Shown: positions 1 through 64,000 of the stretch, in pieces
Layout of the letters: every line of letters begins with the position of its first letter
How positions within the stretch are numbered: position 1 is the stretch's first letter
Origin: Clostridia bacterium
GTDB taxonomy: Bacteria; Bacillota; Clostridia; Christensenellales; Borkfalkiaceae
Assembly (NCBI GenBank): GCA_017536205.1
Contig: JAFXHX010000009.1
Location: forward strand, 1,003-65,002
Length of the DNA stretch: 64,000 bases
Reading direction: 5' to 3'
Notes under the pieces: generated by a model
Told to the model about the DNA's origin: nothing
Database searches by the model: none
The model's input: the letters and a program-made list of their open reading frames with translations, nothing else
Translations under genes and position numbers: made by a program

Positions 1-796
1 GTAACGCCAAATACTCTTTAAAGCCAAGTGAAAGTGTAACGTTAAGTTCACCACCACTTGCCCCGCCAACCAAATTAGGTAGCGAAAGCGCAACGCCTGC
101 AAACGAAACTAGCCCAGATGCAAGCGCCGTTACAGAAAGCGCAATTATCTTTCCAAGCGCAATATGGCTTCGTTTTACGGGGGTAACTAGTAGCGTTGCA
201 ATAGTACCCCTTTCCTTTTCGCCTGCAATCGATTCGGGCGCAACCGACATTGCCCCCACAAACATAAACATTATAAGAAGTAGTGGAACGACCATTGAAT
301 ACATCATTTTAGACATATCTTCTTCGGTTGACACGTCGCTTGATACAAAGTTAATAACGGGAGTATAGTTGTTTGCTGTTAAAATTGCTTGATATATTTG
401 GAATATGTTAGCCGATTCCATTTCTACCGAATTAAAATAAACGTTATAGGTTGCAAGCCCACCGCTTACGCCCGCAGTGTAACTAACGTATAAATCGGCA
501 TTGCCACTTGACAAAAGTTCTAAGCCTTCTTCATCGCTAGAAACCACTTTTTTAGTGTAATCTACAACGCCCGTTAAAGCGTTAAACGCACTATCTGTAT
601 AAAGTTCGTTTTCAACGTTTATAGATATTGTGTAAACGTAATCTTCGCTAGGGCCCATAACGTTACCCATAACGCTACCCATAGTAGAATATAAAACGTA
701 AATTAAAATGCCCGGGAAAAATAGCGCAACAAGCATACGCTTATCGCCAAAAAAGCGTTTAAGTTCCTTTTTAATAACCGTTAAAATATTATGCAT
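1..796 (-). CDS. ABC-2 type transporter permease (NatB-like), truncated by window edge
   Basis: Absent from the ORF track because it runs off the window. My minus-strand translation from the ATG at 796 gives MHNILTVIKKELKRFFGDKRMLVALFFPGILIYVLY... with several hydrophobic spans. Its ATG overlaps the stop of the upstream ABC ATPase (ATGCATAA). Confidence 0.7.
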   Translation of the reverse strand, partial: MHNILTVIKKELKRFFGDKRMLVALFFPGILIYVLYSTMGSVMGNVMGPSEDYVYTISINVENELYTDSAFNALTGVVDYTKKVVSSDEEGLELLSSGNADLYVSYTAGVSGGLATYNVYFNSVEMESANIFQIYQAILTANNYTPVINFVSSDVSTEEDMSKMMYSMVVPLLLIMFMFVGAMSVAPESIAGEKERGTIATLLVTPVKRSHIALGKIIALSVTALASGLVSFAGVALSLPNLVGGASGGELNVTLSLGFKEYLAL

Positions 797-1565
797 CTTC
801 GCCCACCTCCTGTTTGTAAAGGTCAAAGAACACGTCTTCAAGCGAGCGCCCGCTTTTAACTTTTTCAAGGCTATCAGAAAGCACCATTTTGCCGTTTATA
901 ATAATGCCAACGCTATCGCATATTTTTTCAACTAGCGAGAAAATGTGCGTTGAAATTATTATTGATTTGCCTTGGTTTTTAAGGTCGATTAAAAAGTCGG
1001 TTACCGTTTTTGCAGTAATAACGTCTAAACCGTTGGTTGGCTCGTCGAACACCAAAAAGTCAGGGTCGTGAACTAGCGATATAACTAGCGAAACCTTTTG
1101 TTTCATACCCGAAGATAAATCTGCTACCTTAACTTCTTTAAAGTCTTCAATGCCAAACTTTTTAAAAAGTTCGGCTTTTCTTTTTTCGGCAACTTCTTCA
1201 CTAACGCCGTGAAGGCTTGAAAAATAGTCGAACAAATAGTTGGGCGTAAAATAGTCTTCAAGTTTTAATTCGCTTGTCAAAAACCCTATTTTTTCACGCA
1301 CTTTTTCGGGATTTTCTTTTACCGAAGCGCCACAAACGTAAGCGTCGCCCTCGTCGGCTTTTATAAGGGTTGATATAATGCGAAGCGTTGTTGTTTTACC
1401 TGCTCCGTTAGGGCCTAAAAGCCCGTAAATCTCACCTTTTTTTGCCGTGAACGAAAGCCCGTTTACAGCAATTTTAGTTTTTTGTTTCGTCTTTTCAATT
1501 TGTTGTTGTTTTTTAGAAAGTTTAAACTCTTTTTTTAAACCTTCAACGACTAAAACGTTTTCCAT
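789..1565 (-). CDS. ABC transporter ATP-binding protein (NatA-like)
   Basis: Walker A GPNGAGKTT, signature LSSGMKQKV, Walker B LVFDEP. Translationally coupled to the downstream ABC-2 permease. Confidence 0.9.
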   Translation of the reverse strand: MENVLVVEGLKKEFKLSKKQQQIEKTKQKTKIAVNGLSFTAKKGEIYGLLGPNGAGKTTTLRIISTLIKADEGDAYVCGASVKENPEKVREKIGFLTSELKLEDYFTPNYLFDYFSSLHGVSEEVAEKRKAELFKKFGIEDFKEVKVADLSSGMKQKVSLVISLVHDPDFLVFDEPTNGLDVITAKTVTDFLIDLKNQGKSIIISTHIFSLVEKICDSVGIIINGKMVLSDSLEKVKSGRSLEDVFFDLYKQEVGEDA

Positions 1566-1665
1566 TTTTAAACCTATTTCGTTTTAGCAAACGCCAAAAC
1601 GCCAAATTATAATATTCATATTATAACACTCACTAATTTTTGTTTCAAGTTTTTTGTAAACTCTA

Positions 1666-1694
1666 TTGAAAAATATTTTTAAGTGGTGTAAAAT
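1666..1694 (+). promoter_or_regulatory. sigma-70-like promoter TTGAAA-17-TAAAAT
   Basis: Hexamers read directly at 1666-1671 and 1689-1694. An AAGGAG Shine-Dalgarno precedes the ATG at 1722. Confidence 0.5.
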
Positions 1695-1721
1695 ATTTGT
1701 ATCAAATTAAGGAGACTTACT

Positions 1722-2570
1722 ATGTTTAAACCTAAATTATCTGTTTCTGTTGGCTACTTTGGTTTAGAATGGCTTAAAAACGGTGGTTATAAAATTATTC
1801 GCAGAGAAAGCGAGTTTGAAAAAACCGTTAGTAAAATGCAAAAGTGTGGGTTCGACGCTATTGAGTTTGGCACGGCAGGCCCGTGGAACTTTGAAGAAGA
1901 ACGCGAGAACTTCCCCCACATAAAAACGGCTATAAAAGTTATTAAAGACTATGGCATTAACTTTCACAGCGCACACCTTCCATTTTCGCTTTCGTGGTAT
2001 AACATTTCTTCGCTTGATGAAAAAGAACGCCTTAACTCTGTTGAGCATTTCAAGTGGGTGGTAGAGTGTTTTAACGGCGAACTTCCCAACCTTTTCGTTG
2101 TCCACCCAGACCCTGCGCCCGAAGAAGGTGAAGATAGAAAAGCAAAACTATATCAACTCATAAAATCGCTAGATGCTATGTGCGACTATTCGCCCATTCC
2201 CATTTGCGTTGAAAATATGGTTGGAACGGGTATGTTAAACGTTTCAAGCGAAGCAAAAGAAGTTTTAAACGCCGTTAAAAAACTTTATATGACGGTTGAT
2301 ATTAACCACGCTTTATACGAAGACCCCGCCGACTATATTAGCGCAGTTGGCTCACGCGTTAAAAACGTGCACGTTTCCGATAACGACGGTACTTTCGAGC
2401 GCCACTGGTTACCCAAAGAAGGCATTATTAACTTTAACAAAGTTCTTTCTGCGCTTGATAAAGCAAACTATCAAGGAACGCTTACCTATGAAGTTGGCGT
2501 TGGAACTAAATATAGCGTTGAACAAGTTAAAAACAATTACGAAGAACTTATTAGCGACTATAATAAATAA
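1722..2570 (+). CDS. sugar phosphate isomerase/epimerase (xylose isomerase-like TIM barrel)
   Basis: 282 aa. Family-typical pattern (HSAHLPF, VVHPD, ICVEN, DINH, HVSDND). SD AAGGAG upstream. Confidence 0.7.
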   Translation: MFKPKLSVSVGYFGLEWLKNGGYKIIRRESEFEKTVSKMQKCGFDAIEFGTAGPWNFEEERENFPHIKTAIKVIKDYGINFHSAHLPFSLSWYNISSLDEKERLNSVEHFKWVVECFNGELPNLFVVHPDPAPEEGEDRKAKLYQLIKSLDAMCDYSPIPICVENMVGTGMLNVSSEAKEVLNAVKKLYMTVDINHALYEDPADYISAVGSRVKNVHVSDNDGTFERHWLPKEGIINFNKVLSALDKANYQGTLTYEVGVGTKYSVEQVKNNYEELISDYNK

Positions 2571-2571
2571 T

Positions 2572-2599
2572 AAAAGCAAGGCAAATCGCCTTGCTTTTT
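2572..2599. terminator. bidirectional intrinsic terminator
   Basis: GCAAGGC-aaatc-GCCTTGC hairpin flanked by an A-run and a T-run, between convergent genes. Confidence 0.75.
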
Positions 2600-2602
2600 A
2601 AT

Positions 2603-3778
2603 TTAACTATTAAAGCATATTGCAAGGTATGCAATAACGCCCCTTATCAAAACCGATTCGTCAACGCTAAAAAACGTTGAGTGGTTGGGCTCGGTTATTC
2701 CCTTTTCTATATTGTTGGTGTTTAAGAAAAAGTATAGCGATTTTACCTTTACTGCGTAAAGCGAAAAATCGTCTGACCCCATAAGTGGCAAAGAAGTTTT
2801 GGTTACAACGCCACTATCTAAAACGCCCTTTATTGCGTTTACGGCGCTTTCTGCAAGGCTTTCGTCGTTAACTATGGTGTGCGAGCCTTTTATAAGTTCA
2901 AAATCGCAACTTCCCCTATACGCCCTAGAAATATTTTCGGCAACTTGTTTAACACGTTCACCTAAAAACTCTCTAACAGTTGGGTCTTGGCAACGTATGC
3001 TACCTTTAATTACCGCTTTTTTAGGAATAGTGTTGTGGTTTTCGCCTGCGTTTAAACTGCCAAGCGATATAACGGCGGGAGTGCCTGCCGGTATTTCACG
3101 GGCAGTAAGTTCTTCAAGCCCGTTTACTATGCGAGCAGAAATTAAAATAGGGTCAACTCCCCTTTCGGGAAACGCCGAGTGAGTTGCCACGCCGTTTACG
3201 GTAATTGTGAACTTGTTTTTGCCTGCGCTAACGGGGCCTGAAATTATAGATATATCGCCGGGGTTTAAGTTGTTGCCTGCAAGGTTACCAACGTGTAAAG
3301 CGTATATTTCGCTAACGCCGTCTAATGCACCGCTACTTATCATTTCTTTTGCGCCCGTGCTAGTTTCTTCACCCGTTTGAAAAAGTAAGCGCACCGTTCC
3401 TTTTAGATTTTTACGGTTTTCGTTTAAAACTTTGGCTACTATTAAAAGGGTTGCCGTATGAACGTCGTGCCCGCACGCGTGCATTTTTCCTTGCATTATC
3501 GACTTAAACGGAACGTTTGTTTCTTCGGTTGTTTCAAGCCCGTCCATATCGGCGCGAAGCGCTATGGTTTTGCCACTTTTTTCGCCAACAATATCGGCAA
3601 TAATGCCGTGGTCGTTTTGGTTTTTACGGTATTTTATACCGTAACTATCAAGTTTAGAGCAAACGTAATTAAAAGTTAACGGTAAATTACCGCCGAGTTC
3701 TGGTATTTTATGCAGGTCGCGCCTAATTGCAATAAGTTCATCTTCTAATTTTAAAGCGTTGTTTATAACGTCTTTCAT
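2603..3778 (-). CDS. M20 family metallopeptidase / N-acyl-amino acid amidohydrolase
   Basis: 391 aa. HACGHD motif and overall M20D-like architecture. SD AGGTGA. Confidence 0.85.
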   Translation of the reverse strand: MKDVINNALKLEDELIAIRRDLHKIPELGGNLPLTFNYVCSKLDSYGIKYRKNQNDHGIIADIVGEKSGKTIALRADMDGLETTEETNVPFKSIMQGKMHACGHDVHTATLLIVAKVLNENRKNLKGTVRLLFQTGEETSTGAKEMISSGALDGVSEIYALHVGNLAGNNLNPGDISIISGPVSAGKNKFTITVNGVATHSAFPERGVDPILISARIVNGLEELTAREIPAGTPAVISLGSLNAGENHNTIPKKAVIKGSIRCQDPTVREFLGERVKQVAENISRAYRGSCDFELIKGSHTIVNDESLAESAVNAIKGVLDSGVVTKTSLPLMGSDDFSLYAVKVKSLYFFLNTNNIEKGITEPNHSTFFSVDESVLIRGVIAYLAICFNS

Positions 3779-3849
3779 AATTCACCTAAAAATATAATTT
3801 ATTGTATTATACTTCATTTATTTTGTAAAAGCAATAGTAGTTTTAATAG

Positions 3850-4377
3850 TTAAACGCTAGTTTTCTTGTATCTTACTAGCGCAACTATTATTGATATTAT
3901 AGTTAAAACGCTTCCAACTGCGCTAGCGTATGCCCCGCAAAGCATATTATAAACAAACCAACACGGCGCACCTAGTAACGAAACTATTCTTATATGATTT
4001 TCTTTAGTAAACCAAAGCGCAATAGTTTCAAATAAAACGCCTAAAATTGATAATATACCCAAAGGGTTTCCGTTATCTAGTAAAAACATAGATAGTAACC
4101 CAACCGTTACTATTATTAAGTTAACTAAAATTATAATAGGCAGTTTAAACCTTTTAACAAAAGGATGGTTTTTCTTGCTTGCAACGAAAGAAGATGGCAT
4201 TGCCGAAATATCCATAACAGCGCCCGTAAAACTGCCTAAAAAACAGTATTGCAAAACGTAAAAAACCCTTGAAAGTATATTGCAAACTATTATACTTTTT
4301 CTATTTTTAAGTTGAAAGCAAGCAACGTATAAAGTAACCGCTAAAACGCCTGCTATAAGCGATAGTATTTTCCACAT
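3850..4377 (-). CDS. YgjV-like inner membrane protein
   Basis: 175 aa with about 5 TM segments and family-like C-terminal half. Promoter TTGACT-18-TATAAT upstream at about 4395-4430 (minus). Confidence 0.45.
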   Translation of the reverse strand: MWKILSLIAGVLAVTLYVACFQLKNRKSIIVCNILSRVFYVLQYCFLGSFTGAVMDISAMPSSFVASKKNHPFVKRFKLPIIILVNLIIVTVGLLSMFLLDNGNPLGILSILGVLFETIALWFTKENHIRIVSLLGAPCWFVYNMLCGAYASAVGSVLTIISIIVALVRYKKTSV

Positions 4378-4460
4378 AACAACCTTTTAAAGTAACCAAA
4401 TTATTATAACACGCTTTTATTATAAAAGTCAATTTGCATAGTACGTTTTAAACTTTCCAC

Positions 4461-4483
4461 ATTCCCACCCGTTCAAATCCCTC
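4461..4483 (+). repeat. 23-bp direct repeat copy 1 (ATTCCCACCCGTTCAAATCCCTC), tRNA 3'-half-like
   Basis: Identical 23-mer recurs at 4656-4678. Contains GTTCAAATCCCTC, as in the T-loop/3' stem of the adjacent tRNA-Gln, but on the opposite strand. Confidence 0.8.
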
Positions 4484-4655
4484 CATCATCTTATAAATCC
4501 ATTAAAAACGAGCCTTGTAATTGCCGTTATATAATATTTTCGGTGTTGGATTTGCTCCGCAAGGCAAAGCCTTGCTATCACGCCTGGGTGGCAAACAGTG
4601 GGTGACCACTGTTTGTCGGCAACTAACGTAAGTAATTATTTCTTCTAAGTTGCCG

Positions 4656-4678
4656 ATTCCCACCCGTTCAAATCCCTC
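4656..4678 (+). repeat. 23-bp direct repeat copy 2
   Basis: Exact copy of 4461-4483. Confidence 0.8.
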
Positions 4679-4696
4679 ACAGTCTAACAAAACCAT

Positions 4697-4729
4697 AAAA
4701 AAAGAACACCGTGTTGGTGTTCTTTTTTT
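4697..4729 (-). terminator. intrinsic terminator after tRNA-Gln
   Basis: GAACACC-loop-GGTGTTC hairpin flanked by A/T runs, immediately 3' of the tRNA on the minus strand. Confidence 0.75.
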
Positions 4730-4730
4730 A

Positions 4731-4805
4731 TGGCTGGGGATGAGGGATTTGAACCCCCGAATGACGGAGTCAGAGTCCGTAGCCTTACCGCTTGGCGAAT
4801 CCCCA
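4731..4805 (-). tRNA. tRNA-Gln (anticodon CTG), CCA encoded
   Basis: Reverse complement is TGGGGATTCGCCAAGCGGTAAGGCTACGGACTCTGACTCCGTCATTCGGGGGTTCAAATCCCTCATCCCCAGCCA. It folds as a cloverleaf with acceptor TGGGGAT/ATCCCCA, anticodon stem ACGGA/TCCGT and loop CTCTGAC. Own promoter TTGAAC-17-TATTAT lies upstream. Confidence 0.92.
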
Positions 4806-4909
4806 ATTTCCAAACAATAATAACAAATATTTGTTAAAAGTTCAACTAAATTAAACGCCTTTTTAAAAAAACGGCAAAAAATTAAAAAGGCTGGCAAGCG
4901 CCAACCATT

Positions 4910-5518
4910 TTAAATTATTCGTTTAAGTTCTTCATCGCACTCGCGTCGTCCTTTTAAACAAAGGTACATTATTGCAACGTCGAAGCGTGCGTCGTGAAAA
5001 GAAACGTTTTGCTCGTTAAACGCCTTTTTACAAAAGCGTGAAGCGTCGTATGGGTAAACTTCCATAAACTCGGCAACTTCGCTAAGTTTTGGGTATTTAT
5101 AGCCACCCGACCTTCTTTCAAGTTTTATAACGGGGGTAAAATACTTCATAGTATCTAAACAAGCGTTAAACTTAAACTGCTCGCATAGGTATGAATATTC
5201 GGCGTTTAAAAAGCCTATATCAAAATTAACGTTGTGCGCAACTATTAAATCGGCGCTAGCAAAATCGTTATAAATCTCGTTAGAATAGCACGAAAAAGTT
5301 TTCCCGCCCGATAAAACTTTAAGTTTTTCGGTAGTAATTCCGTGCACTAGCGATGCTTCTTTAGGAACGTAATCAACGGCAAAATAAAAGTTTTTGCCAA
5401 CCACCCTATCGCCGTAATCTAAAACGTAGGCAAGTTGAATAATTCTTCCCGGAGTAAGCCCCGTTGTTTCGGTATCGAAGTAAATAGTCATAAAATCCTT
5501 AGCCCGTGTATCGAGCAA
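4910..5518 (-). CDS. DEDDh 3'-5' exonuclease (DnaQ/epsilon-like domain)
   Basis: ExoI FDTETTG, ExoII AHNVNFD, ExoIII HDARFD. 202 aa. Confidence 0.8.
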   Translation of the reverse strand: MLDTRAKDFMTIYFDTETTGLTPGRIIQLAYVLDYGDRVVGKNFYFAVDYVPKEASLVHGITTEKLKVLSGGKTFSCYSNEIYNDFASADLIVAHNVNFDIGFLNAEYSYLCEQFKFNACLDTMKYFTPVIKLERRSGGYKYPKLSEVAEFMEVYPYDASRFCKKAFNEQNVSFHDARFDVAIMYLCLKGRRECDEELKRII

Positions 5519-6158
5519 TTTTTTTAAATAGTAAGTTTATTTGCCCCGAAAGTATTTTTCTTTCATAGGCGTTTGGTTGGCGATTTATAAAGTTTAAAAG
5601 GTAAACTTCAAAATCTTCAACTTCTTTAAGTTCTTCTTCATTAAGGTTTTTAGTTTTAAGTTCTTTTAAAAGCCCTTTTAAATGGCTAACGTTAAGCCAA
5701 CCTGAAAGTTCGCCGTTGCCGTTTAAAACACCGTCGGTTGTAAAATAGGTTTCTACTTTACTAGGCGATAACGTTTCGGCTACTTCTAGTGGTTTTCTAG
5801 GCTTTTTCACGGCTTTTTTTCGCTTTATATCGTAAATTAAATAAAGCGCAGTGCTATAAATTACACAAAGTAGTACACAAATTGAAAGGTAGGTGTAAAC
5901 GTGCCACGCACTAACAAATAGTAGCGATTTATTCAAGTAATCGCTTACCGAAAAGTAACTTTGAACTATTAGCAAAACACACGAAAACAAAAAGTTATAA
6001 ACGTGTGATTTTTTTGGCCTTTTAGTTAGCGAAATTATAAGTTCTATTATAAATATAAGCGTTTGCGAAATGGTTAGCGAAATTATAACGTAAGCAGAAA
6101 AATCGCCCTTTAACGCATTTACTAAATAATTTATTACCGTATTAAAAGTTTCAAGCAT
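5499..6158 (-). CDS. membrane protein of unknown function (about 4 TM N-terminal, soluble C-terminal domain)
   Basis: 219 aa. SD AAAGGAG. Overlaps the downstream exonuclease gene by 20 nt. Confidence 0.5.
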   Translation of the reverse strand: MLETFNTVINYLVNALKGDFSAYVIISLTISQTLIFIIELIISLTKRPKKSHVYNFLFSCVLLIVQSYFSVSDYLNKSLLFVSAWHVYTYLSICVLLCVIYSTALYLIYDIKRKKAVKKPRKPLEVAETLSPSKVETYFTTDGVLNGNGELSGWLNVSHLKGLLKELKTKNLNEEELKEVEDFEVYLLNFINRQPNAYERKILSGQINLLFKKIARYTG

Positions 6159-6199
6159 AATAACTCCTTTTACGGAATTATTTACCTATAACTAATATT

Positions 6200-9100
6200 T
6201 TATACGAAAATCTCGCTCTCTTTTAAAACGTTAAGTATGCAAACGGTGGTTACTTTAAGTTTTAAAACCTTTTCAATAGCCATTTTATAAAGTTCCATTT
6301 GCGTTAAGTACTTTTTCTTAAGGTCGCTATCGCTTTCAATGGTAGAAAGTTTATAGTCTATTAAAATTGCCTCGTTATCTTTAACTGCCAAAAGGTCGAT
6401 AATGCCTTGAATTAAAACTTCTTCAGTTGAAGTTGAAAGCCCAAGTTCATTTGCTGGAACAAGCATAAAAAACTTGCGTTCTTTATACAGTTTATAGCCC
6501 TTAATTTTATCAAAAATGCTTAGAGAAAGTATGCTTTTTACCTTGTTTTCATCAACGGCGTTAAACTGCTCTAATGTAAGTTTACCACTATCTAAAAGCG
6601 CCTGCTTATCGCCTAAATTAAACGAGTAAAAATCAATAAGTTCTAAAAACCTATGATATGCAGTACCCTTTTCGGCGCTAGCATCGCCGTAAATTGCAGT
6701 GGTTTTATAATGCTCGTCATCTTCGCTAGCCCTTACCGCCGAAACCGAGCGTTTAACGGGCAAGTTAACTGCGTTTTCGTGTGGATAAACGTAAGTAAGC
6801 CCACCTTTTATTATTGAAACGAGTTCGCTATCAACGTCGCTACCTGCAACCGAAGTTTCTTTATCATTAACTTCACTTGATAAAAGTTCTAAATCGGTGT
6901 GGTAATACGTATTTATAGCGCCGTTAGGAATAAAGCCTAAATAGTTTTTAACGTCGTATTTATAGTCTAAAACGTTACCGTTATAATCGTTTGAAGTACC
7001 TGTAACTATAAGTTTATATTTAGCACGGGTAAGCGCAACGTAAAATAGCCTTAACTCTTCAACGGCAGTGCTACGCCTAACGCTTTCTTTAATAACCATT
7101 CTTGCAGAGTTTTCTTTCACCGTCATATTTTCAACGTTGAAACTTTGCACGGCTATGCCATAGTCACGGCTATAAATAACGCTACCTGAAAGGTCTTTAC
7201 TACTAAACTGAGCGTTTGCGCCTGCAACTATAACCACGGGAAACTCAAGCCCCTTTGAAGCGTGCATAGTCATAACCTTAACGGTGTCGTCGTCGGTTGC
7301 TTCGCTTATAGCAAGGTTGCTCATAGTGTCTTTAATATGCGCTTCGAACTCGTGCGCTCTAAACTTTTTATCGCCTAAAACACTTTCGGCTAAAAACCTT
7401 TCTATGCGCTTAATTTTAACGCTTCCAAAAGGCGAAGCCATAATTTCGGCGTAGTAACCCGTTTCTTTAATTATTTGCGAAATTACTTCGCCAACACCTG
7501 AAAACTCGGCTATAAGGCGTTTTTTATCAAGCCACTCTAAAAACAAAGCAACTTTTTTGCCAACATTGTCGCTGTAATTTTTAGCCGATAAAACGCACTC
7601 GTAAAAACTCTTTCTTCCACTACTTACACGGTAACGTATCTCTGCAAGTTCGTTTGGAGTAAACTTGAAAAGCGTTTTCATAACCGTTGCAAGCGGAACG
7701 TCACGGTCGGCGCAAACTAGTAGCGATAAAAGGTTAAGAAGTAGTTTTATTTCAGGGTAATCTTGTATTTTAACTTCTACCGTAGACGACACGGGCACCG
7801 AAGCCTTGGTGAGTTCTTCAACTATTTGGCTTGCAAGTTTATTAGTCATTCCACGAAGAAGTATGCAAACGTCGCCAAACCCAACCTTTTTAACCTTTTT
7901 TTCGTCGGGATCGTAATAGTCTTTACCAAGGTTTTCTCTAACTAAGTTAAGCACTAATTGCGCTTCGGGAACTCTATTGTCGCTAGGCGTGCGAAGGTTT
8001 GAATCTATTACCGAATAAACGCCCCTATCTTCAAGCAACTTTTCCTTAACTTTTTTAGTAGTTTGAACTATATGGAGTTCGCTTTCGCCCTCGTAACCTT
8101 GGTAACGTTCGCCGTAAATCATAGGGCTGGTTTTATAGTCCGTTCCACCAAAATCTAAACTCATAACTTCGCTAAAAATGGCGTTTACCGTTTGAATAAT
8201 TTTTTTAGCAGACCTAAAATTGTTATCTAGCGAAATGGGCGTGCCTGCCCCGTTTAAATAATTATAATATTTGTTTACGAAGTGTTTCGGGTTGCACCCA
8301 CGAAAAGCGTAAATGCTCTGCTTGCTATCGCCAACCATAAACAAATTATCGTTTTGAAGGGCGAGCATAATTTTTTCTTGAACGTTGTTAACGTCTTGAT
8401 ACTCGTCTATAAAAACGTATTTATATGTATTTTTAACTTCTTCTTTAACTTCGGGGTTTTGTAAAAGTTCAAGGGTAAACTGCTCTAAATCGTTAAAGTC
8501 AAGTGCATTTTCTTCACGCTTTAAGTTAGCGTAGGTTTTAGAGAACTTTTCGGTAAGATTTAGTAGTTTTACGCAAAGGTCTTTGCTACCGCTTAAATCT
8601 TCGTTCGAGTTAGCGTTAGTAACTTGTTCTACTGCGTTTATTAAACTTGTTTTTATAGTTTTTAACGAAGTTTTTAAAACGTTACTCGCTTTTTCGTTTA
8701 TAATTTTCCCACCCGGCGCTTTTAAGGGCTCTACAATAAGGGCGTAAGCCCCAAAATCATTAACGCTTTTTGTAGAAATTACGCCTTTAACTAGCGTTAT
8801 AAGTTGAGCGCAAAACTCCTTGCGCTTAACGTCTTCACTAAGGAGTGGCAAAGCGTTTTCAAGCGCCGTTTTTACCCATTTTAAAGTGCCTATAACGCTT
8901 TCGTAAATCATTATATTTAGCGACTTATTAGGGTTTTCGTAGTTTTTAAGCGTTTTTTCTAAAACGACGTTTACCCCGCCTTCTTCAATGCAAAAAACGT
9001 AAAGTTTTGCTACTAATAGGCGAAGTTCAAAATCTTTTCGCTTTTTTCCAAAAACGGTAACAAGGTCGAAAAAGTCTTGGTCTTTTTGCTCGTAGAGTTC

Positions 9101-9547
9101 TTCAAACGTTTGCTCCATTGCCGTTTGCTTTAAAACGTCGGCACGGAGTTCGTCTATAACTTCAAACTTGCCGTCAAGTTCAGTAAGGTAAAAAAAGCGC
9201 CTTAAAAGTTTTGAGCAAAACGAGTGTATGGTGGAAACGTCTGCCCCTTGAACTAGCGATAACTGCTCCTTTAACCTTTGGTCGCCCGTTAAGGCGTACT
9301 TTTTAGTTAACCTAGTTTTAAGTTTATCTTTCATTTCTTCGGCGGCGGCTTTTGTAAAAGTTACTGCCAAAACGTTTTCAAGCGAAACGCCGTGGTTTTC
9401 AATAAGGTTTAAAATCCTTTCGATAACCACTCGAGTTTTACCCGAACCTGCAGACGCCGAAACGAGCGCGTTGCCGTGAACGTGATTTATAGCCTTTTCC
9501 TGCATAGGAGTAAAGGTTAATTTTTCGTTGTTTGTATTAGTTGGCAT
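6200..9547 (-). CDS. addA: ATP-dependent helicase/nuclease AddA
   Basis: UvrD-type Walker A ASAGSGKT and a C-terminal PD-(D/E)xK-like IDLL...LIDYK. I prefer the ATG at 9547 (MPTNTNNEK) because GGGGAG lies 5 nt upstream and the addB stop is 1 nt away. Confidence 0.9.
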   Translation of the reverse strand: MPTNTNNEKLTFTPMQEKAINHVHGNALVSASAGSGKTRVVIERILNLIENHGVSLENVLAVTFTKAAAEEMKDKLKTRLTKKYALTGDQRLKEQLSLVQGADVSTIHSFCSKLLRRFFYLTELDGKFEVIDELRADVLKQTAMEQTFEELYEQKDQDFFDLVTVFGKKRKDFELRLLVAKLYVFCIEEGGVNVVLEKTLKNYENPNKSLNIMIYESVIGTLKWVKTALENALPLLSEDVKRKEFCAQLITLVKGVISTKSVNDFGAYALIVEPLKAPGGKIINEKASNVLKTSLKTIKTSLINAVEQVTNANSNEDLSGSKDLCVKLLNLTEKFSKTYANLKREENALDFNDLEQFTLELLQNPEVKEEVKNTYKYVFIDEYQDVNNVQEKIMLALQNDNLFMVGDSKQSIYAFRGCNPKHFVNKYYNYLNGAGTPISLDNNFRSAKKIIQTVNAIFSEVMSLDFGGTDYKTSPMIYGERYQGYEGESELHIVQTTKKVKEKLLEDRGVYSVIDSNLRTPSDNRVPEAQLVLNLVRENLGKDYYDPDEKKVKKVGFGDVCILLRGMTNKLASQIVEELTKASVPVSSTVEVKIQDYPEIKLLLNLLSLLVCADRDVPLATVMKTLFKFTPNELAEIRYRVSSGRKSFYECVLSAKNYSDNVGKKVALFLEWLDKKRLIAEFSGVGEVISQIIKETGYYAEIMASPFGSVKIKRIERFLAESVLGDKKFRAHEFEAHIKDTMSNLAISEATDDDTVKVMTMHASKGLEFPVVIVAGANAQFSSKDLSGSVIYSRDYGIAVQSFNVENMTVKENSARMVIKESVRRSTAVEELRLFYVALTRAKYKLIVTGTSNDYNGNVLDYKYDVKNYLGFIPNGAINTYYHTDLELLSSEVNDKETSVAGSDVDSELVSIIKGGLTYVYPHENAVNLPVKRSVSAVRASEDDEHYKTTAIYGDASAEKGTAYHRFLELIDFYSFNLGDKQALLDSGKLTLEQFNAVDENKVKSILSLSIFDKIKGYKLYKERKFFMLVPANELGLSTSTEEVLIQGIIDLLAVKDNEAILIDYKLSTIESDSDLKKKYLTQMELYKMAIEKVLKLKVTTVCILNVLKESEIFV

Positions 9548-9548
9548 A

Positions 9549-10379
9549 TTACTCCCCACCCTTTTCTAGCGCATTTGAAATAGTTTCTACGCTAACGCCG
9601 TCTTCTTTGCGCTCTAACGAGCCGTTTTCTTCTGAAAACCCACACATTGCAGAGTAACTACAATAAGTGCAAGCCCCCTTGTAAGGAGTTGCAGTTATAT
9701 ACCCGCTTCTAATTTCGTCAACGCACTTTTCACACACTTTTACCGAATATTTTAAGTGGTCGTTAAATTGCTTTTCTGTAAGCGTTTGCGACGAGCCGTG
9801 CACTTCACCGTCTTTAGTAAGGGCAACGTTTACGATTTTCGACCTATCTCGTGGTTTTAAATCTCCGTCGGTTGCCATAATTATATCTTTATCGCAAACG
9901 GTTTTTCCACTCATTGCAGGCGAAACACCGTCTAAAGAAAACTCATCTTTAACGGAATAATAATACGCGCCCGAAGGTTTTTTACCGTCGCCCGTAAAGG
10001 CGTTCATATAAAGGTAAAGTTGAAGTTTATTTCCCGTGTAAAGCCCTTCGGTAGAACTGTTTATAGCGCCCGACTTATAGTCTATAATTCTAACGTAATC
10101 GCCGTAATAATCAACCCTATCAACTGCTCCACGAACGCCCACTTCGCCACCTTTGGCGTTGAGTTTTATTGCGGGAATAGTTTTACCGTTACCAAACTCT
10201 TTTTCAAAATAAGTTGGAACGAACTTCGAGCGTTTTTGGTTTACAAACACGTCGAAACACACCCTTTTCGCTTCTTTTACGGTGCGTTTAAGCTCAAACT
10301 CTAAAACGGGGTTTTGCGCGTTGTATTTGTTTTGCTTATCTTCTTTAATAACGCTTTCTATAATTTCTTCAACGAGCAT
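9549..10379 (-). CDS. addB: AddB C-terminal fragment (nuclease / Fe-S domain)
   Basis: RIIDYKSG nuclease motif and the CTYCSYSAMC cysteine triad of the AddB 4Fe-4S cluster. Overlaps the N-terminal fragment in another frame. Confidence 0.8.
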   Translation of the reverse strand: MLVEEIIESVIKEDKQNKYNAQNPVLEFELKRTVKEAKRVCFDVFVNQKRSKFVPTYFEKEFGNGKTIPAIKLNAKGGEVGVRGAVDRVDYYGDYVRIIDYKSGAINSSTEGLYTGNKLQLYLYMNAFTGDGKKPSGAYYYSVKDEFSLDGVSPAMSGKTVCDKDIIMATDGDLKPRDRSKIVNVALTKDGEVHGSSQTLTEKQFNDHLKYSVKVCEKCVDEIRSGYITATPYKGACTYCSYSAMCGFSEENGSLERKEDGVSVETISNALEKGGE

Positions 10380-12766
10380 ATCTGAAGATATTTATCGCTT
10401 ACCCTATCCATATTTTGAACGTAGCGTTCTAACACGGCGTGAAGTAGCGTTCCCGTTTCGTTGGCTTTAACTTCACCCGTTTCCGTTTCGGAAAGTTTAA
10501 GTATTTTTTGCCCGTAACTTTTAAAAGGGCAAGAGAAAAACGTTTCTAACGTGGTTGCGCTAATTTCCCCAGAAGTTGCGCTTTTAACATAGGCTTTATC
10601 AACGTAAACGTCTTTTTCTTCGTCTTGAAAAAGTTCGTTAGTTTTATCAATTAAATCTTTATAGTTAAGCCCTTCAAGCGCTTCGTAAAACGACGCTACT
10701 TTTTTAAGTGCGTTTTTGCTAGAAAGTTTATATTCGGTGTAAGTCGACGCTATTTCACGAAGGGCAGTTTCCCTTGAAGAGTAAGCGCCAAGTTCATACT
10801 TTTTATATTCTTCAAGCCCGTTTTCAATTCCGTCTAAAATAGCCTGCCTAGTTAAAACGTTTAGGTTGAATATTTTAGTAACGGACTTTATAAGTTCCGA
10901 CTTGTAAACGGCGCTTTGCGCGCTATTTACTAGCGAGTACGATAGTTTAAGTTTATCTTCAAAAGAAGTAAGCGCCATTAAAACGCTTTCACGGTCACGG
11001 TCGTTAACCACTTTTATTTTAGGCTCTACTATAACGTTGAAACCGTCTAAAACGGCAAGGTCGCCGTCGGTTAAAAGCGAGGTGTCGCTCTGCGTAAAGG
11101 GAACGTCGCCGTTAAGCGAGAGGGCGTATAAAACCTTTGCGCCTTTAAGTTTAATATCTTTAAGTTCGCCAACGTAAACGGCGTCGTTTAAAATGGGAAT
11201 TGCACCTACTTTGGTTGCGTTAAACCCACTTAAAAGCACGTTTTTAAAATCAAGCGCAGTAATTTTACCGCCACCCAAAACGTTTTCCATCTCGCTTAAA
11301 ACGTCGTTTATTTTAGGCAAAACGTCGTCGTTAAACTCGGCGCTTACAAGTTCGTTTATAGCGCAAAGTTTTTTAGAAAGTTCTTTTACGTTGTTTTCGA
11401 TATTTAGCGTTTTAATAACGTTAGTTATTGCTTTTATATAATCGGTAACCGTTTTGCACTTTGAAAGTTCTTCGCATAGCGCTATTATTTTAGCCCTATA
11501 CCCTTCGTAAACGGAAAGATTTTCACTCTCGAAAGTAAACGGCTTTTTAACGGCGTATTTAGAAACGGCGTTTTTGTATATGTACGAAATAAACCCGTCG
11601 GCAACTTGTTTGTTTGAAATTAAAACGGCGTGCCCTATAATTTTAACGAACTCTTTAACGGGAACGCCCTTTCTTGCCATATCTAAAAACGATATTATAA
11701 ACTGCGACAAGGGGTGCTCTGCAAGCGACGACTGTTTTTCGGCGTAAAAAGGTATGTTGTAATCTTTAAAAGTTCTAGTTAAAAGCGGTAGCGTTTCTGC
11801 AAGCGAGCCAACTGCTAAAACTATATCTTTATACCTATAACCCGAAAGCCTAACTTCTGAAATTATATCTCTTGCAATAAAGTCTATTTCATCGGCGGTA
11901 TCGTATGCGCGATAAAGCGATATTTTGTCGGTAGTAAAAGGCTTAAAATCGCTTTTAAAAACGTCGTGACTAAAAAGGTATTTTTTAAGCGCTTCTTTTT
12001 CAAAATCTAAACGGGGCGAACTTATTATGCTTGCCCCACCGTCAATTTCTAAAAGCCTGTTTAGCGTTTCGCCCGTGTAAACGGAACTGTTTTCGTCGTA
12101 AGGAACAACTGCGTAAACTTCGCTAGCAACTGTGTTTAGCGCTCTAAACACGTCGAACCTTTGGCGTGTTACGGACGGAAAGCCCGATAAAATTATTACT
12201 GCACCTTTAAGATTAGGGTCGCCTATTACCGTTTGTGGCATTAGCGAAAGGTAATCGTTCCTATCGTAAAACCCACTATTTAAAACGTATTCGCAATAGG
12301 TTTTGTAAATTAAATAAACGTCGCAAAGTTTAGAGCGCAAAGCCCCGTCTTTTAAATGCGTTCCTTCTATAAGCCCGAATAAATCGCTAGGGCTTACTTT
12401 TGCGCTTTTAAGTTGCGAAATAAGTTCGTAAAGGGTAAGCGCCATATTAGGACCGAGCGCCGAGCCTTTAAAACAAGAAAGTTCGCTAGTTTTTTCTGCA
12501 AGTATTTTTCTAATAAGCATAACCGAACTTTGCTCGGAAAGTATTTTATCGCTAGGGCTAACTGAATAAACGTAACGCCTAAACGTAAAAACGTCAACGT
12601 CGAAAAAGCCACCGCCAAGCGCCTTTGCAATTTCAAGTTCGAGCGACAAGTTTATTTTGTCTTCTGAAAAAACTACGCACTTTTTTTGGGCGTCACTTAC
12701 TTCTTTAACGAGCGTTGCCGTTTTTTTAATTATAGATTCGCTTGTGGGATGGGTAAAAATCTTCAA
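10358..12766 (-). CDS. addB: AddB N-terminal fragment (helicase-like domain)
   Basis: 802 aa with AddB-like architecture. It contains the first cluster cysteine context FFSCPFKSYG and ends at a TAG 22 nt inside the next ORF. Confidence 0.8.
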   Translation of the reverse strand: MKIFTHPTSESIIKKTATLVKEVSDAQKKCVVFSEDKINLSLELEIAKALGGGFFDVDVFTFRRYVYSVSPSDKILSEQSSVMLIRKILAEKTSELSCFKGSALGPNMALTLYELISQLKSAKVSPSDLFGLIEGTHLKDGALRSKLCDVYLIYKTYCEYVLNSGFYDRNDYLSLMPQTVIGDPNLKGAVIILSGFPSVTRQRFDVFRALNTVASEVYAVVPYDENSSVYTGETLNRLLEIDGGASIISSPRLDFEKEALKKYLFSHDVFKSDFKPFTTDKISLYRAYDTADEIDFIARDIISEVRLSGYRYKDIVLAVGSLAETLPLLTRTFKDYNIPFYAEKQSSLAEHPLSQFIISFLDMARKGVPVKEFVKIIGHAVLISNKQVADGFISYIYKNAVSKYAVKKPFTFESENLSVYEGYRAKIIALCEELSKCKTVTDYIKAITNVIKTLNIENNVKELSKKLCAINELVSAEFNDDVLPKINDVLSEMENVLGGGKITALDFKNVLLSGFNATKVGAIPILNDAVYVGELKDIKLKGAKVLYALSLNGDVPFTQSDTSLLTDGDLAVLDGFNVIVEPKIKVVNDRDRESVLMALTSFEDKLKLSYSLVNSAQSAVYKSELIKSVTKIFNLNVLTRQAILDGIENGLEEYKKYELGAYSSRETALREIASTYTEYKLSSKNALKKVASFYEALEGLNYKDLIDKTNELFQDEEKDVYVDKAYVKSATSGEISATTLETFFSCPFKSYGQKILKLSETETGEVKANETGTLLHAVLERYVQNMDRVSDKYLQICSLKKL

Positions 12767-12943
12767 AGCCGTTCTCCTTTTTCAAGCATTTTAAACTATT
12801 TGTTTGCCAAACGGGTGGCACAAGTATAAAATACTTGTATATATTGTAACATAAACTGTAATTTTTGAACACATTTTATTTAACTTTCACAAATTGTTTT
12901 TACTTTATTAAAGTTTTGTGCTACAATATTTGCGGAGAGTATT

Positions 12944-13924
12944 ATGAAACGTTTAAAAAAGATTTTAGCGCTTACCTTGGCGCTTGTAACTTCAGTTTTC
13001 TTTACGGGTTGTGGAAGCGCCACCCTTTCTAAAGACGGCAACTATTGGTTTAGCGACCCTTCGGCAAGTTTTAAAGCACTTTATAAAGAAGTTTGCGAGT
13101 ACGACGTTACCGTTACTTCTACCACCTTTTCTTCTAGCACCGAAGTAACTAACCCAAACGGCGTTGTGCTTGAAATAACTTCAGGTAAACTTACCACCAC
13201 GCTTGAAACTCGTGAAGGCGCAGGCTCTAATAGATATTACCTTTACACTACAGTCCTTAACGTTTCGGGAAATTACCGTTTCCCCGGCGAACCACAAAAA
13301 GTTGAGCCGTTTACCGATTCTTACACAACGGTTACCAAGTTTGGCGAAGATTTAGTTCCTATAACCAGCACTAAAACGCAAGATAACAACACGCTTTTAG
13401 TTACCGACCAAGCAGGTTACGGCTTGCTTTCTTACAAATATTCGTACGCTATAAACTACGAGGGCACTAACGCCAACGTCACACTTACCGAGTACGACGA
13501 GCAAGGCGCGCCACACGACACGCAAAACACCTTTAAAAAATATACGAAAGGCGCTTATATTGATAACAACACACTATTTTTAATACCAAGGCTTTATAAC
13601 CTTACTTCAGGTTTTTCAAGAACGTTTAAAACTATCGACGTTTTAGGTAACGTAAATAGAGATATGATGTATTACGTTCCCACCGAAGAAGTTGACGTAA
13701 AGAATATGCCTGCTTACGAACTTAACGGTATAGTTGGCGAACAAGTACCTTCTGCAAGGCTTTCTATTTCAATTCAAGATACTTATTCAGGCGCAGTTAT
13801 GGAGTGCTACTACGCAGTTAACAAAGAAGTTGACCGCCACCGTTTAACTAGGTCGTATATAAAAATTAACGACAGTTTAGGTTATCTTTGCTACACCCTT
13901 AAAAAAGTTACTATAACCGAATAA
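12944..13924 (+). CDS. lipoprotein of unknown function
   Basis: Signal peptide with lipobox FFTGC. SD GGAGAG. Extended -10 TGCTACAAT upstream. Confidence 0.6.
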   Translation: MKRLKKILALTLALVTSVFFTGCGSATLSKDGNYWFSDPSASFKALYKEVCEYDVTVTSTTFSSSTEVTNPNGVVLEITSGKLTTTLETREGAGSNRYYLYTTVLNVSGNYRFPGEPQKVEPFTDSYTTVTKFGEDLVPITSTKTQDNNTLLVTDQAGYGLLSYKYSYAINYEGTNANVTLTEYDEQGAPHDTQNTFKKYTKGAYIDNNTLFLIPRLYNLTSGFSRTFKTIDVLGNVNRDMMYYVPTEEVDVKNMPAYELNGIVGEQVPSARLSISIQDTYSGAVMECYYAVNKEVDRHRLTRSYIKINDSLGYLCYTLKKVTITE

Positions 13925-13956
13925 TAAAAAGGCGTTTACCGAAGTGGTAAACGCTT

Positions 13957-14784
13957 TTAAATTACTTCTTTTATTATTGCGTAAGGGCTTGCCGTTTCTA
14001 AAACGTTTATTAGTTCTTCACTTGTAAGTTCACGCTTATTGCCGTTTGATATTACGGTTACTTCAAGGTGATAATCTTCGCCTATAAGGCGATAAAGCAC
14101 CTTTACAGGCATATTTTCGTTAATTGCTACTCGCTTTATAGTCTTATACGTTTTAACGCCTAAATAAACGCTTGAATACGTTTTAACGTAATCGCTTCCA
14201 CCAAACGAAAAAGCGCCCGCTAATATAAAAACTGCAAACAAAAGTAAACTTATATTTACGCTTGTAAAAAGCGAATATATAAACAAAATAATAAGTGCTA
14301 TTGCAAAGGTAACGGAAATTACTTTTGCAATTTTTTTCGCCTTTTTCCTATCTAGAAAAAGCGATAGCGTTGCAAGCAAAACTCTACCGCCGTCAAGGGG
14401 GTAGCACGGCAAAAGGTTGATAACAAATAGCGCAAGCGAAGAAGTTGCCATAAGTTCTGTGTATGGGTAACTATCTGGAACGAGCCACCAAAGCGAAGCG
14501 CATAAAAGCCAAGTGCAAATATTTATAAAAGGACCTGCTAGCGCAATTATAATTTCATCTTTATATTTAAGGTTTAGCGCATCGCCTTTAATAATTGCGC
14601 CGTAAGGCATTAAAACTATTTTATTAAGTGTATAGCCGTAGCGTTCGCTTGCAAAATAATGGCCAAGTTCGTGAATAACTGCGCTAAAGGTAAACGCCAA
14701 AAAGGAAAATACTTTGCCCGTTACGGCAAAGTATAAACCGAATATGAAAAATAAGGGGTGTATAGTAAACTTTAACCCAGCCAT
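13957..14784 (-). CDS. site-2 protease family M50 metalloprotease (SpoIVFB-like)
   Basis: HELGH zinc motif, NLLPCYPLDGGR motif, multiple TM segments. Confidence 0.75.
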   Translation of the reverse strand: MAGLKFTIHPLFFIFGLYFAVTGKVFSFLAFTFSAVIHELGHYFASERYGYTLNKIVLMPYGAIIKGDALNLKYKDEIIIALAGPFINICTWLLCASLWWLVPDSYPYTELMATSSLALFVINLLPCYPLDGGRVLLATLSLFLDRKKAKKIAKVISVTFAIALIILFIYSLFTSVNISLLLFAVFILAGAFSFGGSDYVKTYSSVYLGVKTYKTIKRVAINENMPVKVLYRLIGEDYHLEVTVISNGNKRELTSEELINVLETASPYAIIKEVI

Positions 14785-15536
14785 ACTATTTGGTTACCCG
14801 ATAACATATAGCCCGTAAGTATAACGTCGCTACTGAACATAGAAACTTTTATTTCATTACTGCTATAACCAACGGGAACGTTTTCATAAACGCTTTCGCC
14901 CGTTTGAGCGTAAACGTTTTCAAGCCCCGATATAACGGTGGAAAAACTGTCGCTATGGCTTACGGTAACGGTATAAAGCCCGTCAACTTCACTAATTTGA
15001 GTAACCGTTCCTGCGCAAGGCGAATAAACGCTACCACCGTCAACCGTCATAACTCCGTCTTGTAAGGTTACGCTCGCCGTTTTTGACGGAGCGTATGCGC
15101 TAAACGTTGTGTAAACGCTATTTCCTAACCCGCCGTTATCGTTAAAAACTGAACGGAATAAAACGTTCATACCACTATCTTCCCAAAAAATGTTGGTAAG
15201 TATTATGCTTACTATTAAAACGAACACGGCAACCACTTGCGCCGAAACTATATCAAACCCACCCTTTTTTACCGTGCTAGTAGTTAAAACTTCGCCTTCT
15301 TCTACCGCTTTTTTAATAACGGGTTTGGTTTTAAGTTTAATTCTTTTTTTAGCGGGCGATTTTAACGGGGTTACCGTAACCGTTTCGCTCTTTATAACAC
15401 TAGGCTCAACCTTTTCGGCGTTCACCTTTTCTATAACTTGTTTTTTAACGTCTTTTTTCCTTTTCTTCATAGGCTTAAACACCACGCTAGAACTGTTAAC
15501 GGGTATTTCAAGCATTTTAACGTAATTTTCGCTCAT
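14772..15536 (-). CDS. single-pass membrane protein with degenerate LytM/M23-like C-terminal domain (SpoIVFA-like)
   Basis: Lys-rich N-terminus, one TM, beta-rich C-terminus. Overlaps the downstream M50 protease gene by 13 nt, as in spoIVFA-spoIVFB operons. Confidence 0.45.
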   Translation of the reverse strand: MSENYVKMLEIPVNSSSVVFKPMKKRKKDVKKQVIEKVNAEKVEPSVIKSETVTVTPLKSPAKKRIKLKTKPVIKKAVEEGEVLTTSTVKKGGFDIVSAQVVAVFVLIVSIILTNIFWEDSGMNVLFRSVFNDNGGLGNSVYTTFSAYAPSKTASVTLQDGVMTVDGGSVYSPCAGTVTQISEVDGLYTVTVSHSDSFSTVISGLENVYAQTGESVYENVPVGYSSNEIKVSMFSSDVILTGYMLSGNQIVWLG

Positions 15537-15667
15537 AACACGTCTCCTTTATCGTTTTTAATAATTTGTATGAAGTTTTTTTAAGGTTTAGAACGAAATA
15601 AAATAAAAAATTACGTTTTTAGTATAAAACGCAAAATTATACGCATTATACTTTTGGGAGGTAAAAC

Positions 15668-15757
15668 ATGAGAAACGTTAAAGATGCAAAAAACTCCAAG
15701 ACTTCTAACACTAAACAAAGTGCAAAGAACACGAAGTCAACTAAAGATTGCAAATAA
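15668..15757 (+). CDS. 29-aa Lys/Ser/Thr-rich small protein
   Basis: Below the ORF-track cutoff. GGGAGG SD 7 nt upstream of the ATG. Sequence MRNVKDAKNSKTSNTKQSAKNTKSTKDCK. Confidence 0.4.
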   Translation: MRNVKDAKNSKTSNTKQSAKNTKSTKDCK

Positions 15758-15758
15758 T

Positions 15759-15860
15759 ATGAAGAAGAAAAGTTTTAAGTCTGCTTTCGACCCTTTAGGT
15801 AGTTATACGGGTATAACCGAAAACGGTGAAAAACCCGTTCAAGATGCAGACGACCTTTAA
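15759..15860 (+). CDS. 33-aa small protein ending in QDADDL
   Basis: ATG lies 1 nt after the preceding stop. Sequence MKKKSFKSAFDPLGSYTGITENGEKPVQDADDL. Followed by a terminator. Confidence 0.4.
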   Translation: MKKKSFKSAFDPLGSYTGITENGEKPVQDADDL

Positions 15861-15874
15861 TTGCAATCAAAAAA

Positions 15875-15899
15875 AGCCCACGTTATCGTGGGCTTTTTT
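15875..15899 (+). terminator. intrinsic terminator
   Basis: AGCCCACG-ttat-CGTGGGCT followed by TTTTT. Confidence 0.75.
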
Positions 15900-16032
15900 A
15901 CGCACTTTTTCTAGGAGTTTTTGAACTCTACCGTGAGTAGAGTTGTTTTTAAAAGTAGTATAGTCCATTTTTATACGGTAGAGATATATTTATATAGTTT
16001 TGGTATATAATTACGATTAAAGGAGGCAGTTT

Positions 16033-16950
16033 ATGAACTATAAAATATTTACAGATTCTTCTTCGGGACTACCAAAGTCCGTAACTGAAAAATATCCACT
16101 TAACGTTATTCCCGTTCCTATGACAATTAACGGTGAAGAAGTTACCGTTAAAAGCGACGACGACGTTTTTTTAAAGAACTTTTATGTAAAACTTCGCGAA
16201 AACGCTAGTATGAGCACTTCTTGCGTTAACAAACAAAGTTTTTTAAATAGATTTACCCCAGCCCTTGAAAGTGGTTACGACGTTTTGTATATAGGCTTAT
16301 CTTCAGGGCTTTCATCAACTATGCAAAACGCTTGCGACGCTAGCAAAGAACTTAAAGAAAAGTTCCCCGCCCGTAGCGTATACATTATTGATTCGCTTAA
16401 CGCCGCACAGGGCGAAGGTATGCTAGTTTACCTTGCGCTTTTAAAGCAACAAGAAGGTTTTTCGGCAAAAGAAGTTTACGACTATATTACTAGCGTTCGC
16501 TTAAACCTTAATAGTTTATTTACAGTTAAAACGCTATTTTACCTTGCAAAAGGCGGAAGAATAAGCAAACTTTCTATGACGGTTGGCACCGTTGTTGACA
16601 TTAAACCCATTATGCACGTTGACGAAAGGGGTAAACTAGTTGCGCCAAGCAAGGTTATAGGAAGAAAACGTTCAATTTCGCAAATTGCCGAAAACTTTTA
16701 TAAATCGGTAATAAACCCCGAAGAACAAACGGTGTTTATAGGCCACGGCGACTGCATTGACGACGCTAAATACCTTGCCGAACTTATTTCTAAAAAGGTG
16801 CACGTTAAAGAGTTTGTATTTAACTATATAGACCCTATTATTGCCGTTCATAGTGGACCTGACACACTTGCCGTTTTTAGCCTTGGAACTTCACGAGTGC
16901 CCGAAAACGCCTTTGTTAATTCAGTGGACTACGTTAGCGAAGCAGTATAA
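16033..16950 (+). CDS. DegV family fatty-acid-binding protein
   Basis: Typical N-terminus KIFTDSSSGLP and length of 305 aa. SD AAAGGAGG. Confidence 0.88.
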   Translation: MNYKIFTDSSSGLPKSVTEKYPLNVIPVPMTINGEEVTVKSDDDVFLKNFYVKLRENASMSTSCVNKQSFLNRFTPALESGYDVLYIGLSSGLSSTMQNACDASKELKEKFPARSVYIIDSLNAAQGEGMLVYLALLKQQEGFSAKEVYDYITSVRLNLNSLFTVKTLFYLAKGGRISKLSMTVGTVVDIKPIMHVDERGKLVAPSKVIGRKRSISQIAENFYKSVINPEEQTVFIGHGDCIDDAKYLAELISKKVHVKEFVFNYIDPIIAVHSGPDTLAVFSLGTSRVPENAFVNSVDYVSEAV

Positions 16951-16963
16951 TAAAAAACGCTAC

Positions 16964-17500
16964 CTACGTAGCGTTTTTTAGTTTTTTGTTGAGTTTATTT
17001 GCAAGCGCAGATGCGCAAATCATTTTAATTATATCAAACGGCAAAAAGGTTATTAAAAGCGTAAGAATAACTTTAAGGTTTAGCCCGCCCGTAGTTACAA
17101 CCGAGCACCACGGCGCGCCTATTAGGTAAATTATAACCGTTCCTACAAAAAAGGCTAGTGCGTAACGCCAAAACCCACTTTTGTTTTTGATAATTAGCCC
17201 CGAAACGAGCGCGCATATAGGGTACGCTAATAAATACCCACCAGTAGGGCCTATTAAAGAGTAAAAACCACCTGAAAAGTTTTGAAAAACGGGAACGCCC
17301 ACTGCGCCTATAAAAAGGTAAACTAAAACGGATACGGTTGCTTGAAAGGGCGTTAACACGGCGCTTGCTAAAAATATTATAAAGGTTGCAAGCGAAACGC
17401 TAACCCCGCTTGGTAAAGGCACTGAAAAAGGCGACACAACGCAAATAAGCGCAGTTAAAATTGCCGTTTTTGCAAGCGCAACTGAAGTTGATTTTTTCAT
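16964..17500 (-). CDS. bioY: biotin transporter BioY
   Basis: 178 aa, 5-6 TM, BioY-like sequence. Overlaps the birA stop by 4 nt. Confidence 0.85.
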   Translation of the reverse strand: MKKSTSVALAKTAILTALICVVSPFSVPLPSGVSVSLATFIIFLASAVLTPFQATVSVLVYLFIGAVGVPVFQNFSGGFYSLIGPTGGYLLAYPICALVSGLIIKNKSGFWRYALAFFVGTVIIYLIGAPWCSVVTTGGLNLKVILTLLITFLPFDIIKMICASALANKLNKKLKNAT

Positions 17501-18234
17501 AATAACGTTAAATCTCCCCCGTGCGCCGTTACTACGCCGGTATCCGTTTTTATTAAAAGTTCGCCTAAACCACCTATATCAATAACCGTGCCTAACGTTA
17601 CGTTATTACCAAAAGTAACCGAAACTTTTTTGTTTATAACAAGCGAATTAGCCTTGTATTCGCTTAAAAAATCAAGCGTTGAAAATGCGCTGTTAAAGTT
17701 TGCAATTCCGTTTAAAAGTAAGGCTATAAGACGGTTAATATCAACTAAAAACCCTTCAAGCGCAAGCGAAGTTGCAATATTAGTTAAGTCGTTTGGAAAG
17801 GTTTTTTGGTTTACGTTTAAGCCTATTCCCACAATTATTTTATCTACCTTGCCGTTTGAAATTGAAGTTTCGGTTAAAATGCCTGCAAGTTTTTTGTTTG
17901 ACACGAAAACGTCGTTAACCCACTTGTATGAATACGGAATATTAAACTCTTTTAAAGCGTTACCTATAACGGTTGCAAAGTAAGGGGTTACGAGTGGAAG
18001 TTTATCAGTAGATATATTCGGCTTTATTACAGCGCTTAAATAAATACCACCTTCACTTGATATAAAGTTACGGTTTTTAGTGCCACGCCCGTTTGTTTGG
18101 CTATTTGCAATAACGGCAAAAATATCGCCGTTACTTTTTATATAGTCCATAGTAGAAGTAACGGTTTTTAAAAGGCAAATATTAAGGGGGCTATTAAGCC
18201 CTTTTTTAATTTGTTCTAAACAAGGCGTTTGCAT
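17497..18234 (-). CDS. birA: biotin--[acetyl-CoA-carboxylase] ligase, group I (no N-terminal HTH)
   Basis: GRGTKNRNFISSEGG biotin-binding loop. At 245 aa it is too short to carry the wHTH repressor domain. Confidence 0.85.
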   Translation of the reverse strand: MQTPCLEQIKKGLNSPLNICLLKTVTSTMDYIKSNGDIFAVIANSQTNGRGTKNRNFISSEGGIYLSAVIKPNISTDKLPLVTPYFATVIGNALKEFNIPYSYKWVNDVFVSNKKLAGILTETSISNGKVDKIIVGIGLNVNQKTFPNDLTNIATSLALEGFLVDINRLIALLLNGIANFNSAFSTLDFLSEYKANSLVINKKVSVTFGNNVTLGTVIDIGGLGELLIKTDTGVVTAHGGDLTLL

Positions 18235-18240
18235 AACTAT

Positions 18241-18269
18241 ATTGTACTAAACCACAAGCAAAAAATCAA
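18241..18269 (-). promoter_or_regulatory. promoter TTGATT-17-TACAAT, 6 nt upstream of the birA ATG (leaderless geometry)
   Basis: Reverse complement of 18235-18269 reads TTGATTttttgcttgtggtttagTACAATatagtt, followed directly by ATG. No SD. Confidence 0.6.
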
Positions 18270-18403
18270 CGCTTTAAAGTAATTTTGTTTGCCGTAGAAA
18301 GCAATTTAAAAGGGCTCCCGAAAATGTTTTTAGAATAAAAAGATTTTTGGGAAAAAGGAGCAACTGCGATATAGCCCTACCCTTAACACTTTAAGGGTTG
18401 AGA

Positions 18404-18664
18404 GTTATAGCAAGTTGCGACGCAAGCCCGCAGAAACAAGCACAAGCAGGCTCGACAACAAGGGGCACACAACTAACCTTTTTGGTTGTAGAAAGTGGCA
18501 TTTTAAGTCGTTAGAGCCAAGCAAGACAAGGCTCGACGGCAAGGCGTTGGGCGTAATTGACCTTGGTGGTCATTACGGTCACGAATTGACGGCAGTTAAC
18601 GCAGTATTGCGACGGCTATAACGAAATAAAAAGCACCGAAAACGGTGCTTTTTATGTCTTAAAA
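18404..18664 (+). repeat. structured intergenic element E1 (candidate ncRNA or MITE-like element) ending in an intrinsic terminator
   Basis: Positions 18500-18632 match 34693-34826 with 4 mismatches by manual alignment. Hairpins: 18552-18577; terminator GCACCG-aaaa-CGGTGC at 18633-18648 plus a T-run. 8-bp closing pair GTTATAGC (18404) / GCTATAAC (18615). Confidence 0.8.
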
Positions 18665-20041
18665 TTAAAGAAGTATTTTTTCGTTAACGTAACTAATAAC
18701 TTCTTCGACTGACATACGAACTTGTTCCATAGTGTCACGGTCACGAAGGGTTACGGTGCCGTTTTCTAAGGTGTCGAAGTCGATGGTTACACAATAGGGT
18801 GTTCCTATTTCGTCTTGACGGCGATAACGCTTACCGATAGAACCTGCTTCATCGTAAGTAACCATAAAGTATTTAGCAAGTTGTTTGTATATTTCTTTCG
18901 CCTTTTCGCCAAGGTTTTTCTGTAAGGGTAAAACTGCAACTTTATAAGCGGCGATTGCGGGGTGGAAATGCATAACTACTCTGGTATCGCCACCTTCTAA
19001 TTCCTGCTCGTCATACGCTTCGCAAAGGGTTGCAAGCATAAGTCTATCTGCACCGATAGAATATTCGATAACGTAAGGAATATATCTTTCGTTAGTGAAC
19101 GGGTCAAGGTAACCCATTGCTTTGCCAGAATATTCTTGGTGGCGTGAAAGGTCGTAATCGGTACGGTTGTGAATACCGTTAAGTTCAGACCAGCCTATTG
19201 GGAAAAGGTATTGAATATCGCAAGCCGCTTTAGCGTAGTGGGCAAGTTTATCGTGGTCGTGATAACGAAGGTGTTCTTCTTTAAAACCAAGCGCAAGCAA
19301 GAAGTCTTTTGCCGATTTTTTGTAATATTCGTACCACTCACCGTCGGTACCTTCTTTACAGAACCATTGATGTTCCATTTGTTCAAACTCGATAGTTCTA
19401 AAAATGAAGTTACCGGGGGTAATTTCGTTTCTAAACGCCTTACCCACTTGAGCAATACCGAAAGGCACTTTAGCACGGGTGGTGCGTTGAACGTTTAAAA
19501 AGTTAACGAACTCGCCTTGCGCAGTTTCGGGGCGAAGGTATATAACGTTAGTAGACTCGTCGGTTACGCCACGCGAAGTTTGGAACATAAGGTTAAAGTT
19601 ACGAATAGGCGTCCAGTTAAACTTACCGCAGTTAGGGCAAGCAACTTTGTGCTCGTCGATATACGCTTGCATTTCTTCTTGCGTGAGTTTATCGGGGTTA
19701 ACTTTACCCTTGCTGTGGTTTTCAATAAGGTTATCTGCCCTTTGGCGAGTTTTACATTCCTTACAGTCCATTTTAGGGTCGCTAAACGAAGCGGTGTGAC
19801 CAGACGCATCCCAAACGCGAGCGTTCATTAAAATAGCGGCGTCTACACCGAAACTGTTTTCGCTTTCTTGAACGAACTTTTTCCACCAAGCGCGTTTAAT
19901 GTTGTTTTTAACTTCAACGCCAACGGGGCCGTAGTCCCAAGTGTTGCCCATACCGCCGTATATTTCGCTACCGGGGTAGATTATACCGCGAAGTTTGCAA
20001 AGGTTAACGATTTTATCCATAGTAACTGCCTTTTTGTCCAT
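18665..20041 (-). CDS. glyQS: glycine--tRNA ligase (homodimeric class II)
   Basis: 458 aa with a typical GlyRS N-terminus ([20 protein letters not shown]). SD GAGGTG. Promoter TTGACA-17-TAAAAT. Confidence 0.95.
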
Positions 20042-20206
20042 AAAGCACCTCGAACGTTATTTTATTTTTATATTTTATATAAAAACCCCACCTTTGTCAA
20101 CAAAAACCCCACTCTTTTTACTAATTTAAAAAATTACCCCCGTTTTTTGTATTGATATTTATAAAAATATGTGATAAAATATACTAAACTAACATTAAGG
20201 GCTTTT

Positions 20207-21841
20207 ATGGAAAACGTTATTGAATCAAAAAACTTTATAGAAGAAATTATAAACGACGAACTTGAAAGGGGCGTTGTAAACGGCGTTCACACCCGTTTCC
20301 CCCCAGAACCTAACGGCTATCTTCACATAGGCCACGCTAAAAGTTTGTGCCTTAACTTTGGCACTGCTAAAAAGTACGGTGGCGTGTGCAACCTTTTCTT
20401 TGACGACACTAATCCTTCAAAGGAAAAGACGGAGTACGTTAACGCCATTAAAGAAGATATTAAATGGCTTGGTTTTGAGTGGTTTGAGATACACTACGCA
20501 AGCGACTTTTTTGAAGATATTTATAACCTTGCAGTTAAACTTATTAAAGACGGTAAGGCTTACGTTTGCGACCTTTCGGCAGAAGAAATTAAAAATACGC
20601 GCGGTACTTTAACAGAGCCCGGCGTTGAAAGCCCTTACCGCAACCGTTCGATTGAAGAAAACCTTAAACTTTTTGAAGAAATGAAAAACGGCGTTTATAA
20701 AGACGGCGAAAAGGTTTTAAGGGCTAAAATTGATATGGCGTCGCCTAACATCAATATGCGCGACCCCGTTATTTATAGAGTTCTTCACGCAACCCACCAC
20801 AGAACGGGCGATAAGTGGTGCATTTACCCTATGTACGACTTTGCTCACCCACTTTGCGATAGTATGCAGGGAATTACCCACTCGCTTTGCACGCTTGAGT
20901 TTGAAGACCACCGCCCCCTTTACAACTGGTCGGTTGAAAACACGGGCGTTAAGCATAAACCACGCCAAATAGAGTTTGCAAGGCTTAACGTAACAAACAC
21001 CGTTATGAGCAAACGTTACCTTAAAAAACTCGTTGACGACGGTGCAGTTGAAGGCTGGGACGACCCAAGAATGCCAACTTTAACGGGGCTTAGAAACCGT
21101 GGCGTTCCCGCAGAGGCGCTTAAAAACTTCTGCGAAGAAATAGGCGTTGCAAAAGCAAATAGCGAAATTGAAGTTTCGTATTTAGAACACTTTATTAGAG
21201 ATTATCTTAACTTTAACGCCGAAAGGGCTATGGCAGTTACCGAGCCTATTAAGGTTACCATTTCTAACTACGAAGGCGAAGAAGACGTTGAGTTTGATAT
21301 AAACCCCAACGACGAAAACGCCGGCAAGCGAAAAGTTAAGTTTACAAAAAACTTGTATATAGACGGCGAGGACTTCTCGCTTAACCCACCACCTAAATAT
21401 TTTAGGCTTAAACTTGGTGGTTACGTTAGACTTAAAAACGCATATATTATTAAGTGTGACGACGTTGTTTTGGGCGATGACGGTTTAGTTAAAGAAGTTA
21501 TTTGTTCTTATATTCCCGAAAGCCGTTCAGGTAGCGACACTAGTGGAATTAAGTGCAAAGGTACTATTCAATGGGTTTCAGAGCCTTACGCTAAAGAAGT
21601 TGAAGTTAGAAAATACGACTATCTTTTAAAAGACGCCGAGTATTCTGGGCAAGATTTTTCAGAGCGCATGAATTACGATAGCGTTCACACATTTAAAGGC
21701 TATATAGAACCGTATTTAGCAACCGCTAACGACGGGGCTTCTTTCCAACTTTTAAGAAAAGGCTATTATAAAAAATCTACTAAAAACGGTAAAATCGTGC
21801 TTGGCGAAATCACTTCGCTTAAAGACGGTTTTAAAAAGTAA
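20207..21841 (+). CDS. glnS: glutamine--tRNA ligase
   Basis: HIGH motif LHIGHAKS and KMSKS-like VMSKR. I prefer the ATG at 20207 (MENVIESKNF) over the GTG at 20171, which lies inside the predicted promoter TTGATA-17-TAAAAT. Confidence 0.92.
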   Translation: MENVIESKNFIEEIINDELERGVVNGVHTRFPPEPNGYLHIGHAKSLCLNFGTAKKYGGVCNLFFDDTNPSKEKTEYVNAIKEDIKWLGFEWFEIHYASDFFEDIYNLAVKLIKDGKAYVCDLSAEEIKNTRGTLTEPGVESPYRNRSIEENLKLFEEMKNGVYKDGEKVLRAKIDMASPNINMRDPVIYRVLHATHHRTGDKWCIYPMYDFAHPLCDSMQGITHSLCTLEFEDHRPLYNWSVENTGVKHKPRQIEFARLNVTNTVMSKRYLKKLVDDGAVEGWDDPRMPTLTGLRNRGVPAEALKNFCEEIGVAKANSEIEVSYLEHFIRDYLNFNAERAMAVTEPIKVTISNYEGEEDVEFDINPNDENAGKRKVKFTKNLYIDGEDFSLNPPPKYFRLKLGGYVRLKNAYIIKCDDVVLGDDGLVKEVICSYIPESRSGSDTSGIKCKGTIQWVSEPYAKEVEVRKYDYLLKDAEYSGQDFSERMNYDSVHTFKGYIEPYLATANDGASFQLLRKGYYKKSTKNGKIVLGEITSLKDGFKK

Positions 21842-21850
21842 GGAGTTATT

Positions 21851-22471
21851 ATGTATATTATCGTTGACGTGTTGGCACTTTTATTCGTGCTTGGCTTAAC
21901 GTTATACGGGCTTAAAGCAGGCTTTTTCAATTCTACTGTCAATTTGCTTTTAGTTATAGTTTGCTTTGCAGGCTCGCTAGTAGCGTCGTATTTTACGGTA
22001 ACTGAAGTTTTTGCTAAATGGGGCTGGCTTGAAGAAATTACGCTATTTTTCCAAGGAGTTTTAGGAAATAGCAAAATACAAGGTGGGCAAGAAATAGTTG
22101 ACCTCGTTGCGTATTACCTTGGTCTTGGGCTTTTAATTATAATTACCGCTATCGTTTACGGCGTAGTTTTAAACATAGTAAGAAAGTTAATACTCGGCTT
22201 GTTTAAAAAGATTAACTCTGTTGCCTTCTTCGGCTTTTTCGATAAACTTTTAGGTTTTATTATTAACTTTGCTTTATCTGCAGGCATCGTTCTTGCAATT
22301 ATGGCGTTCTTTTACGTATTTGAAGAAGGTGGCGTTATGTTCACTTACGCTAACGAAGTAATAAGAGCAAGCGAAGTTTTATCGTTTATTCACGACATCA
22401 ACCCCCTTAACGCATTGTTTAGCGATTTAGGTATTGCAGAAACTCTTACTAATTTATTTACTTCAATGTAA
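21851..22471 (+). CDS. CvpA family membrane protein
   Basis: 206 aa, 4 TM, CvpA-like N-terminus. Terminator AACCGACC/GGTCGGTT follows at about 22474-22500. Confidence 0.5.
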   Translation: MYIIVDVLALLFVLGLTLYGLKAGFFNSTVNLLLVIVCFAGSLVASYFTVTEVFAKWGWLEEITLFFQGVLGNSKIQGGQEIVDLVAYYLGLGLLIIITAIVYGVVLNIVRKLILGLFKKINSVAFFGFFDKLLGFIINFALSAGIVLAIMAFFYVFEEGGVMFTYANEVIRASEVLSFIHDINPLNALFSDLGIAETLTNLFTSM

Positions 22472-22500
22472 AATAAAACCGACCTTTTACGGTCGGTTTT

Positions 22501-22647
22501 TTATTGCGCTTTTTCAGTTTGTTTAACGCTTTCAGTTTTATAGTTTTTTAAAAACAAGTCTTTACACGAAATATAAACGGGCTTTTCTTGGGGTTTTACG
22601 TTAACCGTTTCAAAACACCAAGCGTATAATTTATCAATAAGTTTCAT
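22501..22647 (-). CDS. 48-aa hypothetical small protein
   Basis: Below the track cutoff. AAAGGAGAAACC SD upstream of the ATG. Sequence MKLIDKLYAWCFETVNVKPQEKPVYISCKDLFLKNYKTESVKQTEKAQ. Confidence 0.3.
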   Translation of the reverse strand: MKLIDKLYAWCFETVNVKPQEKPVYISCKDLFLKNYKTESVKQTEKAQ

Positions 22648-22771
22648 AGTGGTTTCTCCTTTTACACCACTATTTTATTAAACTAAATATGCCAAATGCC
22701 TGTCATATTATAAAAGATTTTGTAAAAATATTTATTTTTTTGGAAGTAAAGCACGCCAAACGGCGCGCTTT

Positions 22772-22972
22772 TTAATCTTTTATTTTTTGGTATAACCTAC
22801 AATGGCAAAAACCTTCGAAATTAGGGTCGGCAATCTGGTCGCGAAACTCTTTGCACATACAAACGTTTTCGGGGGTTTTTTGAAGTCTGCACGGGCAATA
22901 CCCGTCTTTTTTCTTTAAGCCTTCACGTATTGCGCTAACGATTTTTTCATCGGGATTAAATATAATTTTCAT
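22772..22972 (-). CDS. ferredoxin-thioredoxin reductase catalytic-subunit-like protein
   Basis: CPC...CMC...CHC cysteine pattern of the FTR beta family. 66 aa. SD AAGGAG. Confidence 0.65.
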   Translation of the reverse strand: MKIIFNPDEKIVSAIREGLKKKDGYCPCRLQKTPENVCMCKEFRDQIADPNFEGFCHCRLYQKIKD

Positions 22973-23024
22973 AAATATCTCCTTTTTTATTGACTAAACT
23001 TATAAAATGTAATACACTTTTTAT

Positions 23025-23501
23025 ATGGAAAGTAAAATTATTTTGAACTACACCCCGTCTTGTAGCGACCTTAGCGTGTACGACGGGTTTTACGTTAATA
23101 GTTTAGAGCACAATTTAAGCCTTTTTATAGGCAAAGAACTGTTTTTTGACGTTAGAAGTTTAAGCGCAAACGATATTATTAGCGCAAGCACTCAACTAAG
23201 CGGACAAAACGCAACTTTTATAGTTGATTCTATTATGCAAGTGGCGTTTATAAAATCGGTAAACCCTAGCGCAAATATTAGTTTTTATTACGAAAAATAT
23301 TCGCCTAACGTTCTTCCCTTTTTAATAACCAACGGGTTTGAAGTTACCTTTAACTACCCAACGCTTGCGCCCGAACGAGTTAACGAAATGCACAGCGCAG
23401 GCATTAAAGTAAACGCAGTTTTTCTTTCTAAAAAAGATGAAGTTGGGGTTTTAAAATACTATAACGTTGACTATATAACGGTTAATGATAGCCTTAAATA
23501 A
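23025..23501 (+). CDS. hypothetical protein (weak GDPD-like C-terminus)
   Basis: 158-aa ORF. The only hint is C-terminal VDYITVND, resembling glycerophosphodiester phosphodiesterase ends. Confidence 0.3.
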   Translation: MESKIILNYTPSCSDLSVYDGFYVNSLEHNLSLFIGKELFFDVRSLSANDIISASTQLSGQNATFIVDSIMQVAFIKSVNPSANISFYYEKYSPNVLPFLITNGFEVTFNYPTLAPERVNEMHSAGIKVNAVFLSKKDEVGVLKYYNVDYITVNDSLK

Positions 23502-23985
23502 GTTTAATTTCACAGCCTTTTCCGTAAACGGAAAGGCTGTATTTTTTTTCGCCTACTAATAAGGTTTGAGTTATTCCCACAAAACTAGGCAAATCTTTTG
23601 TTAAGGCGCTTTTGTTAAAGGCTTTAATAAGACTTTCACGCCTTGTCCACTCGGGGAAAAAATCCTTTTCGCTAACGCCTAAAAAGTTTAGCGTTTTTGG
23701 CAGAACTTCTTTAACAAGTTCAACATCTATTCCAACGCTATTAGTTTTAGAAAAAGCAACTGCAACCACGCCGTTTGAGTGCGAAATTGATATATAACCG
23801 CCTTCTATAACGGGCTTTCCACTTTCTAAAAAAGTTACGGGTGGAAGTTGCTCTTTAAACACCGAATAATACTTTTTTAAAAGCAAACTCCACGCCGTTT
23901 TAGAAAGTGGGGTTTTTGCGTGCTCTTCTATATTTTTAGGCAAGTTAGAAATCTCGACTTCTTTACTATAAGAGTAATATATCAT
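23494..23985 (-). CDS. 4'-phosphopantetheinyl transferase superfamily protein
   Basis: ISISHS...GIDVE and WTRRESLIKA motifs. 163 aa. ATGA overlap with the upstream ATPase gene. Confidence 0.7.
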   Translation of the reverse strand: MIYYSYSKEVEISNLPKNIEEHAKTPLSKTAWSLLLKKYYSVFKEQLPPVTFLESGKPVIEGGYISISHSNGVVAVAFSKTNSVGIDVELVKEVLPKTLNFLGVSEKDFFPEWTRRESLIKAFNKSALTKDLPSFVGITQTLLVGEKKYSLSVYGKGCEIKLI

Positions 23986-26150
23986 TTTAAAATCCTTAAA
24001 GCGTTGGTAACTACGAATAAACTACTTAAACTCATTGCAAGCGACGCTATCATTGGGTTTAAAAGTATGCCAAGGGGATATAAAACGCCCATAGCAAGCG
24101 GAATACCTAGCGCGTTATATATAAACGCCCAAAACAGATTTTGCTTTATTATACGCCTTGTTTTCTTGCCAACTTTAATCGCCTTAGAAACTGCCGTTAA
24201 ATCGCCGTTTAGAAGTATTACGTCGCTTGACTCGGTCGTAACGTCTGCACCCGTTGAAACGGCAAAAGAAACGCTTGCCACGGCTACGGCAGGGCTATCG
24301 TTAACCCCGTCGCCAACAAAGGCAACAACGCCCGACTTTTTATATTCTTTAACTACTTCTGCCTTTTGCTCGGGAAGAACTTCGGCGTAATATTCGTCTA
24401 TTAAAAGTTCGTTTTTAACAAGATTAGTAACAACGTTGTTATCGCCTGAAAGTAAAACCGTTTTAACGCCTAATTCTTTAAGGTCTTTAACGGCTTGTAA
24501 CGACGTGGGCTTTAAGGTGTCGAAAACTTCTATAAAGCCAAGCGTAACGCCGTTTTTCTCTACGAAAAGCACGGTTTTTTTGTTTTCTAGCGCAACTTGC
24601 GCTTTAACAAAAACTTCTTCGCTATAACAAACGAAAGACTTATTTCCTATTTTATAATTATTGCCGTTTACCGTGCCTAAAACGCCTTTACCCGTAACGG
24701 AAAGGTAGTTTGAAACTTCGTATTTAGGCTCGATATAATTTGTAACTGCACTAGCAAGCGGGTGGCTTGATAAACTTTCTACGCTAGAAACTTCTTTTAG
24801 TTCTTCTTCGTTAAGCCCGTAAACCCCACCAACTTTAACTTCGCCTTGCGTAACCGTTCCCGTTTTATCCATAACGCAAACGTTTACTAGCCCTAAAATC
24901 TCTAATACTTCGGCATTTTTAACAAGCACGCCGTTACTTGCAAGCCTACCCGTTGCAACGGTAACTGCAACCGGCGTTGCAAGCCCAAGCGCACACGGGC
25001 AAGAAATTACTAAAACGGATATTGCGCGCGACAAGCAAAAATCGAAAGGCTTTCCTATAATAAGCCAAACTATAAGCGTTAAAATTGAAAGCGCCGTTAC
25101 CGTTGGCACGAATATTCCACTAATTTTATCGGCAAGGCGTTGAATAGGCGCTTTTGACGCTTCGGCATTTAAAACGTAGTCTATAATTTTAGATAAAACG
25201 GTATCTTCATCGGTTGCAGTTACTCTAACTTGCAAATACCCCGAAGTTAACGTTGTTGCCGTTTTAACTTCGCTATTTTCGCACTTATAAACGGGCATAC
25301 TCTCGCCCGTTAACGACGATTCGTTTACCAAGCCTTCGCCTTTTATAACCACACCGTCACACGGGAAGGAATTACCTTCTTTTACAGCAACGACGTCGCC
25401 CACCTTTAAACTTGAAACGCTAACTTCGCTTTCAACGCCGTTTATAATAACGGTTGCAACGTTAGGCACTAGTTTTTTAAGTTTTTTAGTTGCGCTTTCA
25501 GTTCTTTTTTTGGCTTTTTCTTCAAGCACTTTACCTATCGTTACTAGCGTTAAAATCATAGCCGACGATTCAAGATATAAACTGTGAAGGTAAGTGTTTA
25601 TAATTTCTGCGTTTGATACCGTTTTTCCATAAATTATCATAGCAAGCGCAAACACGCCGTAAAGATAACTTGCACCCGAACCAAGCGCCACCAAACTATC
25701 CATATTAGGCGCTTTGTTTATAACGGCTTTAAACCCGTTAATAAAAAACTTTCTATTAAGTATTAAAACGGGGGTTGCTAGCGCTAACTGAATAGTTACG
25801 AGTATTACCGCCCCACCTTCACCCTTTAAAAAGTTTGGAAAGGGAAGTTTAAGCATTTGCCCCATTGAAAAATACATTAAAATTACAAGTAATATAATAG
25901 ATGGAATAAGCCTTGAATTAACGCTTTCAGGTTGAACGCCCACATTATCCTTATATAAATAGGCTTTAAAACCCGCCTTTTTTACAGCAGAAAAAATATC
26001 GCCGTTTGAAAACTCACCGTCAACGACAAGAAGTTTTTCAGTTAAGTTAACGCTTGCGCTAGTAACGCCTTGAACGCGAGAAACGGCACGTTCTACTGCA
26101 TTTGAGCAAGCCGAGCAAGACATTCCTATTACCGTATATTTCTTCTTCAT
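23982..26150 (-). CDS. heavy-metal (Cu+-type) translocating P-type ATPase
   Basis: N-terminal HMA domain GMSCSACS, plus CPC, DKTGT and GDGVNDSPA. I prefer the ATG at 26150 (MKKKYTV) with AAAGGAG upstream. Confidence 0.9.
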   Translation of the reverse strand: MKKKYTVIGMSCSACSNAVERAVSRVQGVTSASVNLTEKLLVVDGEFSNGDIFSAVKKAGFKAYLYKDNVGVQPESVNSRLIPSIILLVILMYFSMGQMLKLPFPNFLKGEGGAVILVTIQLALATPVLILNRKFFINGFKAVINKAPNMDSLVALGSGASYLYGVFALAMIIYGKTVSNAEIINTYLHSLYLESSAMILTLVTIGKVLEEKAKKRTESATKKLKKLVPNVATVIINGVESEVSVSSLKVGDVVAVKEGNSFPCDGVVIKGEGLVNESSLTGESMPVYKCENSEVKTATTLTSGYLQVRVTATDEDTVLSKIIDYVLNAEASKAPIQRLADKISGIFVPTVTALSILTLIVWLIIGKPFDFCLSRAISVLVISCPCALGLATPVAVTVATGRLASNGVLVKNAEVLEILGLVNVCVMDKTGTVTQGEVKVGGVYGLNEEELKEVSSVESLSSHPLASAVTNYIEPKYEVSNYLSVTGKGVLGTVNGNNYKIGNKSFVCYSEEVFVKAQVALENKKTVLFVEKNGVTLGFIEVFDTLKPTSLQAVKDLKELGVKTVLLSGDNNVVTNLVKNELLIDEYYAEVLPEQKAEVVKEYKKSGVVAFVGDGVNDSPAVAVASVSFAVSTGADVTTESSDVILLNGDLTAVSKAIKVGKKTRRIIKQNLFWAFIYNALGIPLAMGVLYPLGILLNPMIASLAMSLSSLFVVTNALRILK

Positions 26151-26284
26151 AATAGCTCCTTTTTTGTTATTATAAACCAAATAAAAGTTTTTATCAAGAA
26201 AAAAATATTTAAAATTACCAATAAAACGGCAAACGTTAATTGTATCATAGGCAAGAAACGCAACTAGCGTAAAGGAGAAATACT

Positions 26285-27421
26285 ATGAAAAAACTTTTAT
26301 CACTTTTTATTTGCTTATGCTTAGCAGTTCCCCTTGCAACGTCGCTTACAGGTTGTAAGAAAGACGATTCTTCAAAGGTTATGAACTTATCGCTTAACCC
26401 ATCCGTTGAATTCGTTTTAGACAGTAACGACAAGGTTGTTTCGGTTAACGCAACTAACGACGAAGGCAACTTCATTATTGCAAACGCAACTTTCGTTGGC
26501 CTTTCTAAAGAAGACGCTACCGAACTCTTTATTGAAGTTAGCGAAGAAAACGGCTTTATAGTAAAGGGAAGTTCTGGCGAAAACGAACTTAAAATAGAAG
26601 TTTCGGGCGAAAGCGCTGAAAAGATTTATAACGACGTTAAGGCTGCCGCTAACGAATACTTAGCAACCCTTGACAACGTTTCTGTTTCTATCACGTTTGA
26701 CGAAACTACCGTTGAAGAACTTAAATCGCTCGTTAAAGAGTGCATGCAAGAACTTACTTCTAAAGAAGTTGACGCTCTTACTGAAGAAGAACTCGTTCAA
26801 AAAATAGAAGAATCAAGGCAAGAAACTAAAAACCTTTACTCTCAAGAACTTAAAGACCTTTACTATCAAGAACGTGCAGTTGAAATACTCAACGCTAAAC
26901 TTGAAAAGGTTAAAGAACTTGCAAGCCAAGGCTCTCAAATGGTATCGTCGTTTGTTAGCACGCTTACTACCACTGCTCAAACTATGATTTCTAAACTTCA
27001 AGAGTTTAAAAACACTTTCGTTCAAAACTACCTTGACCCAAATAGCCAGTATCAAATTAAAATGCAAGAATTCATTTCTGCTAAAAAAGAACTTTTAGAA
27101 CAAAGACTTGCAGGCGCTAGCGAATTTATTTTAAACGCTAAAGAACTTGCTGTTGCCACTGCTGAATCGGCACTTGAAATAGCAAAAGCCGGCGCACAAG
27201 CAGCCATTTCTGCACTCGACCTTGCTATTAACACCGCAGTTACTACTATAAACAACACTATCGACTCGATAGTTAACCTTATCGAAGTTAAGGCAAGCGA
27301 AATTACCACTGCAATAAACAACGCTAAATTAGAAGTTAAGGCAGACTTTAGTACCGAATACGGCGCATACATTACCGTTAACTACTGGAACGGTTTAAAG
27401 CCCGAAACTGAAACGGCTTAA
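26285..27421 (+). CDS. lipoprotein, largely alpha-helical/coiled-coil, unknown function
   Basis: Lipobox LTGC. SD AAAGGAGAAA. 378 aa. Confidence 0.6.
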   Translation: MKKLLSLFICLCLAVPLATSLTGCKKDDSSKVMNLSLNPSVEFVLDSNDKVVSVNATNDEGNFIIANATFVGLSKEDATELFIEVSEENGFIVKGSSGENELKIEVSGESAEKIYNDVKAAANEYLATLDNVSVSITFDETTVEELKSLVKECMQELTSKEVDALTEEELVQKIEESRQETKNLYSQELKDLYYQERAVEILNAKLEKVKELASQGSQMVSSFVSTLTTTAQTMISKLQEFKNTFVQNYLDPNSQYQIKMQEFISAKKELLEQRLAGASEFILNAKELAVATAESALEIAKAGAQAAISALDLAINTAVTTINNTIDSIVNLIEVKASEITTAINNAKLEVKADFSTEYGAYITVNYWNGLKPETETA

Positions 27422-27429
27422 TAAAAACG

Positions 27430-27459
27430 AAAAACTCTCACTTTTGTGAGAGTTTTTTT
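27430..27459. terminator. bidirectional intrinsic terminator
   Basis: AACTCTCAC-tttt-GTGAGAGTT with flanking A/T runs. A near-identical hairpin lies at 46074-46106. Confidence 0.8.
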
Positions 27460-27466
27460 ATTTTGC

Positions 27467-28327
27467 TTAACTGTTTAGCATGTTTAATATTTTGTTTGCA
27501 ACGCTCGATGCGTTTTTAAGTTTTTCAAATATTTCGCTTTCAGTTTTACTTTCTAAATACCCGTTAACTTCTAAAGTAACGTCGCCACTATAACCTATTT
27601 CTTTAAGCGCGTTTATAACGGCGTTAAAGTCTATTTTCATAGTAAAAGGAAGCCCGTGGCAATCGTATAATAAATCGTTATCGTGAATATGCAGTGCGCC
27701 TATTCTATCGGCAAGCGTTTTAATCATTAAAACGGCAGACGTATCAAGCCCTTTCATTTCGGCGTGACCTATATCTAAACACGCAGTAAAATACGGGTCG
27801 GAAACAAAGTCGATATACTCTTTAAACTCGTTATGATGCGAGCAAGCAGCAGTTTTTGCATGCCCTTCGTCGTAATTCCAGTTCCACATATTTTCGGTGG
27901 CTATTTTAACGCCGTGCTCTTTTGCAAAGGGTAAAAGGTCTTTATACATTTGGGCGTTTTCTATAAGCGAGCCGTTGTTGATAGGGTGAACGACGCATAT
28001 TTTAGCGCCTGCTATCGCCGAACATTCTATTGCGCGCTTTATAATTTTGTCGGTCTTATTAAGGCACGTTGGAAAGGGAGCGTGCGCCTGATTGCAAACA
28101 ATGCCGTTATCTTCACCTATTTTTCTTAACCTTTTAGAAAAACTAGCGTAATTATCACTTGCCAAAGTGTGGTCGGTGTATTCTATTAAGCGTATTTCGT
28201 GGTTAAACTTAGTCATAGCAAACATGCTATAGTCCCAAGCTCCAAAGCCCGATTTAGCAACTAATTCTACCGCCCTTTCTTCGCCTATAACTTTTGATAT
28301 TTCACCTATTTCAGTTGACGTAACCAT
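27467..28327 (-). CDS. sugar phosphate isomerase/epimerase (xylose isomerase-like TIM barrel)
   Basis: 286 aa with the family pattern (CNQAHAPF, VVHP, ATEN, LDIGH, HIHDND). Confidence 0.72.
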   Translation of the reverse strand: MVTSTEIGEISKVIGEERAVELVAKSGFGAWDYSMFAMTKFNHEIRLIEYTDHTLASDNYASFSKRLRKIGEDNGIVCNQAHAPFPTCLNKTDKIIKRAIECSAIAGAKICVVHPINNGSLIENAQMYKDLLPFAKEHGVKIATENMWNWNYDEGHAKTAACSHHNEFKEYIDFVSDPYFTACLDIGHAEMKGLDTSAVLMIKTLADRIGALHIHDNDLLYDCHGLPFTMKIDFNAVINALKEIGYSGDVTLEVNGYLESKTESEIFEKLKNASSVANKILNMLNS

Positions 28328-28378
28328 AACCTTTCTCCTTATAGGTATTATAACGCTTTTTTACGGCTTTTTCAATAA

Positions 28379-29926
28379 TTATTTGCTTTTTGCATCAAAA
28401 ATAACGTTGCAAATATCGCTTGCAAACTCGTGTTCGTGCGAAACTAGTATTATTGCGCCTTCGTAAGCAATTAGCGCCTTTTTAAGCGCGTCTTTCGCCC
28501 TAACGTCTAAATGGTTGGTAGGCTCGTCTAAAATAAGCACGTTCGACGGGGTGTTGTTTAAAACGGAAAGTTTTGCCCTTACTTGCTCGCCACCACTCAT
28601 ATCGGTTATAAGTTTAGTTGCAAGTTCGCCTTTAAGCCCAACTTTTGCAAGTTCTTGGCGTTGCTCCTTTACGTTTGCTCTTGGGAAAAAGTGGCTAAAA
28701 TAATACATTGCGTTTTCGCCCATACCATCAAAGTTAAGTTCTTGTTCAAGATACGCTATTTTAGTTGCAACGTGAAAATTAAACGAGCCTTTTCTTGCAG
28801 GTATTTTTCTAAGCAAAGTTTTTATTAGCGTGGTTTTTCCAACGCCGTTAGTGCCCCTTACCCAAAGTTTATCGCTACTTTTAAGGTGGAGTGATATGGG
28901 CGGAATAAGAGTTTTGTCGTAGCCGACTTCAAGGTCTTTTATAATTAGAAAATCTTTACTGTTTAACTGTATATACGGAAAATTAAAAACTGCGTCGTGC
29001 ACCGAAAGTGGCTTTTGCATAACTTCAATTCTATCAAGCATTTTCTTTCTTGAATTAGCCATGCCTGCAGTTGCCGCACGCGCGCCGTTTTTGGCAATAT
29101 ATTCCTTCATTTTTTTAATTTCTTGTTGTTGGCGATTATACTCGTCTTCATACTGCTTGGCATTCATTTCACGCTGGCTTGAAAACTCGGTATAATTTCC
29201 TGAATATTTTTTAATATTGCCGTTTTCTATATTTATAATAAACTTGCACACGCTATCTAAAAACGAAACGTCGTGCGAGATGACCATAAAGGTTTTTTTA
29301 TAGGCGTTAAGGTATTTTTTAAGCCACTCTATATGCTCAATATCTAAAAAGTTAGTTGGCTCGTCAAGAAGCATAACGTCTACTTCTTCAAGAAGTAATT
29401 TAGAAAGCATTACCTTTGCTCTTTCGCCACCTGAAAGCCTTGATATAGGCGCATCCATAAACTCGCTACCTATACCTAAACCACCTGCAACTTTTTTAAT
29501 TTTACTATCTAAATCGTAAAATCCAGCATTATCGAGTTCGTCTTGCATGCGCGACGACTTGTTTATAAGCCTATCAAGTTCGTCTGCATCTAGGGTTTCG
29601 CCCATTTTTTCGTAAAGTTTTTCAAGGCGAGCAGATATTTCATATAAATAATCAAAGGCGTGGCGCAAATATTCTATAACCGTTTGCGTTCTTTCTATAT
29701 CGGCGTGTTGGTCAAGATAACCCCAGCGCATACCAGAAGACTTTAAAACTTCACCGTCGTCTTGCGAAAGTTTGCCTGCAATTATATTTATAAACGTTGT
29801 TTTACCCGCTCCGTTAAGACCAACAACGCCTAAATGCTCGCCGTTGTTAATTTGAAGCGAAGCGTTTTGGAATAAATATCTATCATCATAACGATGGGTA
29901 AGATTTCTTATTTCTAAAATACTCAT
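28379..29926 (-). CDS. ABC-F family ATPase (two ABC domains, no TMD)
   Basis: Two Walker A motifs (GLNGAGKTT, GTNGVGKTT), two LSGGE signatures and an inter-domain linker. 515 aa. Confidence 0.9.
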   Translation of the reverse strand: MSILEIRNLTHRYDDRYLFQNASLQINNGEHLGVVGLNGAGKTTFINIIAGKLSQDDGEVLKSSGMRWGYLDQHADIERTQTVIEYLRHAFDYLYEISARLEKLYEKMGETLDADELDRLINKSSRMQDELDNAGFYDLDSKIKKVAGGLGIGSEFMDAPISRLSGGERAKVMLSKLLLEEVDVMLLDEPTNFLDIEHIEWLKKYLNAYKKTFMVISHDVSFLDSVCKFIINIENGNIKKYSGNYTEFSSQREMNAKQYEDEYNRQQQEIKKMKEYIAKNGARAATAGMANSRKKMLDRIEVMQKPLSVHDAVFNFPYIQLNSKDFLIIKDLEVGYDKTLIPPISLHLKSSDKLWVRGTNGVGKTTLIKTLLRKIPARKGSFNFHVATKIAYLEQELNFDGMGENAMYYFSHFFPRANVKEQRQELAKVGLKGELATKLITDMSGGEQVRAKLSVLNNTPSNVLILDEPTNHLDVRAKDALKKALIAYEGAIILVSHEHEFASDICNVIFDAKSK

Positions 29927-30004
29927 AACTATTAAAATATATAAGATTTAAAAGTTTTAGTCAAGTTATTTGCAAAAAGAGCAAAGTTGTGTTATTATTT
30001 ATTT

Positions 30005-30490
30005 ATGAATAATAAATGCTGTAAAAAATATAAGTTTAAGTTTCCACCACTTTGGATTGTTATTGCGTGCGTTGGGCTTGTAATAGCAATTTCGGCAGTT
30101 GTAATAAACGCTTTAAGGTTTATAGGCTATTTCGAGCGTAACGAAGACCCTGGTGCTTACGGCTATATGTCGCTAATACTTGCTATTTTAATTTGCTTAA
30201 CGTTTATAGTTTTGCTTGTTACGGCAGTAATTAGTTCTTATTACGAAATAACAAGTAGCCAAGTAATTTTGCGTTGGGGCTTAATTAAAAACGTAATTGA
30301 TATTAGCGAAGTTAAAGAAATAAAATATTTAACCGTTTCTAAAAACCTTAACCTTACTTTTAACGACGATAGTTATTTCGTTATAATTATAGGCGAAACT
30401 TGGAAAGAAGATTTTATTAACGAACTTAAAGAAAAGTTTCCTAAAATACCCTTTATTCAAGAAACTGAAGACCCTAATGAAAAAAAGTAA
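30005..30490 (+). CDS. membrane protein with bacterial PH (bPH_2/DUF304-like) domain
   Basis: Two TM segments followed by a PH-like segment (ITSSQVILRWGLIKNVIDISEVKEI). The first ATG is at 30005; the track start is a TTG. Confidence 0.45.
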   Translation: MNNKCCKKYKFKFPPLWIVIACVGLVIAISAVVINALRFIGYFERNEDPGAYGYMSLILAILICLTFIVLLVTAVISSYYEITSSQVILRWGLIKNVIDISEVKEIKYLTVSKNLNLTFNDDSYFVIIIGETWKEDFINELKEKFPKIPFIQETEDPNEKK

Positions 30491-30539
30491 AATAAAAAAC
30501 ACCCACAAGTTTGTGGGTGTTTTCTTTTACGGTTTTTTA

Positions 30540-32033
30540 TTAAACGGCAGGAACGAAGAAGTAAGCAAGGAATAATACAGTTACTATTATAGCAATAACA
30601 GAAACGTTCCAAGTGGGTTTTTCCTTCTTGTCGATAGCGTATTTAACAAGTTTAATAAGGTATTCAAGGGTGCTCATTAAAACGTAAGAAACAAGACCAA
30701 CGCCAATACCTTTAGTGATAGAGTACGCAAGTACCATAACGCTAATAGTTAAGAACGCCGAGGTTGCACCGATAGCATCGCTAAAATCAACAGATTTAAC
30801 GTTGTTTTTCATCATAAGAACGCCAACGTAAACGAGTGCAGATGCAGTAGCGGCACCAGGAATAACTGCAAAGAGTGGCATTGCAAAGGTTGCTAAGAAG
30901 AATAAGCAAGCAACGGTGAACGCGGTAAGACCAGTTCTACCACCAGCCGAAACGCCTGCGCCTGATTCAACGAAAGTAGTAACGGTTGAAGTACCAAGCA
31001 TAGCACCCGAGCAAGTAGCAACGGCATCAGCTATCATAATTTTGTCGTAGTTGCGGGGTTTGTTGTTTTCGTCAGATAATATTCTGTTACCACCACAGCA
31101 ACCAACTATAGTACCCATAGTGTCGAACATATCAATCATGCACATGGTAATTACAAGCATTATAACGGTAAATACTGAAACGCCTTCGGGAAGCAAACCG
31201 TTTTTGAATACGGTAGTGAACGAGAAGAATACACTCTTATCACCAAAGAAGTTAGCCCAGTTTTCCCAGAACTTCCAAGAAATACCATCTTGAGTGCCTG
31301 CAAGAACAGAAAGGTCGGTAACGCCAACGAAGCAACCGATAATAGTAGCGGCTAAAATACCAAAAATAACCGAACCTTTAACGTTAAGTTTATCAAGAAT
31401 TGCTATAACGCCAAGACCTATAAAGCAAACTAATGCGTTAGCTACGTTAATATCGAATTTAGAGAAAAGAATAAGGTCGCCTAAAGTATAAGGATTATCA
31501 ACGATAATTTTTGCACCTTGGAAACCAATATATGCAATGAATAAGCCAATACCAACTGAAATTGCACTTCTTACAGGAACAGGCATACCGTCGAACACAA
31601 GTTCACGGAAGGTTTTTCCGTTAATCTTTATAAGAGTAAGGGCAAGGAATACAAGACCCGAAATTAAAACGAGCATAAACGCTTGACCTAAACTGAATTG
31701 ATCACCGTAAGTAGTAACCGCACCTGCGCCTACTAAACCACCGAGTAACGAGTTAAGACCCATACCCGAAGCTTGTGCAAGTGGCATTTTAGCAACGAAA
31801 GCTAAAAGTAAAGTACCGATAATAGCGCCGAGCGCAGTTGCCATAAATACTGAAGGCCAGTAAGCGTCTGCTCTATTGAAACCTAAAATCTGGTCCGGGT
31901 TAACCGTTAAAATGTAAGCCATTGCAAGGAAGGTAACTAAACCTGCAACGATTTCAGTTTTAACGTTAGTTTGCTTTTCTTCGGCATTAAATCCAAGAAG
32001 TTTAGCAAACTTGGTTTGTGAAAACTTATCCAT
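30540..32033 (-). CDS. NCS2 family purine (adenine/guanine/hypoxanthine-type) permease
   Basis: 497 aa, AzgA-like polytopic sequence. SD AGGAGG. Promoter TTGAAA-17-TAAAAT. Confidence 0.82.
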   Translation of the reverse strand: MDKFSQTKFAKLLGFNAEEKQTNVKTEIVAGLVTFLAMAYILTVNPDQILGFNRADAYWPSVFMATALGAIIGTLLLAFVAKMPLAQASGMGLNSLLGGLVGAGAVTTYGDQFSLGQAFMLVLISGLVFLALTLIKINGKTFRELVFDGMPVPVRSAISVGIGLFIAYIGFQGAKIIVDNPYTLGDLILFSKFDINVANALVCFIGLGVIAILDKLNVKGSVIFGILAATIIGCFVGVTDLSVLAGTQDGISWKFWENWANFFGDKSVFFSFTTVFKNGLLPEGVSVFTVIMLVITMCMIDMFDTMGTIVGCCGGNRILSDENNKPRNYDKIMIADAVATCSGAMLGTSTVTTFVESGAGVSAGGRTGLTAFTVACLFFLATFAMPLFAVIPGAATASALVYVGVLMMKNNVKSVDFSDAIGATSAFLTISVMVLAYSITKGIGVGLVSYVLMSTLEYLIKLVKYAIDKKEKPTWNVSVIAIIVTVLFLAYFFVPAV

Positions 32034-32111
32034 CTAAAAATCCTCCTATTAGTGCTTGTAGCACAAATTATGTTTACATTTTACTACTTTTAAAATTATA
32101 TTTCAACAGTT

Positions 32112-32131
32112 TTGTGAAAAAACTTTCACAA
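32112..32131. promoter_or_regulatory. perfect palindrome TTGTGAAA-N4-TTTCACAA, candidate operator
   Basis: Read directly. Lies just upstream of the -35 of the NCS2 permease promoter. Confidence 0.4.
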
Positions 32132-32193
32132 TTTTACATTTTATTTATATAAAATGAAAAAAGCGTGCTAGGTAGCACGCTTTTAATATTTAA

Positions 32194-33582
32194 TTATCCA
32201 ATAAGTTTAAACTTTATAAGTAAGCCTATAACAGCCGCTATAATAACAAGAACAGGTAAAACGTAAGTTAAATACGGCTTCATCCATTTTTGCACTTTTA
32301 AGCCCTTACCGGTGTTTGCTTCTTTTTCAAAGTTTTCATATCCCCAACCTTTTTTAGTAACGCAGAATAAAACGTAGCAAAGCGAACCAAGTGGCAATAA
32401 TACGTAAGAAACCAAGAAGTCTTCCATATCCATAATATCGCCTATTCCCGGTATTCTCACACCCGACCAAACACTTAAACCAAGAACGCATGGTATTGAA
32501 AGAACTAATATTATAGCGCCCATTATTAAGCACGATTTCTTTCTTGACCACCCGAAAATGTCTTGCGCGCAAGCAAATATATTTTCAAACACGGCAAAAA
32601 TAGTTGAAAGCGCCGCAAACGATAAAAATACAAAGAATAACGCACCGATAAACACGCCAAGGCCTTGCGGTTGAATACTGTTAAATATGTTAGGGAATAC
32701 CATAAATATAAATCCGCCACCTTCGTCAACAACGCCACCATTATAAGTAAAGCAAGCAGGGAAAATAATTAAACCTGAAACGAGCGCAACGAAAGTATCA
32801 AGACCGGTAATCATAATAGACTCGCCAAGAAGCGAACGGTCTTTAGATAAATAACTTCCAAATATTGCCATTGAGCCTATGCCTAATGAAAGCGTGAAGA
32901 ACGCTTGAGATAACGCACCCGCTATAACGTTTGCAAGTTTTGGGAAGGTGTTTACTTTAGAAAAATCTGGAACTAAATAGAACATTAAGCCTTCTTTAGC
33001 CCCGTCAAGCGTGAGCGAATAAATAGCCAACCCAACCATAATAATAAGAAGGGCAACCATCATAATTTTGCTAACTTTTTCGAGACTGTTTTTAACACCG
33101 AATATACAAACCACAACGCCTATTACAACTACTATTGCTACGAATAAAAGTTGCGTCCAGTGGTCTTGAAGCATAAGTGGGAACTGCGCCCCTACTTGTT
33201 CGGGTGTAAGCCCAGAAAACGTTCCGCCCAAAGTTTTAACGAAGTATTGAAGTAGCCAAGCGGTAACGGTTGTGTAAAACATCATAAGCACGATATTTCC
33301 ACCAAAAGCTGCGTAACCGTGAATATGCCATTTTTGACCGGGCTTTTCAAGTTTTTGGTAAAGCATTGCGGGGCTTTTTTGCGACGCTCTGCCAAGTGAA
33401 AACTCCATAGTCATAATGGGAACGCCGAATATTACTAAAAATATAAGGTATATTAAAACGAATATACCACCACCGTATTGACCTGCCATATACGGAAACT
33501 TCCACACGTTGCCAACGCCTATTGCGCAACCTGCCGATAAAAGTATAAAGCCAAGCCTACTGCCAAGTTTTTCTCTTTCCAT
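32194..33582 (-). CDS. sodium-dependent transporter (SNF / neurotransmitter:sodium symporter family)
   Basis: GVGNVWKFPY motif. I prefer the ATG at 33582 (MEREKLGS) with GAAAGGAG upstream. Confidence 0.85.
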   Translation of the reverse strand: MEREKLGSRLGFILLSAGCAIGVGNVWKFPYMAGQYGGGIFVLIYLIFLVIFGVPIMTMEFSLGRASQKSPAMLYQKLEKPGQKWHIHGYAAFGGNIVLMMFYTTVTAWLLQYFVKTLGGTFSGLTPEQVGAQFPLMLQDHWTQLLFVAIVVVIGVVVCIFGVKNSLEKVSKIMMVALLIIMVGLAIYSLTLDGAKEGLMFYLVPDFSKVNTFPKLANVIAGALSQAFFTLSLGIGSMAIFGSYLSKDRSLLGESIMITGLDTFVALVSGLIIFPACFTYNGGVVDEGGGFIFMVFPNIFNSIQPQGLGVFIGALFFVFLSFAALSTIFAVFENIFACAQDIFGWSRKKSCLIMGAIILVLSIPCVLGLSVWSGVRIPGIGDIMDMEDFLVSYVLLPLGSLCYVLFCVTKKGWGYENFEKEANTGKGLKVQKWMKPYLTYVLPVLVIIAAVIGLLIKFKLIG

Positions 33583-33656
33583 AAAAAACTCCTTTCGTGT
33601 TTTTAATAATTTTATCACTAAACGTAAAAATAATCAACACAAATATAATATTTTTA

Positions 33657-34631
33657 CTACTTTGTAAAAAAATTGCTTATTAAAAACCATAAAGCAACAA
33701 GCGCCCCCACCCAACCTATTATAGGATAAACCGTTGAAATTAAGCGTGAAAAACCTATAAAACCTAGCCCGCAAGCACATAAAATCGTTGTAATTTTAGG
33801 CGTTATTTTATTAGTTTTAAGTAGCGCTCCAAGGTGAGAAGAAGCAAGCGAAAAGGCGTTTAAAAGCATAACTATACTTATAAAAATATACAGTGGTAAG
33901 CAAAGCGATTTTATTGCGCACACAAGTGGAAGTTCGGCGTTTAAACACCCTTTAAAACACAATAGCAAAACGGCAACGAGTAGCGATAAAATTAAAAGTA
34001 TTAGCCCCATAGTTATAAGTGAACACGCCTTTTTAAAAGGCGGATTATACGCTTTGTTTTGCTTTTTTAAAACCGATATAGCGCACGCCGAATTAAAGCC
34101 CGCATAAGTGAGTGCCGAAACAAAAACGTTTGGTAAAAACGGGCTTATAGGGTGGTTATTTAAAGTTAAATCTACTTTAAATCCGTTTTTATAAAACGCT
34201 AAAAACGCACAAAATAAAAGCCCTATAAGTAACACGGGAAGTGAAAGTTTTAAAGTTTTAGTTACTGCACTTAACGGCTTAAACGAGTAAAGTAAAATTA
34301 AAATTGAAAAAATAGCCGAGCAAACGTTTTTATTAAAGCCCGTTATATAACTTAACAGTTCGCCAGAGCCCGATATTGTTACGCTTATAATTAAAAAGGA
34401 AAGCGTTTTTTCTAGAATTGAAAGTGAAAAGTTTGTCGTTTTATTTTTAGTTTGAAAACGGGTTATTATAGCGCCACTAAACAAAACGGTTAAAGTGCAG
34501 TTTAAAACTAGCCCCCACACCCAACCTTTATAAGATAAGAAAAAAAGGGCGGTTTCTTTGCCGGACAAAAACCCCACCCCAACAAAAACGAACGCCGTTA
34601 AAAATGCTAAACGTAAAACCCCACTTTGCAT
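33657..34631 (-). CDS. YkvI-like polytopic membrane protein
   Basis: 324 aa, about 10 TM. N-terminal GVGFLSGKETALFF resembles the YkvI family motif. Confidence 0.5.
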   Translation of the reverse strand: MQSGVLRLAFLTAFVFVGVGFLSGKETALFFLSYKGWVWGLVLNCTLTVLFSGAIITRFQTKNKTTNFSLSILEKTLSFLIISVTISGSGELLSYITGFNKNVCSAIFSILILLYSFKPLSAVTKTLKLSLPVLLIGLLFCAFLAFYKNGFKVDLTLNNHPISPFLPNVFVSALTYAGFNSACAISVLKKQNKAYNPPFKKACSLITMGLILLILSLLVAVLLLCFKGCLNAELPLVCAIKSLCLPLYIFISIVMLLNAFSLASSHLGALLKTNKITPKITTILCACGLGFIGFSRLISTVYPIIGWVGALVALWFLISNFFTK

Positions 34632-34688
34632 ATAAAACTATATGCCCACGCATTAACTATTATTCTACCCCATCCACGCCGTATTAAC

Positions 34689-34864
34689 TGATATTTTAAG
34701 CCGTTAGAGCCGAGCAAGACAAGGCTCGACGGCAAGGCGTTGGGCGTAATTGACCTTTTTGGTCATTACGGTCACGAATTGACGGCAGTTAACGCAGTAT
34801 TGCGACGGCTATAACGAAATAAAAAAGCGTGGCATCTAGCCACGCTTTTTTGTGTCTTAAAACT
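34689..34864 (+). repeat. structured intergenic element E2 with its own terminator
   Basis: Near-identical to the E1 core. Its terminator has a completely different stem (GCGTGGC-atcta-GCCACGC, 34827-34845) at the same relative position. Confidence 0.8.
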
Positions 34865-34867
34865 TTT

Positions 34868-35150
34868 AAGCCCGTAGAAACAAGTTAGGCGAGGCTCGCA
34901 ATTTTTGTTAGTTGTAGAAAGTGATATTTTAAGACGTTAGAAGCGAGCGAGAGAAGGCTCGCAATTTTTGTTGGTTGTAGAAAGTGATATTTTAAGACGT
35001 TAGAAGCGAGCGAGAGAAGGCTCGCGAAAAGGTACGGACACGATTGACCTTTGTGGTCATCGGGGTCGTAACTTTGAAGCAGAAACGCACTATCGCGACG
35101 CTTATAACGAAATAAAAGCACCGAAAACGGTGCTTTTATTGTACTTAAAA
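34868..35150 (+). repeat. structured intergenic element E3 (diverged paralogue of E1/E2) with terminator
   Basis: Shares the 5' AAGCCCGYAGAAACAAG with E1, the GTTGTAGAAAGTG..ATTTTAAG module, hairpins with altered but still paired stems, and the terminator GCACCG-aaaa-CGGTGC (35118-35133). Confidence 0.8.
34893..35018 (+). repeat. 63-nt tandem duplication (2 units, 1 mismatch) inside E3
   Basis: GGCTCGCAATTTTTGTT(A/G)GTTGTAGAAAGTGATATTTTAAGACGTTAGAAGCGAGCGAGAGAA occurs twice, followed by a third GGCTCGC at 35019. Confidence 0.9.
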
Positions 35151-36665
35151 TTAGAGGATTTCCAAGTTCTTTTTAAATATACGCCTGAAATCTGGTTGAG
35201 AAGAAAGCGCGTCTTTAATTTCTAAAGTTGCATCGCTGGATAAAACGGTTTTCATAATAACGGAATCACCCAAAACGTCACAACTTAAACTTTCAACGCT
35301 ACTGCTCATAGACCTATCAAGGCTAACGGCTATGCGAAGCATAATGCCGAGTTTTCTTATAAGATCAACGTCTTCTTCACTGATGAACTCTTTATATTTA
35401 ATAAGGTCTGCCATAGAAAAATCGTCGTTTTTATAATTTGATACGACAAGCGCGGCAAGAACTATTTCACGTTGACTAATTCCGTATAAACTAGAGTTTA
35501 AAATAAGGTAACTAGTGTGCTTTTGATAATCGTAATACTTAATACTAGTTCCCGCATCGTGAAGATACGCAGCAACCTTTAATATTTTAAGGGCTTGGCG
35601 TGGGAACTTGTGAAGAACGTGCATTTGCTTAAAAAGTTGAACTGAAAGGTTAACTACTTGTTCGCAGTGCTTTTCGTTACACTTGTAATATTTTACTAGC
35701 GTTTGAAGGCTGTAAGTTAAAACGTCGCTAATAGGTTTTTCAACCGTCATAGGAACGGCGTAGTTAAACATAATGCCTTCACGCAAGCCACAAGCCGATA
35801 TAGTCATTTTTTCAAAGCCGAGATATTTTATAAATGCGTGAGCAACTGCAAACGCAGAAGGTAAAAGGTCGGCACGCTTTGACGAAATGCCCTTTATGCG
35901 CTTTTTCTTATCAAGGTCGAGCGATTTAAGCATTTCGTAAACGGAAACAAACTCTTCAGTTTCGACAACGTAGTTATGAATAAGCGGAAGTTGACACTTC
36001 TTTTTCATTTTAACTATTTTGCAAAGGTTTCTAAAACTACCACCACAACCTATAAGTTGAGTTTCGGGGTCGATTTCTTTAAGCCACTCTATTTGAGATA
36101 ATTGTTCGGTTATAAACTCTTCTATCTTTTTAGCCTGTTCTTCGCCCGAAAGATTATCGCTTGCAAAAAGTTCGGTAAGGGTTACCGCGCCGAACGGAAG
36201 CGTTTCAAAGTGAAGAAGATTGCGCCTATTGTAGTAAATAACCTTGGTTGAGCCACCACCTATTTCTATAATGAGCCCCTTAGAAACGTCCATAGTGTTT
36301 ATAACGCCACGATAAACGTAAGTTGCTTCTTCTTCGGCGGTTAATACTTTAAGTTTAATACCCGTTGTTGCAACTATTTCGTCAAGGAAACTGCGTTGAT
36401 TTTTCGCACGGCGAACTGCCGCAGTTGCTACGGCTATAATTCTTTCTATTTCGTAAGCATCGCAAAGTTTTCTAAACATTTTAAGGGTTTTAATAGTCTC
36501 TGCCACGCGTGAAGGTTGCAAAAACCCGTCCCTTTCCATATCTTGACCTAAGCGAACGCTTTCTTTTAACTGGTCTATAACGACAAAGTGCCCGTCGCCT
36601 AACATTTCGACGATGACGAGCCTTGCGGTATTAGAACCTAAATCGATAATTCCTATTCTTTCCAC
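35151..36665 (-). CDS. Ppx/GppA family exopolyphosphatase / pppGpp phosphohydrolase with HD domain
   Basis: IIDLGSNTARLV and GGGS motifs, C-terminal HD region (YLHDAG). GTG start with a GAGG SD. Confidence 0.88.
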   Translation of the reverse strand: MERIGIIDLGSNTARLVIVEMLGDGHFVVIDQLKESVRLGQDMERDGFLQPSRVAETIKTLKMFRKLCDAYEIERIIAVATAAVRRAKNQRSFLDEIVATTGIKLKVLTAEEEATYVYRGVINTMDVSKGLIIEIGGGSTKVIYYNRRNLLHFETLPFGAVTLTELFASDNLSGEEQAKKIEEFITEQLSQIEWLKEIDPETQLIGCGGSFRNLCKIVKMKKKCQLPLIHNYVVETEEFVSVYEMLKSLDLDKKKRIKGISSKRADLLPSAFAVAHAFIKYLGFEKMTISACGLREGIMFNYAVPMTVEKPISDVLTYSLQTLVKYYKCNEKHCEQVVNLSVQLFKQMHVLHKFPRQALKILKVAAYLHDAGTSIKYYDYQKHTSYLILNSSLYGISQREIVLAALVVSNYKNDDFSMADLIKYKEFISEEDVDLIRKLGIMLRIAVSLDRSMSSSVESLSCDVLGDSVIMKTVLSSDATLEIKDALSSQPDFRRIFKKNLEIL

Positions 36666-36804
36666 TCTAGTTACCTCATAATTTAAAGCCCTTTAAGCGA
36701 GCAAAAGTTTTAGTATTGTTAATTATACACTAAACTTTCAATCTTTTCAATACCCATTTGAAAAAAAATCGACTTTTTACAACTTTTTTAAGGCTTTTAC
36801 AAGG

Positions 36805-37194
36805 TTATGCGCTATATTTTTTAAGTTTTTTGGCTATGGTTGGAGATAAAAATTGAACTACCGAGAGCGCAACTAAAAACACGCCGAACGCACGCTTTAA
36901 AACGCCTGCGTTTATTATTGAAGATAGCACCGAGCCACCTATTGCAAATAAAACGGCGGGAACTATAACGAAAAGTATTCCTTTTAGGTTTACTAGTTTG
37001 TTTTTAAAGTGAAGTATTAAAGAGACTATTGCCATAGGCAAAAACGATATTAAGTTTAGCCCCTGCGCACCGAGTTGCGAAACGGATAAAAATATAGTTA
37101 GAACGGGAATTAAAATAGTTCCGCCACCCATACCCATGCCACCAAGCACGCCAGACAGTGCGCTTGCAATAAAAAACCAAACGTAATTAAGCAT
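36805..37194 (-). CDS. TauE/SafE (TSUP) family half-size membrane protein, second half
   Basis: 129 aa, 4 TM. Gly-rich GGMGMGGG motif at the start of TM1. Confidence 0.7.
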   Translation of the reverse strand: MLNYVWFFIASALSGVLGGMGMGGGTILIPVLTIFLSVSQLGAQGLNLISFLPMAIVSLILHFKNKLVNLKGILFVIVPAVLFAIGGSVLSSIINAGVLKRAFGVFLVALSVVQFLSPTIAKKLKKYSA

Positions 37195-37205
37195 ATGTAA
37201 AAAAA

Positions 37206-37574
37206 TTAGCCTATTATCATTTTAACGCCCGCAACGAGCATAACTACCGCAAATATTTTTGCAAGTGCGCTGGGCTTTATTTTTTTAAGAAGTAGCGCGC
37301 CGACAACACCGCCGACCGTTACCCCAACGGCAACCACTATTAGCGTTATAATTTCCACGTTAAACGAGCCACTTATAAAGTAGGTTACAACGCTAACTGC
37401 AGTTACGGGCAAAATAACGGCTATAGCCGTTGCGTGCGAAACTTTTTCGTTAAATCCTAAAATTAAAGTGAGCATAGGAACTACAATCATTCCACCGCCA
37501 CCACCGAAAAATCCGTTTACAAAACCCGTGACCGAGCCTATTAAAATAAGTAAAGCAATTTTCTTTTTGGACAT
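37206..37574 (-). CDS. TauE/SafE (TSUP) family half-size membrane protein, first half
   Basis: 122 aa from the ATG at 37574 (MSKKKIALL). 4 TM. GFFGGGGG motif. TACAAT -10 lies 6 nt upstream of the ATG. Confidence 0.7.
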   Translation of the reverse strand: MSKKKIALLILIGSVTGFVNGFFGGGGGMIVVPMLTLILGFNEKVSHATAIAVILPVTAVSVVTYFISGSFNVEIITLIVVAVGVTVGGVVGALLLKKIKPSALAKIFAVVMLVAGVKMIIG

Positions 37575-37803
37575 ACTTATATTGTAGTCAGTTTTTAAAA
37601 AATATTGCACCTTCCAGCCTTGAAAAGCAAAAAATTAAGTTCAATTTGCGAAAACGGCGTGTAATTTTGGCGATTTTGCTCTACAAAATTAAAAAATAGG
37701 GCTTGAAGTATTGATTTTTTGAAAAAAATGCTTTATACTTATTTAGAATAAATAAACAAAGTGGGCGCGCGTATATGCTCGCGATTATAAATACGAGGGA
37801 CTT

Positions 37804-40800
37804 ATGTACTTAAAAACACAATTCAAACTCAAAAGATTTTTAATAGCAATGCTCGCAATGATGATGGCAATTATGCTTGCATTTTCGGTTGCGTGTAAAG
37901 CCGACAATGACGACGGTGGCGACGACGATGACGACGATTCTTCAACGACCACCACTATTACCGACTATCAATCGATTAAAAACGGTGACTTTGAGTTTTC
38001 TACGGATGAAAAAACCACTTATCCGTACTGGGCTTCGATTAACTGGTCGAAAAGCGTTGATACCGACGCTACTAACGCACCCGCATCTTCAGGCACTTCT
38101 GGTATAATCGACACTAGTAGCGACGTTTATTCGAAGTTAAGTTCAAAAAACAAACCTACCGATAGCGCAACGGGTAACATTATTAACCCTAGAACGCCTT
38201 ACTATTACGGTTTAGTTGCTAACGAATACGATTACGATGATGAAGACAAGCGTGCTAACGCTCAAACCGCAGGTACTAAAGTTTTAATGATTAACAACAA
38301 GCACCGCGATATAAACGGGCTTGGTACTGCGCAAAAGTTTAAAAGTTCTTCAACCTTAACCGTTTCGGAAGGCAGTTACGCAGTTTTATCGTTTTGGGTA
38401 AACACTATAAACCTTAAAACTCTTAACTCAACCAAAACCCCCGGCGCATACGCTTTATTAACTAGTTCGATAGGTTCTGAAGCGTATAACAAGTTTACGC
38501 TTGACGGAATTAACACAAACGGCGAATGGGCAAAGTTCTCTTTCTATATCGAAGGTTCTGAACTCGGTGCAGTTTCACTCTCGCTTACTTTCGGTCTTGG
38601 TCGTGGTAACGGAACCGACACTAACGACTTCGTTGAAGGTTTTGCATACTTTGATAACGTTACTTTAAAAACCATTACCAAAGCAGAGTACCTTGCAAAC
38701 GTTTCAACCGAATACGATTGCGAATCTATTCCCGAATACGTAAACGCCCCCACTTCTTACGCAGATAACGGCGCAGAGAAAAATTACGCCGACGCTAACG
38801 CTTCGTTATACACTAGCACCGATTACAAGTTCAATTACGCTACTTTAGGCGACGGTGTTACTCAAGTTAACGGCACTATTAGTTACAACGAAACCGACCC
38901 CGGTTACGATTACTCTACTTCAAACTTTACTAAAGTTGGCGCACTCAGCGAGTTTACCAACGATGAAAAAGCAAAGTTTAACGGCGCGTTTGATAATATT
39001 GCAAGCGACATAGCAAACAACCCCTCGCTTATTGCTTTCCACTTTGCAAGACAATCTACTGCAAGTTTTGTATCTGACGTATTATCGATTGAAGGCGATA
39101 AATACGACTATATTACCTTCTTTGCAAAAGTAAATGCAAACAACTCAAAATCAGAAGGCCTTAAAGTTGAATTAGTTGACATTCTTAGTTCCGATACCGA
39201 TAAAGACGTTTCGGCGTTTGCATCTATTACGGCAACCGAAGAACAAGAAAACGGCAGATACGGTGACTGGATTAAGTATAAAATTATAGTTAACAACCCC
39301 ACAGACAAACTTGCTAAATACCAAATTAAAATTACTTTCGGTTACGACGGCGAGTGGAACGACAGTTACGCACTCCAAACGGGTTACGCAGTAGTTGCAA
39401 ACCTTTCAATTACTAGTGAAGTTAACGAAAAGTATTATAGCCTAGCAACTGCAAGTTCAACGGTTTCTAAAACTCAAATATACGGCGTGTACACGTCTTA
39501 TAGCGATATTACGGAAGCCGAAACGGGTAACGACGTTTACAACCTTGCAGTTGATAAAGCGCAAACCTTTGCTATTCAAAACAGGCCCGCAACCAACATT
39601 ACCGGTTACACCTTTAAAGCAACGGATAAATCTAGCGTAGTTCACGGTTTAATAAACAGTAAATACGTTTCTGGTAGCGTTTACGGTGACGGCTCAACCA
39701 CCATTACTAACGTTAACGAAATTACTTCGCTTAACGAAGGCGACAATACCTACGCTCAAGTAATGGTGCTTGATAACAAAGTTAAAACTCAATCGCGCTA
39801 TATTTCAAACAGCAACTACGTTCCCTTAAACGAAATTACTAAAGTTACAGTTAAGGTAAGAGCAACCGGCAACGCCGTAGCAAACGTTTATTTAGTAACT
39901 TCGGTTGTTGGTGAAAATAACGATTACGAAGTTCTTAACTTTAAGCCTGATGATAACTTTAACCAAAAAATGCAAGCAACCGTAACTAGCAGTTCTCACA
40001 CCATAGACGGTTGGACTAACGTTGTGTTCTACGTTGTGGCAGGTAACAAAGATATTCACTTTAGAGTTGAAATTAGAAACGGCGACCGTGATAGCCAAGA
40101 AGGCTCTATCGGTGCAATTTACTCAACTGGCGTTATTTATAACAGAGTTGACGCTTCTAAGTACGCTTCTGATAAAAACGCTTATAAGAAAGACTTTGAA
40201 AACTTATATCAAGGCAACCCCGACAAAGTGGAATATATGTTTACTAATTACGATGAATATAGAAGAGTTCCCCTTGTAACCAAGAGCCTTGACGAAGATG
40301 GAAACGAAGTAACCGAAACTACCTACTTCGAACCTACCGAAGTTTACTTAGGTAACGCGCTCGTTAAGTTCTTCGACTATTCGACTATCGACGTTGAAAC
40401 CGAAGTTGACAACACTTCTAGTAGCGACGATACTACTACCGACACGGAAGACGAAGAAGAAACTTACGAAGTTAACCCAAGCGCAGCACTTCAAATTACT
40501 TCAATAGTAATTGCAATTATTTTAATTGTAGTAATGGCAGTTGTTGTAATTAGAAATATTCTTAAAAAGCGTGCTAAAAAACTTCAAAAAACTCAAGCGT
40601 ACTACGAAGTTGTTTCCGGCTTTGATAGAGATGCAAGACAAAAAGCGTTTGATAAAATTGCTAGTAAGAAACGCAAAATAGCACTTGCTGAAAAGGATGA
40701 AGTTGAATACGACTACGACGAAAGCCAACAAATTGAAGAAGCAGTAGTTGAAGACGTTGAAGAAGCCGAAGAAACTGAAAACGCTAGCGAAGAAATTATT

Positions 40801-40866
40801 ATTGACGAAGTGGTTAACGAAGAAACCGAAGAAACTCAAACTAACGAACCCACTAGCGAAGAATAA
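37804..40866 (+). CDS. large surface protein: lipobox + poly-Asp/Ser/Thr linker + repeated beta-sandwich (CBM-like) regions + C-terminal TM + acidic tail
   Basis: Lipobox FSVAC (Cys31), DDGGDDDDDDSSTTTT linker, NGDFEF motif, TM ITSIVIAIILIVVMAVVVI near the C-terminus, Glu-rich tail. Promoter TTGATT-17-TATACT upstream. Confidence 0.6.
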   Translation: MYLKTQFKLKRFLIAMLAMMMAIMLAFSVACKADNDDGGDDDDDDSSTTTTITDYQSIKNGDFEFSTDEKTTYPYWASINWSKSVDTDATNAPASSGTSGIIDTSSDVYSKLSSKNKPTDSATGNIINPRTPYYYGLVANEYDYDDEDKRANAQTAGTKVLMINNKHRDINGLGTAQKFKSSSTLTVSEGSYAVLSFWVNTINLKTLNSTKTPGAYALLTSSIGSEAYNKFTLDGINTNGEWAKFSFYIEGSELGAVSLSLTFGLGRGNGTDTNDFVEGFAYFDNVTLKTITKAEYLANVSTEYDCESIPEYVNAPTSYADNGAEKNYADANASLYTSTDYKFNYATLGDGVTQVNGTISYNETDPGYDYSTSNFTKVGALSEFTNDEKAKFNGAFDNIASDIANNPSLIAFHFARQSTASFVSDVLSIEGDKYDYITFFAKVNANNSKSEGLKVELVDILSSDTDKDVSAFASITATEEQENGRYGDWIKYKIIVNNPTDKLAKYQIKITFGYDGEWNDSYALQTGYAVVANLSITSEVNEKYYSLATASSTVSKTQIYGVYTSYSDITEAETGNDVYNLAVDKAQTFAIQNRPATNITGYTFKATDKSSVVHGLINSKYVSGSVYGDGSTTITNVNEITSLNEGDNTYAQVMVLDNKVKTQSRYISNSNYVPLNEITKVTVKVRATGNAVANVYLVTSVVGENNDYEVLNFKPDDNFNQKMQATVTSSSHTIDGWTNVVFYVVAGNKDIHFRVEIRNGDRDSQEGSIGAIYSTGVIYNRVDASKYASDKNAYKKDFENLYQGNPDKVEYMFTNYDEYRRVPLVTKSLDEDGNEVTETTYFEPTEVYLGNALVKFFDYSTIDVETEVDNTSSSDDTTTDTEDEEETYEVNPSAALQITSIVIAIILIVVMAVVVIRNILKKRAKKLQKTQAYYEVVSGFDRDARQKAFDKIASKKRKIALAEKDEVEYDYDESQQIEEAVVEDVEEAEETENASEEIIIDEVVNEETEETQTNEPTSEE

Positions 40867-40908
40867 TTAAACTAAAAAGCACTCCAAACGGAGTGCTTTT
40901 TTAATGGT

Positions 40909-41562
40909 TTAGTTTACCTTTATAATATATAAGGTTTTATCTTCTACCTTAAACTTTATTTCTGCGCCAAAAAGATTTGCGCCGTATTCCCTACCGTCTT
41001 TATGATAAGAAGGCCTTGGGTCTTCTTTAAGCGCGCTTATAATTTTGTTTTTCGTTTCGGTTGGAAGTCCGTTTAAAAGATGGGTGTTTTCAACTGCTAG
41101 ATAATAGTTTATAAAATCTTCGGCATAGCCGTTTTTTGCATCCAAGTGGCAGTCGGTAAAAGTAAGATACGGCTTAATATCGTAAATAGGCGTTCCACTA
41201 AGTAGGTCGGCGCCCGAAACGTATAAAACCGTGCCGTTTTCGGTTATTTCTACCCGTTCTAGTTTTACCGAAGAAAGCCCGAGCGAATTAGGCCTAAACG
41301 GCGAACGGCTTGCAAATACGCCAACCTTTTTGTTTCCACCAAGCCTAGGCGGTCTTACGGTTAAACGGTATTTGCCACCCGTTTTATCAAACCCGAAAAT
41401 TAGCCAAAGGTGCGAAAACCCTTCTATTCCCCTAACGGCGTCGGGCGAAGAAAACTCCTTTTCAAAAACTATTTTGCTAACGGTGCTTTCAACCCTACCG
41501 CTTTGGCGTGGAACTCCAAACTTTTCGGTATATTCGTTTTGTATTTTGGCAATTACTTTCAC
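40909..41562 (-). CDS. trmO: tRNA (m6t6A37) methyltransferase TrmO/TsaA-like
   Basis: FGVPRQSG, FSHLWLIF and RSPFRPN motifs of the YaeB/TrmO family. Confidence 0.82.
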   Translation of the reverse strand: MKVIAKIQNEYTEKFGVPRQSGRVESTVSKIVFEKEFSSPDAVRGIEGFSHLWLIFGFDKTGGKYRLTVRPPRLGGNKKVGVFASRSPFRPNSLGLSSVKLERVEITENGTVLYVSGADLLSGTPIYDIKPYLTFTDCHLDAKNGYAEDFINYYLAVENTHLLNGLPTETKNKIISALKEDPRPSYHKDGREYGANLFGAEIKFKVEDKTLYIIKVN

Positions 41563-42602
41563 GCTTCACCCCTTTTAATTTTACGCTTTTCTCTATTTAA
41601 GTGGCGTTCGAAACTCCCGCTATTTATAAACTCGGCTAAACAATACTGTTCAAGAACGGGCACGCTACACGAAAACCCACCAAGCCTTTCTTTATATATA
41701 GATAGTAAGTTATCTGGAAGTATCATATACCCAACGCGCATTGAAGGCGATAAACTTTGAGAGAACGTGTTAATGTAAATAACGTTTTCGGGACTTATTG
41801 CCTTTAAAGTTTTATAGTGATATTTATCGGTAAAAAACTCGCTCTTATAGTCGTCTTCAACTATATAGCCACCACTTTCCTTTGCCCATAAAGCGTATTC
41901 ACGCCTTTTTTCAAGCGTGGCAGTTACGCCCGACGGGTACGACGAATAAGGCGTTACGTGAAGTATTTGAAAGGGCTTTTTAAGTTCTGCGCTCTTAATA
42001 CCGTTTTCGCCCATTTCAAGCGCAAGCGTTTTTGCGCCTTCTTCTTCGTAAACCTTTATAATTTGGCTATAACAGGGGTTTTCAACGCCTATAACTTTAT
42101 CTCTACCAAGTAGTTTAACAACGTTTTCGTAAAGTTGCTCGGCGCCCGAGCCTATTATAACGTTTTTTGGCGAAACGGCAATATCTCTATACCTTACAAG
42201 GTAATTTGCTATTGCGTTTCTTAAAACGGCGCAACCTTCGCTTGGCGCTTTTATAAAAAGTTCTTTATCTTTTTCGCTTATAACCTTTCTAACCGTTTTA
42301 AACCACAACGAATATTCAAAATGCTCGCTTATAGCGGGCGTTTCTTCGCTTAACTTATCAATATGCTTATAATGCACGTTTGGTGGGGTTACTTTTAAAA
42401 CGAAATAGCCACTACGCTCTTTCGGCGCAATAAAACCTTCGGCTTCAAGCATTTCATAAGCCGTTAAAACGGTTATTTGGCTAACGCCTTGAAGGCTTGC
42501 CATATTTCGTTTAGAAGGCAACTTCTCGCCCGCTTTATACACGCCTAAATATATATCGCTTTTTATTTTATTATATAATTCGTAATACTTCTTGCTTTTC
42601 AT
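41559..42602 (-). CDS. MocR-type GntR regulator (wHTH + fold-type-I aminotransferase-like domain), short, PLP-lysine position is Gln
   Basis: N-terminal GntR wHTH (LPSKRNMASLQGVSQITVLTAYEMLEAEGFI). The aminotransferase motif reads TFSQSLSPSMRVGY instead of SFSK...G.R.GY. At 347 aa it is shorter than typical MocR proteins. Confidence 0.75.
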   Translation of the reverse strand: MKSKKYYELYNKIKSDIYLGVYKAGEKLPSKRNMASLQGVSQITVLTAYEMLEAEGFIAPKERSGYFVLKVTPPNVHYKHIDKLSEETPAISEHFEYSLWFKTVRKVISEKDKELFIKAPSEGCAVLRNAIANYLVRYRDIAVSPKNVIIGSGAEQLYENVVKLLGRDKVIGVENPCYSQIIKVYEEEGAKTLALEMGENGIKSAELKKPFQILHVTPYSSYPSGVTATLEKRREYALWAKESGGYIVEDDYKSEFFTDKYHYKTLKAISPENVIYINTFSQSLSPSMRVGYMILPDNLLSIYKERLGGFSCSVPVLEQYCLAEFINSGSFERHLNREKRKIKRGEA

Positions 42603-42603
42603 C

Positions 42604-42661
42604 TGGTATTATAAAAAACTCCGTAATTGATTATTTTAATAATATCACAATGGTATTATAA
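42604..42661. promoter_or_regulatory. two 11-bp direct repeats TGGTATTATAA in the mocR/pdxK divergent region
   Basis: Exact copies at 42604-42614 and 42651-42661. MocR/PdxR regulators bind direct repeats. Confidence 0.45.
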
Positions 42662-42694
42662 TACATTTACAAAAACTTGTAAAGGAGTTTTATT

Positions 42695-43525
42695 ATGGAA
42701 TATAAACGCATTTTAACAATTCAAGACATATCTTGCGTAGGTCAATGTTCGTTAACGGTTGCACTTCCTATAATTTCGGCTTGTGGAATTGAAACTAGCG
42801 TTCTTCCGTCAAGCATACTTTCAACGCATACGGCAGGCTTTAATGGCTTTACTTTTCGCGATTTAGCGGGCGATATGCCGTCTATCAACGAGCACTGGGT
42901 TAAAGAAGGCATTTTCTTTGACGGAATATACACGGGTTATTTAGGTAGCGCCGAGCAGGTTGACTACGTTAAAAATATAGCAAAAACCACTTTAAAACAA
43001 GGTGGTAAGGTAATCGTTGACCCCGCTTTTGCAGATGGGGGCAAACTCTACCCTATATTTAACGACGCTTACGTTTCAAAAATGAAAGAACTCGTTCCTA
43101 TAAGCGACTATCTTCTTCCTAACCTTACCGAAGCCTGCTTTTTAACTGGGCTTGACTACAAAACTGAATACGACGAAGATTATATTAAAAACGTTTGCCT
43201 AAATCTTATAAATATGGGGGCAAAAACGGTGGTTTTAACGGGCGTTTCTTATAGAAAAGGTAAAACGGGCATAGTTGTTATTTCTAGCCAAAATTACTAC
43301 TATTACGAGCACGAACTACTTGAAGGCAGTTGCCACGGCACCGGCGATATATACGCTTCGGCGTTCGTTGGCGCGCTTATGAGTGGAAAAACCCCTGAAA
43401 ACGCATCGCAAATTGCGGCGGATTATACCGTTGAGTGTATAAAGGCAACGGCAGGCGATAAAAACCACTGGTACGGCGCAAAGTTCGAGCCTTGCATTCC
43501 TTATCTTATATCTTTAATAAGATAA
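42695..43525 (+). CDS. pdxK: pyridoxal/pyridoxamine kinase
   Basis: 276 aa with a ribokinase-like PdxK N-terminus (ILTIQDISCVGQCSL) and a GTGD motif. SD AAAGGAG. Confidence 0.82.
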   Translation: MEYKRILTIQDISCVGQCSLTVALPIISACGIETSVLPSSILSTHTAGFNGFTFRDLAGDMPSINEHWVKEGIFFDGIYTGYLGSAEQVDYVKNIAKTTLKQGGKVIVDPAFADGGKLYPIFNDAYVSKMKELVPISDYLLPNLTEACFLTGLDYKTEYDEDYIKNVCLNLINMGAKTVVLTGVSYRKGKTGIVVISSQNYYYYEHELLEGSCHGTGDIYASAFVGALMSGKTPENASQIAADYTVECIKATAGDKNHWYGAKFEPCIPYLISLIR

Positions 43526-43531
43526 AAACGG

Positions 43532-43560
43532 TTGACAAATAAATATTATTGTGTTATAGT
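43532..43560 (+). promoter_or_regulatory. promoter TTGACA-17-TATAGT driving the T-box leader
   Basis: Hexamers read at 43532-43537 and 43555-43560, with TG upstream of the -10. Confidence 0.65.
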
Positions 43561-43566
43561 TTAGAA

Positions 43567-43842
43567 AAATAAAACCTATGAGAAAGAGTAAGTAGAAATC
43601 GTGCGTTTTTGCAAAGAGAGCCACCGTTTGGTGTAAGTGTGGCGTAAAACCCGTTTTTGAATGGACTTTCGAGGGCGAACGGAACGGCTTTAAGCCAAGT
43701 ATGTAAGACGGAGTGTGGCTCTCTAGTAAACAAAGGTCTGCGTATGTAGTACGCAAAAAAGTGGGCGCAAAATGCGCCAAAACGGGTGGCACCACGGTTA
43801 ACAATCGTCCCGAAAAGCGTAAGCGCTTTTCGGGTTTTTTAT
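43567..43842 (+). promoter_or_regulatory. T-box riboswitch leader, Trp specifier (UGG)
   Basis: AGAGA/AGTA stem I elements. Specifier context GAATGGA (TGG at 43662-43664). T-box sequence AAACGGGTGGCACCACGG (43779-43797). Terminator CCCGAAAAGCG/CGCTTTTCGGG plus T6 (43809-43840). Confidence 0.85.
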
Positions 43843-43854
43843 TTAGGAGATAGT

Positions 43855-45222
43855 ATGCAAAAAGAAATACCTTACAAGATTTATCTTGAAGAAAACGAAA
43901 TGCCAAAAAGTTGGATGAACTTAAGGGCTTATATGAAAGAAAAGCCTGCACCCCTTCTTAACGCGCAGACTTTACAGCCCATGACTGAAGATGAACTTTC
44001 AAAAGTTTTTTGCCGTGAACTTGTAAAACAAGAACTCGACGATACTTCAAAGTTTATTCTTATTCCAGAAGAAGTTCAAGACTTTTATAAAATGTATCGC
44101 CCTGCACCCCTCGTTAGGGCTTATTGCTTAGAAAAGGCGTTAGGAACTCCCGCTAAAATATACTATAAGTTTGAAGGCAACAACACGTCTGGCTCGCACA
44201 AACTCAATTCGGCAATAGCGCAAGCGTATTACGCCAAAGAACAAGGCTTAAAAGGCGTTACCACCGAAACGGGCGCAGGTCAATGGGGAACTGCTCTTTC
44301 TATGGCTTGCTCGTACTTTGGGCTTGACTGCAAGGTGTTTATGGTTAAATGTTCTTACGAGCAAAAACCGTTTAGGCGTGAAGTTATGCGTACTTATGGT
44401 GCAAACGTAACCCCCTCACCTTCAACTTTAACCGAAGTTGGCAAAAAAATACTTGCCGAGCACCCCGGCACTAACGGCAGTTTAGGTTGTGCTATTAGCG
44501 AGGCAGTTGAAACTGCAGGCAAACTTGATGGTTACCGTTACGTTTTAGGTAGCGTTTTAAACCAAGTTTTACTTCACCAGTCTGTTATAGGTTTAGAAAC
44601 CAAAACGGCAATGGATAAGTACGGCATTAAGCCCGACGTTATTATAGGTTGCGCAGGTGGCGGTAGTAACCTTGGCGGTTTAATTACCCCGTTTATGGCA
44701 GAAAAACTTCAAGGTAAAGAAGATTACGAGTTTATTGCAGTTGAACCCGTATCTTGCCCGTCGCTTACTCGTGGCGCTTACGCATACGACTATTGCGACA
44801 CAGGCGCCGTTTGCCCCCTTTCTAAAATGAAAACGCTTGGCAGTAACTATATTCCCGCAGCAAGCCACGCAGGTGGATTAAGGTACCACGGTATGACTTC
44901 AACGCTTTCTGAACTTTACGATAAAGGCTATATGAAGGCAGTTTCGGTAAAACAAACTGAAGTATTTAAAGCGGCAGAACAGTTTGCAAGGGTTGAGGGA
45001 ACGCTCCCTGCGCCCGAATCTGCACACGCTATAAAAGTTGCAATAGACGAAGCGCTTAAATGCAAAGAAACGGGCGAAGAAAAAACCATACTTTTCGGGC
45101 TTACGGGCACGGGCTACTTTGATATGTACGCATACCAGCGTTATCACGACGGGGAAATGACAGATTATATTCCTAGTGACGAAGAAATTGAATTAGCGCT
45201 TAAAAAATTACCAAAAGTGTAA
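43855..45222 (+). CDS. TrpB2-type tryptophan synthase beta-like PLP enzyme
   Basis: GSHKLNSA PLP-lysine motif and about 455 aa, typical of TrpB2. The ATG at 43855 has a GGAGA SD. The track start at 43786 would overlap the T-box terminator. Confidence 0.85.
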   Translation: MQKEIPYKIYLEENEMPKSWMNLRAYMKEKPAPLLNAQTLQPMTEDELSKVFCRELVKQELDDTSKFILIPEEVQDFYKMYRPAPLVRAYCLEKALGTPAKIYYKFEGNNTSGSHKLNSAIAQAYYAKEQGLKGVTTETGAGQWGTALSMACSYFGLDCKVFMVKCSYEQKPFRREVMRTYGANVTPSPSTLTEVGKKILAEHPGTNGSLGCAISEAVETAGKLDGYRYVLGSVLNQVLLHQSVIGLETKTAMDKYGIKPDVIIGCAGGGSNLGGLITPFMAEKLQGKEDYEFIAVEPVSCPSLTRGAYAYDYCDTGAVCPLSKMKTLGSNYIPAASHAGGLRYHGMTSTLSELYDKGYMKAVSVKQTEVFKAAEQFARVEGTLPAPESAHAIKVAIDEALKCKETGEEKTILFGLTGTGYFDMYAYQRYHDGEMTDYIPSDEEIELALKKLPKV

Positions 45223-45266
45223 TATTTTTAAGCAATTAGAAAATACTACGCAAAAGAGAAATAATT

Positions 45267-46070
45267 ATGAATACCTTTGAAAAAATTGTTTTAGCGTTAA
45301 GCGCCGAAATGCCAAGGGTGCAAGCGCCGTTTATGCCCTTTCACTTTATAATGTTTGCACTCATTATATTAGCAACGGTGCTAGTGTGCTTAAAGTTTAA
45401 AAATTGTTCAGATAAAACCTTTAGAAAAATACTCTTTATTATTTGGATTATATTATTCGTTTTTGAAATATATAAGCAAATAGTATCGCCGTTTTCGGTT
45501 GTTGACGGAAAGGCAGTTTGGAAATATAATTTTAACGATATTCCTTTCCAGTTCTGTTCGTCTATCCACTACGTTTTACTTCCTATCGTATTTTTAAAAG
45601 ATGGAAAAGTTAGAAACGCATTTATTTCGTTTACTATGACGTTCGTGTTCTTAGCAGGCGCTATGGTTTCTATTTTCCCCGACCAGTTAAGGTCCGATAT
45701 GGCAATAGGCATTTGTATTCAAACTATGGTGCATCACGGGCTTCAAGTTGTGGCAGGTGCGTTTATTGCAGTAAAAATGCGTGAAAAGTACTCTATTAAG
45801 TTTTTCTTATCGGGCGTAATAGTGTTCTTTGGATTTTTAGCGCTTGCGCTTACGTTTAACCTTATATTTAACCCAAGCGTAACAAACGGAAACGTAATAA
45901 ACTTCTTCTATATAAGCCCTTATTACGGTTGCTCGTTACCCATTTTAAGCGAAATTCGCCAAATGGTGCCTTGGGGAGTGTTTATAGTTATATATTCACT
46001 TGGCTTCGTGCTTATATCGTTTGCAATATTTATGGCGTACGTTGGAATTAAAAAACTAAGTAAAAAGTAA
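45267..46070 (+). CDS. polytopic membrane protein (YwaF/TMEM164-like), co-transcribed with trpB2
   Basis: 267 aa, about 7 TM. There is no terminator in the 44-nt gap after trpB2; one follows at 46074. Confidence 0.45.
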   Translation: MNTFEKIVLALSAEMPRVQAPFMPFHFIMFALIILATVLVCLKFKNCSDKTFRKILFIIWIILFVFEIYKQIVSPFSVVDGKAVWKYNFNDIPFQFCSSIHYVLLPIVFLKDGKVRNAFISFTMTFVFLAGAMVSIFPDQLRSDMAIGICIQTMVHHGLQVVAGAFIAVKMREKYSIKFFLSGVIVFFGFLALALTFNLIFNPSVTNGNVINFFYISPYYGCSLPILSEIRQMVPWGVFIVIYSLGFVLISFAIFMAYVGIKKLSKK

Positions 46071-46073
46071 ATA

Positions 46074-46106
46074 AAAAAACTCTCACTTTTCGTGAGAGTT
46101 TTTTTG
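46074..46106. terminator. bidirectional intrinsic terminator
   Basis: AACTCTCAC-ttttc-GTGAGAGTT with A/T runs. Confidence 0.8.
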
Positions 46107-46109
46107 TTT

Positions 46110-46346
46110 TTAAAGGTCTGTTAAAATGGGTTTACCCGTTAATAAAATGGCAATAAGGTCGATAAGCCAAGCGAACGCAACGCCGGGCGCAATCCATAAA
46201 ATACCAATTATAATTTGCACGATACTTCCTTTTACAACACCCTTTACTATACGGTAAACAGCCCATATAATATCAATTGCGGGAATACATAAAATAAGTT
46301 TTACAAGTAAGGGAAGGTTATCCATTTCTTTAATAAATTGTTTCAT
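46110..46346 (-). CDS. small two-TM membrane protein
   Basis: 78-aa hydrophobic ORF with an AAAGGAG SD. Confidence 0.45.
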   Translation of the reverse strand: MKQFIKEMDNLPLLVKLILCIPAIDIIWAVYRIVKGVVKGSIVQIIIGILWIAPGVAFAWLIDLIAILLTGKPILTDL

Positions 46347-46445
46347 ACTACTACTCCTTTTATATTATATGCAGTTTGTTTTAAACTGCTAAACTTTTAT
46401 ATAAATATTATATAATTCCGTTTAAGTTTTGTCAATACGGCTATT

Positions 46446-47678
46446 TTAATTATTTGGCTTTTTATTTGTCGTTTTATAAATAATTAAATAAACTATAAAC
46501 GCAAGTATAGGAAATATTGCGCCTAAAAGCATACCTGCTTTCATTCCAAGTTGTTCTGCCGTTAAATTAAGCGTTTGGGCTAGCGAAGTAAAGTTTTCAG
46601 AAACGAAGTCAACCGCAATCCCTATTGCCTGTGGCCCAAGCGAAGCGCCCATATCGCCACCTGCTGCCATAAAGGCGTATATAAACACGCCGTAAGGCAC
46701 TCTCTTTTCGGCAACGGTTAAACTGCCTGGCCACATAAGCGAAGAAGTTAGCCCCGTTAACGCACACGCCATAAGACCTATAACGGGAACGTTTATAAGC
46801 GCTGCAGTTAAATAACAAACTATTGATAACGCACCGCAAATTGCAAGCATTTTTTCAATGTTTTTGCCGTATTTTGCGTAAAGCGAACGCCCAAGCCCAA
46901 GCATTATTGAAAATAGCGCAACACCGAATAAATCGCCCCATACCTTGTTTATTTGAAGTGCTCGCTCTATAAAACTAGAACTCCACTGCGCCATAGTACA
47001 CTCGGTTGCGCCACCTAAAAATATAGCAATAAACATAAGCCACACTTGCTTATTTTTAAGCATTTTAAGCGCACCTAAAGAACTTTCGGTAGTTTTAAGG
47101 TTTGGAATATTAGCACGCATAAAAAATATAAACGACAAAAGCGGAACGATTGCAATTAAAAGCACTAAATAGTGCCAATTTTTTCCATTAAACACCAAAA
47201 TAAAAAGCGTGCTTATTATAACAACGAACACCGAACACCAAGCGTACATAGAGTGAAGTTTACTCATTTCGTGGTCGGGGTTTTTTGCAGGTATCTCGGC
47301 AATAATAGGGCTTATTAAAACTTCGGCAAGCCCTGCAGAAACTGCAAATATAACCATACCTATAACTAGCCCAACGTAAGCGCTATTTGGAAATAGCATA
47401 GGGTAAACGGCAAATATAACTAAACCTATTATCGTAATTATAGGCATAAGCCTAACGGTTTTTTGAATATTGAACTTATGCGAAAATAGCGAGAACACAA
47501 CGTCTATTAAAAGTTGTGTAAAAAAGAAAAACACAACAAGCGAGCCAAGTAGCGAATACGATATGCCGTATAAATCGCGAAACGTGGTAAATAGTAGCGA
47601 TGGCATAACGCCAACCACCGCCATAGTTGCGCTTCCAGAATAGCACGCAAGTTTAATTTTTCTATACTCTCTTTCCAT
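46446..47678 (-). CDS. MFS transporter
   Basis: About 12 TM. I prefer the ATG at 47678 (MEREYRKIK) because a consensus promoter ends 6 nt upstream. Confidence 0.75.
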   Translation of the reverse strand: MEREYRKIKLACYSGSATMAVVGVMPSLLFTTFRDLYGISYSLLGSLVVFFFFTQLLIDVVFSLFSHKFNIQKTVRLMPIITIIGLVIFAVYPMLFPNSAYVGLVIGMVIFAVSAGLAEVLISPIIAEIPAKNPDHEMSKLHSMYAWCSVFVVIISTLFILVFNGKNWHYLVLLIAIVPLLSFIFFMRANIPNLKTTESSLGALKMLKNKQVWLMFIAIFLGGATECTMAQWSSSFIERALQINKVWGDLFGVALFSIMLGLGRSLYAKYGKNIEKMLAICGALSIVCYLTAALINVPVIGLMACALTGLTSSLMWPGSLTVAEKRVPYGVFIYAFMAAGGDMGASLGPQAIGIAVDFVSENFTSLAQTLNLTAEQLGMKAGMLLGAIFPILAFIVYLIIYKTTNKKPNN

Positions 47679-47684
47679 ACGGCT

Positions 47685-47713
47685 ATTATACAAATTAGTT
47701 CATTTTAAGTCAA
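47685..47713 (-). promoter_or_regulatory. promoter TTGACT-17-TATAAT, 6 nt from ATG (leaderless geometry)
   Basis: Reverse complement reads TTGACTtaaaatgaactaatttgTATAATagccgtATG. Confidence 0.6.
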
Positions 47714-47741
47714 TAAAAAACACGCTTTTTGCGTGTTTTTC

Positions 47742-48668
47742 TCATTTAAAAAGTGGGGTTGAAAAATAGCGTTCGGCAGTATCGGGAAGAACGGTTACAA
47801 CGGTTTTTCCTTCGCCTAAAACCTTTGCAAGTTTTATAGCGGCGGCAACGTTAGTTCCACTTGATATTCCACATAAAATACCTTCTTTAAGCGCTAAATC
47901 GCGTGAAGTTTGAAGGGCAAGTTCATCGTCGATTATACAAACGTCGCTTATAATATCGCGATTAAGTATTTCTGGAATAATACCGTCACCTATACCCATT
48001 TGAAGGTGCGTGCCGATAGAACCACCCGATAGTATTGCAGCGTTTTCAGGCTCGACTGCCCAAATGGTAATATTGGGGTTTTTAGCCTTTAACGCCTCGC
48101 CTATACCCGTTATAGTTCCACCCGTTCCTATGCCCGAGCAAAAGCCGTGTATTTCTTTATTAACTTGCTCTAAAATCTCTTGCCCCGTTACCGAGCGTTG
48201 AATATCGGGGTTTGCAGGGTTTTCAAACTGTTGGGGAACGAAAACGTTTTTATCTTCATTTTTCATTCTAAGGGCAAGGTTTAAGCATTCTTCAATGCAA
48301 AGCCCTATATTCCCGTCGTCGTGAATGAGAATTACTTCTGCACCGTAATGCTCAACGAGTTTGCGCCTTTCAACGGAAACGGAGTCGGGCATAATAATTT
48401 TAACTTTATAGCCCTTTACTGCGCCAACGAGCGCAAGCCCTATGCCTTGGTTACCACTAGTAGGCTCAACGATTATACTGTTTGGAGTTAAAACCCCACG
48501 CTTTTCGGCATCGCAAATCATATTGTATGCCGTGCGAGTTTTTATAGAGCCACCAACGTTGAGCCCTTCGAACTTTACAAGTATTTCTGCCGAGCCCTTT
48601 TCTACCATGCGATTAAGTTTTATAATAGGCGTGTTGCCTATTGCATCTAAAATGTTATTACAAATCAT
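47742..48668 (-). CDS. cysK: cysteine synthase A (O-acetylserine sulfhydrylase)
   Basis: PLP-lysine context GGSIKTR, GTGGTITG loop, 308 aa. TATAAT lies 6 nt upstream of the ATG. Confidence 0.88.
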   Translation of the reverse strand: MICNNILDAIGNTPIIKLNRMVEKGSAEILVKFEGLNVGGSIKTRTAYNMICDAEKRGVLTPNSIIVEPTSGNQGIGLALVGAVKGYKVKIIMPDSVSVERRKLVEHYGAEVILIHDDGNIGLCIEECLNLALRMKNEDKNVFVPQQFENPANPDIQRSVTGQEILEQVNKEIHGFCSGIGTGGTITGIGEALKAKNPNITIWAVEPENAAILSGGSIGTHLQMGIGDGIIPEILNRDIISDVCIIDDELALQTSRDLALKEGILCGISSGTNVAAAIKLAKVLGEGKTVVTVLPDTAERYFSTPLFK

Positions 48669-48738
48669 ACCTATATTATATTATCATAAACGAATAATTT
48701 TTACAACTAAAAAGCCCGACTTTTTGTCGGGCATCTTA

Positions 48739-49494
48739 TTACAAAAGGTTTTTCCATTTATCAAACTCGAACGCAACGCCGTTAGCGTGGTGCGCATCGC
48801 TATTTATAACGAGTTTTCCACCCGCTTTTTTAATATAATCGATTATATCTTTAGAGGGGTATGGCTTGCTTTTATACCCCCTTGATATAACGCCCGTGTT
48901 AATTTCAAAAGGCACGCCGTAACTAATAAGTTTATCAACTGCCTTTTTATAGGCGTTTATATAGCGTGGGTGCGAAGTTGAAAACATTTTATCGTTTTCG
49001 TTAAACTTCGTTATAAGGTCTATATGCCCTATGATATTTGCGCCTGTTTTTTCTACAACGTTTGAAACGAGTTCGTAATAATGCTCAACTGCCGATAAAT
49101 AGTCGCCACCAAAAAAGTCGTTAACGATTTTAGTAAAATATTCGGGGAACTGGTCTATCGTGTAGTAACTTTCATTAAAACAAAAATAATGCACCGAGCC
49201 TATAACGTAGTCGTAACCCTTTCTTTGAGGGCTAGAATAATAGTCTTGTTCAATACCACATAAAACCTTAATTTTACTAGCGTATTTAACTTTTAAAGCG
49301 TTAACTTCGCTAATAAACCTTTCTTCTTCGCTTGGGCTTATAGAAGTTTCTTTATCGAACGGAACGTAAGAGTGGCATAAAACGCCTATTTCTTCAAGCC
49401 CTTTATCTATTGCCGAAACAACCATTTCTTCTGGGGTTGACTTTCCGTCGCAATAAACGGTATGGGTATGTAAATCGCGTAAATGTGTTTTCAT
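48739..49494 (-). CDS. histidinol-phosphatase HisJ family (PHP domain)
   Basis: DLHTHTVYCDG metal motif. I prefer the ATG at 49494 (MKTHLRDLH). Confidence 0.78.
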   Translation of the reverse strand: MKTHLRDLHTHTVYCDGKSTPEEMVVSAIDKGLEEIGVLCHSYVPFDKETSISPSEEERFISEVNALKVKYASKIKVLCGIEQDYYSSPQRKGYDYVIGSVHYFCFNESYYTIDQFPEYFTKIVNDFFGGDYLSAVEHYYELVSNVVEKTGANIIGHIDLITKFNENDKMFSTSHPRYINAYKKAVDKLISYGVPFEINTGVISRGYKSKPYPSKDIIDYIKKAGGKLVINSDAHHANGVAFEFDKWKNLL

Positions 49495-49500
49495 AATTTT

Positions 49501-49529
49501 ATTATAGCATAAACGCTTAATATTCGCAA
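49501..49529 (-). promoter_or_regulatory. promoter TTGCGA-17-TATAAT, 6 nt from ATG (leaderless geometry)
   Basis: Reverse complement reads TTGCGAatattaagcgtttatgcTATAATaaaattATG. Confidence 0.55.
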
Positions 49530-49555
49530 ATAAAAACAAGGGGTTGCCCCCTTGT

Positions 49556-50401
49556 TTAAAAGTTTAAAGTAAGCAAAAAGTCCTTTGCCTTTTCAACGTC
49601 TTTTTCAGGCGTGTTGCCTACTTCACGTTCAATTGTGAAATAGCCGTTATAGCCTATATCTTTAAGCGCTTTTATATAGCCATTCCAGTCAACGTCGCCC
49701 TCGCCAAGTGGCATTTCTTTAAAGCCACTCAACGCATTAAGCGCATCAAGCCCACCAACTGCAAAGGCGTGATAAACTTCGGTTGGGTCTTGATTTTTAT
49801 CTAGCATAACGCCGTCTTTTGCGTGAGTGTGAACGATATAGTCTTTTAAAACGTAAACGCCCCTAACTGCGTCTTCCCCCGTTACCATAGTAAGATTTGC
49901 AGGGTCGTAGTTAACTCCAACGCCACCTTTTGTATCTTTTAAAAACTCAAGTAGCGTGTCAACCTTTTCAGGCCCCGTTTCTATTGCAAGTGTAACCCCA
50001 CGCTCCTTTGCGTAAAGCCCACACTCAGTAAGCGCGTTTAGCATAGTTTTATAGCGCTTATTCGTTTTATCTGCGGGAATAACGCCTATATGCGTTGTTA
50101 CAACGCTAGTTTTAAACTCAACGGCAAGGTCTATAATTTTTTTGGTTTTTTCAATGCGCTCTTTATTATCCTTTTCTATTTCAAAGCCAAACCCACCCAT
50201 ATCACCGCATAGCGCCGATACTTCAAGGTTATATTCTTTTAAAATATCTTTATATTTTTGCTTAACTTCGGGAGTTAAGTTTTCGGGTGAAAAATCGCCC
50301 ACCGTTGCGTATATTTGAACGCCGTTAAGCCCTAATTCGTGCGCCGTTTCAATGGCGATCATATGAGTTTTAAAACAGTGTGATATAACGCTTATTTTCA
50401 T
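49556..50401 (-). CDS. sugar phosphate isomerase/epimerase (xylose isomerase-like TIM barrel)
   Basis: 281 aa with the family pattern. 4-nt overlap with the upstream gene. Terminator ACAAGGGG/CCCCTTGT downstream. Confidence 0.72.
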   Translation of the reverse strand: MKISVISHCFKTHMIAIETAHELGLNGVQIYATVGDFSPENLTPEVKQKYKDILKEYNLEVSALCGDMGGFGFEIEKDNKERIEKTKKIIDLAVEFKTSVVTTHIGVIPADKTNKRYKTMLNALTECGLYAKERGVTLAIETGPEKVDTLLEFLKDTKGGVGVNYDPANLTMVTGEDAVRGVYVLKDYIVHTHAKDGVMLDKNQDPTEVYHAFAVGGLDALNALSGFKEMPLGEGDVDWNGYIKALKDIGYNGYFTIEREVGNTPEKDVEKAKDFLLTLNF

Positions 50402-51240
50402 AATATTTCTATCTCTACGTTGGGGGTTTTAGTTGCTTTTATAGCGTATCCACGAAGGCGCATTACTTCAAGCGTTTCTTCGGGGTTAAACGAAAGCGTT
50501 CCTTCTTCAAAATATCTTAAAACGTCGGCAATAAGGTTGTCAAAGAAAGGTGAGTTAACGGTAATAAACTCGGTGTTTTTACCTTCTATGGTAGCGGAAA
50601 ACGCAAACGGGAAAAACGGCGATTGAAGTATTTTAGCGTGCCTGCCGTCGGCATAATTTATATCAAGCCACCTTTGGTCGTTATAGCCGTTATATTTAAC
50701 CGAACTTGCGCCAAAACCCATCATTTTAACGGTCATTTCAATCATATGAATAATATATTCTTCATAGTTTCCACCGCTACCCATTACAAATAGAGTTTTT
50801 GCCTTGCCAGCGTACTCATCAAGTTCAGTGGCGTAACGGAGCGCAGAACTAGTAAAGAACTCAACGCCGTTCTCTTTTGCTAATTCAAATATTTTAACTG
50901 CAGTTTCGTAGTCGGGCGCAAAAGTTTTGTCAATGTAACCACCCCTTTTGCACTCGAACATCTGTTTAGCGTATTCAAGGTGTTTTTCGGGGTTAGACGG
51001 AGCAAGTAGCATAATAAAGTCTGCCTTTTTACAAAGTTCTTTAATGCTATCGCACTTTATAGCCCCGTATTTTTCGCACCACTTCTCGGTTGTAATGCCG
51101 TTTGGGTTATTAGTTTCTGCCCAAACGTATTTAACAACGAAGTCCGTTCCGTTTTTTTCGTTATAAGCCTTTATAAAGTTAGGGTACTCGTTAGCGTGCC
51201 ACTCATCTATAAAATAATCGATAAAACCTATAGTTTTCAT
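50398..51240 (-). CDS. Gfo/Idh/MocA-like protein with degenerate nucleotide-binding motif
   Basis: 280 aa with oxidoreductase-like layout but no clear GxGxxG. 4-nt overlaps on both sides. Confidence 0.4.
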   Translation of the reverse strand: MKTIGFIDYFIDEWHANEYPNFIKAYNEKNGTDFVVKYVWAETNNPNGITTEKWCEKYGAIKCDSIKELCKKADFIMLLAPSNPEKHLEYAKQMFECKRGGYIDKTFAPDYETAVKIFELAKENGVEFFTSSALRYATELDEYAGKAKTLFVMGSGGNYEEYIIHMIEMTVKMMGFGASSVKYNGYNDQRWLDINYADGRHAKILQSPFFPFAFSATIEGKNTEFITVNSPFFDNLIADVLRYFEEGTLSFNPEETLEVMRLRGYAIKATKTPNVEIEIL

Positions 51241-52292
51241 AAGGTAATCTCCTTGTTCTTTTCAGCCGATTCGTAAAGTGCGTCTAAAAGTTTCATACTT
51301 TCTAAAACGTAGTCTATATGGTTTTTATCTTTAACGCCAGACTCTATTGACTTTATAAACTCAACAAGTTCTTTTTCATACATATCGGGAATATCGTATT
51401 CGGGCTTTTCTTCGCTCAAATCGGCGCCGTTCCAGAAAGTAAACTTTCCACCGTAATCGAGCCTTGCGCCACCTTTATCGCCCAAAAAGTCGATATACAT
51501 TTCGTTTTTGTTAACGTTTTGCGCCCAAGCGCCGTTAAAGGAAATGTTTGCCTTATCAGTTCTAACGTAGCCACTAATAAAGTCGTCAACGTCGTTAACA
51601 CCCGTTTCAAAGTTAGCAGTTTCTTCAGCCCACATACTTTCGTACTTATAAGCCTTTAAGTCTTTTGCCATTTCTGAATATGCGTTTGCGCTAACGGTTT
51701 TAAGTTTCGCACCACCTAAAACGTATAAAATAAGGTCTAAAAAGTGAATGCCCCAGTCGATTAAAACGCCACCACCCGATTTAGATTTAGTGGTAAACGC
51801 ACCGCCAAGACCGGGTATATTTCTAAAACACCTAAAATTGCAGTAAACGTGATACATATTACCAAACTTGCCGTTTTCTACCCATTCTCTAAGCATTTCA
51901 ACCGATTTGTTGTGGCGATTACAAACGCCTATGTTAAGCATTTTGCCTTGCTTTTCGGCTTCTTCTGCCATTTCTTTAGAAAGGGGGTAGTTAATGGTTA
52001 TGGGCTTTTCACAAAAAACGTGTTTACCTGCCCTTAACGCATCCATAGTAACGGTGTAGTGAAGGCTATTTGGCGTGCATACGCAAACGGCGTCAACTTC
52101 AGGGTCGTTTAAGCAAACTTTATAGTCTGATACAACTTTTTTTATTGAAGGAAAGTCTTCCTTAGCCTTTTCGGCATTTGCTAAAATAACGTCGCACGCG
52201 TAAGCGATTTCAACGTTTTCAATTTGAGAAAGTGATGGAAAATATTTAGAATTACTAATTCTTCCGCAACCTATAACTGCAACTTTAAACAT
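51237..52292 (-). CDS. Gfo/Idh/MocA family oxidoreductase
   Basis: Rossmann VAVIGCGRIS, EKP motif (FCEKPI). SD AAAGGAG. Promoter TTGAAC-17-TACAAT. Confidence 0.85.
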   Translation of the reverse strand: MFKVAVIGCGRISNSKYFPSLSQIENVEIAYACDVILANAEKAKEDFPSIKKVVSDYKVCLNDPEVDAVCVCTPNSLHYTVTMDALRAGKHVFCEKPITINYPLSKEMAEEAEKQGKMLNIGVCNRHNKSVEMLREWVENGKFGNMYHVYCNFRCFRNIPGLGGAFTTKSKSGGGVLIDWGIHFLDLILYVLGGAKLKTVSANAYSEMAKDLKAYKYESMWAEETANFETGVNDVDDFISGYVRTDKANISFNGAWAQNVNKNEMYIDFLGDKGGARLDYGGKFTFWNGADLSEEKPEYDIPDMYEKELVEFIKSIESGVKDKNHIDYVLESMKLLDALYESAEKNKEITL

Positions 52293-52426
52293 AATTAACT
52301 CCTTTTTATTTTATTGTATAACTATTTAGCGTTGCGTTCAAGTAGTTCGTTTTGTATAAAACATATCATTATTTTAGATTTAAGCGTTTTTTAAGCAAAA
52401 TAAGGGCTAATTTTAATGTTTTATTA

Positions 52427-52455
52427 TTGACACGGATATTATGCTACCTTATAAT
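52427..52455 (+). promoter_or_regulatory. perfect consensus promoter TTGACA-17-TATAAT, 6 nt from the ATG at 52462
   Basis: Read directly. The track start at 52441 lies inside the spacer, so it cannot be on the transcript from this promoter. Confidence 0.65.
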
Positions 52456-52461
52456 ATAGTT

Positions 52462-53328
52462 ATGGAAATAACTGCTAATTACCACGTTAACAACTACTAT
52501 CTTAAAAGCCCGCTTGAGTTTAAAGATTTACTGCTTTACCAAATAGGCAGAAAATATTGCCGTGAAGGCGACGTTACGCCTAGGCACGTTCACGATAAAC
52601 TTTTTGAACTTACTATCGTTAAAGGTGGTAGCGCAACGCTTATAACTAACGGCGAAAGGTTTAGAATAACGGCAGGCTATATTTACCTTTCCTTTCCTTA
52701 CGAAATACACGAAATACACGCCGACCAAGGCGAAAAGTTCGATTACGACTTTTTTGCCTTTTACCCAACCAGCCCGCAACTCGTTGCCGATTTTGAAAGC
52801 ATACTGGCTAATCACAATAGCCCAAGCCTTAGAACTTTTGCCGACGATAAAGTTTCTTCACTTATTGACTTTGCTTTAAGCGAATTTCCCTTGCAAGATA
52901 GCGAAAGCGAACTTTTAAACGGGCTTTTTTATAGCGCGCTTACTTATATCGTTCGCGATTTTAACGGCATATCTCGCCCAAAGTTAAGCGTTTCGGGCGC
53001 AGAAATTATTTGCATGCAAGTTATGAATTATATAGACACGCACCTTCTAACCATATCTACCCTAACCGAAGTTGCAGAAAAGTTTAACTATAATTATAGT
53101 TACTTATCTTCGCTTTTTAAAAGCACAACGGGCAAAAACCTTGCCGATTATTTTAGAAGCAAAAAACTTCAAACGGCAAAAGTACTACTTACAACGGGCA
53201 AAAAGAGCGTTACCGAAACGGCTGTAATATTAAACTATTCTTCGCCGTTTGCATTTACCAAAGCCTTTAAAACGGCGTTTAACGTTTCGCCAAAGGAATA
53301 TGCTAAAAGCAAAAAAGCAAGGAAATAA
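52462..53328 (+). CDS. AraC family transcriptional regulator (cupin + HTH)
   Basis: N-terminal cupin-like domain and C-terminal AraC HTH pair. Start moved to the ATG at 52462 because of the promoter. Confidence 0.82.
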   Translation: MEITANYHVNNYYLKSPLEFKDLLLYQIGRKYCREGDVTPRHVHDKLFELTIVKGGSATLITNGERFRITAGYIYLSFPYEIHEIHADQGEKFDYDFFAFYPTSPQLVADFESILANHNSPSLRTFADDKVSSLIDFALSEFPLQDSESELLNGLFYSALTYIVRDFNGISRPKLSVSGAEIICMQVMNYIDTHLLTISTLTEVAEKFNYNYSYLSSLFKSTTGKNLADYFRSKKLQTAKVLLTTGKKSVTETAVILNYSSPFAFTKAFKTAFNVSPKEYAKSKKARK

Positions 53329-53339
53329 TCCTTGCTTTT

Positions 53340-54230
53340 TTATTTAGTTTCTATTTTTAATAATTTTTTTGCATTTTCTCTTGCAATTTTATCGTAAACT
53401 TTTTCGCTTATATAATTTTCATCTAGCATTTTGTTCATAAAATCGGTTTGACCGATATAATCGTCGTGATAACAGATATCAGAGCCGTACATAATTCTAT
53501 CTTGAAACTCGTTTAAGAACTTTTTAGTGTAGTTAAGGTTTCTTTTCATAGCGCCAAGCCCACTTCCTGCCGACAAATCAACGTATAAGTTTTTATACTC
53601 GCGCATTAAACTAAACACTGCGCCCTCACCGTCTATATCGTAGGTGGGCCAGCCGTATCTATCTTCAGGTTTGCGTAAAGTGCCAAACTCTGCCCAAAAG
53701 CCGGGACCGTGACCTATAAATATAAGATTAGGGAACTTTTCTAAACACTTTTTAAGTTTTATTAGCCCCGGCTCGTCGCTAACGCCGTAAGTTCTATCAG
53801 GGTCTGAATACATATCGAATAGGAGCGGGAGTTCCATTTTTTCGCTTGCCCTATAAAGGTTTAAAAGTTTAGGGTCGTCAAACTCCATTTTAGGCAATAC
53901 TTCACCCACGCCAACGCAACCTTGATTTTTAAAAAACTCAAGCAACAGTTCAAGTTCAGAATCTTTCGAGTTGCCTATTGCACGGGGGTCTACGTTGCAA
54001 AAGGGAACGTATCTGCCACCCGATTCTTTAGCCATATCTATAACTTCACCAACCGATTGTGGTTGATACTCTTCGGCGTTGACAAGGCACATAAGCGCAC
54101 CACCTGTAATTCCAAACTTTTCGTGAGCACGGTAAAGTTCTTCTTTATTAGGAAACATTATTCTTCTTGCTTCGTTAATAAACGGATATTTATAATAGTG
54201 CGTGTGTATATCAAAAAAATTATTTCTCAT
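53340..54230 (-). CDS. amidohydrolase family protein (Amidohydro_2-like metal-dependent hydrolase), paralogue 3
   Basis: DIHTH metal motif. Shares FCNVDPRA and GVGE blocks with 58595-59509 and 61131-62042. Confidence 0.72.
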   Translation of the reverse strand: MRNNFFDIHTHYYKYPFINEARRIMFPNKEELYRAHEKFGITGGALMCLVNAEEYQPQSVGEVIDMAKESGGRYVPFCNVDPRAIGNSKDSELELLLEFFKNQGCVGVGEVLPKMEFDDPKLLNLYRASEKMELPLLFDMYSDPDRTYGVSDEPGLIKLKKCLEKFPNLIFIGHGPGFWAEFGTLRKPEDRYGWPTYDIDGEGAVFSLMREYKNLYVDLSAGSGLGAMKRNLNYTKKFLNEFQDRIMYGSDICYHDDYIGQTDFMNKMLDENYISEKVYDKIARENAKKLLKIETK

Positions 54231-54242
54231 AAAAATCTTAAA

Positions 54243-55172
54243 TTATTTCTTCTTTTTCTTTTCTTCGGCGCGCTTGTCGTTAATAATTTTCATATGCTCT
54301 TCGGTAATAAGCGTAACGCCGTTTTCTTTAGCCCAACTTACGCAACCTTTTAAAACGAGTGGTAAAAATACCCTGGGAACGCCTAAAACGGTTTTTAACG
54401 CTTCGTCGGTAAACTTAACAACGTCGTCAACTCTATCGGCAGCGTACCTAACCGATTCAAGCGACGCTTGGCGCATTTGAAGAAGTTCTGCGCGCATTCT
54501 TGTTTTTCTGTGATACCAGAAGTTCTTGCTATCGCGATAGCCGTAGTCAACGGGAAGTGGCGGAAAATCTTTTGCCTTAACGCCGTTAATAATTGCATCG
54601 CTATACTTTTTCTTCATAAGTATTTTATCTATTTTTAAAATGAAGTGAGCGCCAAACTTACTTGTTATGCCGTTGAAATCGTGATAAGGTGGCTCGTAAC
54701 CGTGGAGTTCGCCCGCTTTATCTTTATCGGCACCGTCAAGTTCCCTAACCCAAGTGCACTCTATAACTTCAATAGCGTCACTTAAAACATAGGGGCGCTT
54801 TTCGCCCGTTTCTTCTTCAACAAGCCCCGGTTCAAGTTTAAACTTGCACTTTGGCATTTTTTCGCTTGGCTTATCGCCCGGCCACGAAAGTTTAACTGCT
54901 TCTTTAAAGGTTTTGGGGTTGTCGTCTATAAAACTGATTGCGCACTTTCCCGTTCGTAATATGTTTTGAGCGGTGTTTGACGAGTTACGGCAAGAAAGTA
55001 GCATTGCGTAATAATCTTTTCCCGCAACGTAATAAGGTTGAACTAACGAATACGGACCACAAGTTGTGCTTCCGTCTTCACAAAGAGTGCTTATAATTAC
55101 CGTTGGCATAGGAAAAAATAGCGACGTTTGGTAAAAGTTATCAACAATTCTTAAGTTCTCAAAACTACTCAT
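54243..55172 (-). CDS. flavin reductase-like (FMN-binding split-barrel) domain protein with extra C-terminal domain
   Basis: FPMPTVIISTLCEDGSTTCGPYS resembles the Flavin_Reduct core. ATG at 55172 with an AAGGAG SD. Confidence 0.5.
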   Translation of the reverse strand: MSSFENLRIVDNFYQTSLFFPMPTVIISTLCEDGSTTCGPYSLVQPYYVAGKDYYAMLLSCRNSSNTAQNILRTGKCAISFIDDNPKTFKEAVKLSWPGDKPSEKMPKCKFKLEPGLVEEETGEKRPYVLSDAIEVIECTWVRELDGADKDKAGELHGYEPPYHDFNGITSKFGAHFILKIDKILMKKKYSDAIINGVKAKDFPPLPVDYGYRDSKNFWYHRKTRMRAELLQMRQASLESVRYAADRVDDVVKFTDEALKTVLGVPRVFLPLVLKGCVSWAKENGVTLITEEHMKIINDKRAEEKKKKK

Positions 55173-55246
55173 AATATACTCCTTTATATAGTAATAATAT
55201 TTTACCATTTATATAGAAATAAATCAATAGTAAATTGAGTTTAATC

Positions 55247-55275
55247 TTGACAATATTTACCGTTTTAGCTATAAT
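55247..55275 (+). promoter_or_regulatory. perfect consensus promoter TTGACA-17-TATAAT, 9 nt from ATG
   Basis: Read directly. No SD between the -10 and the ATG at 55285. Confidence 0.6.
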
Positions 55276-55284
55276 AAAACTACT

Positions 55285-55896
55285 ATGAGTAACGATATGA
55301 ATATTGTTTGTTTAGATTTAGAAGGCGTTTTAGTTCCCGAGATTTGGATTGCTTTTAGCGAAGCAACCGGTATTGCTGAACTTAAAATTACCACCCGTGA
55401 AGAACCAGACTATAATAAACTTATGAATTATAGAATAGGCATTTTAAAAGAGCACGGATTAGGGCTTAAAGAAATACAAGACGTTATTTCTACCATTAAA
55501 CCACTTGACGGGGCAAAAGAGTTTTTAGATGAACTTAAATCAATTACCCAAGTGGTTATTTTGAGCGACACGTTTTATCAGTTTGCAACCCCGCTTATGA
55601 AACAACTAGGTTACCCCACCATTATGTGTAACACCCTTGAAGTTGCAAGTTCAGGCGAAATTACAGGTTTTAAAATGCGTTGCGAACACAGTAAACTTTC
55701 AACGGTAAAAGCCCTTCAATCGGTTGGCTTTGAAACTATTTGCGCAGGCGATAGTTATAACGACCTTGAAATGATTTTAAACAGTAAAGCAGGCTTTTTA
55801 TTTAGAAGTACCGATAAAATTAAAAAAGATTATCCAAATCTTCCTGCATTTGAAACTTATAGCGAACTTTTAAACGCTATTAAAAAGGCATTATAA
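55285..55896 (+). CDS. thrH: ThrH-type phosphoserine phosphatase / homoserine phosphotransferase (HAD)
   Basis: CLDLEGVLVPEIWIAF... closely resembles the Pseudomonas ThrH N-terminus as I recall it. 203 aa. Confidence 0.75.
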   Translation: MSNDMNIVCLDLEGVLVPEIWIAFSEATGIAELKITTREEPDYNKLMNYRIGILKEHGLGLKEIQDVISTIKPLDGAKEFLDELKSITQVVILSDTFYQFATPLMKQLGYPTIMCNTLEVASSGEITGFKMRCEHSKLSTVKALQSVGFETICAGDSYNDLEMILNSKAGFLFRSTDKIKKDYPNLPAFETYSELLNAIKKAL

Positions 55897-55957
55897 AAAG
55901 TAGGCAAAAGCCTACTTTTTTATTGAAAAGTTACGGGAAAAATGCTACAATTTATAT

Positions 55958-56413
55958 ATGAAAGTTAGTAAAATAGAAAGTTTTAAAATAGACCATAACA
56001 AACTTGAAGTTGGCATTTACGTTTCTAGAATAGACGGCGATATTACAACTTACGACCTTAGGACCAGAAAGCCAAACTTCGGCGATTATTTAAACACTGT
56101 TACTATGCACTCTGTTGAACATATGCTTGCAACCTATTTAAGAAGTTCTAAAATAGGTAAAGACGTAATTTATTTTGGGCCTATGGGTTGCAGAACGGGT
56201 TTTTATTTACTTGTTAGAAACGCAAGTAACGAAGAAGTTTTAAACGAAGTTAAACTTGCCCTTAAAAAAACGATAGAGCATAACGGCAAAATGTTTGGAA
56301 ATACAAAAATTGAGTGCGGAAACTACAAGTGTCTTTCTCTAAAACTTGCAAAAATAGAGTGCAAGCGATACCTTGATGCGCTTAATTCAAAACAACACGA
56401 CTTTAAATATTAA
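55958..56413 (+). CDS. luxS: S-ribosylhomocysteine lyase
   Basis: HSVEHMLA metal motif, GPMGCRTGFY, 151 aa. Confidence 0.9.
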   Translation: MKVSKIESFKIDHNKLEVGIYVSRIDGDITTYDLRTRKPNFGDYLNTVTMHSVEHMLATYLRSSKIGKDVIYFGPMGCRTGFYLLVRNASNEEVLNEVKLALKKTIEHNGKMFGNTKIECGNYKCLSLKLAKIECKRYLDALNSKQHDFKY

Positions 56414-56443
56414 AAAAGAACCGACTGCTGTCGGTTCTTTTTT
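56413..56443. terminator. bidirectional intrinsic terminator
   Basis: GAACCGAC-tgct-GTCGGTTC with A/T runs. Confidence 0.8.
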
Positions 56444-57230
56444 AATAAATCATAATGTCTAAATAATCAACTATTTTTTCTTTTACAACTTGCACCGTAT
56501 ATTCATTTAAAAACTTAGCGTTTTTAACGTTTCGGCAGTCGTACTTGCAATCTTCTTCGCTTACGTATTCAATAGTAATAGTTAGCGGAAGTTCCATTTT
56601 TATGGGTTTTATTTGGCCACGTTTTTTATAACCTTTTGAAACTGCGTTATAAATGCTATTAAGCGCTTCTTCTTCGCTAAAACAAGTTGCGCTATCACGG
56701 CTATTTGCAATTTTAACTACTGCTGTTTCAAGGCCGTTATAGAACGATTTTGCTTCTTCGCAAGCGGCTTTATCGCCACTTGCTGCAACGCAAGGCACGT
56801 TATACACACCTGCATACACGCCCATTTGCGCTGTTTCACCCACCTTAATTCCGTTATAGTACCACCCTTTGATGGCTTCCCATAATTGAGTATGGTCGAA
56901 AAACGCATTTTCGGTTTTTGCCATTGCGTGCGTGCCTATCATAACGAAAGCATCAATCTCGTTCATATAGGGAGTAAGTTCCCAAGTAGGCAGTTGCACG
57001 GCACGAGAATCAAGCATACCTTTTATAAAGTTTTTGCCTGAAGCGTGCCCATCAACAACGTAAACCTTATCGGCACCACTATCAAATAGTGCACTAACTG
57101 CAACGTTTGTTTCTTTCATTAAACGCTCGGTTGCAAGTTTATATCCGTTAGACGTTTCGTCTATAACCATTTGCATATTAGAAACGTTAGAAACGCCTTC
57201 TAAATCGGTAATAATTAATGCGCTAGCCAT
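56442..57230 (-). CDS. M55 family metallopeptidase (D-aminopeptidase DppA-like)
   Basis: N-terminal ITDLEGVSNV and overall Peptidase_M55-like pattern. 262 aa. Confidence 0.6.
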   Translation of the reverse strand: MASALIITDLEGVSNVSNMQMVIDETSNGYKLATERLMKETNVAVSALFDSGADKVYVVDGHASGKNFIKGMLDSRAVQLPTWELTPYMNEIDAFVMIGTHAMAKTENAFFDHTQLWEAIKGWYYNGIKVGETAQMGVYAGVYNVPCVAASGDKAACEEAKSFYNGLETAVVKIANSRDSATCFSEEEALNSIYNAVSKGYKKRGQIKPIKMELPLTITIEYVSEEDCKYDCRNVKNAKFLNEYTVQVVKEKIVDYLDIMIY

Positions 57231-57232
57231 TA

Positions 57233-58582
57233 TTATTTACTCTCTTGTTGGTTAGCAGCGTTTTCAGTACCGTGCCATCTACCACCTTGTGCCTTATCAA
57301 CGTCACCTTCAAGAAGTTGTTCGTAGTTTTCGGCAACTTTTCTAAATGCTTTTGAATAAGCGTCGATAATTTCTTTATTAAACTTTTTAAACCAAGGAGC
57401 AGATACGCAATATTTCTTTTCAGATGGGTTAACGGCTTCGTCGTCTTTTCTAACGTCACGGTCGTTGAACGCAATACGGGTTGGCTTACCATTGTTGAAT
57501 AAGTCGAATTCTTTAAAGAACTTGTGGTTGTGTAAGCAGAAGTTTGCGCCTTCCCAAGCACCGAAAGTGCCACTAAACTCTGCAGTTAACGCTTCGCAGA
57601 AACGCTTTGCAGATAAACCACCAAACTTTTCAGGATAGTAAGCAAAGTGTGGAAGGTAATAACCACCCATGTGCGAGCCTTCTTCACGGTTAGGACGAAG
57701 TGGCTTTAAGCCTTCGATATCGGCAAGTGAATCGTAGAAATAGTCCATTGCCTTTCTAATTTCAGCAGTACGTTCGTCAAAGTATTTGAGTTGACCTCTT
57801 GCAAGAACTGAAGATACTTGGTTTGCCCTACCTTTGCAACCACCTAAACCGATGTGGTAGTAACCTTTAATTTCTTCGGCTTCAATAATGTTTTCGGGGC
57901 TATTTTTACCATAGTGACCAAATGCTAACGCACGTTCGTAAAGTCTTCTATCGTCGGTAACAACCATACCAAGTTCGCCTGCAGCAAATACTTTCATACT
58001 CATCATACTCATAGCGGCGATGTGACCAAACGTACCAACTTTTTTGCCTTTGTATAATGAACCGTGTGCGTGCGAGCAGTCTTCAATAACGTAAAGGTTG
58101 TGCTTGTTAGCAATTTCCATAATTCTATCCATATCGCAAGGATAGCCAAGGTAGTGAACTACAACGATTGCCTTAGTTCTTGGAGTAATGCACCTTTCAA
58201 GGTCGTCTGGGTCCATAGAAAGCATATCATTAATGTTGCAGAATACTGCCGATGCGCCAAAGTTAGCCGCTTGCGAAACGCTACCCCAGTAAGTTTTGGT
58301 GGGGCAAATAATTTCGTCGCCAATACCAAGACCGATGGCGAACATTGCTGCAGTTATCGACATAGTACCGTTGGTGTATGCGCAAGCGTACTTTCTGCCA
58401 ATCCATTCAGCGAATTCACTTTCGAACTTTTCAGTTATATCTTCGTAAGAGAACTTGTTAGCCTTAACGACTTCAACAACGTTATCTATATCTTCTTGGG
58501 TGATAATGGGCCACTTAAACATTTCCTCGGGCGCTTTTTCAGTAACAACAGGCGTACCGCCTAAAAGTGCTAATTTTTCCAT
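57233..58582 (-). CDS. DegT/DnrJ/EryC1/StrS family PLP aminotransferase, copy 1
   Basis: LALLGG..P N-terminus, PLP-lysine context SMMSMKVFAAGELG, 449 aa. Confidence 0.82.
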   Translation of the reverse strand: MEKLALLGGTPVVTEKAPEEMFKWPIITQEDIDNVVEVVKANKFSYEDITEKFESEFAEWIGRKYACAYTNGTMSITAAMFAIGLGIGDEIICPTKTYWGSVSQAANFGASAVFCNINDMLSMDPDDLERCITPRTKAIVVVHYLGYPCDMDRIMEIANKHNLYVIEDCSHAHGSLYKGKKVGTFGHIAAMSMMSMKVFAAGELGMVVTDDRRLYERALAFGHYGKNSPENIIEAEEIKGYYHIGLGGCKGRANQVSSVLARGQLKYFDERTAEIRKAMDYFYDSLADIEGLKPLRPNREEGSHMGGYYLPHFAYYPEKFGGLSAKRFCEALTAEFSGTFGAWEGANFCLHNHKFFKEFDLFNNGKPTRIAFNDRDVRKDDEAVNPSEKKYCVSAPWFKKFNKEIIDAYSKAFRKVAENYEQLLEGDVDKAQGGRWHGTENAANQQESK

Positions 58583-58594
58583 ATTTCTCTCCTA

Positions 58595-59509
58595 TTATTC
58601 TTCAATATTTAATAACTTCATCGCGTTGCCACGAACGAATTTGTAGTAATTTTCTTCGCTTATGTACTTGTCTTCTACCATACGGGTAAGGAACTCGTCA
58701 TACTCGAAGGGGTGAACGTTTGTTGCAGCGCAAACGTCTAAACCGAAAAGTACTCTATCAGAGAACTCTTCAATAAACCTTGCAGCGTGGTCTTTATCAC
58801 GCATTAACGCGCCCATGCCACTACCTGCAGACATATCGCAGTAAAGGTTGGGAAGTTCACGAAGCATTTCGGTTACTCTGCCAACGCCCTTTATGGGGGT
58901 AAGTGGCCAACCAAGCCTTATCTCGTCGTCACAGTCGCCAGATATTTCTGCCCAGAAAGTTTGCGAGTGACCAAGTATTTTAAGGTCGGGGTGCTTCTTC
59001 ATCATTTTTTCTAAACGGGGAAGACCTAAATCATCTCTAATTCCGTAGTAACCATATTTATCTTTAATGGTTGCAACGTGAATAGTTACGGGCATATCGC
59101 ACTTAGCACAATGATAAAAAAGGTTATCCATTAAGGGGTCGTCAATAGGCATATGAGCCGTAAGTTCACCAAGACCTTTTGCGCCTAAGTTTTTATAAAA
59201 CATAAGTTGTTCAGACAAATTAGCGTCTGGCCTGTTGCCGTGCGCCCTTGGGTCGACGTTACAAAACCACATAAACCTATCGGGGTGCTTGTCTGAAAGC
59301 AATTTCGCTTCTTGGTTAGTAAGCTGATAAGAGTGAACTTCGGGCGAAACGAGTGGTAAAAGTAAACCTTTTTCAATATTGAGCTTGTCGTATATTGCTA
59401 AAAGTTCATCATCTTGAATCATAGGTGCTAACGAGTTAACCCCGTCTGGACACAAGTGTTTGTACGGTGTAACGTGTGCGTGTATATCAATCTTTTTAAC
59501 TTGCTTCAT
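58595..59509 (-). CDS. amidohydrolase family protein, paralogue 1
   Basis: DIHAH metal motif. 304 aa. SD AAAGGAG. Confidence 0.75.
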   Translation of the reverse strand: MKQVKKIDIHAHVTPYKHLCPDGVNSLAPMIQDDELLAIYDKLNIEKGLLLPLVSPEVHSYQLTNQEAKLLSDKHPDRFMWFCNVDPRAHGNRPDANLSEQLMFYKNLGAKGLGELTAHMPIDDPLMDNLFYHCAKCDMPVTIHVATIKDKYGYYGIRDDLGLPRLEKMMKKHPDLKILGHSQTFWAEISGDCDDEIRLGWPLTPIKGVGRVTEMLRELPNLYCDMSAGSGMGALMRDKDHAARFIEEFSDRVLFGLDVCAATNVHPFEYDEFLTRMVEDKYISEENYYKFVRGNAMKLLNIEE

Positions 59510-59534
59510 AGTTTTCTCCTTTTTACCTACAAAT

Positions 59535-59598
59535 ATTATAGCATTACTAGAAAATATATCAATGGAATATTTTGCTACCTTGTAGCACTATATTGCTA
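59535..59598 (-). promoter_or_regulatory. promoter TTGATA-16-TATAAT plus two 14-nt direct repeats TAGCAA(T/A)ATA.. spaced 21 bp (candidate AraC-type operator)
   Basis: Sense strand reads TAGCAATATAGTGCTAcaagGTAGCAAAATATTCCATTGATA... 36 of 40 nt are identical to 62093-62132, at the same distance from the start codon. Confidence 0.6.
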
Positions 59599-59705
59599 TT
59601 TATTACTATTATATATAGTAATAAGGTTATTATTGTTTTAAAAATAGGGGTAAAACTCCACTTTTACATTAAACTTTATATAGCTTCACTTTTTTTAATA
59701 AAATT

Positions 59706-59736
59706 AAAAAGAACCGATAAAAATCGGTTCTTTTTT
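59706..59736 (-). terminator. intrinsic terminator between the two cassette copies
   Basis: GAACCGAT-aaaa-ATCGGTTC with T-runs. Confidence 0.8.
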
Positions 59737-59755
59737 CGTTTTAGTTAAACGCTAT

Positions 59756-61111
59756 TTATTTTTTCTTTTTTTGTTGGTTAGCAGCGTTTTCAGTACCGTG
59801 CCATCTACCACCTTGTTCTTTATCTATGTCACCTTCAAGAAGTTGTTCGTAGTTTTCAGCAACCTTTCTATAAACTGCAACGTAAGCATCAATACGTTCT
59901 TTATCAAACTTTTTAAACCAAGGAACTGAAATACAATATTTAGTGTTTGATTTATTGATTGATTCGTCAAGCTCACGAACGTCACGGTCAGCAAACTCTA
60001 TACGGGTTGGCTTACCGGTGTTGTATAAGTCGAACGTTTTGAAGAATTCGTGATTATGTAAGCAGAAGTTTGCGCCTTCCCAAGAGAAGAATGCACCGTT
60101 AAACTCTGCTCTTAAAGCTTCACAGAAACGCTTTGCAGATAAACCCTTGAATTCATCGGGATAATAAGCAAATTGTGGGCAATAGTAACCACCCATATGT
60201 GAACCTTCTGCTTCGTTGCAACGAAGGGGCTTTAAGCCTTTAATATCTGCAAGTGAATCGAAGAAGTAGTTCATTGCCTTTCTAATTTCAGCAGAACGTT
60301 CGTCGAAGTGTTTAAGTTGACCTCTAGCGAGCGCTGAAGAAACTTGGTTTGCTCTACCTTTGCAACCACCTAAACCGATGTGATAGTAACCTTTAATTTC
60401 ATCTGCAACTAGAATGTTTTGTTCGTTGTTAAGGTCGTAGTGACCAAACGCTAATGCACGTTCGTAAAGTCTTCTATCGTCGGTAACAACCATACCAAGT
60501 TCGCCTGCAGCAAATACTTTCATACTCATCATACTCATAGCGGCGATGTGACCGAAAGTACCAACTTTTTTGCCTTTGTATAATGAACCGTGTGCGTGCG
60601 AGCAGTCTTCAATAACGTAAAGGTTGTGCTTGTTAGCAATTTCCATAATTCTATCCATATCGCAAGGATAGCCGTGATAGTGAACTACTACGATTGCTTT
60701 AGTTCTTGGAGAGATTAAACGCTCTAAGTCGTCCGGGTCCATAGAAAGCATATCGTTGATGTTGCAGAATACTGCCGAAGCACCAAAGTTAATTGCTTGC
60801 GAAACGCTACCCCAGTAAGTTTTGGTGGGGCAAATAATTTCGTCGCCAATACCAAGACCGATAGCGAACATTGCTGCAGTTATCGACATAGTACCGTTAG
60901 TGTATGCGCAAGCGTACTTTCTGCCAATCCACTCAGCAAATTCATCTTCGAACTTTTTGGTAATGTCCTTACCCGAAAACTTGTTGTTTTCAACGATATC
61001 CATAACTGCATCTTTATCTTCTTGCGTTATGATGGGCCATCTAAAGATTTCTTTATCGGTAGCTAATTCTTGAAAGCTAGGACTGCCACCTAAGAGTGCT
61101 AATTTTTCCAT
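59756..61111 (-). CDS. DegT/DnrJ/EryC1/StrS family PLP aminotransferase, copy 2
   Basis: Paralogue of 57233-58582 with the same motifs. 451 aa. Confidence 0.82.
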   Translation of the reverse strand: MEKLALLGGSPSFQELATDKEIFRWPIITQEDKDAVMDIVENNKFSGKDITKKFEDEFAEWIGRKYACAYTNGTMSITAAMFAIGLGIGDEIICPTKTYWGSVSQAINFGASAVFCNINDMLSMDPDDLERLISPRTKAIVVVHYHGYPCDMDRIMEIANKHNLYVIEDCSHAHGSLYKGKKVGTFGHIAAMSMMSMKVFAAGELGMVVTDDRRLYERALAFGHYDLNNEQNILVADEIKGYYHIGLGGCKGRANQVSSALARGQLKHFDERSAEIRKAMNYFFDSLADIKGLKPLRCNEAEGSHMGGYYCPQFAYYPDEFKGLSAKRFCEALRAEFNGAFFSWEGANFCLHNHEFFKTFDLYNTGKPTRIEFADRDVRELDESINKSNTKYCISVPWFKKFDKERIDAYVAVYRKVAENYEQLLEGDIDKEQGGRWHGTENAANQQKKKK

Positions 61112-61130
61112 ATTTTTTATCTCCTATTTA

Positions 61131-62042
61131 TTATTCAATATTTAATAGTTTAATCGCGTTGCCACGAACAAACTTATAATAATTTTCTTCGCTTATATAC
61201 TTGTCTTCTACCATACGGGTAAGGAACTCTTCATACCTGTATTGATGAGTGTTAGAAGGTGCGCAAACGTCTAAACCGAAAAGCACTCTGTCAGAGAACT
61301 CTTCAATAAACCTTGCAGCGTATTCTTTATCGCGCATTAACGCGTTAAGACCACTGCCTGCAGAAAGGTCGCAGTAAAGGTTGGGAAGTTCACGAAGCAT
61401 TTTTACGATTTTACCGTCGCCTTCAACTTTGCTGTTCGGGTAAATAAACCTAGTTTCTTCGGTAACGTCGTCACCAAGTTCAGACCAAAACATTTGTGAG
61501 TGACCAAGTATTTTAAGGTCGGGGTGCTTATTCATCATTTTTTCTAAGCGTGGAAGATGCAAATCGTCTTTAATGCCGTAGTAACCGTATTGACTGCTCA
61601 TAGGCGCAATGTGAATAGTTACGGGCATATCGCACTTAGCACAATGATAAAAGAAGTTATCCATTAAAGGGTCGTCTGCAGGAATATTAGCGGTTACTTC
61701 GCCAACGCCTTTAGCGCCTAAACCCTTAAAGAACATAAGTTGCTCAGATAGTTCTGCCTTTGGGTTGTGGCCGTAAGCCCTTGGGTCTACGTTACAAAAC
61801 CAAACGAACCTATCAGGGTGCTTATCTGAAAGGAGTTTCGCCTCTGCACTCGTCGTTACGTACGAGTGATATTCAGGGGAAACAAGTGGTAATAAAACGC
61901 CTTTTTCAATATTGAGTTCGTCGTAAATTGCAATAAGTTCGTTATCGTCAACCATAGTGACTTTTGAAAGCATTGCGTTAGGACATAAGTGCTTATAAGG
62001 TGTAATGTGTGCGTGAATGTCTATTTTCTTAACTAGTTTCAT
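61131..62042 (-). CDS. amidohydrolase family protein, paralogue 2
   Basis: DIHAH motif. I prefer the ATG at 62042 (MKLVKKIDIHAH) with an AAGGAG SD. Confidence 0.75.
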   Translation of the reverse strand: MKLVKKIDIHAHITPYKHLCPNAMLSKVTMVDDNELIAIYDELNIEKGVLLPLVSPEYHSYVTTSAEAKLLSDKHPDRFVWFCNVDPRAYGHNPKAELSEQLMFFKGLGAKGVGEVTANIPADDPLMDNFFYHCAKCDMPVTIHIAPMSSQYGYYGIKDDLHLPRLEKMMNKHPDLKILGHSQMFWSELGDDVTEETRFIYPNSKVEGDGKIVKMLRELPNLYCDLSAGSGLNALMRDKEYAARFIEEFSDRVLFGLDVCAPSNTHQYRYEEFLTRMVEDKYISEENYYKFVRGNAIKLLNIE

Positions 62043-62067
62043 AACCCACTCCTTGTTGTCTATAATA

Positions 62068-62132
62068 ATTATAGACATTACTTAAATATATGTCAATGGA
62101 ATATTTTGCTACGTTTTAGCACTATATTGCTA
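62068..62132 (-). promoter_or_regulatory. promoter TTGACA-17-TATAAT plus duplicated direct-repeat operator
   Basis: Sense strand reads TAGCAATATAGTGCTAaaacGTAGCAAAATATTCCATTGACA-17-TATAAT. Confidence 0.6.
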
Positions 62133-62209
62133 CTAGCACCCTTTTAAACGGTTATTTTAATGCCATTTAGTCTTAAAATGCTCCATTTTGCTATTTTTGT
62201 TAAATTAAA

Positions 62210-63070
62210 TTATTTAGAGTTTCTGCTTTTTTTAGGCGATATGCCTTTATGCTTTTTATAGCAACGGCAAAAATAACTTTTATCTTCAAACCCACACTTT
62301 TCGGCGATTGTAGATATTGTTTCGTTGCTATCTTTAAGCATTATGTCCGCAATTTTAAGCCTGTAACTAATTAGGTATTCAACGGGACTAACAGCCATAA
62401 CTTTGTTAAACACACGGCAAAAGTGATACTTGCTGATATTACAAATGTCGGCAAGTTCTTCAATGGTAATTTTTTTGTTAAAGTCGGCGTGTATTTTAGA
62501 AAGCGCAGGCCTTACGATTTCGGCTTGCTTTAAGTTAAGCCCTTCTTTTCTTGATTCGTTGCCGTTAACGTAATCGCGAAGAAGAATTACGAAAAACTCT
62601 AGCATCAACGCGCGAACTACCAAGCGATAATGCTCTGATTTGCGTTGCATTTCATCAAAGGCACGAGATATAAGCGTTTGAAGCCTTTCGTCGTTTTTAA
62701 TTAGGTTGTTAAACTTTTTACCGTCTTCAATTAGTATTTTTCTTAAATCAATCGAATTGCCTATTAAACTGTTAAAATCAACGGCAACTACTATTGAATA
62801 ATATCTTATAGGAGTGTTGTTTATATTAACGTTAGCGTGTATTTCATAGGGGTTAATAACGATTATATCGCCTTTATCGGCGTTATAAATATCGTTGCCT
62901 ATCATAATTTTAGAGCCCGTTTCGTAATAGTATTTAATTTCTATTTCTTCGTGGAACGATTTGGGAAAATTGCTTACTAGTTGGTTTAAAACGACTATTT
63001 TAAAATCGTCGCTTGAAAACTCTATACGCTGACGTTCTGCAACTTGATTTATAGCATCGTTTTTCTTCAT
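62210..63070 (-). CDS. AraC family transcriptional regulator
   Basis: Cupin-like N-terminal domain and AraC HTH C-terminal domain. ATG at 63070 (MKKNDAINQ); the track start is a GTG. Promoter TTGCAT-17-TATAAT at 63101-63129. Confidence 0.82.
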   Translation of the reverse strand: MKKNDAINQVAERQRIEFSSDDFKIVVLNQLVSNFPKSFHEEIEIKYYYETGSKIMIGNDIYNADKGDIIVINPYEIHANVNINNTPIRYYSIVVAVDFNSLIGNSIDLRKILIEDGKKFNNLIKNDERLQTLISRAFDEMQRKSEHYRLVVRALMLEFFVILLRDYVNGNESRKEGLNLKQAEIVRPALSKIHADFNKKITIEELADICNISKYHFCRVFNKVMAVSPVEYLISYRLKIADIMLKDSNETISTIAEKCGFEDKSYFCRCYKKHKGISPKKSRNSK

Positions 63071-63164
63071 TAAAGCCACCCTTGTAATTTTATTACTATT
63101 ATTATAACAAAACTAACGTGTATATGCAATAAAAAAAGCAATTTTGTGCTATTTTTTAACAAAA

Positions 63165-63188
63165 AAGCAAGGCAATCGCCTTGCTTTT
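63165..63188 (-). terminator. intrinsic terminator
   Basis: GCAAGGC-aatc-GCCTTGC plus a T-run. The stem is the same as in the terminator at 2572-2599. Confidence 0.75.
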
Positions 63189-63190
63189 AA

Positions 63191-64000
63191 TTATTTGTTA
63201 ACAACGTTTTGTGGGTTACCGTTTATAAAGCACTCTACGTTTTTAGCCGCAACGTTTACAAGGCGTTGGCGAGTTTCTTTACCTGCCCAAGCAACGTGTG
63301 GAGTAATATAGCAGTTTTCTATGCCGAAAAGTGGGCAGTTATCTTGCATAGGCTCAACCCTAATAACGTCGTGGCACGAAGCCCTAATAACTCCGTTTTT
63401 AAGTGCCAACGCCAAAGCGTTTTCGTCAATAAGCCCACCGCGAGCAGTGTTAACAAGTATAGCCGACTTTTTCATCATAGAAAGAGTTGTTTCGTTAATT
63501 AAGTTTTCGCTATCTTTAGAAAGTGGAAGGTGAAGCGATAACCAGTCGCTACGTTTAAACACTTCTTCGCGCGAAACGAACTCATATTCACTTTCTTTTT
63601 TAGTGCGTGAGTTTATTATAACTTTCATACCGAGCGCAGTTGCAATTTCGGCAACGCGTTTACCGATAGTTCCAAAACCTATAATTCCAAGTGTTTTGCC
63701 TGATACTTCGCTAATATCGTATGGGTAATAGCAAAAGTTTTTGCACTTTTTCCAGTCGCCGTCGTTTACCGACTGAATATATTTTCCAAGTGAGGTTGCC
63801 GTGTATAAAATAAAGGCTATGGTTGACTGTGCAACCCCTTCAGTTGAGTAAGCGGGAACGTTGCAAACGGTTATTCCACGCTCTTTTGCGGCATCTATAT
63901 CTATATTATTATAGCCCGTTGCAAAAGTACCTATATATTTAAGGTTTTTGCACTCGTCCATAACTTTAGCGGTAATAAGGGTTTTGTTAACGATAACCCC
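63191..64000 (-). CDS. D-isomer-specific 2-hydroxyacid dehydrogenase, N-terminus beyond window
   Basis: NAD motif GIIGFGTIGKRVA, plus NTARGG and TPHVAW. The reading frame stays open to position 64000. Confidence 0.85.
   Translation of the reverse strand, partial: GVIVNKTLITAKVMDECKNLKYIGTFATGYNNIDIDAAKERGITVCNVPAYSTEGVAQSTIAFILYTATSLGKYIQSVNDGDWKKCKNFCYYPYDISEVSGKTLGIIGFGTIGKRVAEIATALGMKVIINSRTKKESEYEFVSREEVFKRSDWLSLHLPLSKDSENLINETTLSMMKKSAILVNTARGGLIDENALALALKNGVIRASCHDVIRVEPMQDNCPLFGIENCYITPHVAWAGKETRQRLVNVAAKNVECFINGNPQNVVNK

Follow-up and report, generated by a model that had tools for sequence, protein, structure and literature searches.

bcr1, the Group A repeat of the Bacillus cereus group, is a non-autonomous interspersed repeat of about 155 bp whose fold is kept by compensatory changes and whose distribution is not conserved between close strains, according to PMC3184786, which summarises Okstad 2004 and Klevan 2007. 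In REPINs, which are REP doublets, conserved ends in inverted order flank a spacer that changes in a compensating manner, giving a long hairpin; they are extragenic, occur in tandem arrays and persist within lineages (PMC3116915). Meanwhile, the pneumococcal BOX, RUP and SPRITE repeats have tightly folded predicted RNAs, are enriched downstream of coding sequences and are oriented in a way that mirrors coding bias, BOX being modular with tandem sub-units and SPRITE resembling a terminator (PMC3049150).

Here we describe a family of repeats from uncultured Christensenellales-like gut Clostridia, represented by three full copies (E1, E2 and E3) in the window, that is, in the whole 64-kb stretch of DNA analysed. 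The family is previously undescribed, a literature search for an earlier description having returned none; among known repeats it most resembles bcr1, REPINs and BOX/SPRITE, from which it is set apart by its fixed antisense orientation, its junction with stop codons and, in the genome of the window, its built-in terminator. In our reading, E1 is a copy of an interspersed repeat that is structured and mobile but non-autonomous, broadly comparable to MITEs, REPINs and Bacillus bcr1; we give this reading a probability of roughly 70%.

The likeness to each of these systems is partial. As bcr1 is presented in PMC3184786, the E1 family shares with it a Firmicute host, non-autonomy, a patchy distribution between close relatives and compensatory changes, whereas the single long hairpin, the absence of a consistent duplication, the fixed orientation and the stop-codon junction are unlike bcr1, and the two have no sequence similarity. 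With REPINs the family has in common tandem arrays and a hairpin whose conserved, inverted ends enclose compensatory changes, while the two REP palindromes, the flanked single-copy RAYT and the mainly proteobacterial distribution of REPINs were not found in it, and its asymmetric leader and stop-codon placement are unlike theirs. BOX, RUP and SPRITE are likewise small, folded, interspersed repeats of a Firmicute found near gene 3' ends; they are unrelated in sequence and are not reported to abut stops at a fixed nucleotide, whereas the E1 family folds on the strand antisense to its host gene, and its terminator, an internal side-branch, is present in one lineage only. Tourist-type (IS5-PIF-Harbinger) MITEs are short elements with AT-rich ends, terminal inverted repeats and a 3-bp TAA/TTA target. 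That target would be compatible with a putative duplication of the stop codon in the E1 family, which differs from Tourist-type elements in its fixed orientation, in the selection on its interior structure and in the lack of a parent IS in the window and the annotated loci. Integron attC sites also resemble it, being imperfect hairpins of 60-140 nt with a folded single strand, orientation-specific recombination and basal GTT/AAC boxes. We rejected this assignment: the R'' box RYYYAAC of attC belongs to its 5' strand and the R' box GTTRRRY to its 3' strand, an order that the E1 family reverses (GTTAGAA on the 5' strand, TTATAAC on the 3' strand; 5' CGTTAGAA ... TTATAACG 3'), and the family has neither cassettes nor a nearby integrase.

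A first-pass annotation, made from the letters of the window alone, had taken E1 for the third copy of a repeated element lying among unrelated genes, and this description holds. Other copies occur in several genomes, the window contains exactly three full copies according to a covariance-model scan run without filters, and the neighbours of E1 (glyQS and birA) are unrelated to those of E2 and E3, a ppx-like gene and a 324-aa ORF (33657-34631) without Pfam or NCBIfam match. Direct comparison of E1 (18500-18632) with E2 (34693-34825) over 133 nt reproduces the four mismatches it had counted, at 18508, 18519, 18565 and 18566, the last two falling in the apical loop (TTGGT versus TTTTT), as it had also noted; in a repeat search of the window, the match covers 145 nt at 94% identity (18488-18632 against 34681-34825). 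E3 (34989-35118) is 73-74% identical to E1 and E2. The strings said to be shared by E1 and E3 are also present, namely AAGCCCGCAGAAACAAG at 18424-18440 in E1, with its counterpart AAGCCCGTAGAAACAAG at 34868 in the E3 region, and the GGCTCG...GTTGTAGAAAGTG module in both regions.

The similarity among the window copies extends well beyond the terminator and is unevenly distributed. E1 and E2 are 96.8% identical in the hairpin and 67% in the terminator and tail, as against 73% and 90%, respectively, for E1 and E3, the stem of the terminator embedded in E3 being identical to that of E1. The window copies are mosaics, which suggests recombination or gene conversion between copies; the terminators and tails compared are those at 18626-18664, 34819-34862 and 35112-35150. 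In the array behind ppx, E2 lies on the side away from the gene and does not itself abut any. It is separated from E3 by two 63-nt modules, each consisting of the 5' arm up to GGCTCG and a linker that holds a degenerate apical-loop remnant (TTTTTGTTGGTTGT and AGAAAGTGATA), and the terminus of E3 (CTTAAAA, 35144-35150) abuts the ppx-like stop (TTA, 35151-35153). The features of both loci are collected in the table.

Table. Coordinates of the repeat copies, their parts and the flanking genes in the 64-kb window.
Feature	Position	Strand	Basis or remark
birA, ligase-only	17497-18234	-	flanks E1
Distal stub, leader-like: TAATTTTGTTTGCC-GTAGAAAG-CAATTTAAAAGGGC	18280-18315	+	sequence; junction comparison with empty alleles
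Decayed filler	18316-18423	+	small hairpin CCCTTAA..TTAAGGG (18380-18397) and arm remnants
Arm remnants in filler: GTTATAGC; TTGCGACGC	18404-18411; 18415-18423	+	sequence
Truncated older copy, 5' half only (AAGCCCGCAGAAAC...GGCTCG...CTAACC-TTTTT-GGTTGT)	18424-18489	+	local alignment to the L017 copy; repeat search
Linker AGAAAGTGGC	18490-18499	+	makes the TAGAAA hexamer with the preceding GT
E1 main hairpin	18500-18625	+	covariance-model match, 143 bits; consensus structure, covariation, strand test
Outer 5' strand ATTTTAAG	18500-18507	+	pairs with the outer 3' strand of the E1 terminus
Outer closure ATTTTAAG / CTTAAAA	18500-18507 / 18658-18664	+	conserved, covarying
Closing helix CGTTAGAGCC / GGCTATAACG	18509-18518 / 18614-18623	+	conserved, covarying
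Conserved internal loop AAGGCTCG opposite GCAGTTAAC	18529-18536 / ~18593-18601	+	consensus structure
Apical hairpin TTGACC-TTGGT-GGTCA	~18557-18573	+	consensus structure
Intrinsic terminator within the 3' strand of the outer stem	18626-18655	bidirectional by sequence	terminator scan
Retained terminus GTCTTAAAA	18656-18664	+	outer 3' strand; abuts the glyQS stop (TTA on +, 18665-18667)
glyQS	18665-20041	-	flanks E1
324-aa ORF	33657-34631	-	next to E2
E2, full copy	34693-34862	+	hairpin 34693-34818; own terminator 34821-34851; terminus CTTAAAA 34856-34862
Two 63-nt truncated modules	34864-34988	+	81% identical to each other
E3, full copy of a different subtype	34989-35150	+	compensatory changes relative to E1 and E2
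ppx-like gene	35151-36665	-	flanks the E2/E3 array

The window has further features of note. On the - strand, a promoter-like pair (TTGTCT, 18 nt, TAAAAT) in the 5' arm of E1 (18529-18500) and E2 (34722-34693) points outward in the gene sense; it occurs only in the GCAAGACAAGG subtype, scores barely above shuffle expectation and, in E2, could drive the 324-aa ORF, which otherwise stands behind the E2 terminator. At 36805-37610 (- strand), a TauE/SafE-family exporter is present as two adjacent half-size ORFs, of which the upstream one corresponds to the C-terminal and the downstream one to the N-terminal half of the Pfam profile; this could represent a split or permuted arrangement or a half-transporter pair. 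Positions 57230-62132 hold a tandem duplication of about 2.5 kb with two paralogous pairs of DegT/DnrJ-type aminotransferase and Amidohydro_2 genes at 78-94% DNA identity, with similar hairpins upstream of each pair.

Altogether, 28 full copies were found across the window, five Clostridia/Christensenellaceae MAGs and gut metagenomes. A pattern derived from the three window copies matched 9 sites in five MAGs labelled Clostridia or Christensenellaceae, which come from goat, yak, sheep and human gut, and a second one, in which the apical hairpin was optional, matched 10 metagenome contigs. The covariance model confirmed the pattern copies and added one divergent copy, while contigs chosen by their GlyRS homologs, with no sequence pattern, supplied more copies in two related lineages; most copies were nevertheless found by window-derived patterns, and the sample is biased to close relatives. 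Several copies stand at contig ends, as expected of a multi-copy repeat. No match to the repeat was returned by blastn against phage and plasmid collections, and Rfam 15 at gathering thresholds reports only a T-box and tRNA in the window, both away from the copies, with only terminator-driven sub-threshold matches at E<=10 on both loci. The T-box leader (43569-43815, + strand; 94.4 bits, gathering score 93) runs into a 478-aa ORF (43786-45222).

The repeats measure about 130-165 nt, and the unit of about 130 nt forms one long irregular hairpin of 43 pairs (RNAalifold), usually with a short leader ahead of it. In 23 copies, 95% of the cells are paired and 27 pairs are changed on both sides, with a covariation score of 0.413 as against 0.14 in shuffles, none of 500 reaching it, and at most 0.10 in slid registers; with all 28 copies, the values are 94.2% of cells, 31 pairs with compensatory changes and a score of 0.448. 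The invariant parts are a terminal stem (TTTTAAG-n-CGTTAG... / ...TATAACG-n-CTTAAAA), an internal loop (AAGGCUCG opposite CAGnnAAC, represented by AAGGCTCG in E1) and an apical hairpin (ACC-UUnnU-GGU), and the helices between them vary by compensatory change. The terminal inverted repeats TTTTAAGnCGTTAGAAAC / GTTTATAACGnCTTAAAA, about 18 bp with one G.A mismatch, are kept in 23 copies, and the leader lies outside them on one side only. These data show that the hairpin structure is under selection. They also led us to reject a coding region or small ORF, since indels of 1-2 nt separate the copies and substitutions are paired across the helix rather than placed at third codon positions.

The two strands of the hairpin are not equivalent. 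Cells with G.U or U.G outnumber those with A.C or C.A by 28 to 1 (41 to 8 with decayed or divergent copies counted in), 17 of the 23 copies share one G.U, the conserved G.A mismatch on the + strand would be a C.U mismatch on the other, and the + strand folds 6-10 kcal/mol more stably. Thus, the selected fold is that of the + strand, which is antisense to the neighbouring gene.

At E1, the inserted block spans 18280-18664, decayed upstream modules included. The first-pass annotation had placed the element at 18285-18664, with the correct 3' end and a start slightly inside the block, which begins at about 18280; its view of a degenerate module at about 18285-18315 as a sign of decayed tandem units is borne out by the decayed modules that occupy the upstream part of the block (18280-18489). 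The TAATT(T)GTTTRG motif of the distal stub also ends the leader in five loci of relatives (L005, L011, L012, L014 and L018), and TTAAAG stands at both edges of the block (18274-18279 and 18665-18670), where it equals the last codon and stop of the empty alleles. The filler between stub and half-copy gave no match above noise in the covariance-model scan. The half-copy has the apical subtype CTAACC/GGTTGT, which is not that of E1 itself. An 8-bp pairing of GTTATAGC (18404-18411) with GCTATAAC (18615-18622), previously proposed to close the structure, is not conserved, and the true closure is formed by 18509-18518 and 18614-18623 together with the outer stem. GTTATAGC is the leftover 5' arm of a decayed copy, and its resemblance to the 5' arm CGTTAGAGCC explains why it is complementary to 18615-18622, in the 3' arm.

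Placement relative to genes is strikingly regular. Of 24 gene-proximal copies, about 20 have their 3' end placed precisely at the stop codon of the host, and all 22 copies that have a 3' neighbour face it convergently, on the opposite strand. In 11 copies, the junction reads stop/TTTTAAG in the gene sense (the slash marking the boundary), the stops being mostly TAA, with TGA in L010 and TAG in L012. In about 10 copies, the element's own TAA serves as the host stop (…TTT TAA G, GAT TAA G and similar), and L016 reads TTT AAG TCG TTA TAA, so that the protein ends in the element-encoded FKSL*. The exceptions to abutment include a 3-nt gap in L017 and a terminator in between in L008. Relatives show the ...CGGCTTAAAA/TTA junction as in the window, where E1 and E3 read …CTATAACG, AAAT-terminator-AT, GTCTTAAAA/TTA; both obey the junction rule once their terminator is counted as part of the element. 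The first-pass annotation, whose view of E1 as a repeat otherwise stands, missed three traits: the internal terminator, the single orientation and the junction with stop codons.

The hosts of these copies are unrelated and include GlyRS, Ppx, Obg, DnaJ, YebC, FTHFS, TrmL, an ABC transporter and kinases, among others. Filled and empty alleles encode GlyRS of equal length, which implies insertion right after the native stop, with no truncation. Since the empty spacers contain up to 8 other TAA and 8 TTA sites, the choice of the stop codon is non-random, whether by targeting or by selection; it could reflect selection rather than targeting, and we know of no transposition mechanism that predicts exact placement at stop codons. 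In L013, two copies (104-232 and 1662-1792) enclose a 449-aa AAE-type transporter-like membrane gene, the sole gene flanked in this way, one at the gene's own stop and the other, which belongs to the stop of the next gene, just upstream of the membrane gene's start, so that consecutive co-oriented genes can each carry a copy.

Comparison of orthologous glyQS-birA regions, suggested by the first-pass annotation as a check, revealed sites without the element. The compact order glyQS-stop-terminator-birA is found empty in four lineages (L024, L031, L032-34 and L035) with 87-90% identical GlyRS, whereas the window and the P0003 lineage carry the element at the 3' end of glyQS. P0003 is closest to the empty P0012 (94%), and the GlyRS of the window is about 89% identical to all others, so that two independent gains at glyQS are the most parsimonious history. 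The region is therefore not simply conserved by vertical descent, and the near-identity of distant copies, already ascribed to recent mobility or gene conversion, is accompanied by presence/absence and copy number differences and by mosaic copies. The GlyRS homolog at L036 (4001-6109, GCA_029782595.1) is called as 702 aa rather than about 458 aa, and that locus has no copy of the element.

Copy number differs even between L021 and L023, which have identical GlyRS, yet one copy in one case and three in the other, with gene-proximal copies 71% identical; both keep the native terminator (loop GATTTTT, covarying stems) distal to their one to three copies. A correspondence between the second copy of L021 and the sole copy of L023 was considered and set aside as weakly supported (77% versus 71% identity). 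Truncated and internally deleted units stand on the gene-distal side of arrays, and because it is mainly the distal copies that are truncated, we infer that the newest copy is probably the gene-proximal one. In the P0014 species (L033 1-480 and L032 1-340, reverse strand), units are joined head to tail without a linker (…CGGCTTAAAA/CTTTAAGACCGTAG…) in an array of at least five units of two alternating subtypes that runs off the contig end.

The conserved loops and covarying stems of the folded + strand are typical of functional RNAs, and E1 could instead belong to a multi-copy small RNA gene, in which a + strand unit would comprise a leader promoter, a hairpin RNA of about 130 nt and, in the window, its own terminator. 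Such an RNA might bind a protein through its conserved loops or act as an antisense partner of mRNA 3' ends that bear its complement, roles that are compatible with mobility. The intrinsic terminator follows all three window copies, even E2, which abuts no gene; in the E1 fold, it (A-tract, GCACCG-AAAA-CGGTGC at 18633-18648, T-tract) is a side branch of a three-way junction and would stop - strand transcription of glyQS as well as any transcription of the element from the + strand. Most copies of relatives have no terminator after them and would read antisense into the host gene, and in the window the outer 3' strand, which lies beyond the terminator and hence outside such an RNA, is conserved nonetheless. 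A -10-like hexamer (TTCAAT, TACAAA, TAGAAA, TAATAT) precedes the hairpin by 6-7 nt in nearly all units (23 upstream flanks); it is a poor match, often without the key A at position 2, and the spacing of the upstream TTGTTTRG is not fixed. A promoter scan found no sigma-70 consensus promoter on the + strand, and an ECF-type or sigma-70 promoter in the linker was rejected on the inconsistent spacings and the empty scan. Linker-less head-to-tail arrays and the dispensability of copies at orthologous sites also argue against a small RNA gene, which we consider unlikely, though still credible.

Mobilisation of a classical MITE by a DDE transposase, either IS5-type with a 3-bp TAA/TTA target or IS630-type with a TA target, would account for the terminal inverted repeats, the hairpin being their long form, and for a non-autonomous element at sites polymorphic for its presence. 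CTTTAA stands at both edges of the window block, and TAA occurs at both junctions in the five loci of relatives listed above, where the distal end can be defined as …AAACAAWW, followed by TAA and then by an A-tract and a terminator or RBS that differ between loci. This distal TAA (5-6 loci) could have arisen by 3-bp duplication of the stop codon; the trinucleotide is, however, common in such DNA, and a general k-mer test for target-site duplication on 19 loci was negative but for one chance-level match. A leader on only one side makes the unit asymmetric, and neither its compensatory interior helices nor its wobble strand bias is required by a DDE mechanism; besides, orientation is fixed in 22 of 22 copies, the stop codon was chosen over the many TAA and TTA sites of an empty spacer, and TGA and TAG stops are used too. 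No transposase, recombinase or RT is encoded in the 64-kb window, and no IS with matching ends was seen there or in the annotated loci. We consider a DDE-moved MITE improbable.

If E1 were REPIN-like, moved in the form of single-stranded DNA by the product of a single-copy RAYT/IS200-type HUH transposase gene, it would share with REPINs the long imperfect hairpin with conserved ends and a compensatory middle, the tandem arrays, the lineage-specific terminal sequences and the inheritance within a narrow clade (PMC3116915). The arms lack the short GC-rich palindrome with a conserved GTAG/CGTC-type tag that makes a REP: no internal palindrome is conserved in them, an arm-internal hairpin occurs only in some window copies, and GTAG is present in the window linker only. 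No RAYT was found in the window, and the annotated loci of relatives contain no transposase, RAYT included. In 21 of 22 loci the folding strand shows negative GC skew, which would place it off the exposed lagging-strand template, and folding as single-stranded DNA of that template was rejected on this basis, although gene orientation confounds the skew. The leader is asymmetric, and to our knowledge REPINs are not known at stop codons, so that we regard a REPIN-like origin as very unlikely.

Equally doubtful is a gene-sense cis element of the 3' UTR (a stabiliser, RNase III site, attenuator or termination-coupled switch) whose placement would reflect its function. In relatives, the order gene-stop-element-leader-terminator puts the element within the host mRNA, and, with the stop exactly abutted, a ribosome terminating there would be able to unfold the hairpin at its base; BOX, ERIC and REP have cis roles of this kind (PMC3049150). 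Read in the gene sense, however, the wobbles become A.C mismatches (28 to 1) and the G.A becomes C.U, meaning that the gene-sense fold is not the preserved one. In the window, moreover, a terminator stands between host gene and hairpin, and orthologous genes do without the element. Still other readings were rejected, namely a CRISPR-like array (the whole 63-nt module is conserved and there are no spacers), type III antitoxin repeats or a retron ncRNA (no downstream toxin or RT gene) and a riboswitch (the downstream gene is convergent).

Under the preferred reading of E1 as a mobile structured repeat, a trans-encoded enzyme would recognise the invariant ends and loops of the folded strand, as RNA or, with less likelihood, as single-stranded DNA. 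New copies would go in next to the stop codon and displace older copies, which would then decay. In the window lineage, a bidirectional intrinsic terminator would have been gained inside the outer stem, and each copy would now supply the terminator of its host (glyQS, ppx) in place of the native one. A more specific proposal, which we hold to be improbable, is a mobile unit that homes to translation stops and is inserted 3' of an in-frame TAA, TGA or TAG, always antisense, through an RNA-level or strand-specific intermediate. If true, such a unit could supply the host with its stop codon and, in the window lineage, its terminator, amounting to a self-spreading "gene-end cassette"; we know of no transposon that reads a stop codon as a targeting landmark.

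Small structured repeats are common in well-studied bacteria and almost uncharted in uncultured gut Clostridia, where they break assemblies. The E1 family offers a clean comparative case, in which strong covariation and a clear strand signal come together with stacked arrays and with orthologous sites that are filled in some lineages and empty in others. If its placement results from targeting, it points to an undescribed insertion mechanism, and if it results from selection, it constitutes a natural experiment on what the 3' end of a gene tolerates. The element sometimes donates the stop codon and the last residues of its host (…F*, …FKSL*), and annotation of such genes should expect element-derived C-terminal codons and terminators.

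Follow-up and report, generated by a model that had tools for sequence, protein, structure and literature searches.

The window, a stretch of 64,000 nucleotides from the genome of a Clostridia bacterium, contains three repeated elements, E1, E2 and E3. E1 ends at the stop codon of glyQS and E3 at that of ppx, and they lie among the following features:

18285 to 18426, + strand: head module H (GGGCTCCCGAAAAT...GCAAGTTGCGACGCAAG), two AT-rich hairpins
18427 to 18499, + strand: part-unit upstream of E1, consisting of 5' arm, M hairpin and linker GTTGTAGAAAGTGGC, without the 3' arm
18500 to 18664, + strand: E1, full unit of class a (covariance model score 126.7 bits), in the order ATTTTAAG, 5' arm, M hairpin, 3' arm, terminator, GTCTTAAAA
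18628 to 18653, no strand assigned: terminator module of E1, AAAAAGCACCGAAAACGGTGCTTTTT, 11 nt from the glyQS stop codon
18665 to 20041, − strand: glyQS (glycine–tRNA ligase), whose TAA stop codon (18665–18667) directly adjoins the end of E1
34693 to 34863, + strand: E2, full unit of class a
34821 to 34851: terminator module of E2, AAAAAAGCGTGGCATCTAGCCACGCTTTTTT
34864 to 34988, + strand: two tandem 63-nt part-units (34864–34925 and 34926–34988), each with TTTTAAG, 5' arm and linker
34989 to 35150, + strand: E3, full unit of class a (132.9 bits)
35114 to 35137: terminator module of E3
35151 to 36665, − strand: ppx (Ppx/GppA-type exopolyphosphatase), with its TAA stop codon immediately beyond E3

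Ends and predicted terminators at glyQS and ppx

Inverted-repeat ends of the form ATTTTAAG.../...CTTAAAA(T), which the sequence-only reading had described for all three elements, are present where it placed them: ATTTTAAGTC at 18500–18509 and (T)GTCTTAAAA at 18655–18664 in E1, ATTTTAAGCC at 34693–34702 and GTCTTAAAAC at 34854–34863 in E2, and ATTTTAAGAC, which occurs at both 34926–34935 and 34989–34998, with GTACTTAAAA at 35141–35150 as the right end of E3. This pattern exceeds chance, since the left-end word TTTTAAGNCNNNAGA is found at 40 places in the genome, all of them within arrays of the family, and since the end pairs are kept across many genomes (ATTTTAAG.../...CTTAAAAT in 54–59 of 60 copies). 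At direct unit-to-unit junctions (CTTAAAA-C/G-TTTTAAG) the repeat is indeed terminal, as proposed, but in E1, E3 and most arrays family sequence runs on upstream of the proposed left end, as linker, part-units and head module. The part-unit ahead of E1 corresponds to model positions 4–92 (nhmmer), and its combination with a full unit recurs on C8 and C2. Head module H stands where the TTTTAAG start of the next part-unit would be, and its sequence of ∼130 nt is found ahead of at least 10 arrays in the genome. The tandem part-units between E2 and E3 belong to repeat family D13, with 83% identity.

At their right ends, E1 and E3 are followed directly by the complement of a stop codon, in agreement with the earlier reading, both open reading frames starting with TTA on the + strand. 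The 10-mer shared by the two junctions (CTTAAAATTA) is not distinctive on its own, with 62 copies in the genome, 48 of them outside arrays. The length of the GlyQS C-terminus is conserved relative to orthologues whose sites are empty, and the ppx stop position matches that in two related genomes, G044 and G045, in both of which the site is empty.

The two genes are also followed by the same hairpin, a 24-mer (AAAAGCACCGAAAACGGTGCTTTT) located within 18628–18653 in E1 and at 35114–35137 in E3, with a folding energy of −17.6 to −19.4 kcal/mol on either strand. In E1, the module is flanked by an A-run and a T-run on both sides (−18.9/−19.4 kcal/mol) and is terminator-like on the − strand. The hairpins have the form of predicted intrinsic (Rho-independent) terminators, being rich in GC, placed just past the gene and trailed by a T-run. 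About two thirds of the arrays in the genome carry such a hairpin, 10–12 nt from the unit end, and its types are concentrated there (GCACCG 8 in arrays versus 1 elsewhere, GTGTGGC 7 versus 0, CACGGC 7 versus 2). Since these types turn up again at unrelated genes and are seldom met outside arrays, and since orthologous empty sites have unrelated native terminators, our results support the view that the glyQS and ppx hairpins are a property of the element family and not of the genes; an origin of the E1 and E3 hairpins from native terminators was rejected on account of the same recurrence and rarity. The proposal that the elements supply the terminators of glyQS and ppx is therefore upheld for a predicted, family-borne hairpin, but not as a general feature of the family, in which the module is optional: it is absent beside the gene in about 14 of the 38 arrays of this genome and in most copies of other species.

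A covarying hairpin family anchored on stop codons

E1–E3 are copies of an undescribed family of hairpin-forming repeats, about 135 bases long, from uncultured ruminant-gut Clostridia. The 1.39-Mb genome studied here contains 38 arrays, comprising 80 units and part-units, which are mosaics of part-units, head modules and full units. With a covariance model, the family was found in 37 of the 38 species of the genus, at 0 to 86 or more copies each, and weaker relatives in 14 of the 93 genera of the order; distant copies have other end sequences, with the same pairing and the same position at the stop codon. Rfam searches with the window and with distant copies, at gathering and lenient thresholds, yielded no family match, and the sub-threshold hits were chance hits, driven by the terminator and far below gathering scores. 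Contigs of metagenome-assembled genomes end inside the repeats, which therefore break these assemblies.

A full unit of ∼135 nt folds from end to end into one long imperfect hairpin, with the terminator module, where present, as a side branch. At its foot, TTTTAAGNCGTTAGAAAC pairs with GTTTATAACGGNTTAAAA. Above lies a 7-bp box of variable sequence and compensated pairing (among others GTTAGGC/GCCTAAC, GCACAAG/CTTGTGC, GTATTTC/GAAATAC and GTTGGGC/GCCCAAC), followed by a conserved internal loop, in which AAGGCTCG faces GCAG(T)AAACG, and by an upper arm that is again variable and compensated, with the conserved tip GACC-TTNTT-GGTC. Aligning 60 copies, drawn from about 13 genomes, gave a consensus fold of 34 pairs, and double compensatory changes occur at 25 of them; columns 28–121, for example, are CG in 31 copies and UA in 26, and columns 32–116 are AU in 29, GC in 19 and UA in 7. 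An internal stem-loop of the 5' arm (GAGCC...GGCTC), seen by eye, was dropped in favor of the pairing between 5' and 3' arm, which covaries instead. The 8–10-bp terminal inverted repeat of the sequence-only reading thus exists as a conserved pair of inverted ends, but constitutes the foot of a hairpin that is compensated over its whole length.

When we compared the folding of the two strands, all of 42 copies were at first more stable on the element strand, but controls attributed about 3 of the 5 kcal/mol to base composition, and GT versus AC counts at consensus pairs were 41:22 or 21:18. In two sets of copies, 94 of 101 and 13 of 16 gave the lower folding energy on the strand opposite the gene, about half of the difference being base composition.

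That elements abut stop codons, as had been noted from E1 and E3, holds far above chance. Of 117 arrays with a 3' part, 108 face a convergent open reading frame, whose stop codon lies exactly at the element end in 55 cases and inside it in about 40 (28 in TTTTAAG, about 12 in TTATAA). The stop codon is TAA in 87 of 90 cases, versus 80% genome-wide (P = 4e-6). The position next to TAA, noted in the earlier reading, is not a fixed DNA target, since the ends of distant copies differ (TGAACGGG..., GTTTGAGGGC...) and yet occupy the stop codon; a TTAA or TA target model is supported neither by the left flanks nor by these copies with unrelated ends. All 38 arrays of the genome run against the majority gene strand, which is followed by just 68–87% of genes (0.73^38 = 6e-6), and co-contig hits in other genomes are all co-oriented. 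Neighboring genes include nrdD, galE, sigE, trmL, yebC, queA and uxaC, as well as genes for ribosomal proteins and tRNA ligases, a range that rejects a link to highly expressed genes only. Two arrays of this genome adjoin T-box leader terminators. Copies without a terminator also occur between genes of known operons (infB-rbfA, V-ATPase) and must therefore be part of the mRNA.

Between close species, occupancy differs, in line with the earlier reading: among the closest species, 38 orthologous site/genome pairs were compared and 34 of them are empty, each with the stop position conserved and a terminator of its own. The glyQS site is empty in G045, and in G044 three units separate the stop codon from the orthologous native terminator. 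At queA, different families of the order share a copy at the orthologous position, which is more easily reconciled with long retention, and thereby with function, than with parasitism alone. At strain level, exact-protein look-ups with GlyRS and Ppx for empty sites returned identical intergenic lengths; the genus holds no genome above 80–83% nucleotide identity to this one. A metagenome scan with GlyRS returned 80 loci at 60–84% identity, with the element in none.

Mobility and role of the repeats

We consider it probable that the family represents palindromic repeats comparable to REPIN, ERIC and BOX, which are non-autonomous, distributed across the lineage and equipped with portable terminators. 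The right end of a unit coincides with, or extends into, the stop codon of a gene reading towards it, and units would spread as DNA through a strand-polar machinery acting in trans. Where a unit bears the terminator hairpin, with its A-run on one side and T-run on the other, this hairpin would take over from the native terminator of the gene; glyQS and ppx would share one hairpin because the module replaced the native terminator of each. Copies without the module, whether they precede the next terminator after the stop codon or separate genes of one operon, would be transcribed in the mRNA of the upstream gene and could act as its 3' structure.

In the strongest alternative, a cis-acting RNA structure in the gene-sense transcript is the chief role of the repeats and mobility is secondary. 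A long hairpin starting at the stop codon, in the 3' UTR or between two cistrons, might shield the upstream cistron from 3' exonucleases or Rho, or tune termination or translational coupling, and the repeats would be retained owing to this role. The polarity fixed relative to the gene, the stop codon at the hairpin foot even where end sequences differ, the terminator-less copies within operons, the conserved queA copy and the covarying fold all agree with it. In module-bearing copies, however, E1, E2 and E3 included, the terminator comes ahead of the body of the unit as read from the stop codon, which leaves the body outside the mRNA of the gene. As it is also the opposite strand that folds more stably, albeit about half through base composition, and as occupancy is mainly species-specific, we regard this alternative as unlikely.

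Less likely still is a small-RNA gene, the second possibility raised in the sequence-only reading, which had proposed convergent genes sharing terminators with the mRNAs. A promoter belonging to the unit itself (TGnTATTTT, overlapping ATTTTAAG) would drive transcription towards the neighboring gene, as far as the shared bidirectional terminator. Many units are indeed preceded by an extended −10-like TGATATTTT or TGGTATTTT, but we see no −35 element, and the same AT-rich word yields a −10-like TAAAAT on the other strand, so that such words occur on both. The terminator has a T-run in this direction as well, purines prevail in the unpaired regions, the element strand has the more stable predicted fold and the structure covaries; yet GTCTTAAAA, the outermost strand of the stem, is conserved although it is situated past the terminator and would not be transcribed. 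About 14 arrays here and most copies elsewhere, having no terminator, would be read antisense into the gene. Copy numbers of 0 to 86 or more and species-specific sites are unlike known small-RNA families, and Rfam has no match. We therefore disfavor this reading, which is improbable in our estimate.

The MITE-like element of the sequence-only reading is borne out by multiple copies, inverted ends and species-varying occupancy, but not by a target-site duplication, an autonomous partner or the single polarity. A classical MITE would derive by deletion from a DDE-type insertion sequence, move by cut-and-paste and leave a short target duplication at TA, TTA or TTAA, and such elements are not expected to share one polarity. 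The terminal inverted repeats, the small size, the AT-rich target context and the 1–3 nt between ends at unit-to-unit junctions would suit it. Across unit flanks we found no consistent direct repeat; at a single junction TTA stands on both sides of a unit. The genomes compared gave no empty and filled alleles similar enough for a base-by-base reading of the junction, so that neither a target-site duplication nor an excision footprint is in evidence. An autonomous partner with the same ends is absent from this 93.5%-complete assembly, all occurrences of the left-end word being in arrays. Together with the uniform polarity here and in co-contig hits elsewhere, the covariation through the whole interior, beyond the ends, and the stop-codon position kept with unrelated end sequences, this makes a classical MITE very improbable.

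A Y1/RAYT transposase (Y1 HUH, Pfam PF01797) as the mobilizing partner was rejected: searches gave no match in this genome (G000) or in the six genomes with the most copies, matches in the genus are limited to 9 of 38 genomes and are unrelated to copy number, and the Y1 loci of the genus are free of the element. IS200/IS605-derived palindrome-associated elements insert with strand polarity relative to replication, lack terminal inverted repeats and target-site duplications and have a Y1 TnpA in the genome. The uniform polarity of 38 of 38 arrays would suit them, whereas terminal inverted repeats are present here and no Y1 gene was found, and the strand difference in folding is in part one of base composition. 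Integrons were dismissed as well, the GTT/AAC word order being reversed relative to an attC site (RYYYAAC ... GTTRRRY), the neighbors being syntenic housekeeping genes and the three tyrosine recombinases not being adjacent.

Returning to the palindromic-repeat reading, a more specific version of it can be put forward tentatively, as a possibility that we would not yet favor: a mobile structured hairpin with the ends of translation or transcription units as its docking sites, independent of RAYT and of any fixed DNA target word, which has long been kept across the order as a portable terminator and 3'-end RNA structure. If true, the family would be a new class of polar, gene-end-homing repeats with an enzyme of its own, and stop codons as well as the two T-box terminators would be its landing sites.

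Comparison with known repeats

Knowledge of small palindromic repeats, among them REP, ERIC and BOX, comes chiefly from Proteobacteria and streptococci, and for most of these families the mode of movement and the reason for persistence are unsettled. The present family offers three advantages for their study: a sharp placement rule, with the hairpin foot on the stop codon and one polarity for all copies; a natural copy-number series across 38 sister species; and a detachable terminator module. Three questions thereby become testable: what positions the units, whether they serve their hosts as terminators or as 3' structures of mRNAs, and which gene tracks copy number. Many predicted terminators in these genomes are, moreover, repeat-borne.

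Group IIC introns, and insertion sequences that target intrinsic terminators or REP hairpins, have a fixed orientation relative to the terminated gene. Our family resembles them in this orientation and in inserting beside terminator hairpins, including the T-box leader terminators abutted by two arrays, but lacks coding capacity for an intron or a transposase as well as ribozyme domains (Rfam gave no match), and many of its copies lie between stop codon and terminator instead of past the terminator.

The pneumococcal repeats BOX, RUP and SPRITE are only loosely tied to the coding bias, with 61–63% on the leading strand, and their distance to genes varies; BOX is modular (A-Bn-C), with ends that pair in a duplex, and SPRITE is a terminator-like repeat, enriched near gene 3' ends and proposed to be co-opted as a terminator, for which a target duplication was likewise not found (PMC3049150). 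In contrast, the polarity of our family is uniform in 38 of 38 arrays and half of the arrays have zero distance to the stop codon.

ERIC, also called IRU, is the 127-bp enterobacterial repetitive intergenic consensus. It shares with our family the imperfect palindrome over the whole length, the similar size, the location in transcribed intergenic regions after open reading frames and the absence of a known transposase, whereas the sequences are unrelated and ERIC has no terminator module. We know of no report of stop-codon anchoring or uniform polarity for ERIC.

The REPINs, or REP-BIME, of Proteobacteria are mobilized by RAYT (TnpA-REP) (PMC3116915, PMC8266576). Like REPINs, the units described here are extragenic and hairpin-forming, reach tens to hundreds of copies, have a compensatory fold, form mosaic arrays at the 3' ends of genes and persist mostly vertically in their lineage. 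They differ in having no accompanying RAYT/Y1 gene and in consisting of one structured rod of 135 nt with conserved internal loops, where REPINs have two short GC-rich REPs. Further, unlike REPINs, the family resides in Firmicutes-type Clostridia, carries an optional terminator module and is anchored on stop codons with base precision.

Repeat units beside glyQS and ppx

The window holds three full units (E1, E2 and E3) of a hairpin repeat of ~135 nt, which forms arrays of one or more units or part-units side by side; E1 adjoins glyQS and E3 adjoins ppx.

Repeat modules and adjoining genes in the window
18285-18426: head module before E1
18427-18499: part-unit before E1
18500 (ATTTTAAGTC) to 18664 (GTCTTAAAA): E1
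18665-20041(-): ORF, glycine--tRNA ligase (NCBIfam name)
34693 (ATTTTAAGCC) to 34862 (GTCTTAAAA), then C: E2
34864-34988: two 63-nt part-units before E3
34926: extra copy of ATTTTAAGAC
34989 (ATTTTAAGAC) to 35150 (GTACTTAAAA): E3
35151-36665(-): ORF, exopolyphosphatase-type protein (NCBIfam name)

For E1-E3 the sequence agrees with what the sequence-only reading had described. The two ORFs have a TAA stop codon, whose complement, TTA, directly follows E1 and E3. Common to both units is the 24-mer AAAAGCACCGAAAACGGTGCTTTT, with an A-run on one side, a T-run on the other and a predicted folding energy of -17.6 to -19.4 kcal/mol on either strand; this predicted terminator bears out the claim that an identical, element-carried hairpin follows glyQS and ppx. 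E2 has another hairpin, GCGTGGCATCTAGCCACGC, at the equivalent position. We found no second terminator between glyQS or ppx and its array, and no Rfam family matched E1-E3 or the window at gathering or lenient thresholds. A direct-repeat search also showed a tandem duplication of ~2.5 kb at 57230-62132, with 78-94% identity between the copies.

An iterated nhmmer profile yielded 80 matches in the source assembly (1.39 Mb, 14 contigs, 38.5% G+C), making up 38 arrays. These are mosaics of three modules: full units; part-units, consisting of the 5' arm, the central hairpin and a 16-25-nt linker (e.g. GTTGTAGAAAGTGATA); and a recurring head module of ~130 nt with two AT-rich hairpins (GGGCTCCCGAAAAT...GCAAGTTGCGACGCAAG), which lies upstream of at least 10 arrays, including that of E1, and is invariably joined to the unit at the AAG of its start. 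Class a units, to which E1-E3 and roughly two thirds of the arrays belong, end in TATAACGAAAT, a terminator hairpin and TGTCTTAAAA. Class b units end in TATAACGGCTTAAAA without a hairpin; for these, the nearest terminator either lies past the array or is part of the next unit.

Class a hairpins belong to a few recurrent types between conserved flanks, GAA(A/T)TAAAAAA and TTTTTT(A/G)TGT(C/T)CTTAAAA. The GCACCG type occurs 8 times in or near arrays and once elsewhere, the GTGTGGC type 7 times and never elsewhere, and the CACGGC type 7 times and twice elsewhere. Other species have the terminator module too; its stems covary there and its loop resembles GCATCNAGC. Because the hairpin types are concentrated in arrays and the module recurs in other species, the hairpin after glyQS and ppx is one borne by the repeat.

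Three contigs of the source genome, C6 (224 kb), C9 (89 kb) and C12 (28 kb), contain no array, against ~9 expected at the genome-wide density. At ~80 kb in C6, GC skew and gene strand switch from + to - in a terminus-like manner, and C6:80209-80673 is occupied by a tyrosine recombinase gene. Assembly breaks fall inside repeats: the contig of one extracted locus (L051) stops 58 nt past ppx, and one and the same unit is present at two contig ends of the source genome (C11:33 and C13:2), so these contigs are probably adjacent.

The whole-length hairpin

In an alignment of 60 units from the source genome and ~12 other MAGs, folded with RNAalifold, the unit ends pair with each other (TTTTA with TAAAA, CGTTA with TAACG). 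The next pairs inward are AAAC/GTTT, alternating with TTGC/GCAA and AAGC/GCTT, and a 7-nt box in the 5' arm varies together with its partner in the 3' arm (GTTAGGC/GCCTAAC, GCACAAG/CTTGTGC, GTATTTC/GAAATAC, GTTGGGC/GCCCAAC, GTGTTTTAG/CTAAAACAC). An internal loop, AAGGCTCG opposite GCAG(T)AAACG, is conserved, and the innermost arm is variable but compensated, with a conserved tip (GACC-TTNTT-GGTC). Pair-keeping changes on both sides are seen in 25 of 34 consensus pairs. In this predicted fold the hairpin spans the whole unit, and what had been described as a terminal inverted repeat forms its foot. The class a terminator branches off sideways from the 3' strand of the stem base; part-units, having no 3' arm, would be unable to close the rod.

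The inverted repeat is conserved in the other copies of the alignment. Of the two ends first proposed, the right one (CTTAAAA, facing the stop codon) proved to be a true stop of homology. The left one (TTTTAAG) is a boundary only at direct unit-unit junctions, which read CTTAAAA-C/G-TTTTAAG (n=6), CTTAAA-CA-TTTTAAG (n=2) or CTTAAAA-TTA-TTTAAG (n=1); elsewhere other family modules continue upstream.

In folding predictions the element strand (antisense to the gene) comes out as more stable than the opposite strand in 42 of 42 copies from the source genome, in 94 of 101 from the rest of the genus and in 13 of 16 of the distant ones. Shuffled sequences attribute ~3 kcal/mol of the 5-8 kcal/mol difference to composition (G 25%, C 18%). 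Neither strand is favoured by wobble counts (GT vs AC 41:22 or 21:18 at consensus pairs; G-U counts in MFE structures 247 vs 310), and consensus-like promoter words occur on both strands near the AT-rich end (TGnTATTTT on the element strand; TTGTCT-18-TAAAAT outward on the gene strand).

Copies that lack a terminator and lie inside operons could plausibly act as 3' structures of the mRNA; E1-E3 could not, because their bodies lie behind the terminator. That the units are small-RNA genes is a weak reading, against which stand the conserved outer strand of the foot, beyond the terminator, and the majority of copies without a terminator in that direction.

Stop codons and polarity

We pooled the arrays of the source genome with 93 arrays in loci of other MAGs; a 3' part is present in 117 arrays, and 108 of them have a convergent ORF 70 or more codons long. 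The abutting of stop codons proposed for glyQS and ppx held in this set: the stop-codon complement directly follows the end motif, at zero distance, in 55 of the 108, lies inside TTTTAAG in 28 and inside a TTATAA block in ~12, and is set off by 1-7 nt in only 8. TAA is the stop codon used in 87 of 90 cases, compared to 80% genome-wide (P = 4e-6), and the adjoining genes are diverse (nrdD, rpsI, galE, sigE, trmL, yebC, jag, alaS, ppdK, rpmA, pyrH, rplQ, rplL, queA, uxaC). Since the GlyRS C-terminus (..K-I-x-L/F-stop) has equal length with and without the element, and the stop position is unchanged at other orthologous sites that could be aligned, the element sits on the native stop codon without truncating the gene.

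As exceptions, two arrays adjoin a T-box leader terminator instead of a stop codon:

L275:457-883 (source genome C1:254156-254582)
L276:342-700 (source genome C2:45541-45895)

Both lie between this terminator and the regulated ORF; read-through transcripts would therefore carry reverse-complement hairpins in the 5' UTR. At L275 the native T-box terminator stands precisely where units of the family carry their terminator module.

All 38 arrays of the source genome run opposite to the majority gene strand of their contig, and each adjacent ORF reads towards the right end; with 68-87% of genes following the majority strand, the chance of 38/38 is ~6e-6. In other genomes, same-contig matches are all co-oriented (29 contigs among the matches listed), as are 10 of 10 neighbouring pairs. 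The sole exception seen, in a distant genome (L266:1549-1858, G075 C3), consists of two units inverted back to back, with the V-ATPase B (ntpB) and D (ntpD) genes on either side. Polarity may track replication or the gene, which are confounded here because housekeeping genes are strongly leading-strand biased.

Distribution, turnover and known repeat systems

A covariance model built from the 60-unit alignment recovered the family from 37 of the 38 species in the genus, with copy numbers of 0 to at least 86; across the order, weaker full-length matches came from 18 of 141 genomes, representing 14 of 93 genera. When 185,579 species genomes were scanned for exact patterns, only ~13 MAGs had the genus-type left arm; they are labelled Christensenellaceae, Clostridia or Clostridiales bacterium, and several come from yak, sheep or goat gut.

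In the two closest species (G044 and G045; 80-83% nucleotide identity in genes), the element is absent from 34 of 38 orthologous site/genome pairs. Where the glyQS and ppx sites are empty, an unrelated native hairpin with a T-run comes after the stop codon, and 13 of 30 empty sites have a terminator within 25 nt by a strict automated criterion. A clear series of steps can be seen at glyQS. At the empty site of G045 the stop is followed by AATC and AAGGCGGATTTTTCCGCCTT; in G044 the orthologous terminator is separated from the stop codon by three class b units. Two further species (G046, G021) have one unit each at this site, and in six others it is empty. The queA copy, whose basal 3' strand encodes the last QueA residues (..CLIL-stop), is at the orthologous site in the source genome (C13:101377-101674), G045 and two genomes of another family (L261:1501-1638; L262:1501-1633). 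Because this site is shared between families of the order, some copies must be old, and the queA copy is one that has been retained.

In other families of the order the unit ends differ (TGAACGGGTTA/TAACCCGTTCA, GTTTGAGGGCGC/GCGCCCTCAAAC, AAAAAAGTTAA/TTAACTTTTTT) with pairing kept, and in 13 of the 16 distant copies the basal stem has the convergent ORF's stop codon at or within its 3' strand. Among these ORFs are queA, a phosphofructokinase, infB, rbfA, V-ATPase subunits F and B, secY and an M24 peptidase. Two copies that lie in separate genomes and next to unrelated genes have a common ...ATYGTTTGAGGGC end (L269:996-1131; L270:1027-1162), and the last two codons and stop of both host proteins are repeat sequence, ending Ile-Val-stop. 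Since distant copies with different ends also sit there, stop-codon placement is a property of the family, independent of one DNA word, which speaks against a simple target sequence like TAA or TTAA.

The autonomous partner with the same ends that a MITE-like element led us to look for was not found in the source assembly, where the left-end word never occurs outside arrays. The source genome has no match to a Y1_Tnp gene (RAYT or IS200-type); such genes are present in only 9 of 38 genomes of the genus, with no relation to copy number and without the element at their loci. None of the three tyrosine recombinase genes of the source genome is adjacent to an array. At 80-83% nucleotide identity in genes to the nearest species, we found no empty/filled site pair close enough to read a target duplication.

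The best-supported reading is that these palindromic, non-autonomous intergenic repeats form a new family. It resembles REPINs (PMC3116915), ERIC and BOX in fold and compensatory evolution, and SPRITE (PMC3049150) in position and terminator likeness. In contrast to all of these, its hairpin foot is anchored base-precisely on stop codons, its terminator module is detachable, it has no RAYT and its polarity is uniform, whereas only 61-63% of pneumococcal repeats are on the leading strand (PMC3049150).

Follow-up and report, generated by a model that had tools for sequence, protein, structure and literature searches.

The three structured elements E1, E2 and E3 are members of a dispersed, multi-copy repeat family. 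They lie in the window, which is the whole 64,000-nucleotide stretch of Clostridia DNA analysed here. The family consists of ~130-base hairpins, is previously undescribed and is present in dozens of copies in uncultured gut Clostridia. A total of 118 full copies and 47 half-modules was found at 107 sites in 13 species-level gut MAGs, in line with the multi-copy family that the original prediction had listed as a possibility. The best reading is a mobile repeat, non-autonomous and dependent on its structure, that resembles REP/REPIN elements or MITEs and has an unusually precise and strand-specific target at the ends of genes; a probability of about 0.55 is given to this reading.

E2 and E3 occupy a 519-bp gap (Table 1), bounded on one side by the ppx stop codon (35151-35153) and on the other by the start, at 34631, of the minus-strand gene that follows. 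Both were found on the plus strand, in agreement with the claim of two related elements in the same orientation. E1 is a third unit, located between glyQS and birA, and the stop codon that it abuts belongs to an ORF assigned as GlyRS. The ppx ORF is affiliated to the Ppx-GppA family, and the 324-aa gene downstream of the gap matched no Pfam or NCBIfam family, which gives no backing to its earlier label 'ykvI-like'. When the whole 64 kb was searched with the family profile (nhmmer), exactly three full copies, the bodies of E1, E2 and E3, were returned, together with three partial modules (18432-18495, 34864-34906 and 34927-34974). All six matches are on the plus strand. The segment ATTTTAAGnCGTTAGA, named earlier as common to the elements, is present exactly at 18500, 34693, 34926 and 34989 (5 matches within 2 mismatches vs 0.76 expected), and the common tail TATAACGAAATAAAA exactly at 18617, 34810 and 35103. 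Also, the terminator stems of E2 and E3 at the same position are unrelated, as had been noted, and the reported 63-nt tandem duplication in E3 was recovered (34892-35025, 2.1 copies, 98% identity). E1 combines a body of the E2 type with a terminator of the E3 type. The junctions of E1 and E3 read CTTAAAA followed directly by TTA (18658-18667 and 35144-35153).

Table 1. Elements E1-E3, their parts and the neighbouring genes, in positions of the window.
Feature	Position	Strand	Basis or remark
birA	17497-18234		
E1, whole unit	18432-18664	+	between glyQS and birA
E1 upstream truncated module (5' arm and part of apical hairpin)	18432-18495	+	nhmmer profile positions 13-78, E = 1.4e-5
E1 body, full copy of hairpin repeat	18501-18631	+	nhmmer positions 1-129, E = 8e-30; covariance model 123 bits
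E1 terminator hairpin, stem GCACCG/CGGTGC	18626-18655	both directions	terminator scan
E1 gene-proximal closing heptamer CTTAAAA	18658-18664	+	sequence; adjoins GlyRS stop (18665-18667, minus strand)
glyQS (GlyRS ORF)	18665-20041	-	
324-aa gene	33657-34631	-	
E2 distal 'tail' remnant CGTATTAACTGATA, before TTTTAAG	34680-34693	+	resembles conserved tail ..AAAGyyTAtTcAAyGcTcTTA; weak in E2
Possible outward promoter TTGTCT-18-TAAAAT, distal end of E2	34693-34722	-	consensus scan only, 9/12 matches
E2, whole unit	34694-34862	+	in ppx gap
E2 body, full copy	34694-34824	+	nhmmer E = 1.9e-30; covariance model 124.5 bits
E2 terminator hairpin, stem GCGTGGC/GCCACGC	34821-34851	both directions	terminator scan; inverted repeat
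E2 closing heptamer CTTAAAA	34856-34862	+	folds; pairs with TTTTAAG at 34694-34700
E3, whole unit	34864-35150	+	in ppx gap
E3 half-module 1 (5' arm and tail)	34864-34926	+	nhmmer positions 1-43; direct repeat
E3 half-module 2	34927-34989	+	nhmmer positions 1-49; TRF period 63, tandem with start of E3 body
E3 body, full copy	34990-35117	+	nhmmer E = 1.4e-29; covariance model 129.7 bits
E3 terminator hairpin, stem GCACCG/CGGTGC (as in E1)	35111-35140	both directions	inverted repeat; fold
E3 closing heptamer CTTAAAA	35144-35150	+	sequence; adjoins ppx stop (35151-35153, minus strand)
ppx ORF	35151-36665	-	

The family was scanned for with the pattern TTTTAAGNCGTTAGAN{10,40}GGCTCG in one genome per species. 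The scan yielded 99 stretches, 94 of them in 13 Christensenellaceae/Clostridia MAGs, and many of the carrier MAGs come from the gut of yak, sheep and goat. Contigs often end inside a copy, including several contigs of the window's own species. A second scan, of metagenomes with the core pattern, was unspecific, only about 20 of the 120 loci returned being genuine. These are diverged subfamilies, in which the core is kept and the ends are different. The elements had been described as belonging to no recognised family, and in this respect Rfam 15 agrees: across the window, matches at gathering score were confined to a T-box and a tRNA, both away from the elements, and at permissive thresholds the elements gave only weak, terminator-driven matches. 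Nothing similar to the family was found in plasmids and phages (BLAST) or in viral contigs (scan), and a full-text literature search with the end sequences gave no match.

The canonical unit is ~130 nt in length and forms one long imperfect hairpin. It starts with TTTTAAGnCGTTAGAAAC, AAG, V1 (7 nt), AAGGCTCG and a long variable hairpin, the tip of which reads ..GACC TTTTT GGTC.., and continues with CAGTAACG, V2 (7 nt) and CGCCGTTTATAACGGnTTAAAA. The ends (TTTTAAGnCGTTAGAAAC and GTTTATAACGnnTTAAAA), AAGGCTCG, the GACC-loop-GGTC tip and CAGTAACG are conserved. The ends constitute an 18-nt inverted repeat, TTTTAAGnCGTTA[G/T]AAAC, with 1 mismatch, and TTAGAAAC/GTTTATAA, which includes a G.A mismatch, forms the conserved foot. 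Complementarity of V1 and V2 is kept from copy to copy although their sequences differ (GTTAGGC/GCCTAAC, GTATTTC/GAAATAC, GCACAAG/CTTGTGC), and the next helix inward from the ends covaries as well (AAAC/GTTT, TTGC/GCAA, TTAC/GTAA, AAGC/GCTT). A local hairpin, GAGCC..GGCTC in E2 and GCGAGC..GCTCGC in E3, had been proposed as a further shared part; it is not a feature of the family. GGCTCG is an invariant and mostly unpaired motif in 78 aligned copies, and the variable 7-mer preceding it pairs not locally but with a 7-mer ~80 nt downstream. A conserved, non-palindromic distal tail of ~25-30 nt (..AACTCAAAGyyTATTCAAyGCTCTTA) lies outside the inverted repeat and precedes the 5' end in most copies, which renders the unit asymmetric. 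Half-modules composed of the 5' arm and the tail are often placed upstream of a full copy, one to four at a time. There are 47 such 5' halves vs 4 of the rare 3' halves.

The original prediction held that a secondary structure is under selection and that homologues should covary, and both parts of it are borne out. In the 78 copies, standard pairs account for 97.4% of pair cells vs 87.4% after shuffling, pair cells with a double change number 233 vs 66 in shuffles, and pairing registers slid by 1-3 columns are only 20-47% paired. With the diverged subfamilies added, compensatory changes are present in 26 of 31 pairs, the outermost stem included, in a covariance-model alignment that is fitted to the structure and thus biases this figure towards it. 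E2 and E3 fold stably as RNA or DNA and on either strand (z -6.2 to -8.2), with 0/200 shuffles as good. Conservation is thus limited to the foot, two unpaired boxes and the tip. Outside these parts the sequence is free to change if pairing is kept.

About 15% of the copies, including all three in the window, carry an extra bidirectional terminator hairpin with a variable stem. This hairpin is G+C-rich, preceded by an A-run and followed by a T-run; its stem differs among copies and its flanks are conserved. It is inserted at a distance of ~10 nt from the gene-proximal end, and a second CTTAAAA comes after it. Units of this form fold as a Y, in which the outer stem TTTTAAG/CTTAAAA closes the terminator hairpin together with the long hairpin. 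The hairpins of E1 and E2 were recognised as intrinsic terminators by the scan, and that of E3 by its sequence, an inverted repeat with 13-nt arms that are 100% complementary. The A-run before the stem and the T-run after it make the E1 terminator usable in both directions. The 130-nt body does not have the properties of an intrinsic terminator, its stem being followed by TTA../TAAGAG... Since E2 possesses a terminator hairpin though it lies away from a stop codon, the hairpin belongs to the unit and not to the host gene.

The position of the elements relative to genes was surveyed in 82 copies with canonical ends, taking as reference the stop of a convergent ORF with 60 or more codons. The stop was located 0 nt past the element's 3' end in 21 copies and 1 nt past it in 12, and in 15 it was the TAA within the element's own TTTTAA. 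It was reached 16 nt inside the element in 3 copies, lay 3, 11 or 18 nt past the 3' end in another 3, and was 36-39 nt away in 9 copies with the internal terminator alone between. For 19 copies no convergent ORF was found, and in 13 of these another copy follows. The rule of stop-codon abutment also holds in the diverged subfamilies. Stops adjacent to an element are TAA (40), TAG (2) and TGA (1), against a background of 79% TAA. Such precision of insertion at the stop codon, with TAG or TGA sometimes used, is hard to explain by recognition of DNA sequence alone.

The orientation of the elements is equally strict. In 18 of 18 multi-site contigs all sites are on one strand; no reverse-orientation copy was found at any locus, and no locus has copies on both strands. 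A properly abutting element is present at 71 of 359 opposite-strand genes vs 0 of 132 same-strand genes. On the strand of the element, 72 of 76 loci have a negative GC skew (mean -0.061), and so does the window throughout. The leading strand of Firmicutes is G-rich. It follows that the elements sit behind genes running with replication, and that the plus strand of the element is the leading-strand template. The first reading of the sequence had missed three decisive features: the unit as a whole is closed by long-range pairing, it abuts the stop codon exactly, and it has a single orientation relative to replication.

In 72 of 78 copies the fold of the plus strand is more stable than that of its complement, by ~5.6 kcal/mol, and the single mismatches of the plus strand are purine-purine. 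On the element strand the ratio of G.T wobbles to A.C mismatches is 101:11 for the close set; for the diverse set it is 96:20, and still 43:15 outside the single wobble-rich helix. These counts are of non-independent events and are treated as a lead rather than a result. As a lead, the observations favour the plus strand as the one with the functional fold, either as RNA or as single-stranded DNA, and they speak against a simple analogy with elements of the IS200/IS605 type. The wobble asymmetry on this strand hints at RNA or at some other role for the leading-strand template.

Orthologous sites with and without the element were found among related species. At glyQS, where the window has E1, L106 (89% identical protein) is empty and reads ..CTT TAA and then AATCAAGG; a terminator and birA come next. 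In relatives at a greater distance the terminators are ordinary ones. At ppx, L058 is empty and the window and L079 are filled. Further empty and filled sites are L005/L015 vs L012, L011/L039 vs L041/L059, and L102 vs L025. The same pattern among species is displayed by obg, FTHFS and three further genes, the obg-yhbY spacer being 18 nt when empty (L011/L039) and filled in L041/L059. At the empty sites the TAA is followed by AA (TAA-AA) in 7 of 8, compared with 28% of TAA stops generally (binomial estimate ~8e-4). One orthologous site may hold different sub-variants in different species. Successive copies stack at one stop codon. At one orthologous site, for example, the order of the stack is reversed between two species, with X full, Y half and Z half in L062 vs Y full and X half in L064, and the distal flank is identical. 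In genes natively ending in TTT TAA, the TTTTAA of the element may be duplicated (L014) or merged (L076, L028). No consistent target-site duplication was found, and the flanks of single insertions share no direct repeat (e.g. L100). A duplication of TTAA or TAA was considered and rejected, as it fits some sites, fails at L025 vs L102 and leaves the distal tail unexplained. No filled/empty polymorphism was found in the window's species, in which contigs with an identical ppx or downstream protein have the same arrangement or are broken in the repeat; BirA was absent from the records searched, and an 'E2-only' junction was absent from metagenomes. The genes beside the elements are dispersed housekeeping genes with no common functional theme, among them glyQS, obg, ppx and FTHFS.

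Genes for a transposase, a RAYT-like protein, an integrase or a HUH-like protein were found neither next to the sites nor within the first 46 kb of the window, where the ORFs are housekeeping ones. A full-length IS with the same ends was absent from ~700 kb of loci and from the window. The loci contained no inverted-repeat pair or orphan ends enclosing an ORF, and no ORF with a HUH..Y motif in a crude motif screen. An autonomous parent element was also sought in an all-against-all comparison of 724 locus ORFs, which returned only orthologous housekeeping blocks. By consensus scan, no promoter-like site was found upstream on the element strand of E1 or E2. The conserved 5' tail, which differs between subfamilies, showed no -10/-35 pattern. 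The candidate outward promoter of E2 faces the 324-aa gene in the orientation of that gene, and E1 has an equivalent at 18500-18529. The outward promoter TTGnnn-18-TAAAAT of E1 and E2 was rejected as a feature of the family, its -35 lying in the variable V1 stem.

In the mechanism that we consider most likely, with moderate confidence, a structure-specific enzyme encoded elsewhere in the genome would recognise the folded single strand and mobilise it in trans to a TAA-AA gene end. Insertion by the enzyme would be strand-specific and next to a stop codon that has an A-run after it; candidates are a HUH/Y1-type, RAYT-like protein or another hairpin-recognising recombinase. New copies would enter at the stop codon, and older ones would be pushed away and truncated to the distal arm, the newest copy of a stack being the one next to the gene. 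In the ppx gap, E2 would have arrived first, and E3 and the two half-modules later at the same stop codon, with E2 displaced downstream. The terminator-bearing form would replace the terminator of its host gene. Transcripts of ppx and glyQS would then end at the first hairpin of the element, and transcription from the opposite direction would be halted before entering the gene.

Other explanations were weighed against a mobile repeat. The elements may be host-selected, cis-acting RNA elements of the 3' untranslated region, transcribed with the upstream gene. The hairpin would start 0-1 nt past the stop, so that a terminating ribosome would have to melt the closing stem, and the element could affect the termination of translation, the decay of the mRNA or how strongly the next gene is expressed; a mobile origin would not conflict with such a role. 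In its favour are the way in which stop codons are abutted exactly even in diverse subfamilies, the tolerance of insertions within operons (obg-yhbY spacer) and the persistence of the core boxes across subfamilies with different termini. Liang, Rudd and Deutscher (2015) are said to have found that REP elements within ~15 nt of a stop codon reduce translation. We nevertheless consider this explanation unlikely, on the grounds that the wobble statistics favour the opposite strand, that the gene-sense strand is the one that folds ~5.6 kcal/mol worse in 72 of 78 copies, that the flanking genes have no functional theme and that related species lack the element at the same genes. In the window copies the terminator also precedes the body, so that most gene transcripts would not contain the body. 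The better fold and the wobble pairs of the plus strand would be accounted for by a family of small RNA genes on that strand, each producing a ~170-nt structured RNA that ends at the T hairpin before the stop of the neighbour. The terminator of the T-form, with its T-run, is indeed at the plus-strand 3' end, and conserved unpaired boxes combined with variable stems are typical of protein-bound RNAs. This is rather less probable still, given that E1 and E2 lack a plus-strand promoter-like site upstream, that the conserved 5' tail differs between subfamilies and is without a -10/-35 pattern, and that no Rfam family was matched. The only internal promoter-like match would start transcription downstream of the 5' arm needed by the covarying stems, and in the ~85% of copies without a terminator, transcription would run on into an essential gene on its antisense strand.

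Structure-specific recombination or single-strand initiation sites, comparable to attC or plasmid single-strand origins, not mobile themselves and used by a host or mobile recombinase or primase, would resemble the elements in several ways. Features shared with attC are an imperfect palindrome 120-135 nt long, in which the basal boxes are conserved, bulges are present and the top is variable, and a site directly past ORF stops, in one orientation, where the strand that folds better is antisense to the ORF and belongs to the leading-strand template. The core boxes are reversed, however (5'-GTTAG..TATAAC-3' vs 5'-RYYYAAC..GTTRRRY-3' of attC), the flanks are scattered housekeeping genes rather than cassette arrays, no integrase was seen, and recombination between direct copies ~30 kb apart would delete essential genes. 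We regard such sites as very improbable. The possibility of small protein-coding genes is suggested by the plus-strand ORF 18415-18621 in E1 (68 aa) and is effectively excluded. That ORF had no family match, its frame is broken by stops in E2 and E3 (read by eye), copies differ by indels whose lengths are not multiples of three, and substitutions on the two sides of a stem match each other; the earlier statement that no frame is conserved across copies is upheld. The identities suggested in the original prediction fared unequally. The terminator-carrying MITE is the closest of the three, whereas the guide or scaffold RNA and the stand-alone small RNA gene are unsupported, the latter by the missing upstream promoter-like site on the element strand and the terminator-less ~85% of the family. 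With regard to guide RNAs, no tnpB, iscB, cas9 or RT gene and no repeated ORF was found beside the 107 sites. A transposon-associated guide RNA (omega RNA of TnpB/IscB, or tracrRNA) was likewise rejected, as there was no tnpB, iscB or cas at these sites and no Rfam match.

Beyond a mobile repeat of known kind, the elements could conceivably represent a system, hitherto undescribed, for insertion or recombination at gene ends with specificity for structure and strand. In such a system a folded single strand of DNA, or an RNA made from it, would be placed precisely at the stops of replication-codirectional genes, by a type of enzyme new to such targeting and in a phylum without known REP/RAYT or integron systems. 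Alternatively, they could be a gene-end-anchored class of antisense RNA. This proposal, in either form, is offered tentatively and is held to be doubtful. The Christensenellaceae-like Clostridia are abundant in the gut, but nearly all that is known of them comes from fragmented metagenome bins; the repeats are one reason why the assemblies of carriers break. The family is a natural data set on targeting within one base of a stop codon and on restriction to one replication strand. It also informs on the diversification of stems under kept pairing and on the supply of terminators to housekeeping genes by a mobile repeat. The mobilising enzyme, if found, could add a new structure-guided insertion activity, and the elements, if expressed, would be a large new class of structured RNA.

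Among known systems, the nearest in kind are REP/REPIN elements and MITEs such as Correia, ERIC, BOX and SPRITE. The REP/BIME/REPIN sequences occur with RAYT enzymes (IS200-like Y1 HUH), mainly in Proteobacteria. Like these sequences, the elements are extragenic, high-copy imperfect palindromes that form hairpins in single strands, with conserved bases at the stem foot and variable stems with compensatory changes, and they occur in clustered mosaic arrays and at the 3' ends of genes. REPs show an orientation bias relative to replication, and the orientation of the elements is biased in the same respect (18/18 contigs; GC skew in 72/76 loci). The differences are the lack of sequence similarity and of a GTAG head, the foot being TTAGAAAC/GTTTATAA, and a single 130-nt hairpin with an asymmetric tail in place of a doublet of 35-nt REPs. 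Moreover, the stop codon is abutted exactly, no RAYT gene was found, and the host is an uncultured Clostridia lineage. Classical, DDE-derived MITEs are likewise small, non-coding and multi-copy, present or absent at orthologous sites, and bounded by terminal inverted repeats (18 nt here, though the distal tail lies outside them), but the elements lack their target-site duplication. In sequence, the element is unrelated to REP/REPIN elements or MITEs, though it behaves like them. Palindrome-associated elements derived from IS200/IS605 share strand specificity, folded ends, a short T/A-rich motif and the absence of target duplication. They have separate left and right subterminal hairpins, whereas here the ends pair with each other; the active strand of the IS200/IS605 type is on the lagging-strand template, in contrast to the better-folding strand of the element, which is the leading-strand template; and neither tnpA nor tnpB is nearby.

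Integron attC sites are also structure-conserved, sequence-variable palindromes right past ORF stops, in one orientation and with the active strand antisense. Their polarity is the reverse of that of the element, whose core order is 5'-GTTAGAA ... TTATAAC-3' whichever strand is read. The annotated part of the window contained no integrase, cassette arrays are absent and the neighbours are housekeeping genes. The Correia (CREE, Neisseria) and enterobacterial ERIC sequences are ~100-150 bp long with inverted repeats, are co-transcribed with their neighbours, may contain a promoter or a terminator, and may serve as RNase targets; ERIC is often located at gene 3' ends (PMC10969869). Correia elements have a TA target duplication, both orientations and a position mostly upstream of genes, in contrast to the absence of duplication, the one orientation and the copy-variable stems of the present family. 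Of the Firmicute intergenic repeats, RUP is tied to IS630-Spn1 with a TA target. Pneumococcal BOX is modular (A-Bn-C), SPRITE has a terminator-like end, and these repeats nest in one another (PMC10969869). The elements are likewise intergenic repeats of Firmicutes, and their arrays of n half-modules and a full copy are comparable to BOX modules. They differ from BOX, RUP and SPRITE in sequence, and for those neither stop-codon abutment nor a replication-strand rule has been reported. The family is filed outside every named one because defining tests of each fail (no target duplication or GTAG head; no parent IS found in the loci and the window, and no RAYT gene found in the loci or the annotated part of the window; attC polarity reversed). 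The element is thus a new variant of the REP/REPIN- and MITE-like kind, and a member of no named family.

Copies of the hairpin repeat are obstacles to assembly. In four contigs from the window's own species (L003, L004, L114 and L115) the sequence ends 58 nt past ppx or 111 nt ahead of the downstream gene, and these break points fall within E3 or E2, the two copies that lie in the gap between those genes; the short-read assemblies are broken by the hairpin repeats. A protein of 702 aa (P0002) obtained a score nearly equal to that of the 458-aa GlyRS, and may represent a read-through or fusion across a gene-end element, or a gene-calling artefact.

The ends of the repeat vary among copies. On L104 and L105, which come from a relative with 89% identity, the end of glyQS carries a diverged subfamily with ends TTTTAAAGGGATAGAAAC, whose start falls in the gene's own ACT TTT TAA. 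On L066 and L070 the usual TTTTAAG/CTTAAAA ends are replaced by another complementary pair, AAGAAAC.. / ..GTTTCTT, in copies that are otherwise typical units. A solo element end is present on L059 immediately past a stop codon, reading ..AAC GAT TTA TAA CGGCTTAAAA and followed by the tail, the conserved non-palindromic stretch of most copies. The orthologous site holds full copies in L025 and is empty in L102, and the solo end may be the footprint of an excision or deletion. Some elements are flanked on their distal side by a second repeat type, seen on L032 and L014 and further in L027, L042, L043, L083 and L088. This type takes the form of arrays in which about 10 mini-hairpins, with stems of 4-9 bp and differing sequences, are separated by the spacer (A)GATATATTTT; the array on L032 forms a large palindrome. 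This second type is absent from the window.

Coordinates of variant repeat copies and of other window features
Feature	Sequence	Position	Strand
Diverged subfamily	L104	3872-4136	
Diverged subfamily	L105	3872-4000	
Copy with swapped ends	L066	2777-2903	
Copy with swapped ends	L070	7290-7419	
Solo end	L059	207-235	
Mini-hairpin array	L032	about 6050-6500	
Mini-hairpin array	L014	about 4040-4150	
AddA-like helicase	window	6200-9559	
AddB-like ORF	window	9549-10379	minus
AddB-like ORF	window	10358-12766	minus
TauE/SafE half gene	window	36805-37194	minus
TauE/SafE half gene	window	37206-37610	minus
1020-aa ORF	window	37804-40866	plus
T-box leader	window	43569-43815	plus
TrpB-like gene	window	43786-45222	plus

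Elsewhere in the window, the AddB-like nuclease is seemingly encoded by two overlapping ORFs, one of 802 aa with ADDB_N and one of 276 aa with PD-(D/E)XK, adjoining the AddA-like helicase; the split may come from a frameshift or from an error in the assembly, or the gene may be a pseudogene. The 1020-aa ORF gave no Pfam or NCBIfam match and is conserved, in the same position, in contigs L001-L004. The T-box leader scored 94.4 bits, barely over the gathering score, and the gene immediately downstream encodes a TrpB-like PLP enzyme, not an aminoacyl-tRNA synthetase. The TauE/SafE exporter is encoded by two neighbouring half-size genes (129 and 134 aa), one matching the N-terminal half of the profile and the other the C-terminal half, an arrangement also present in L001/L002.
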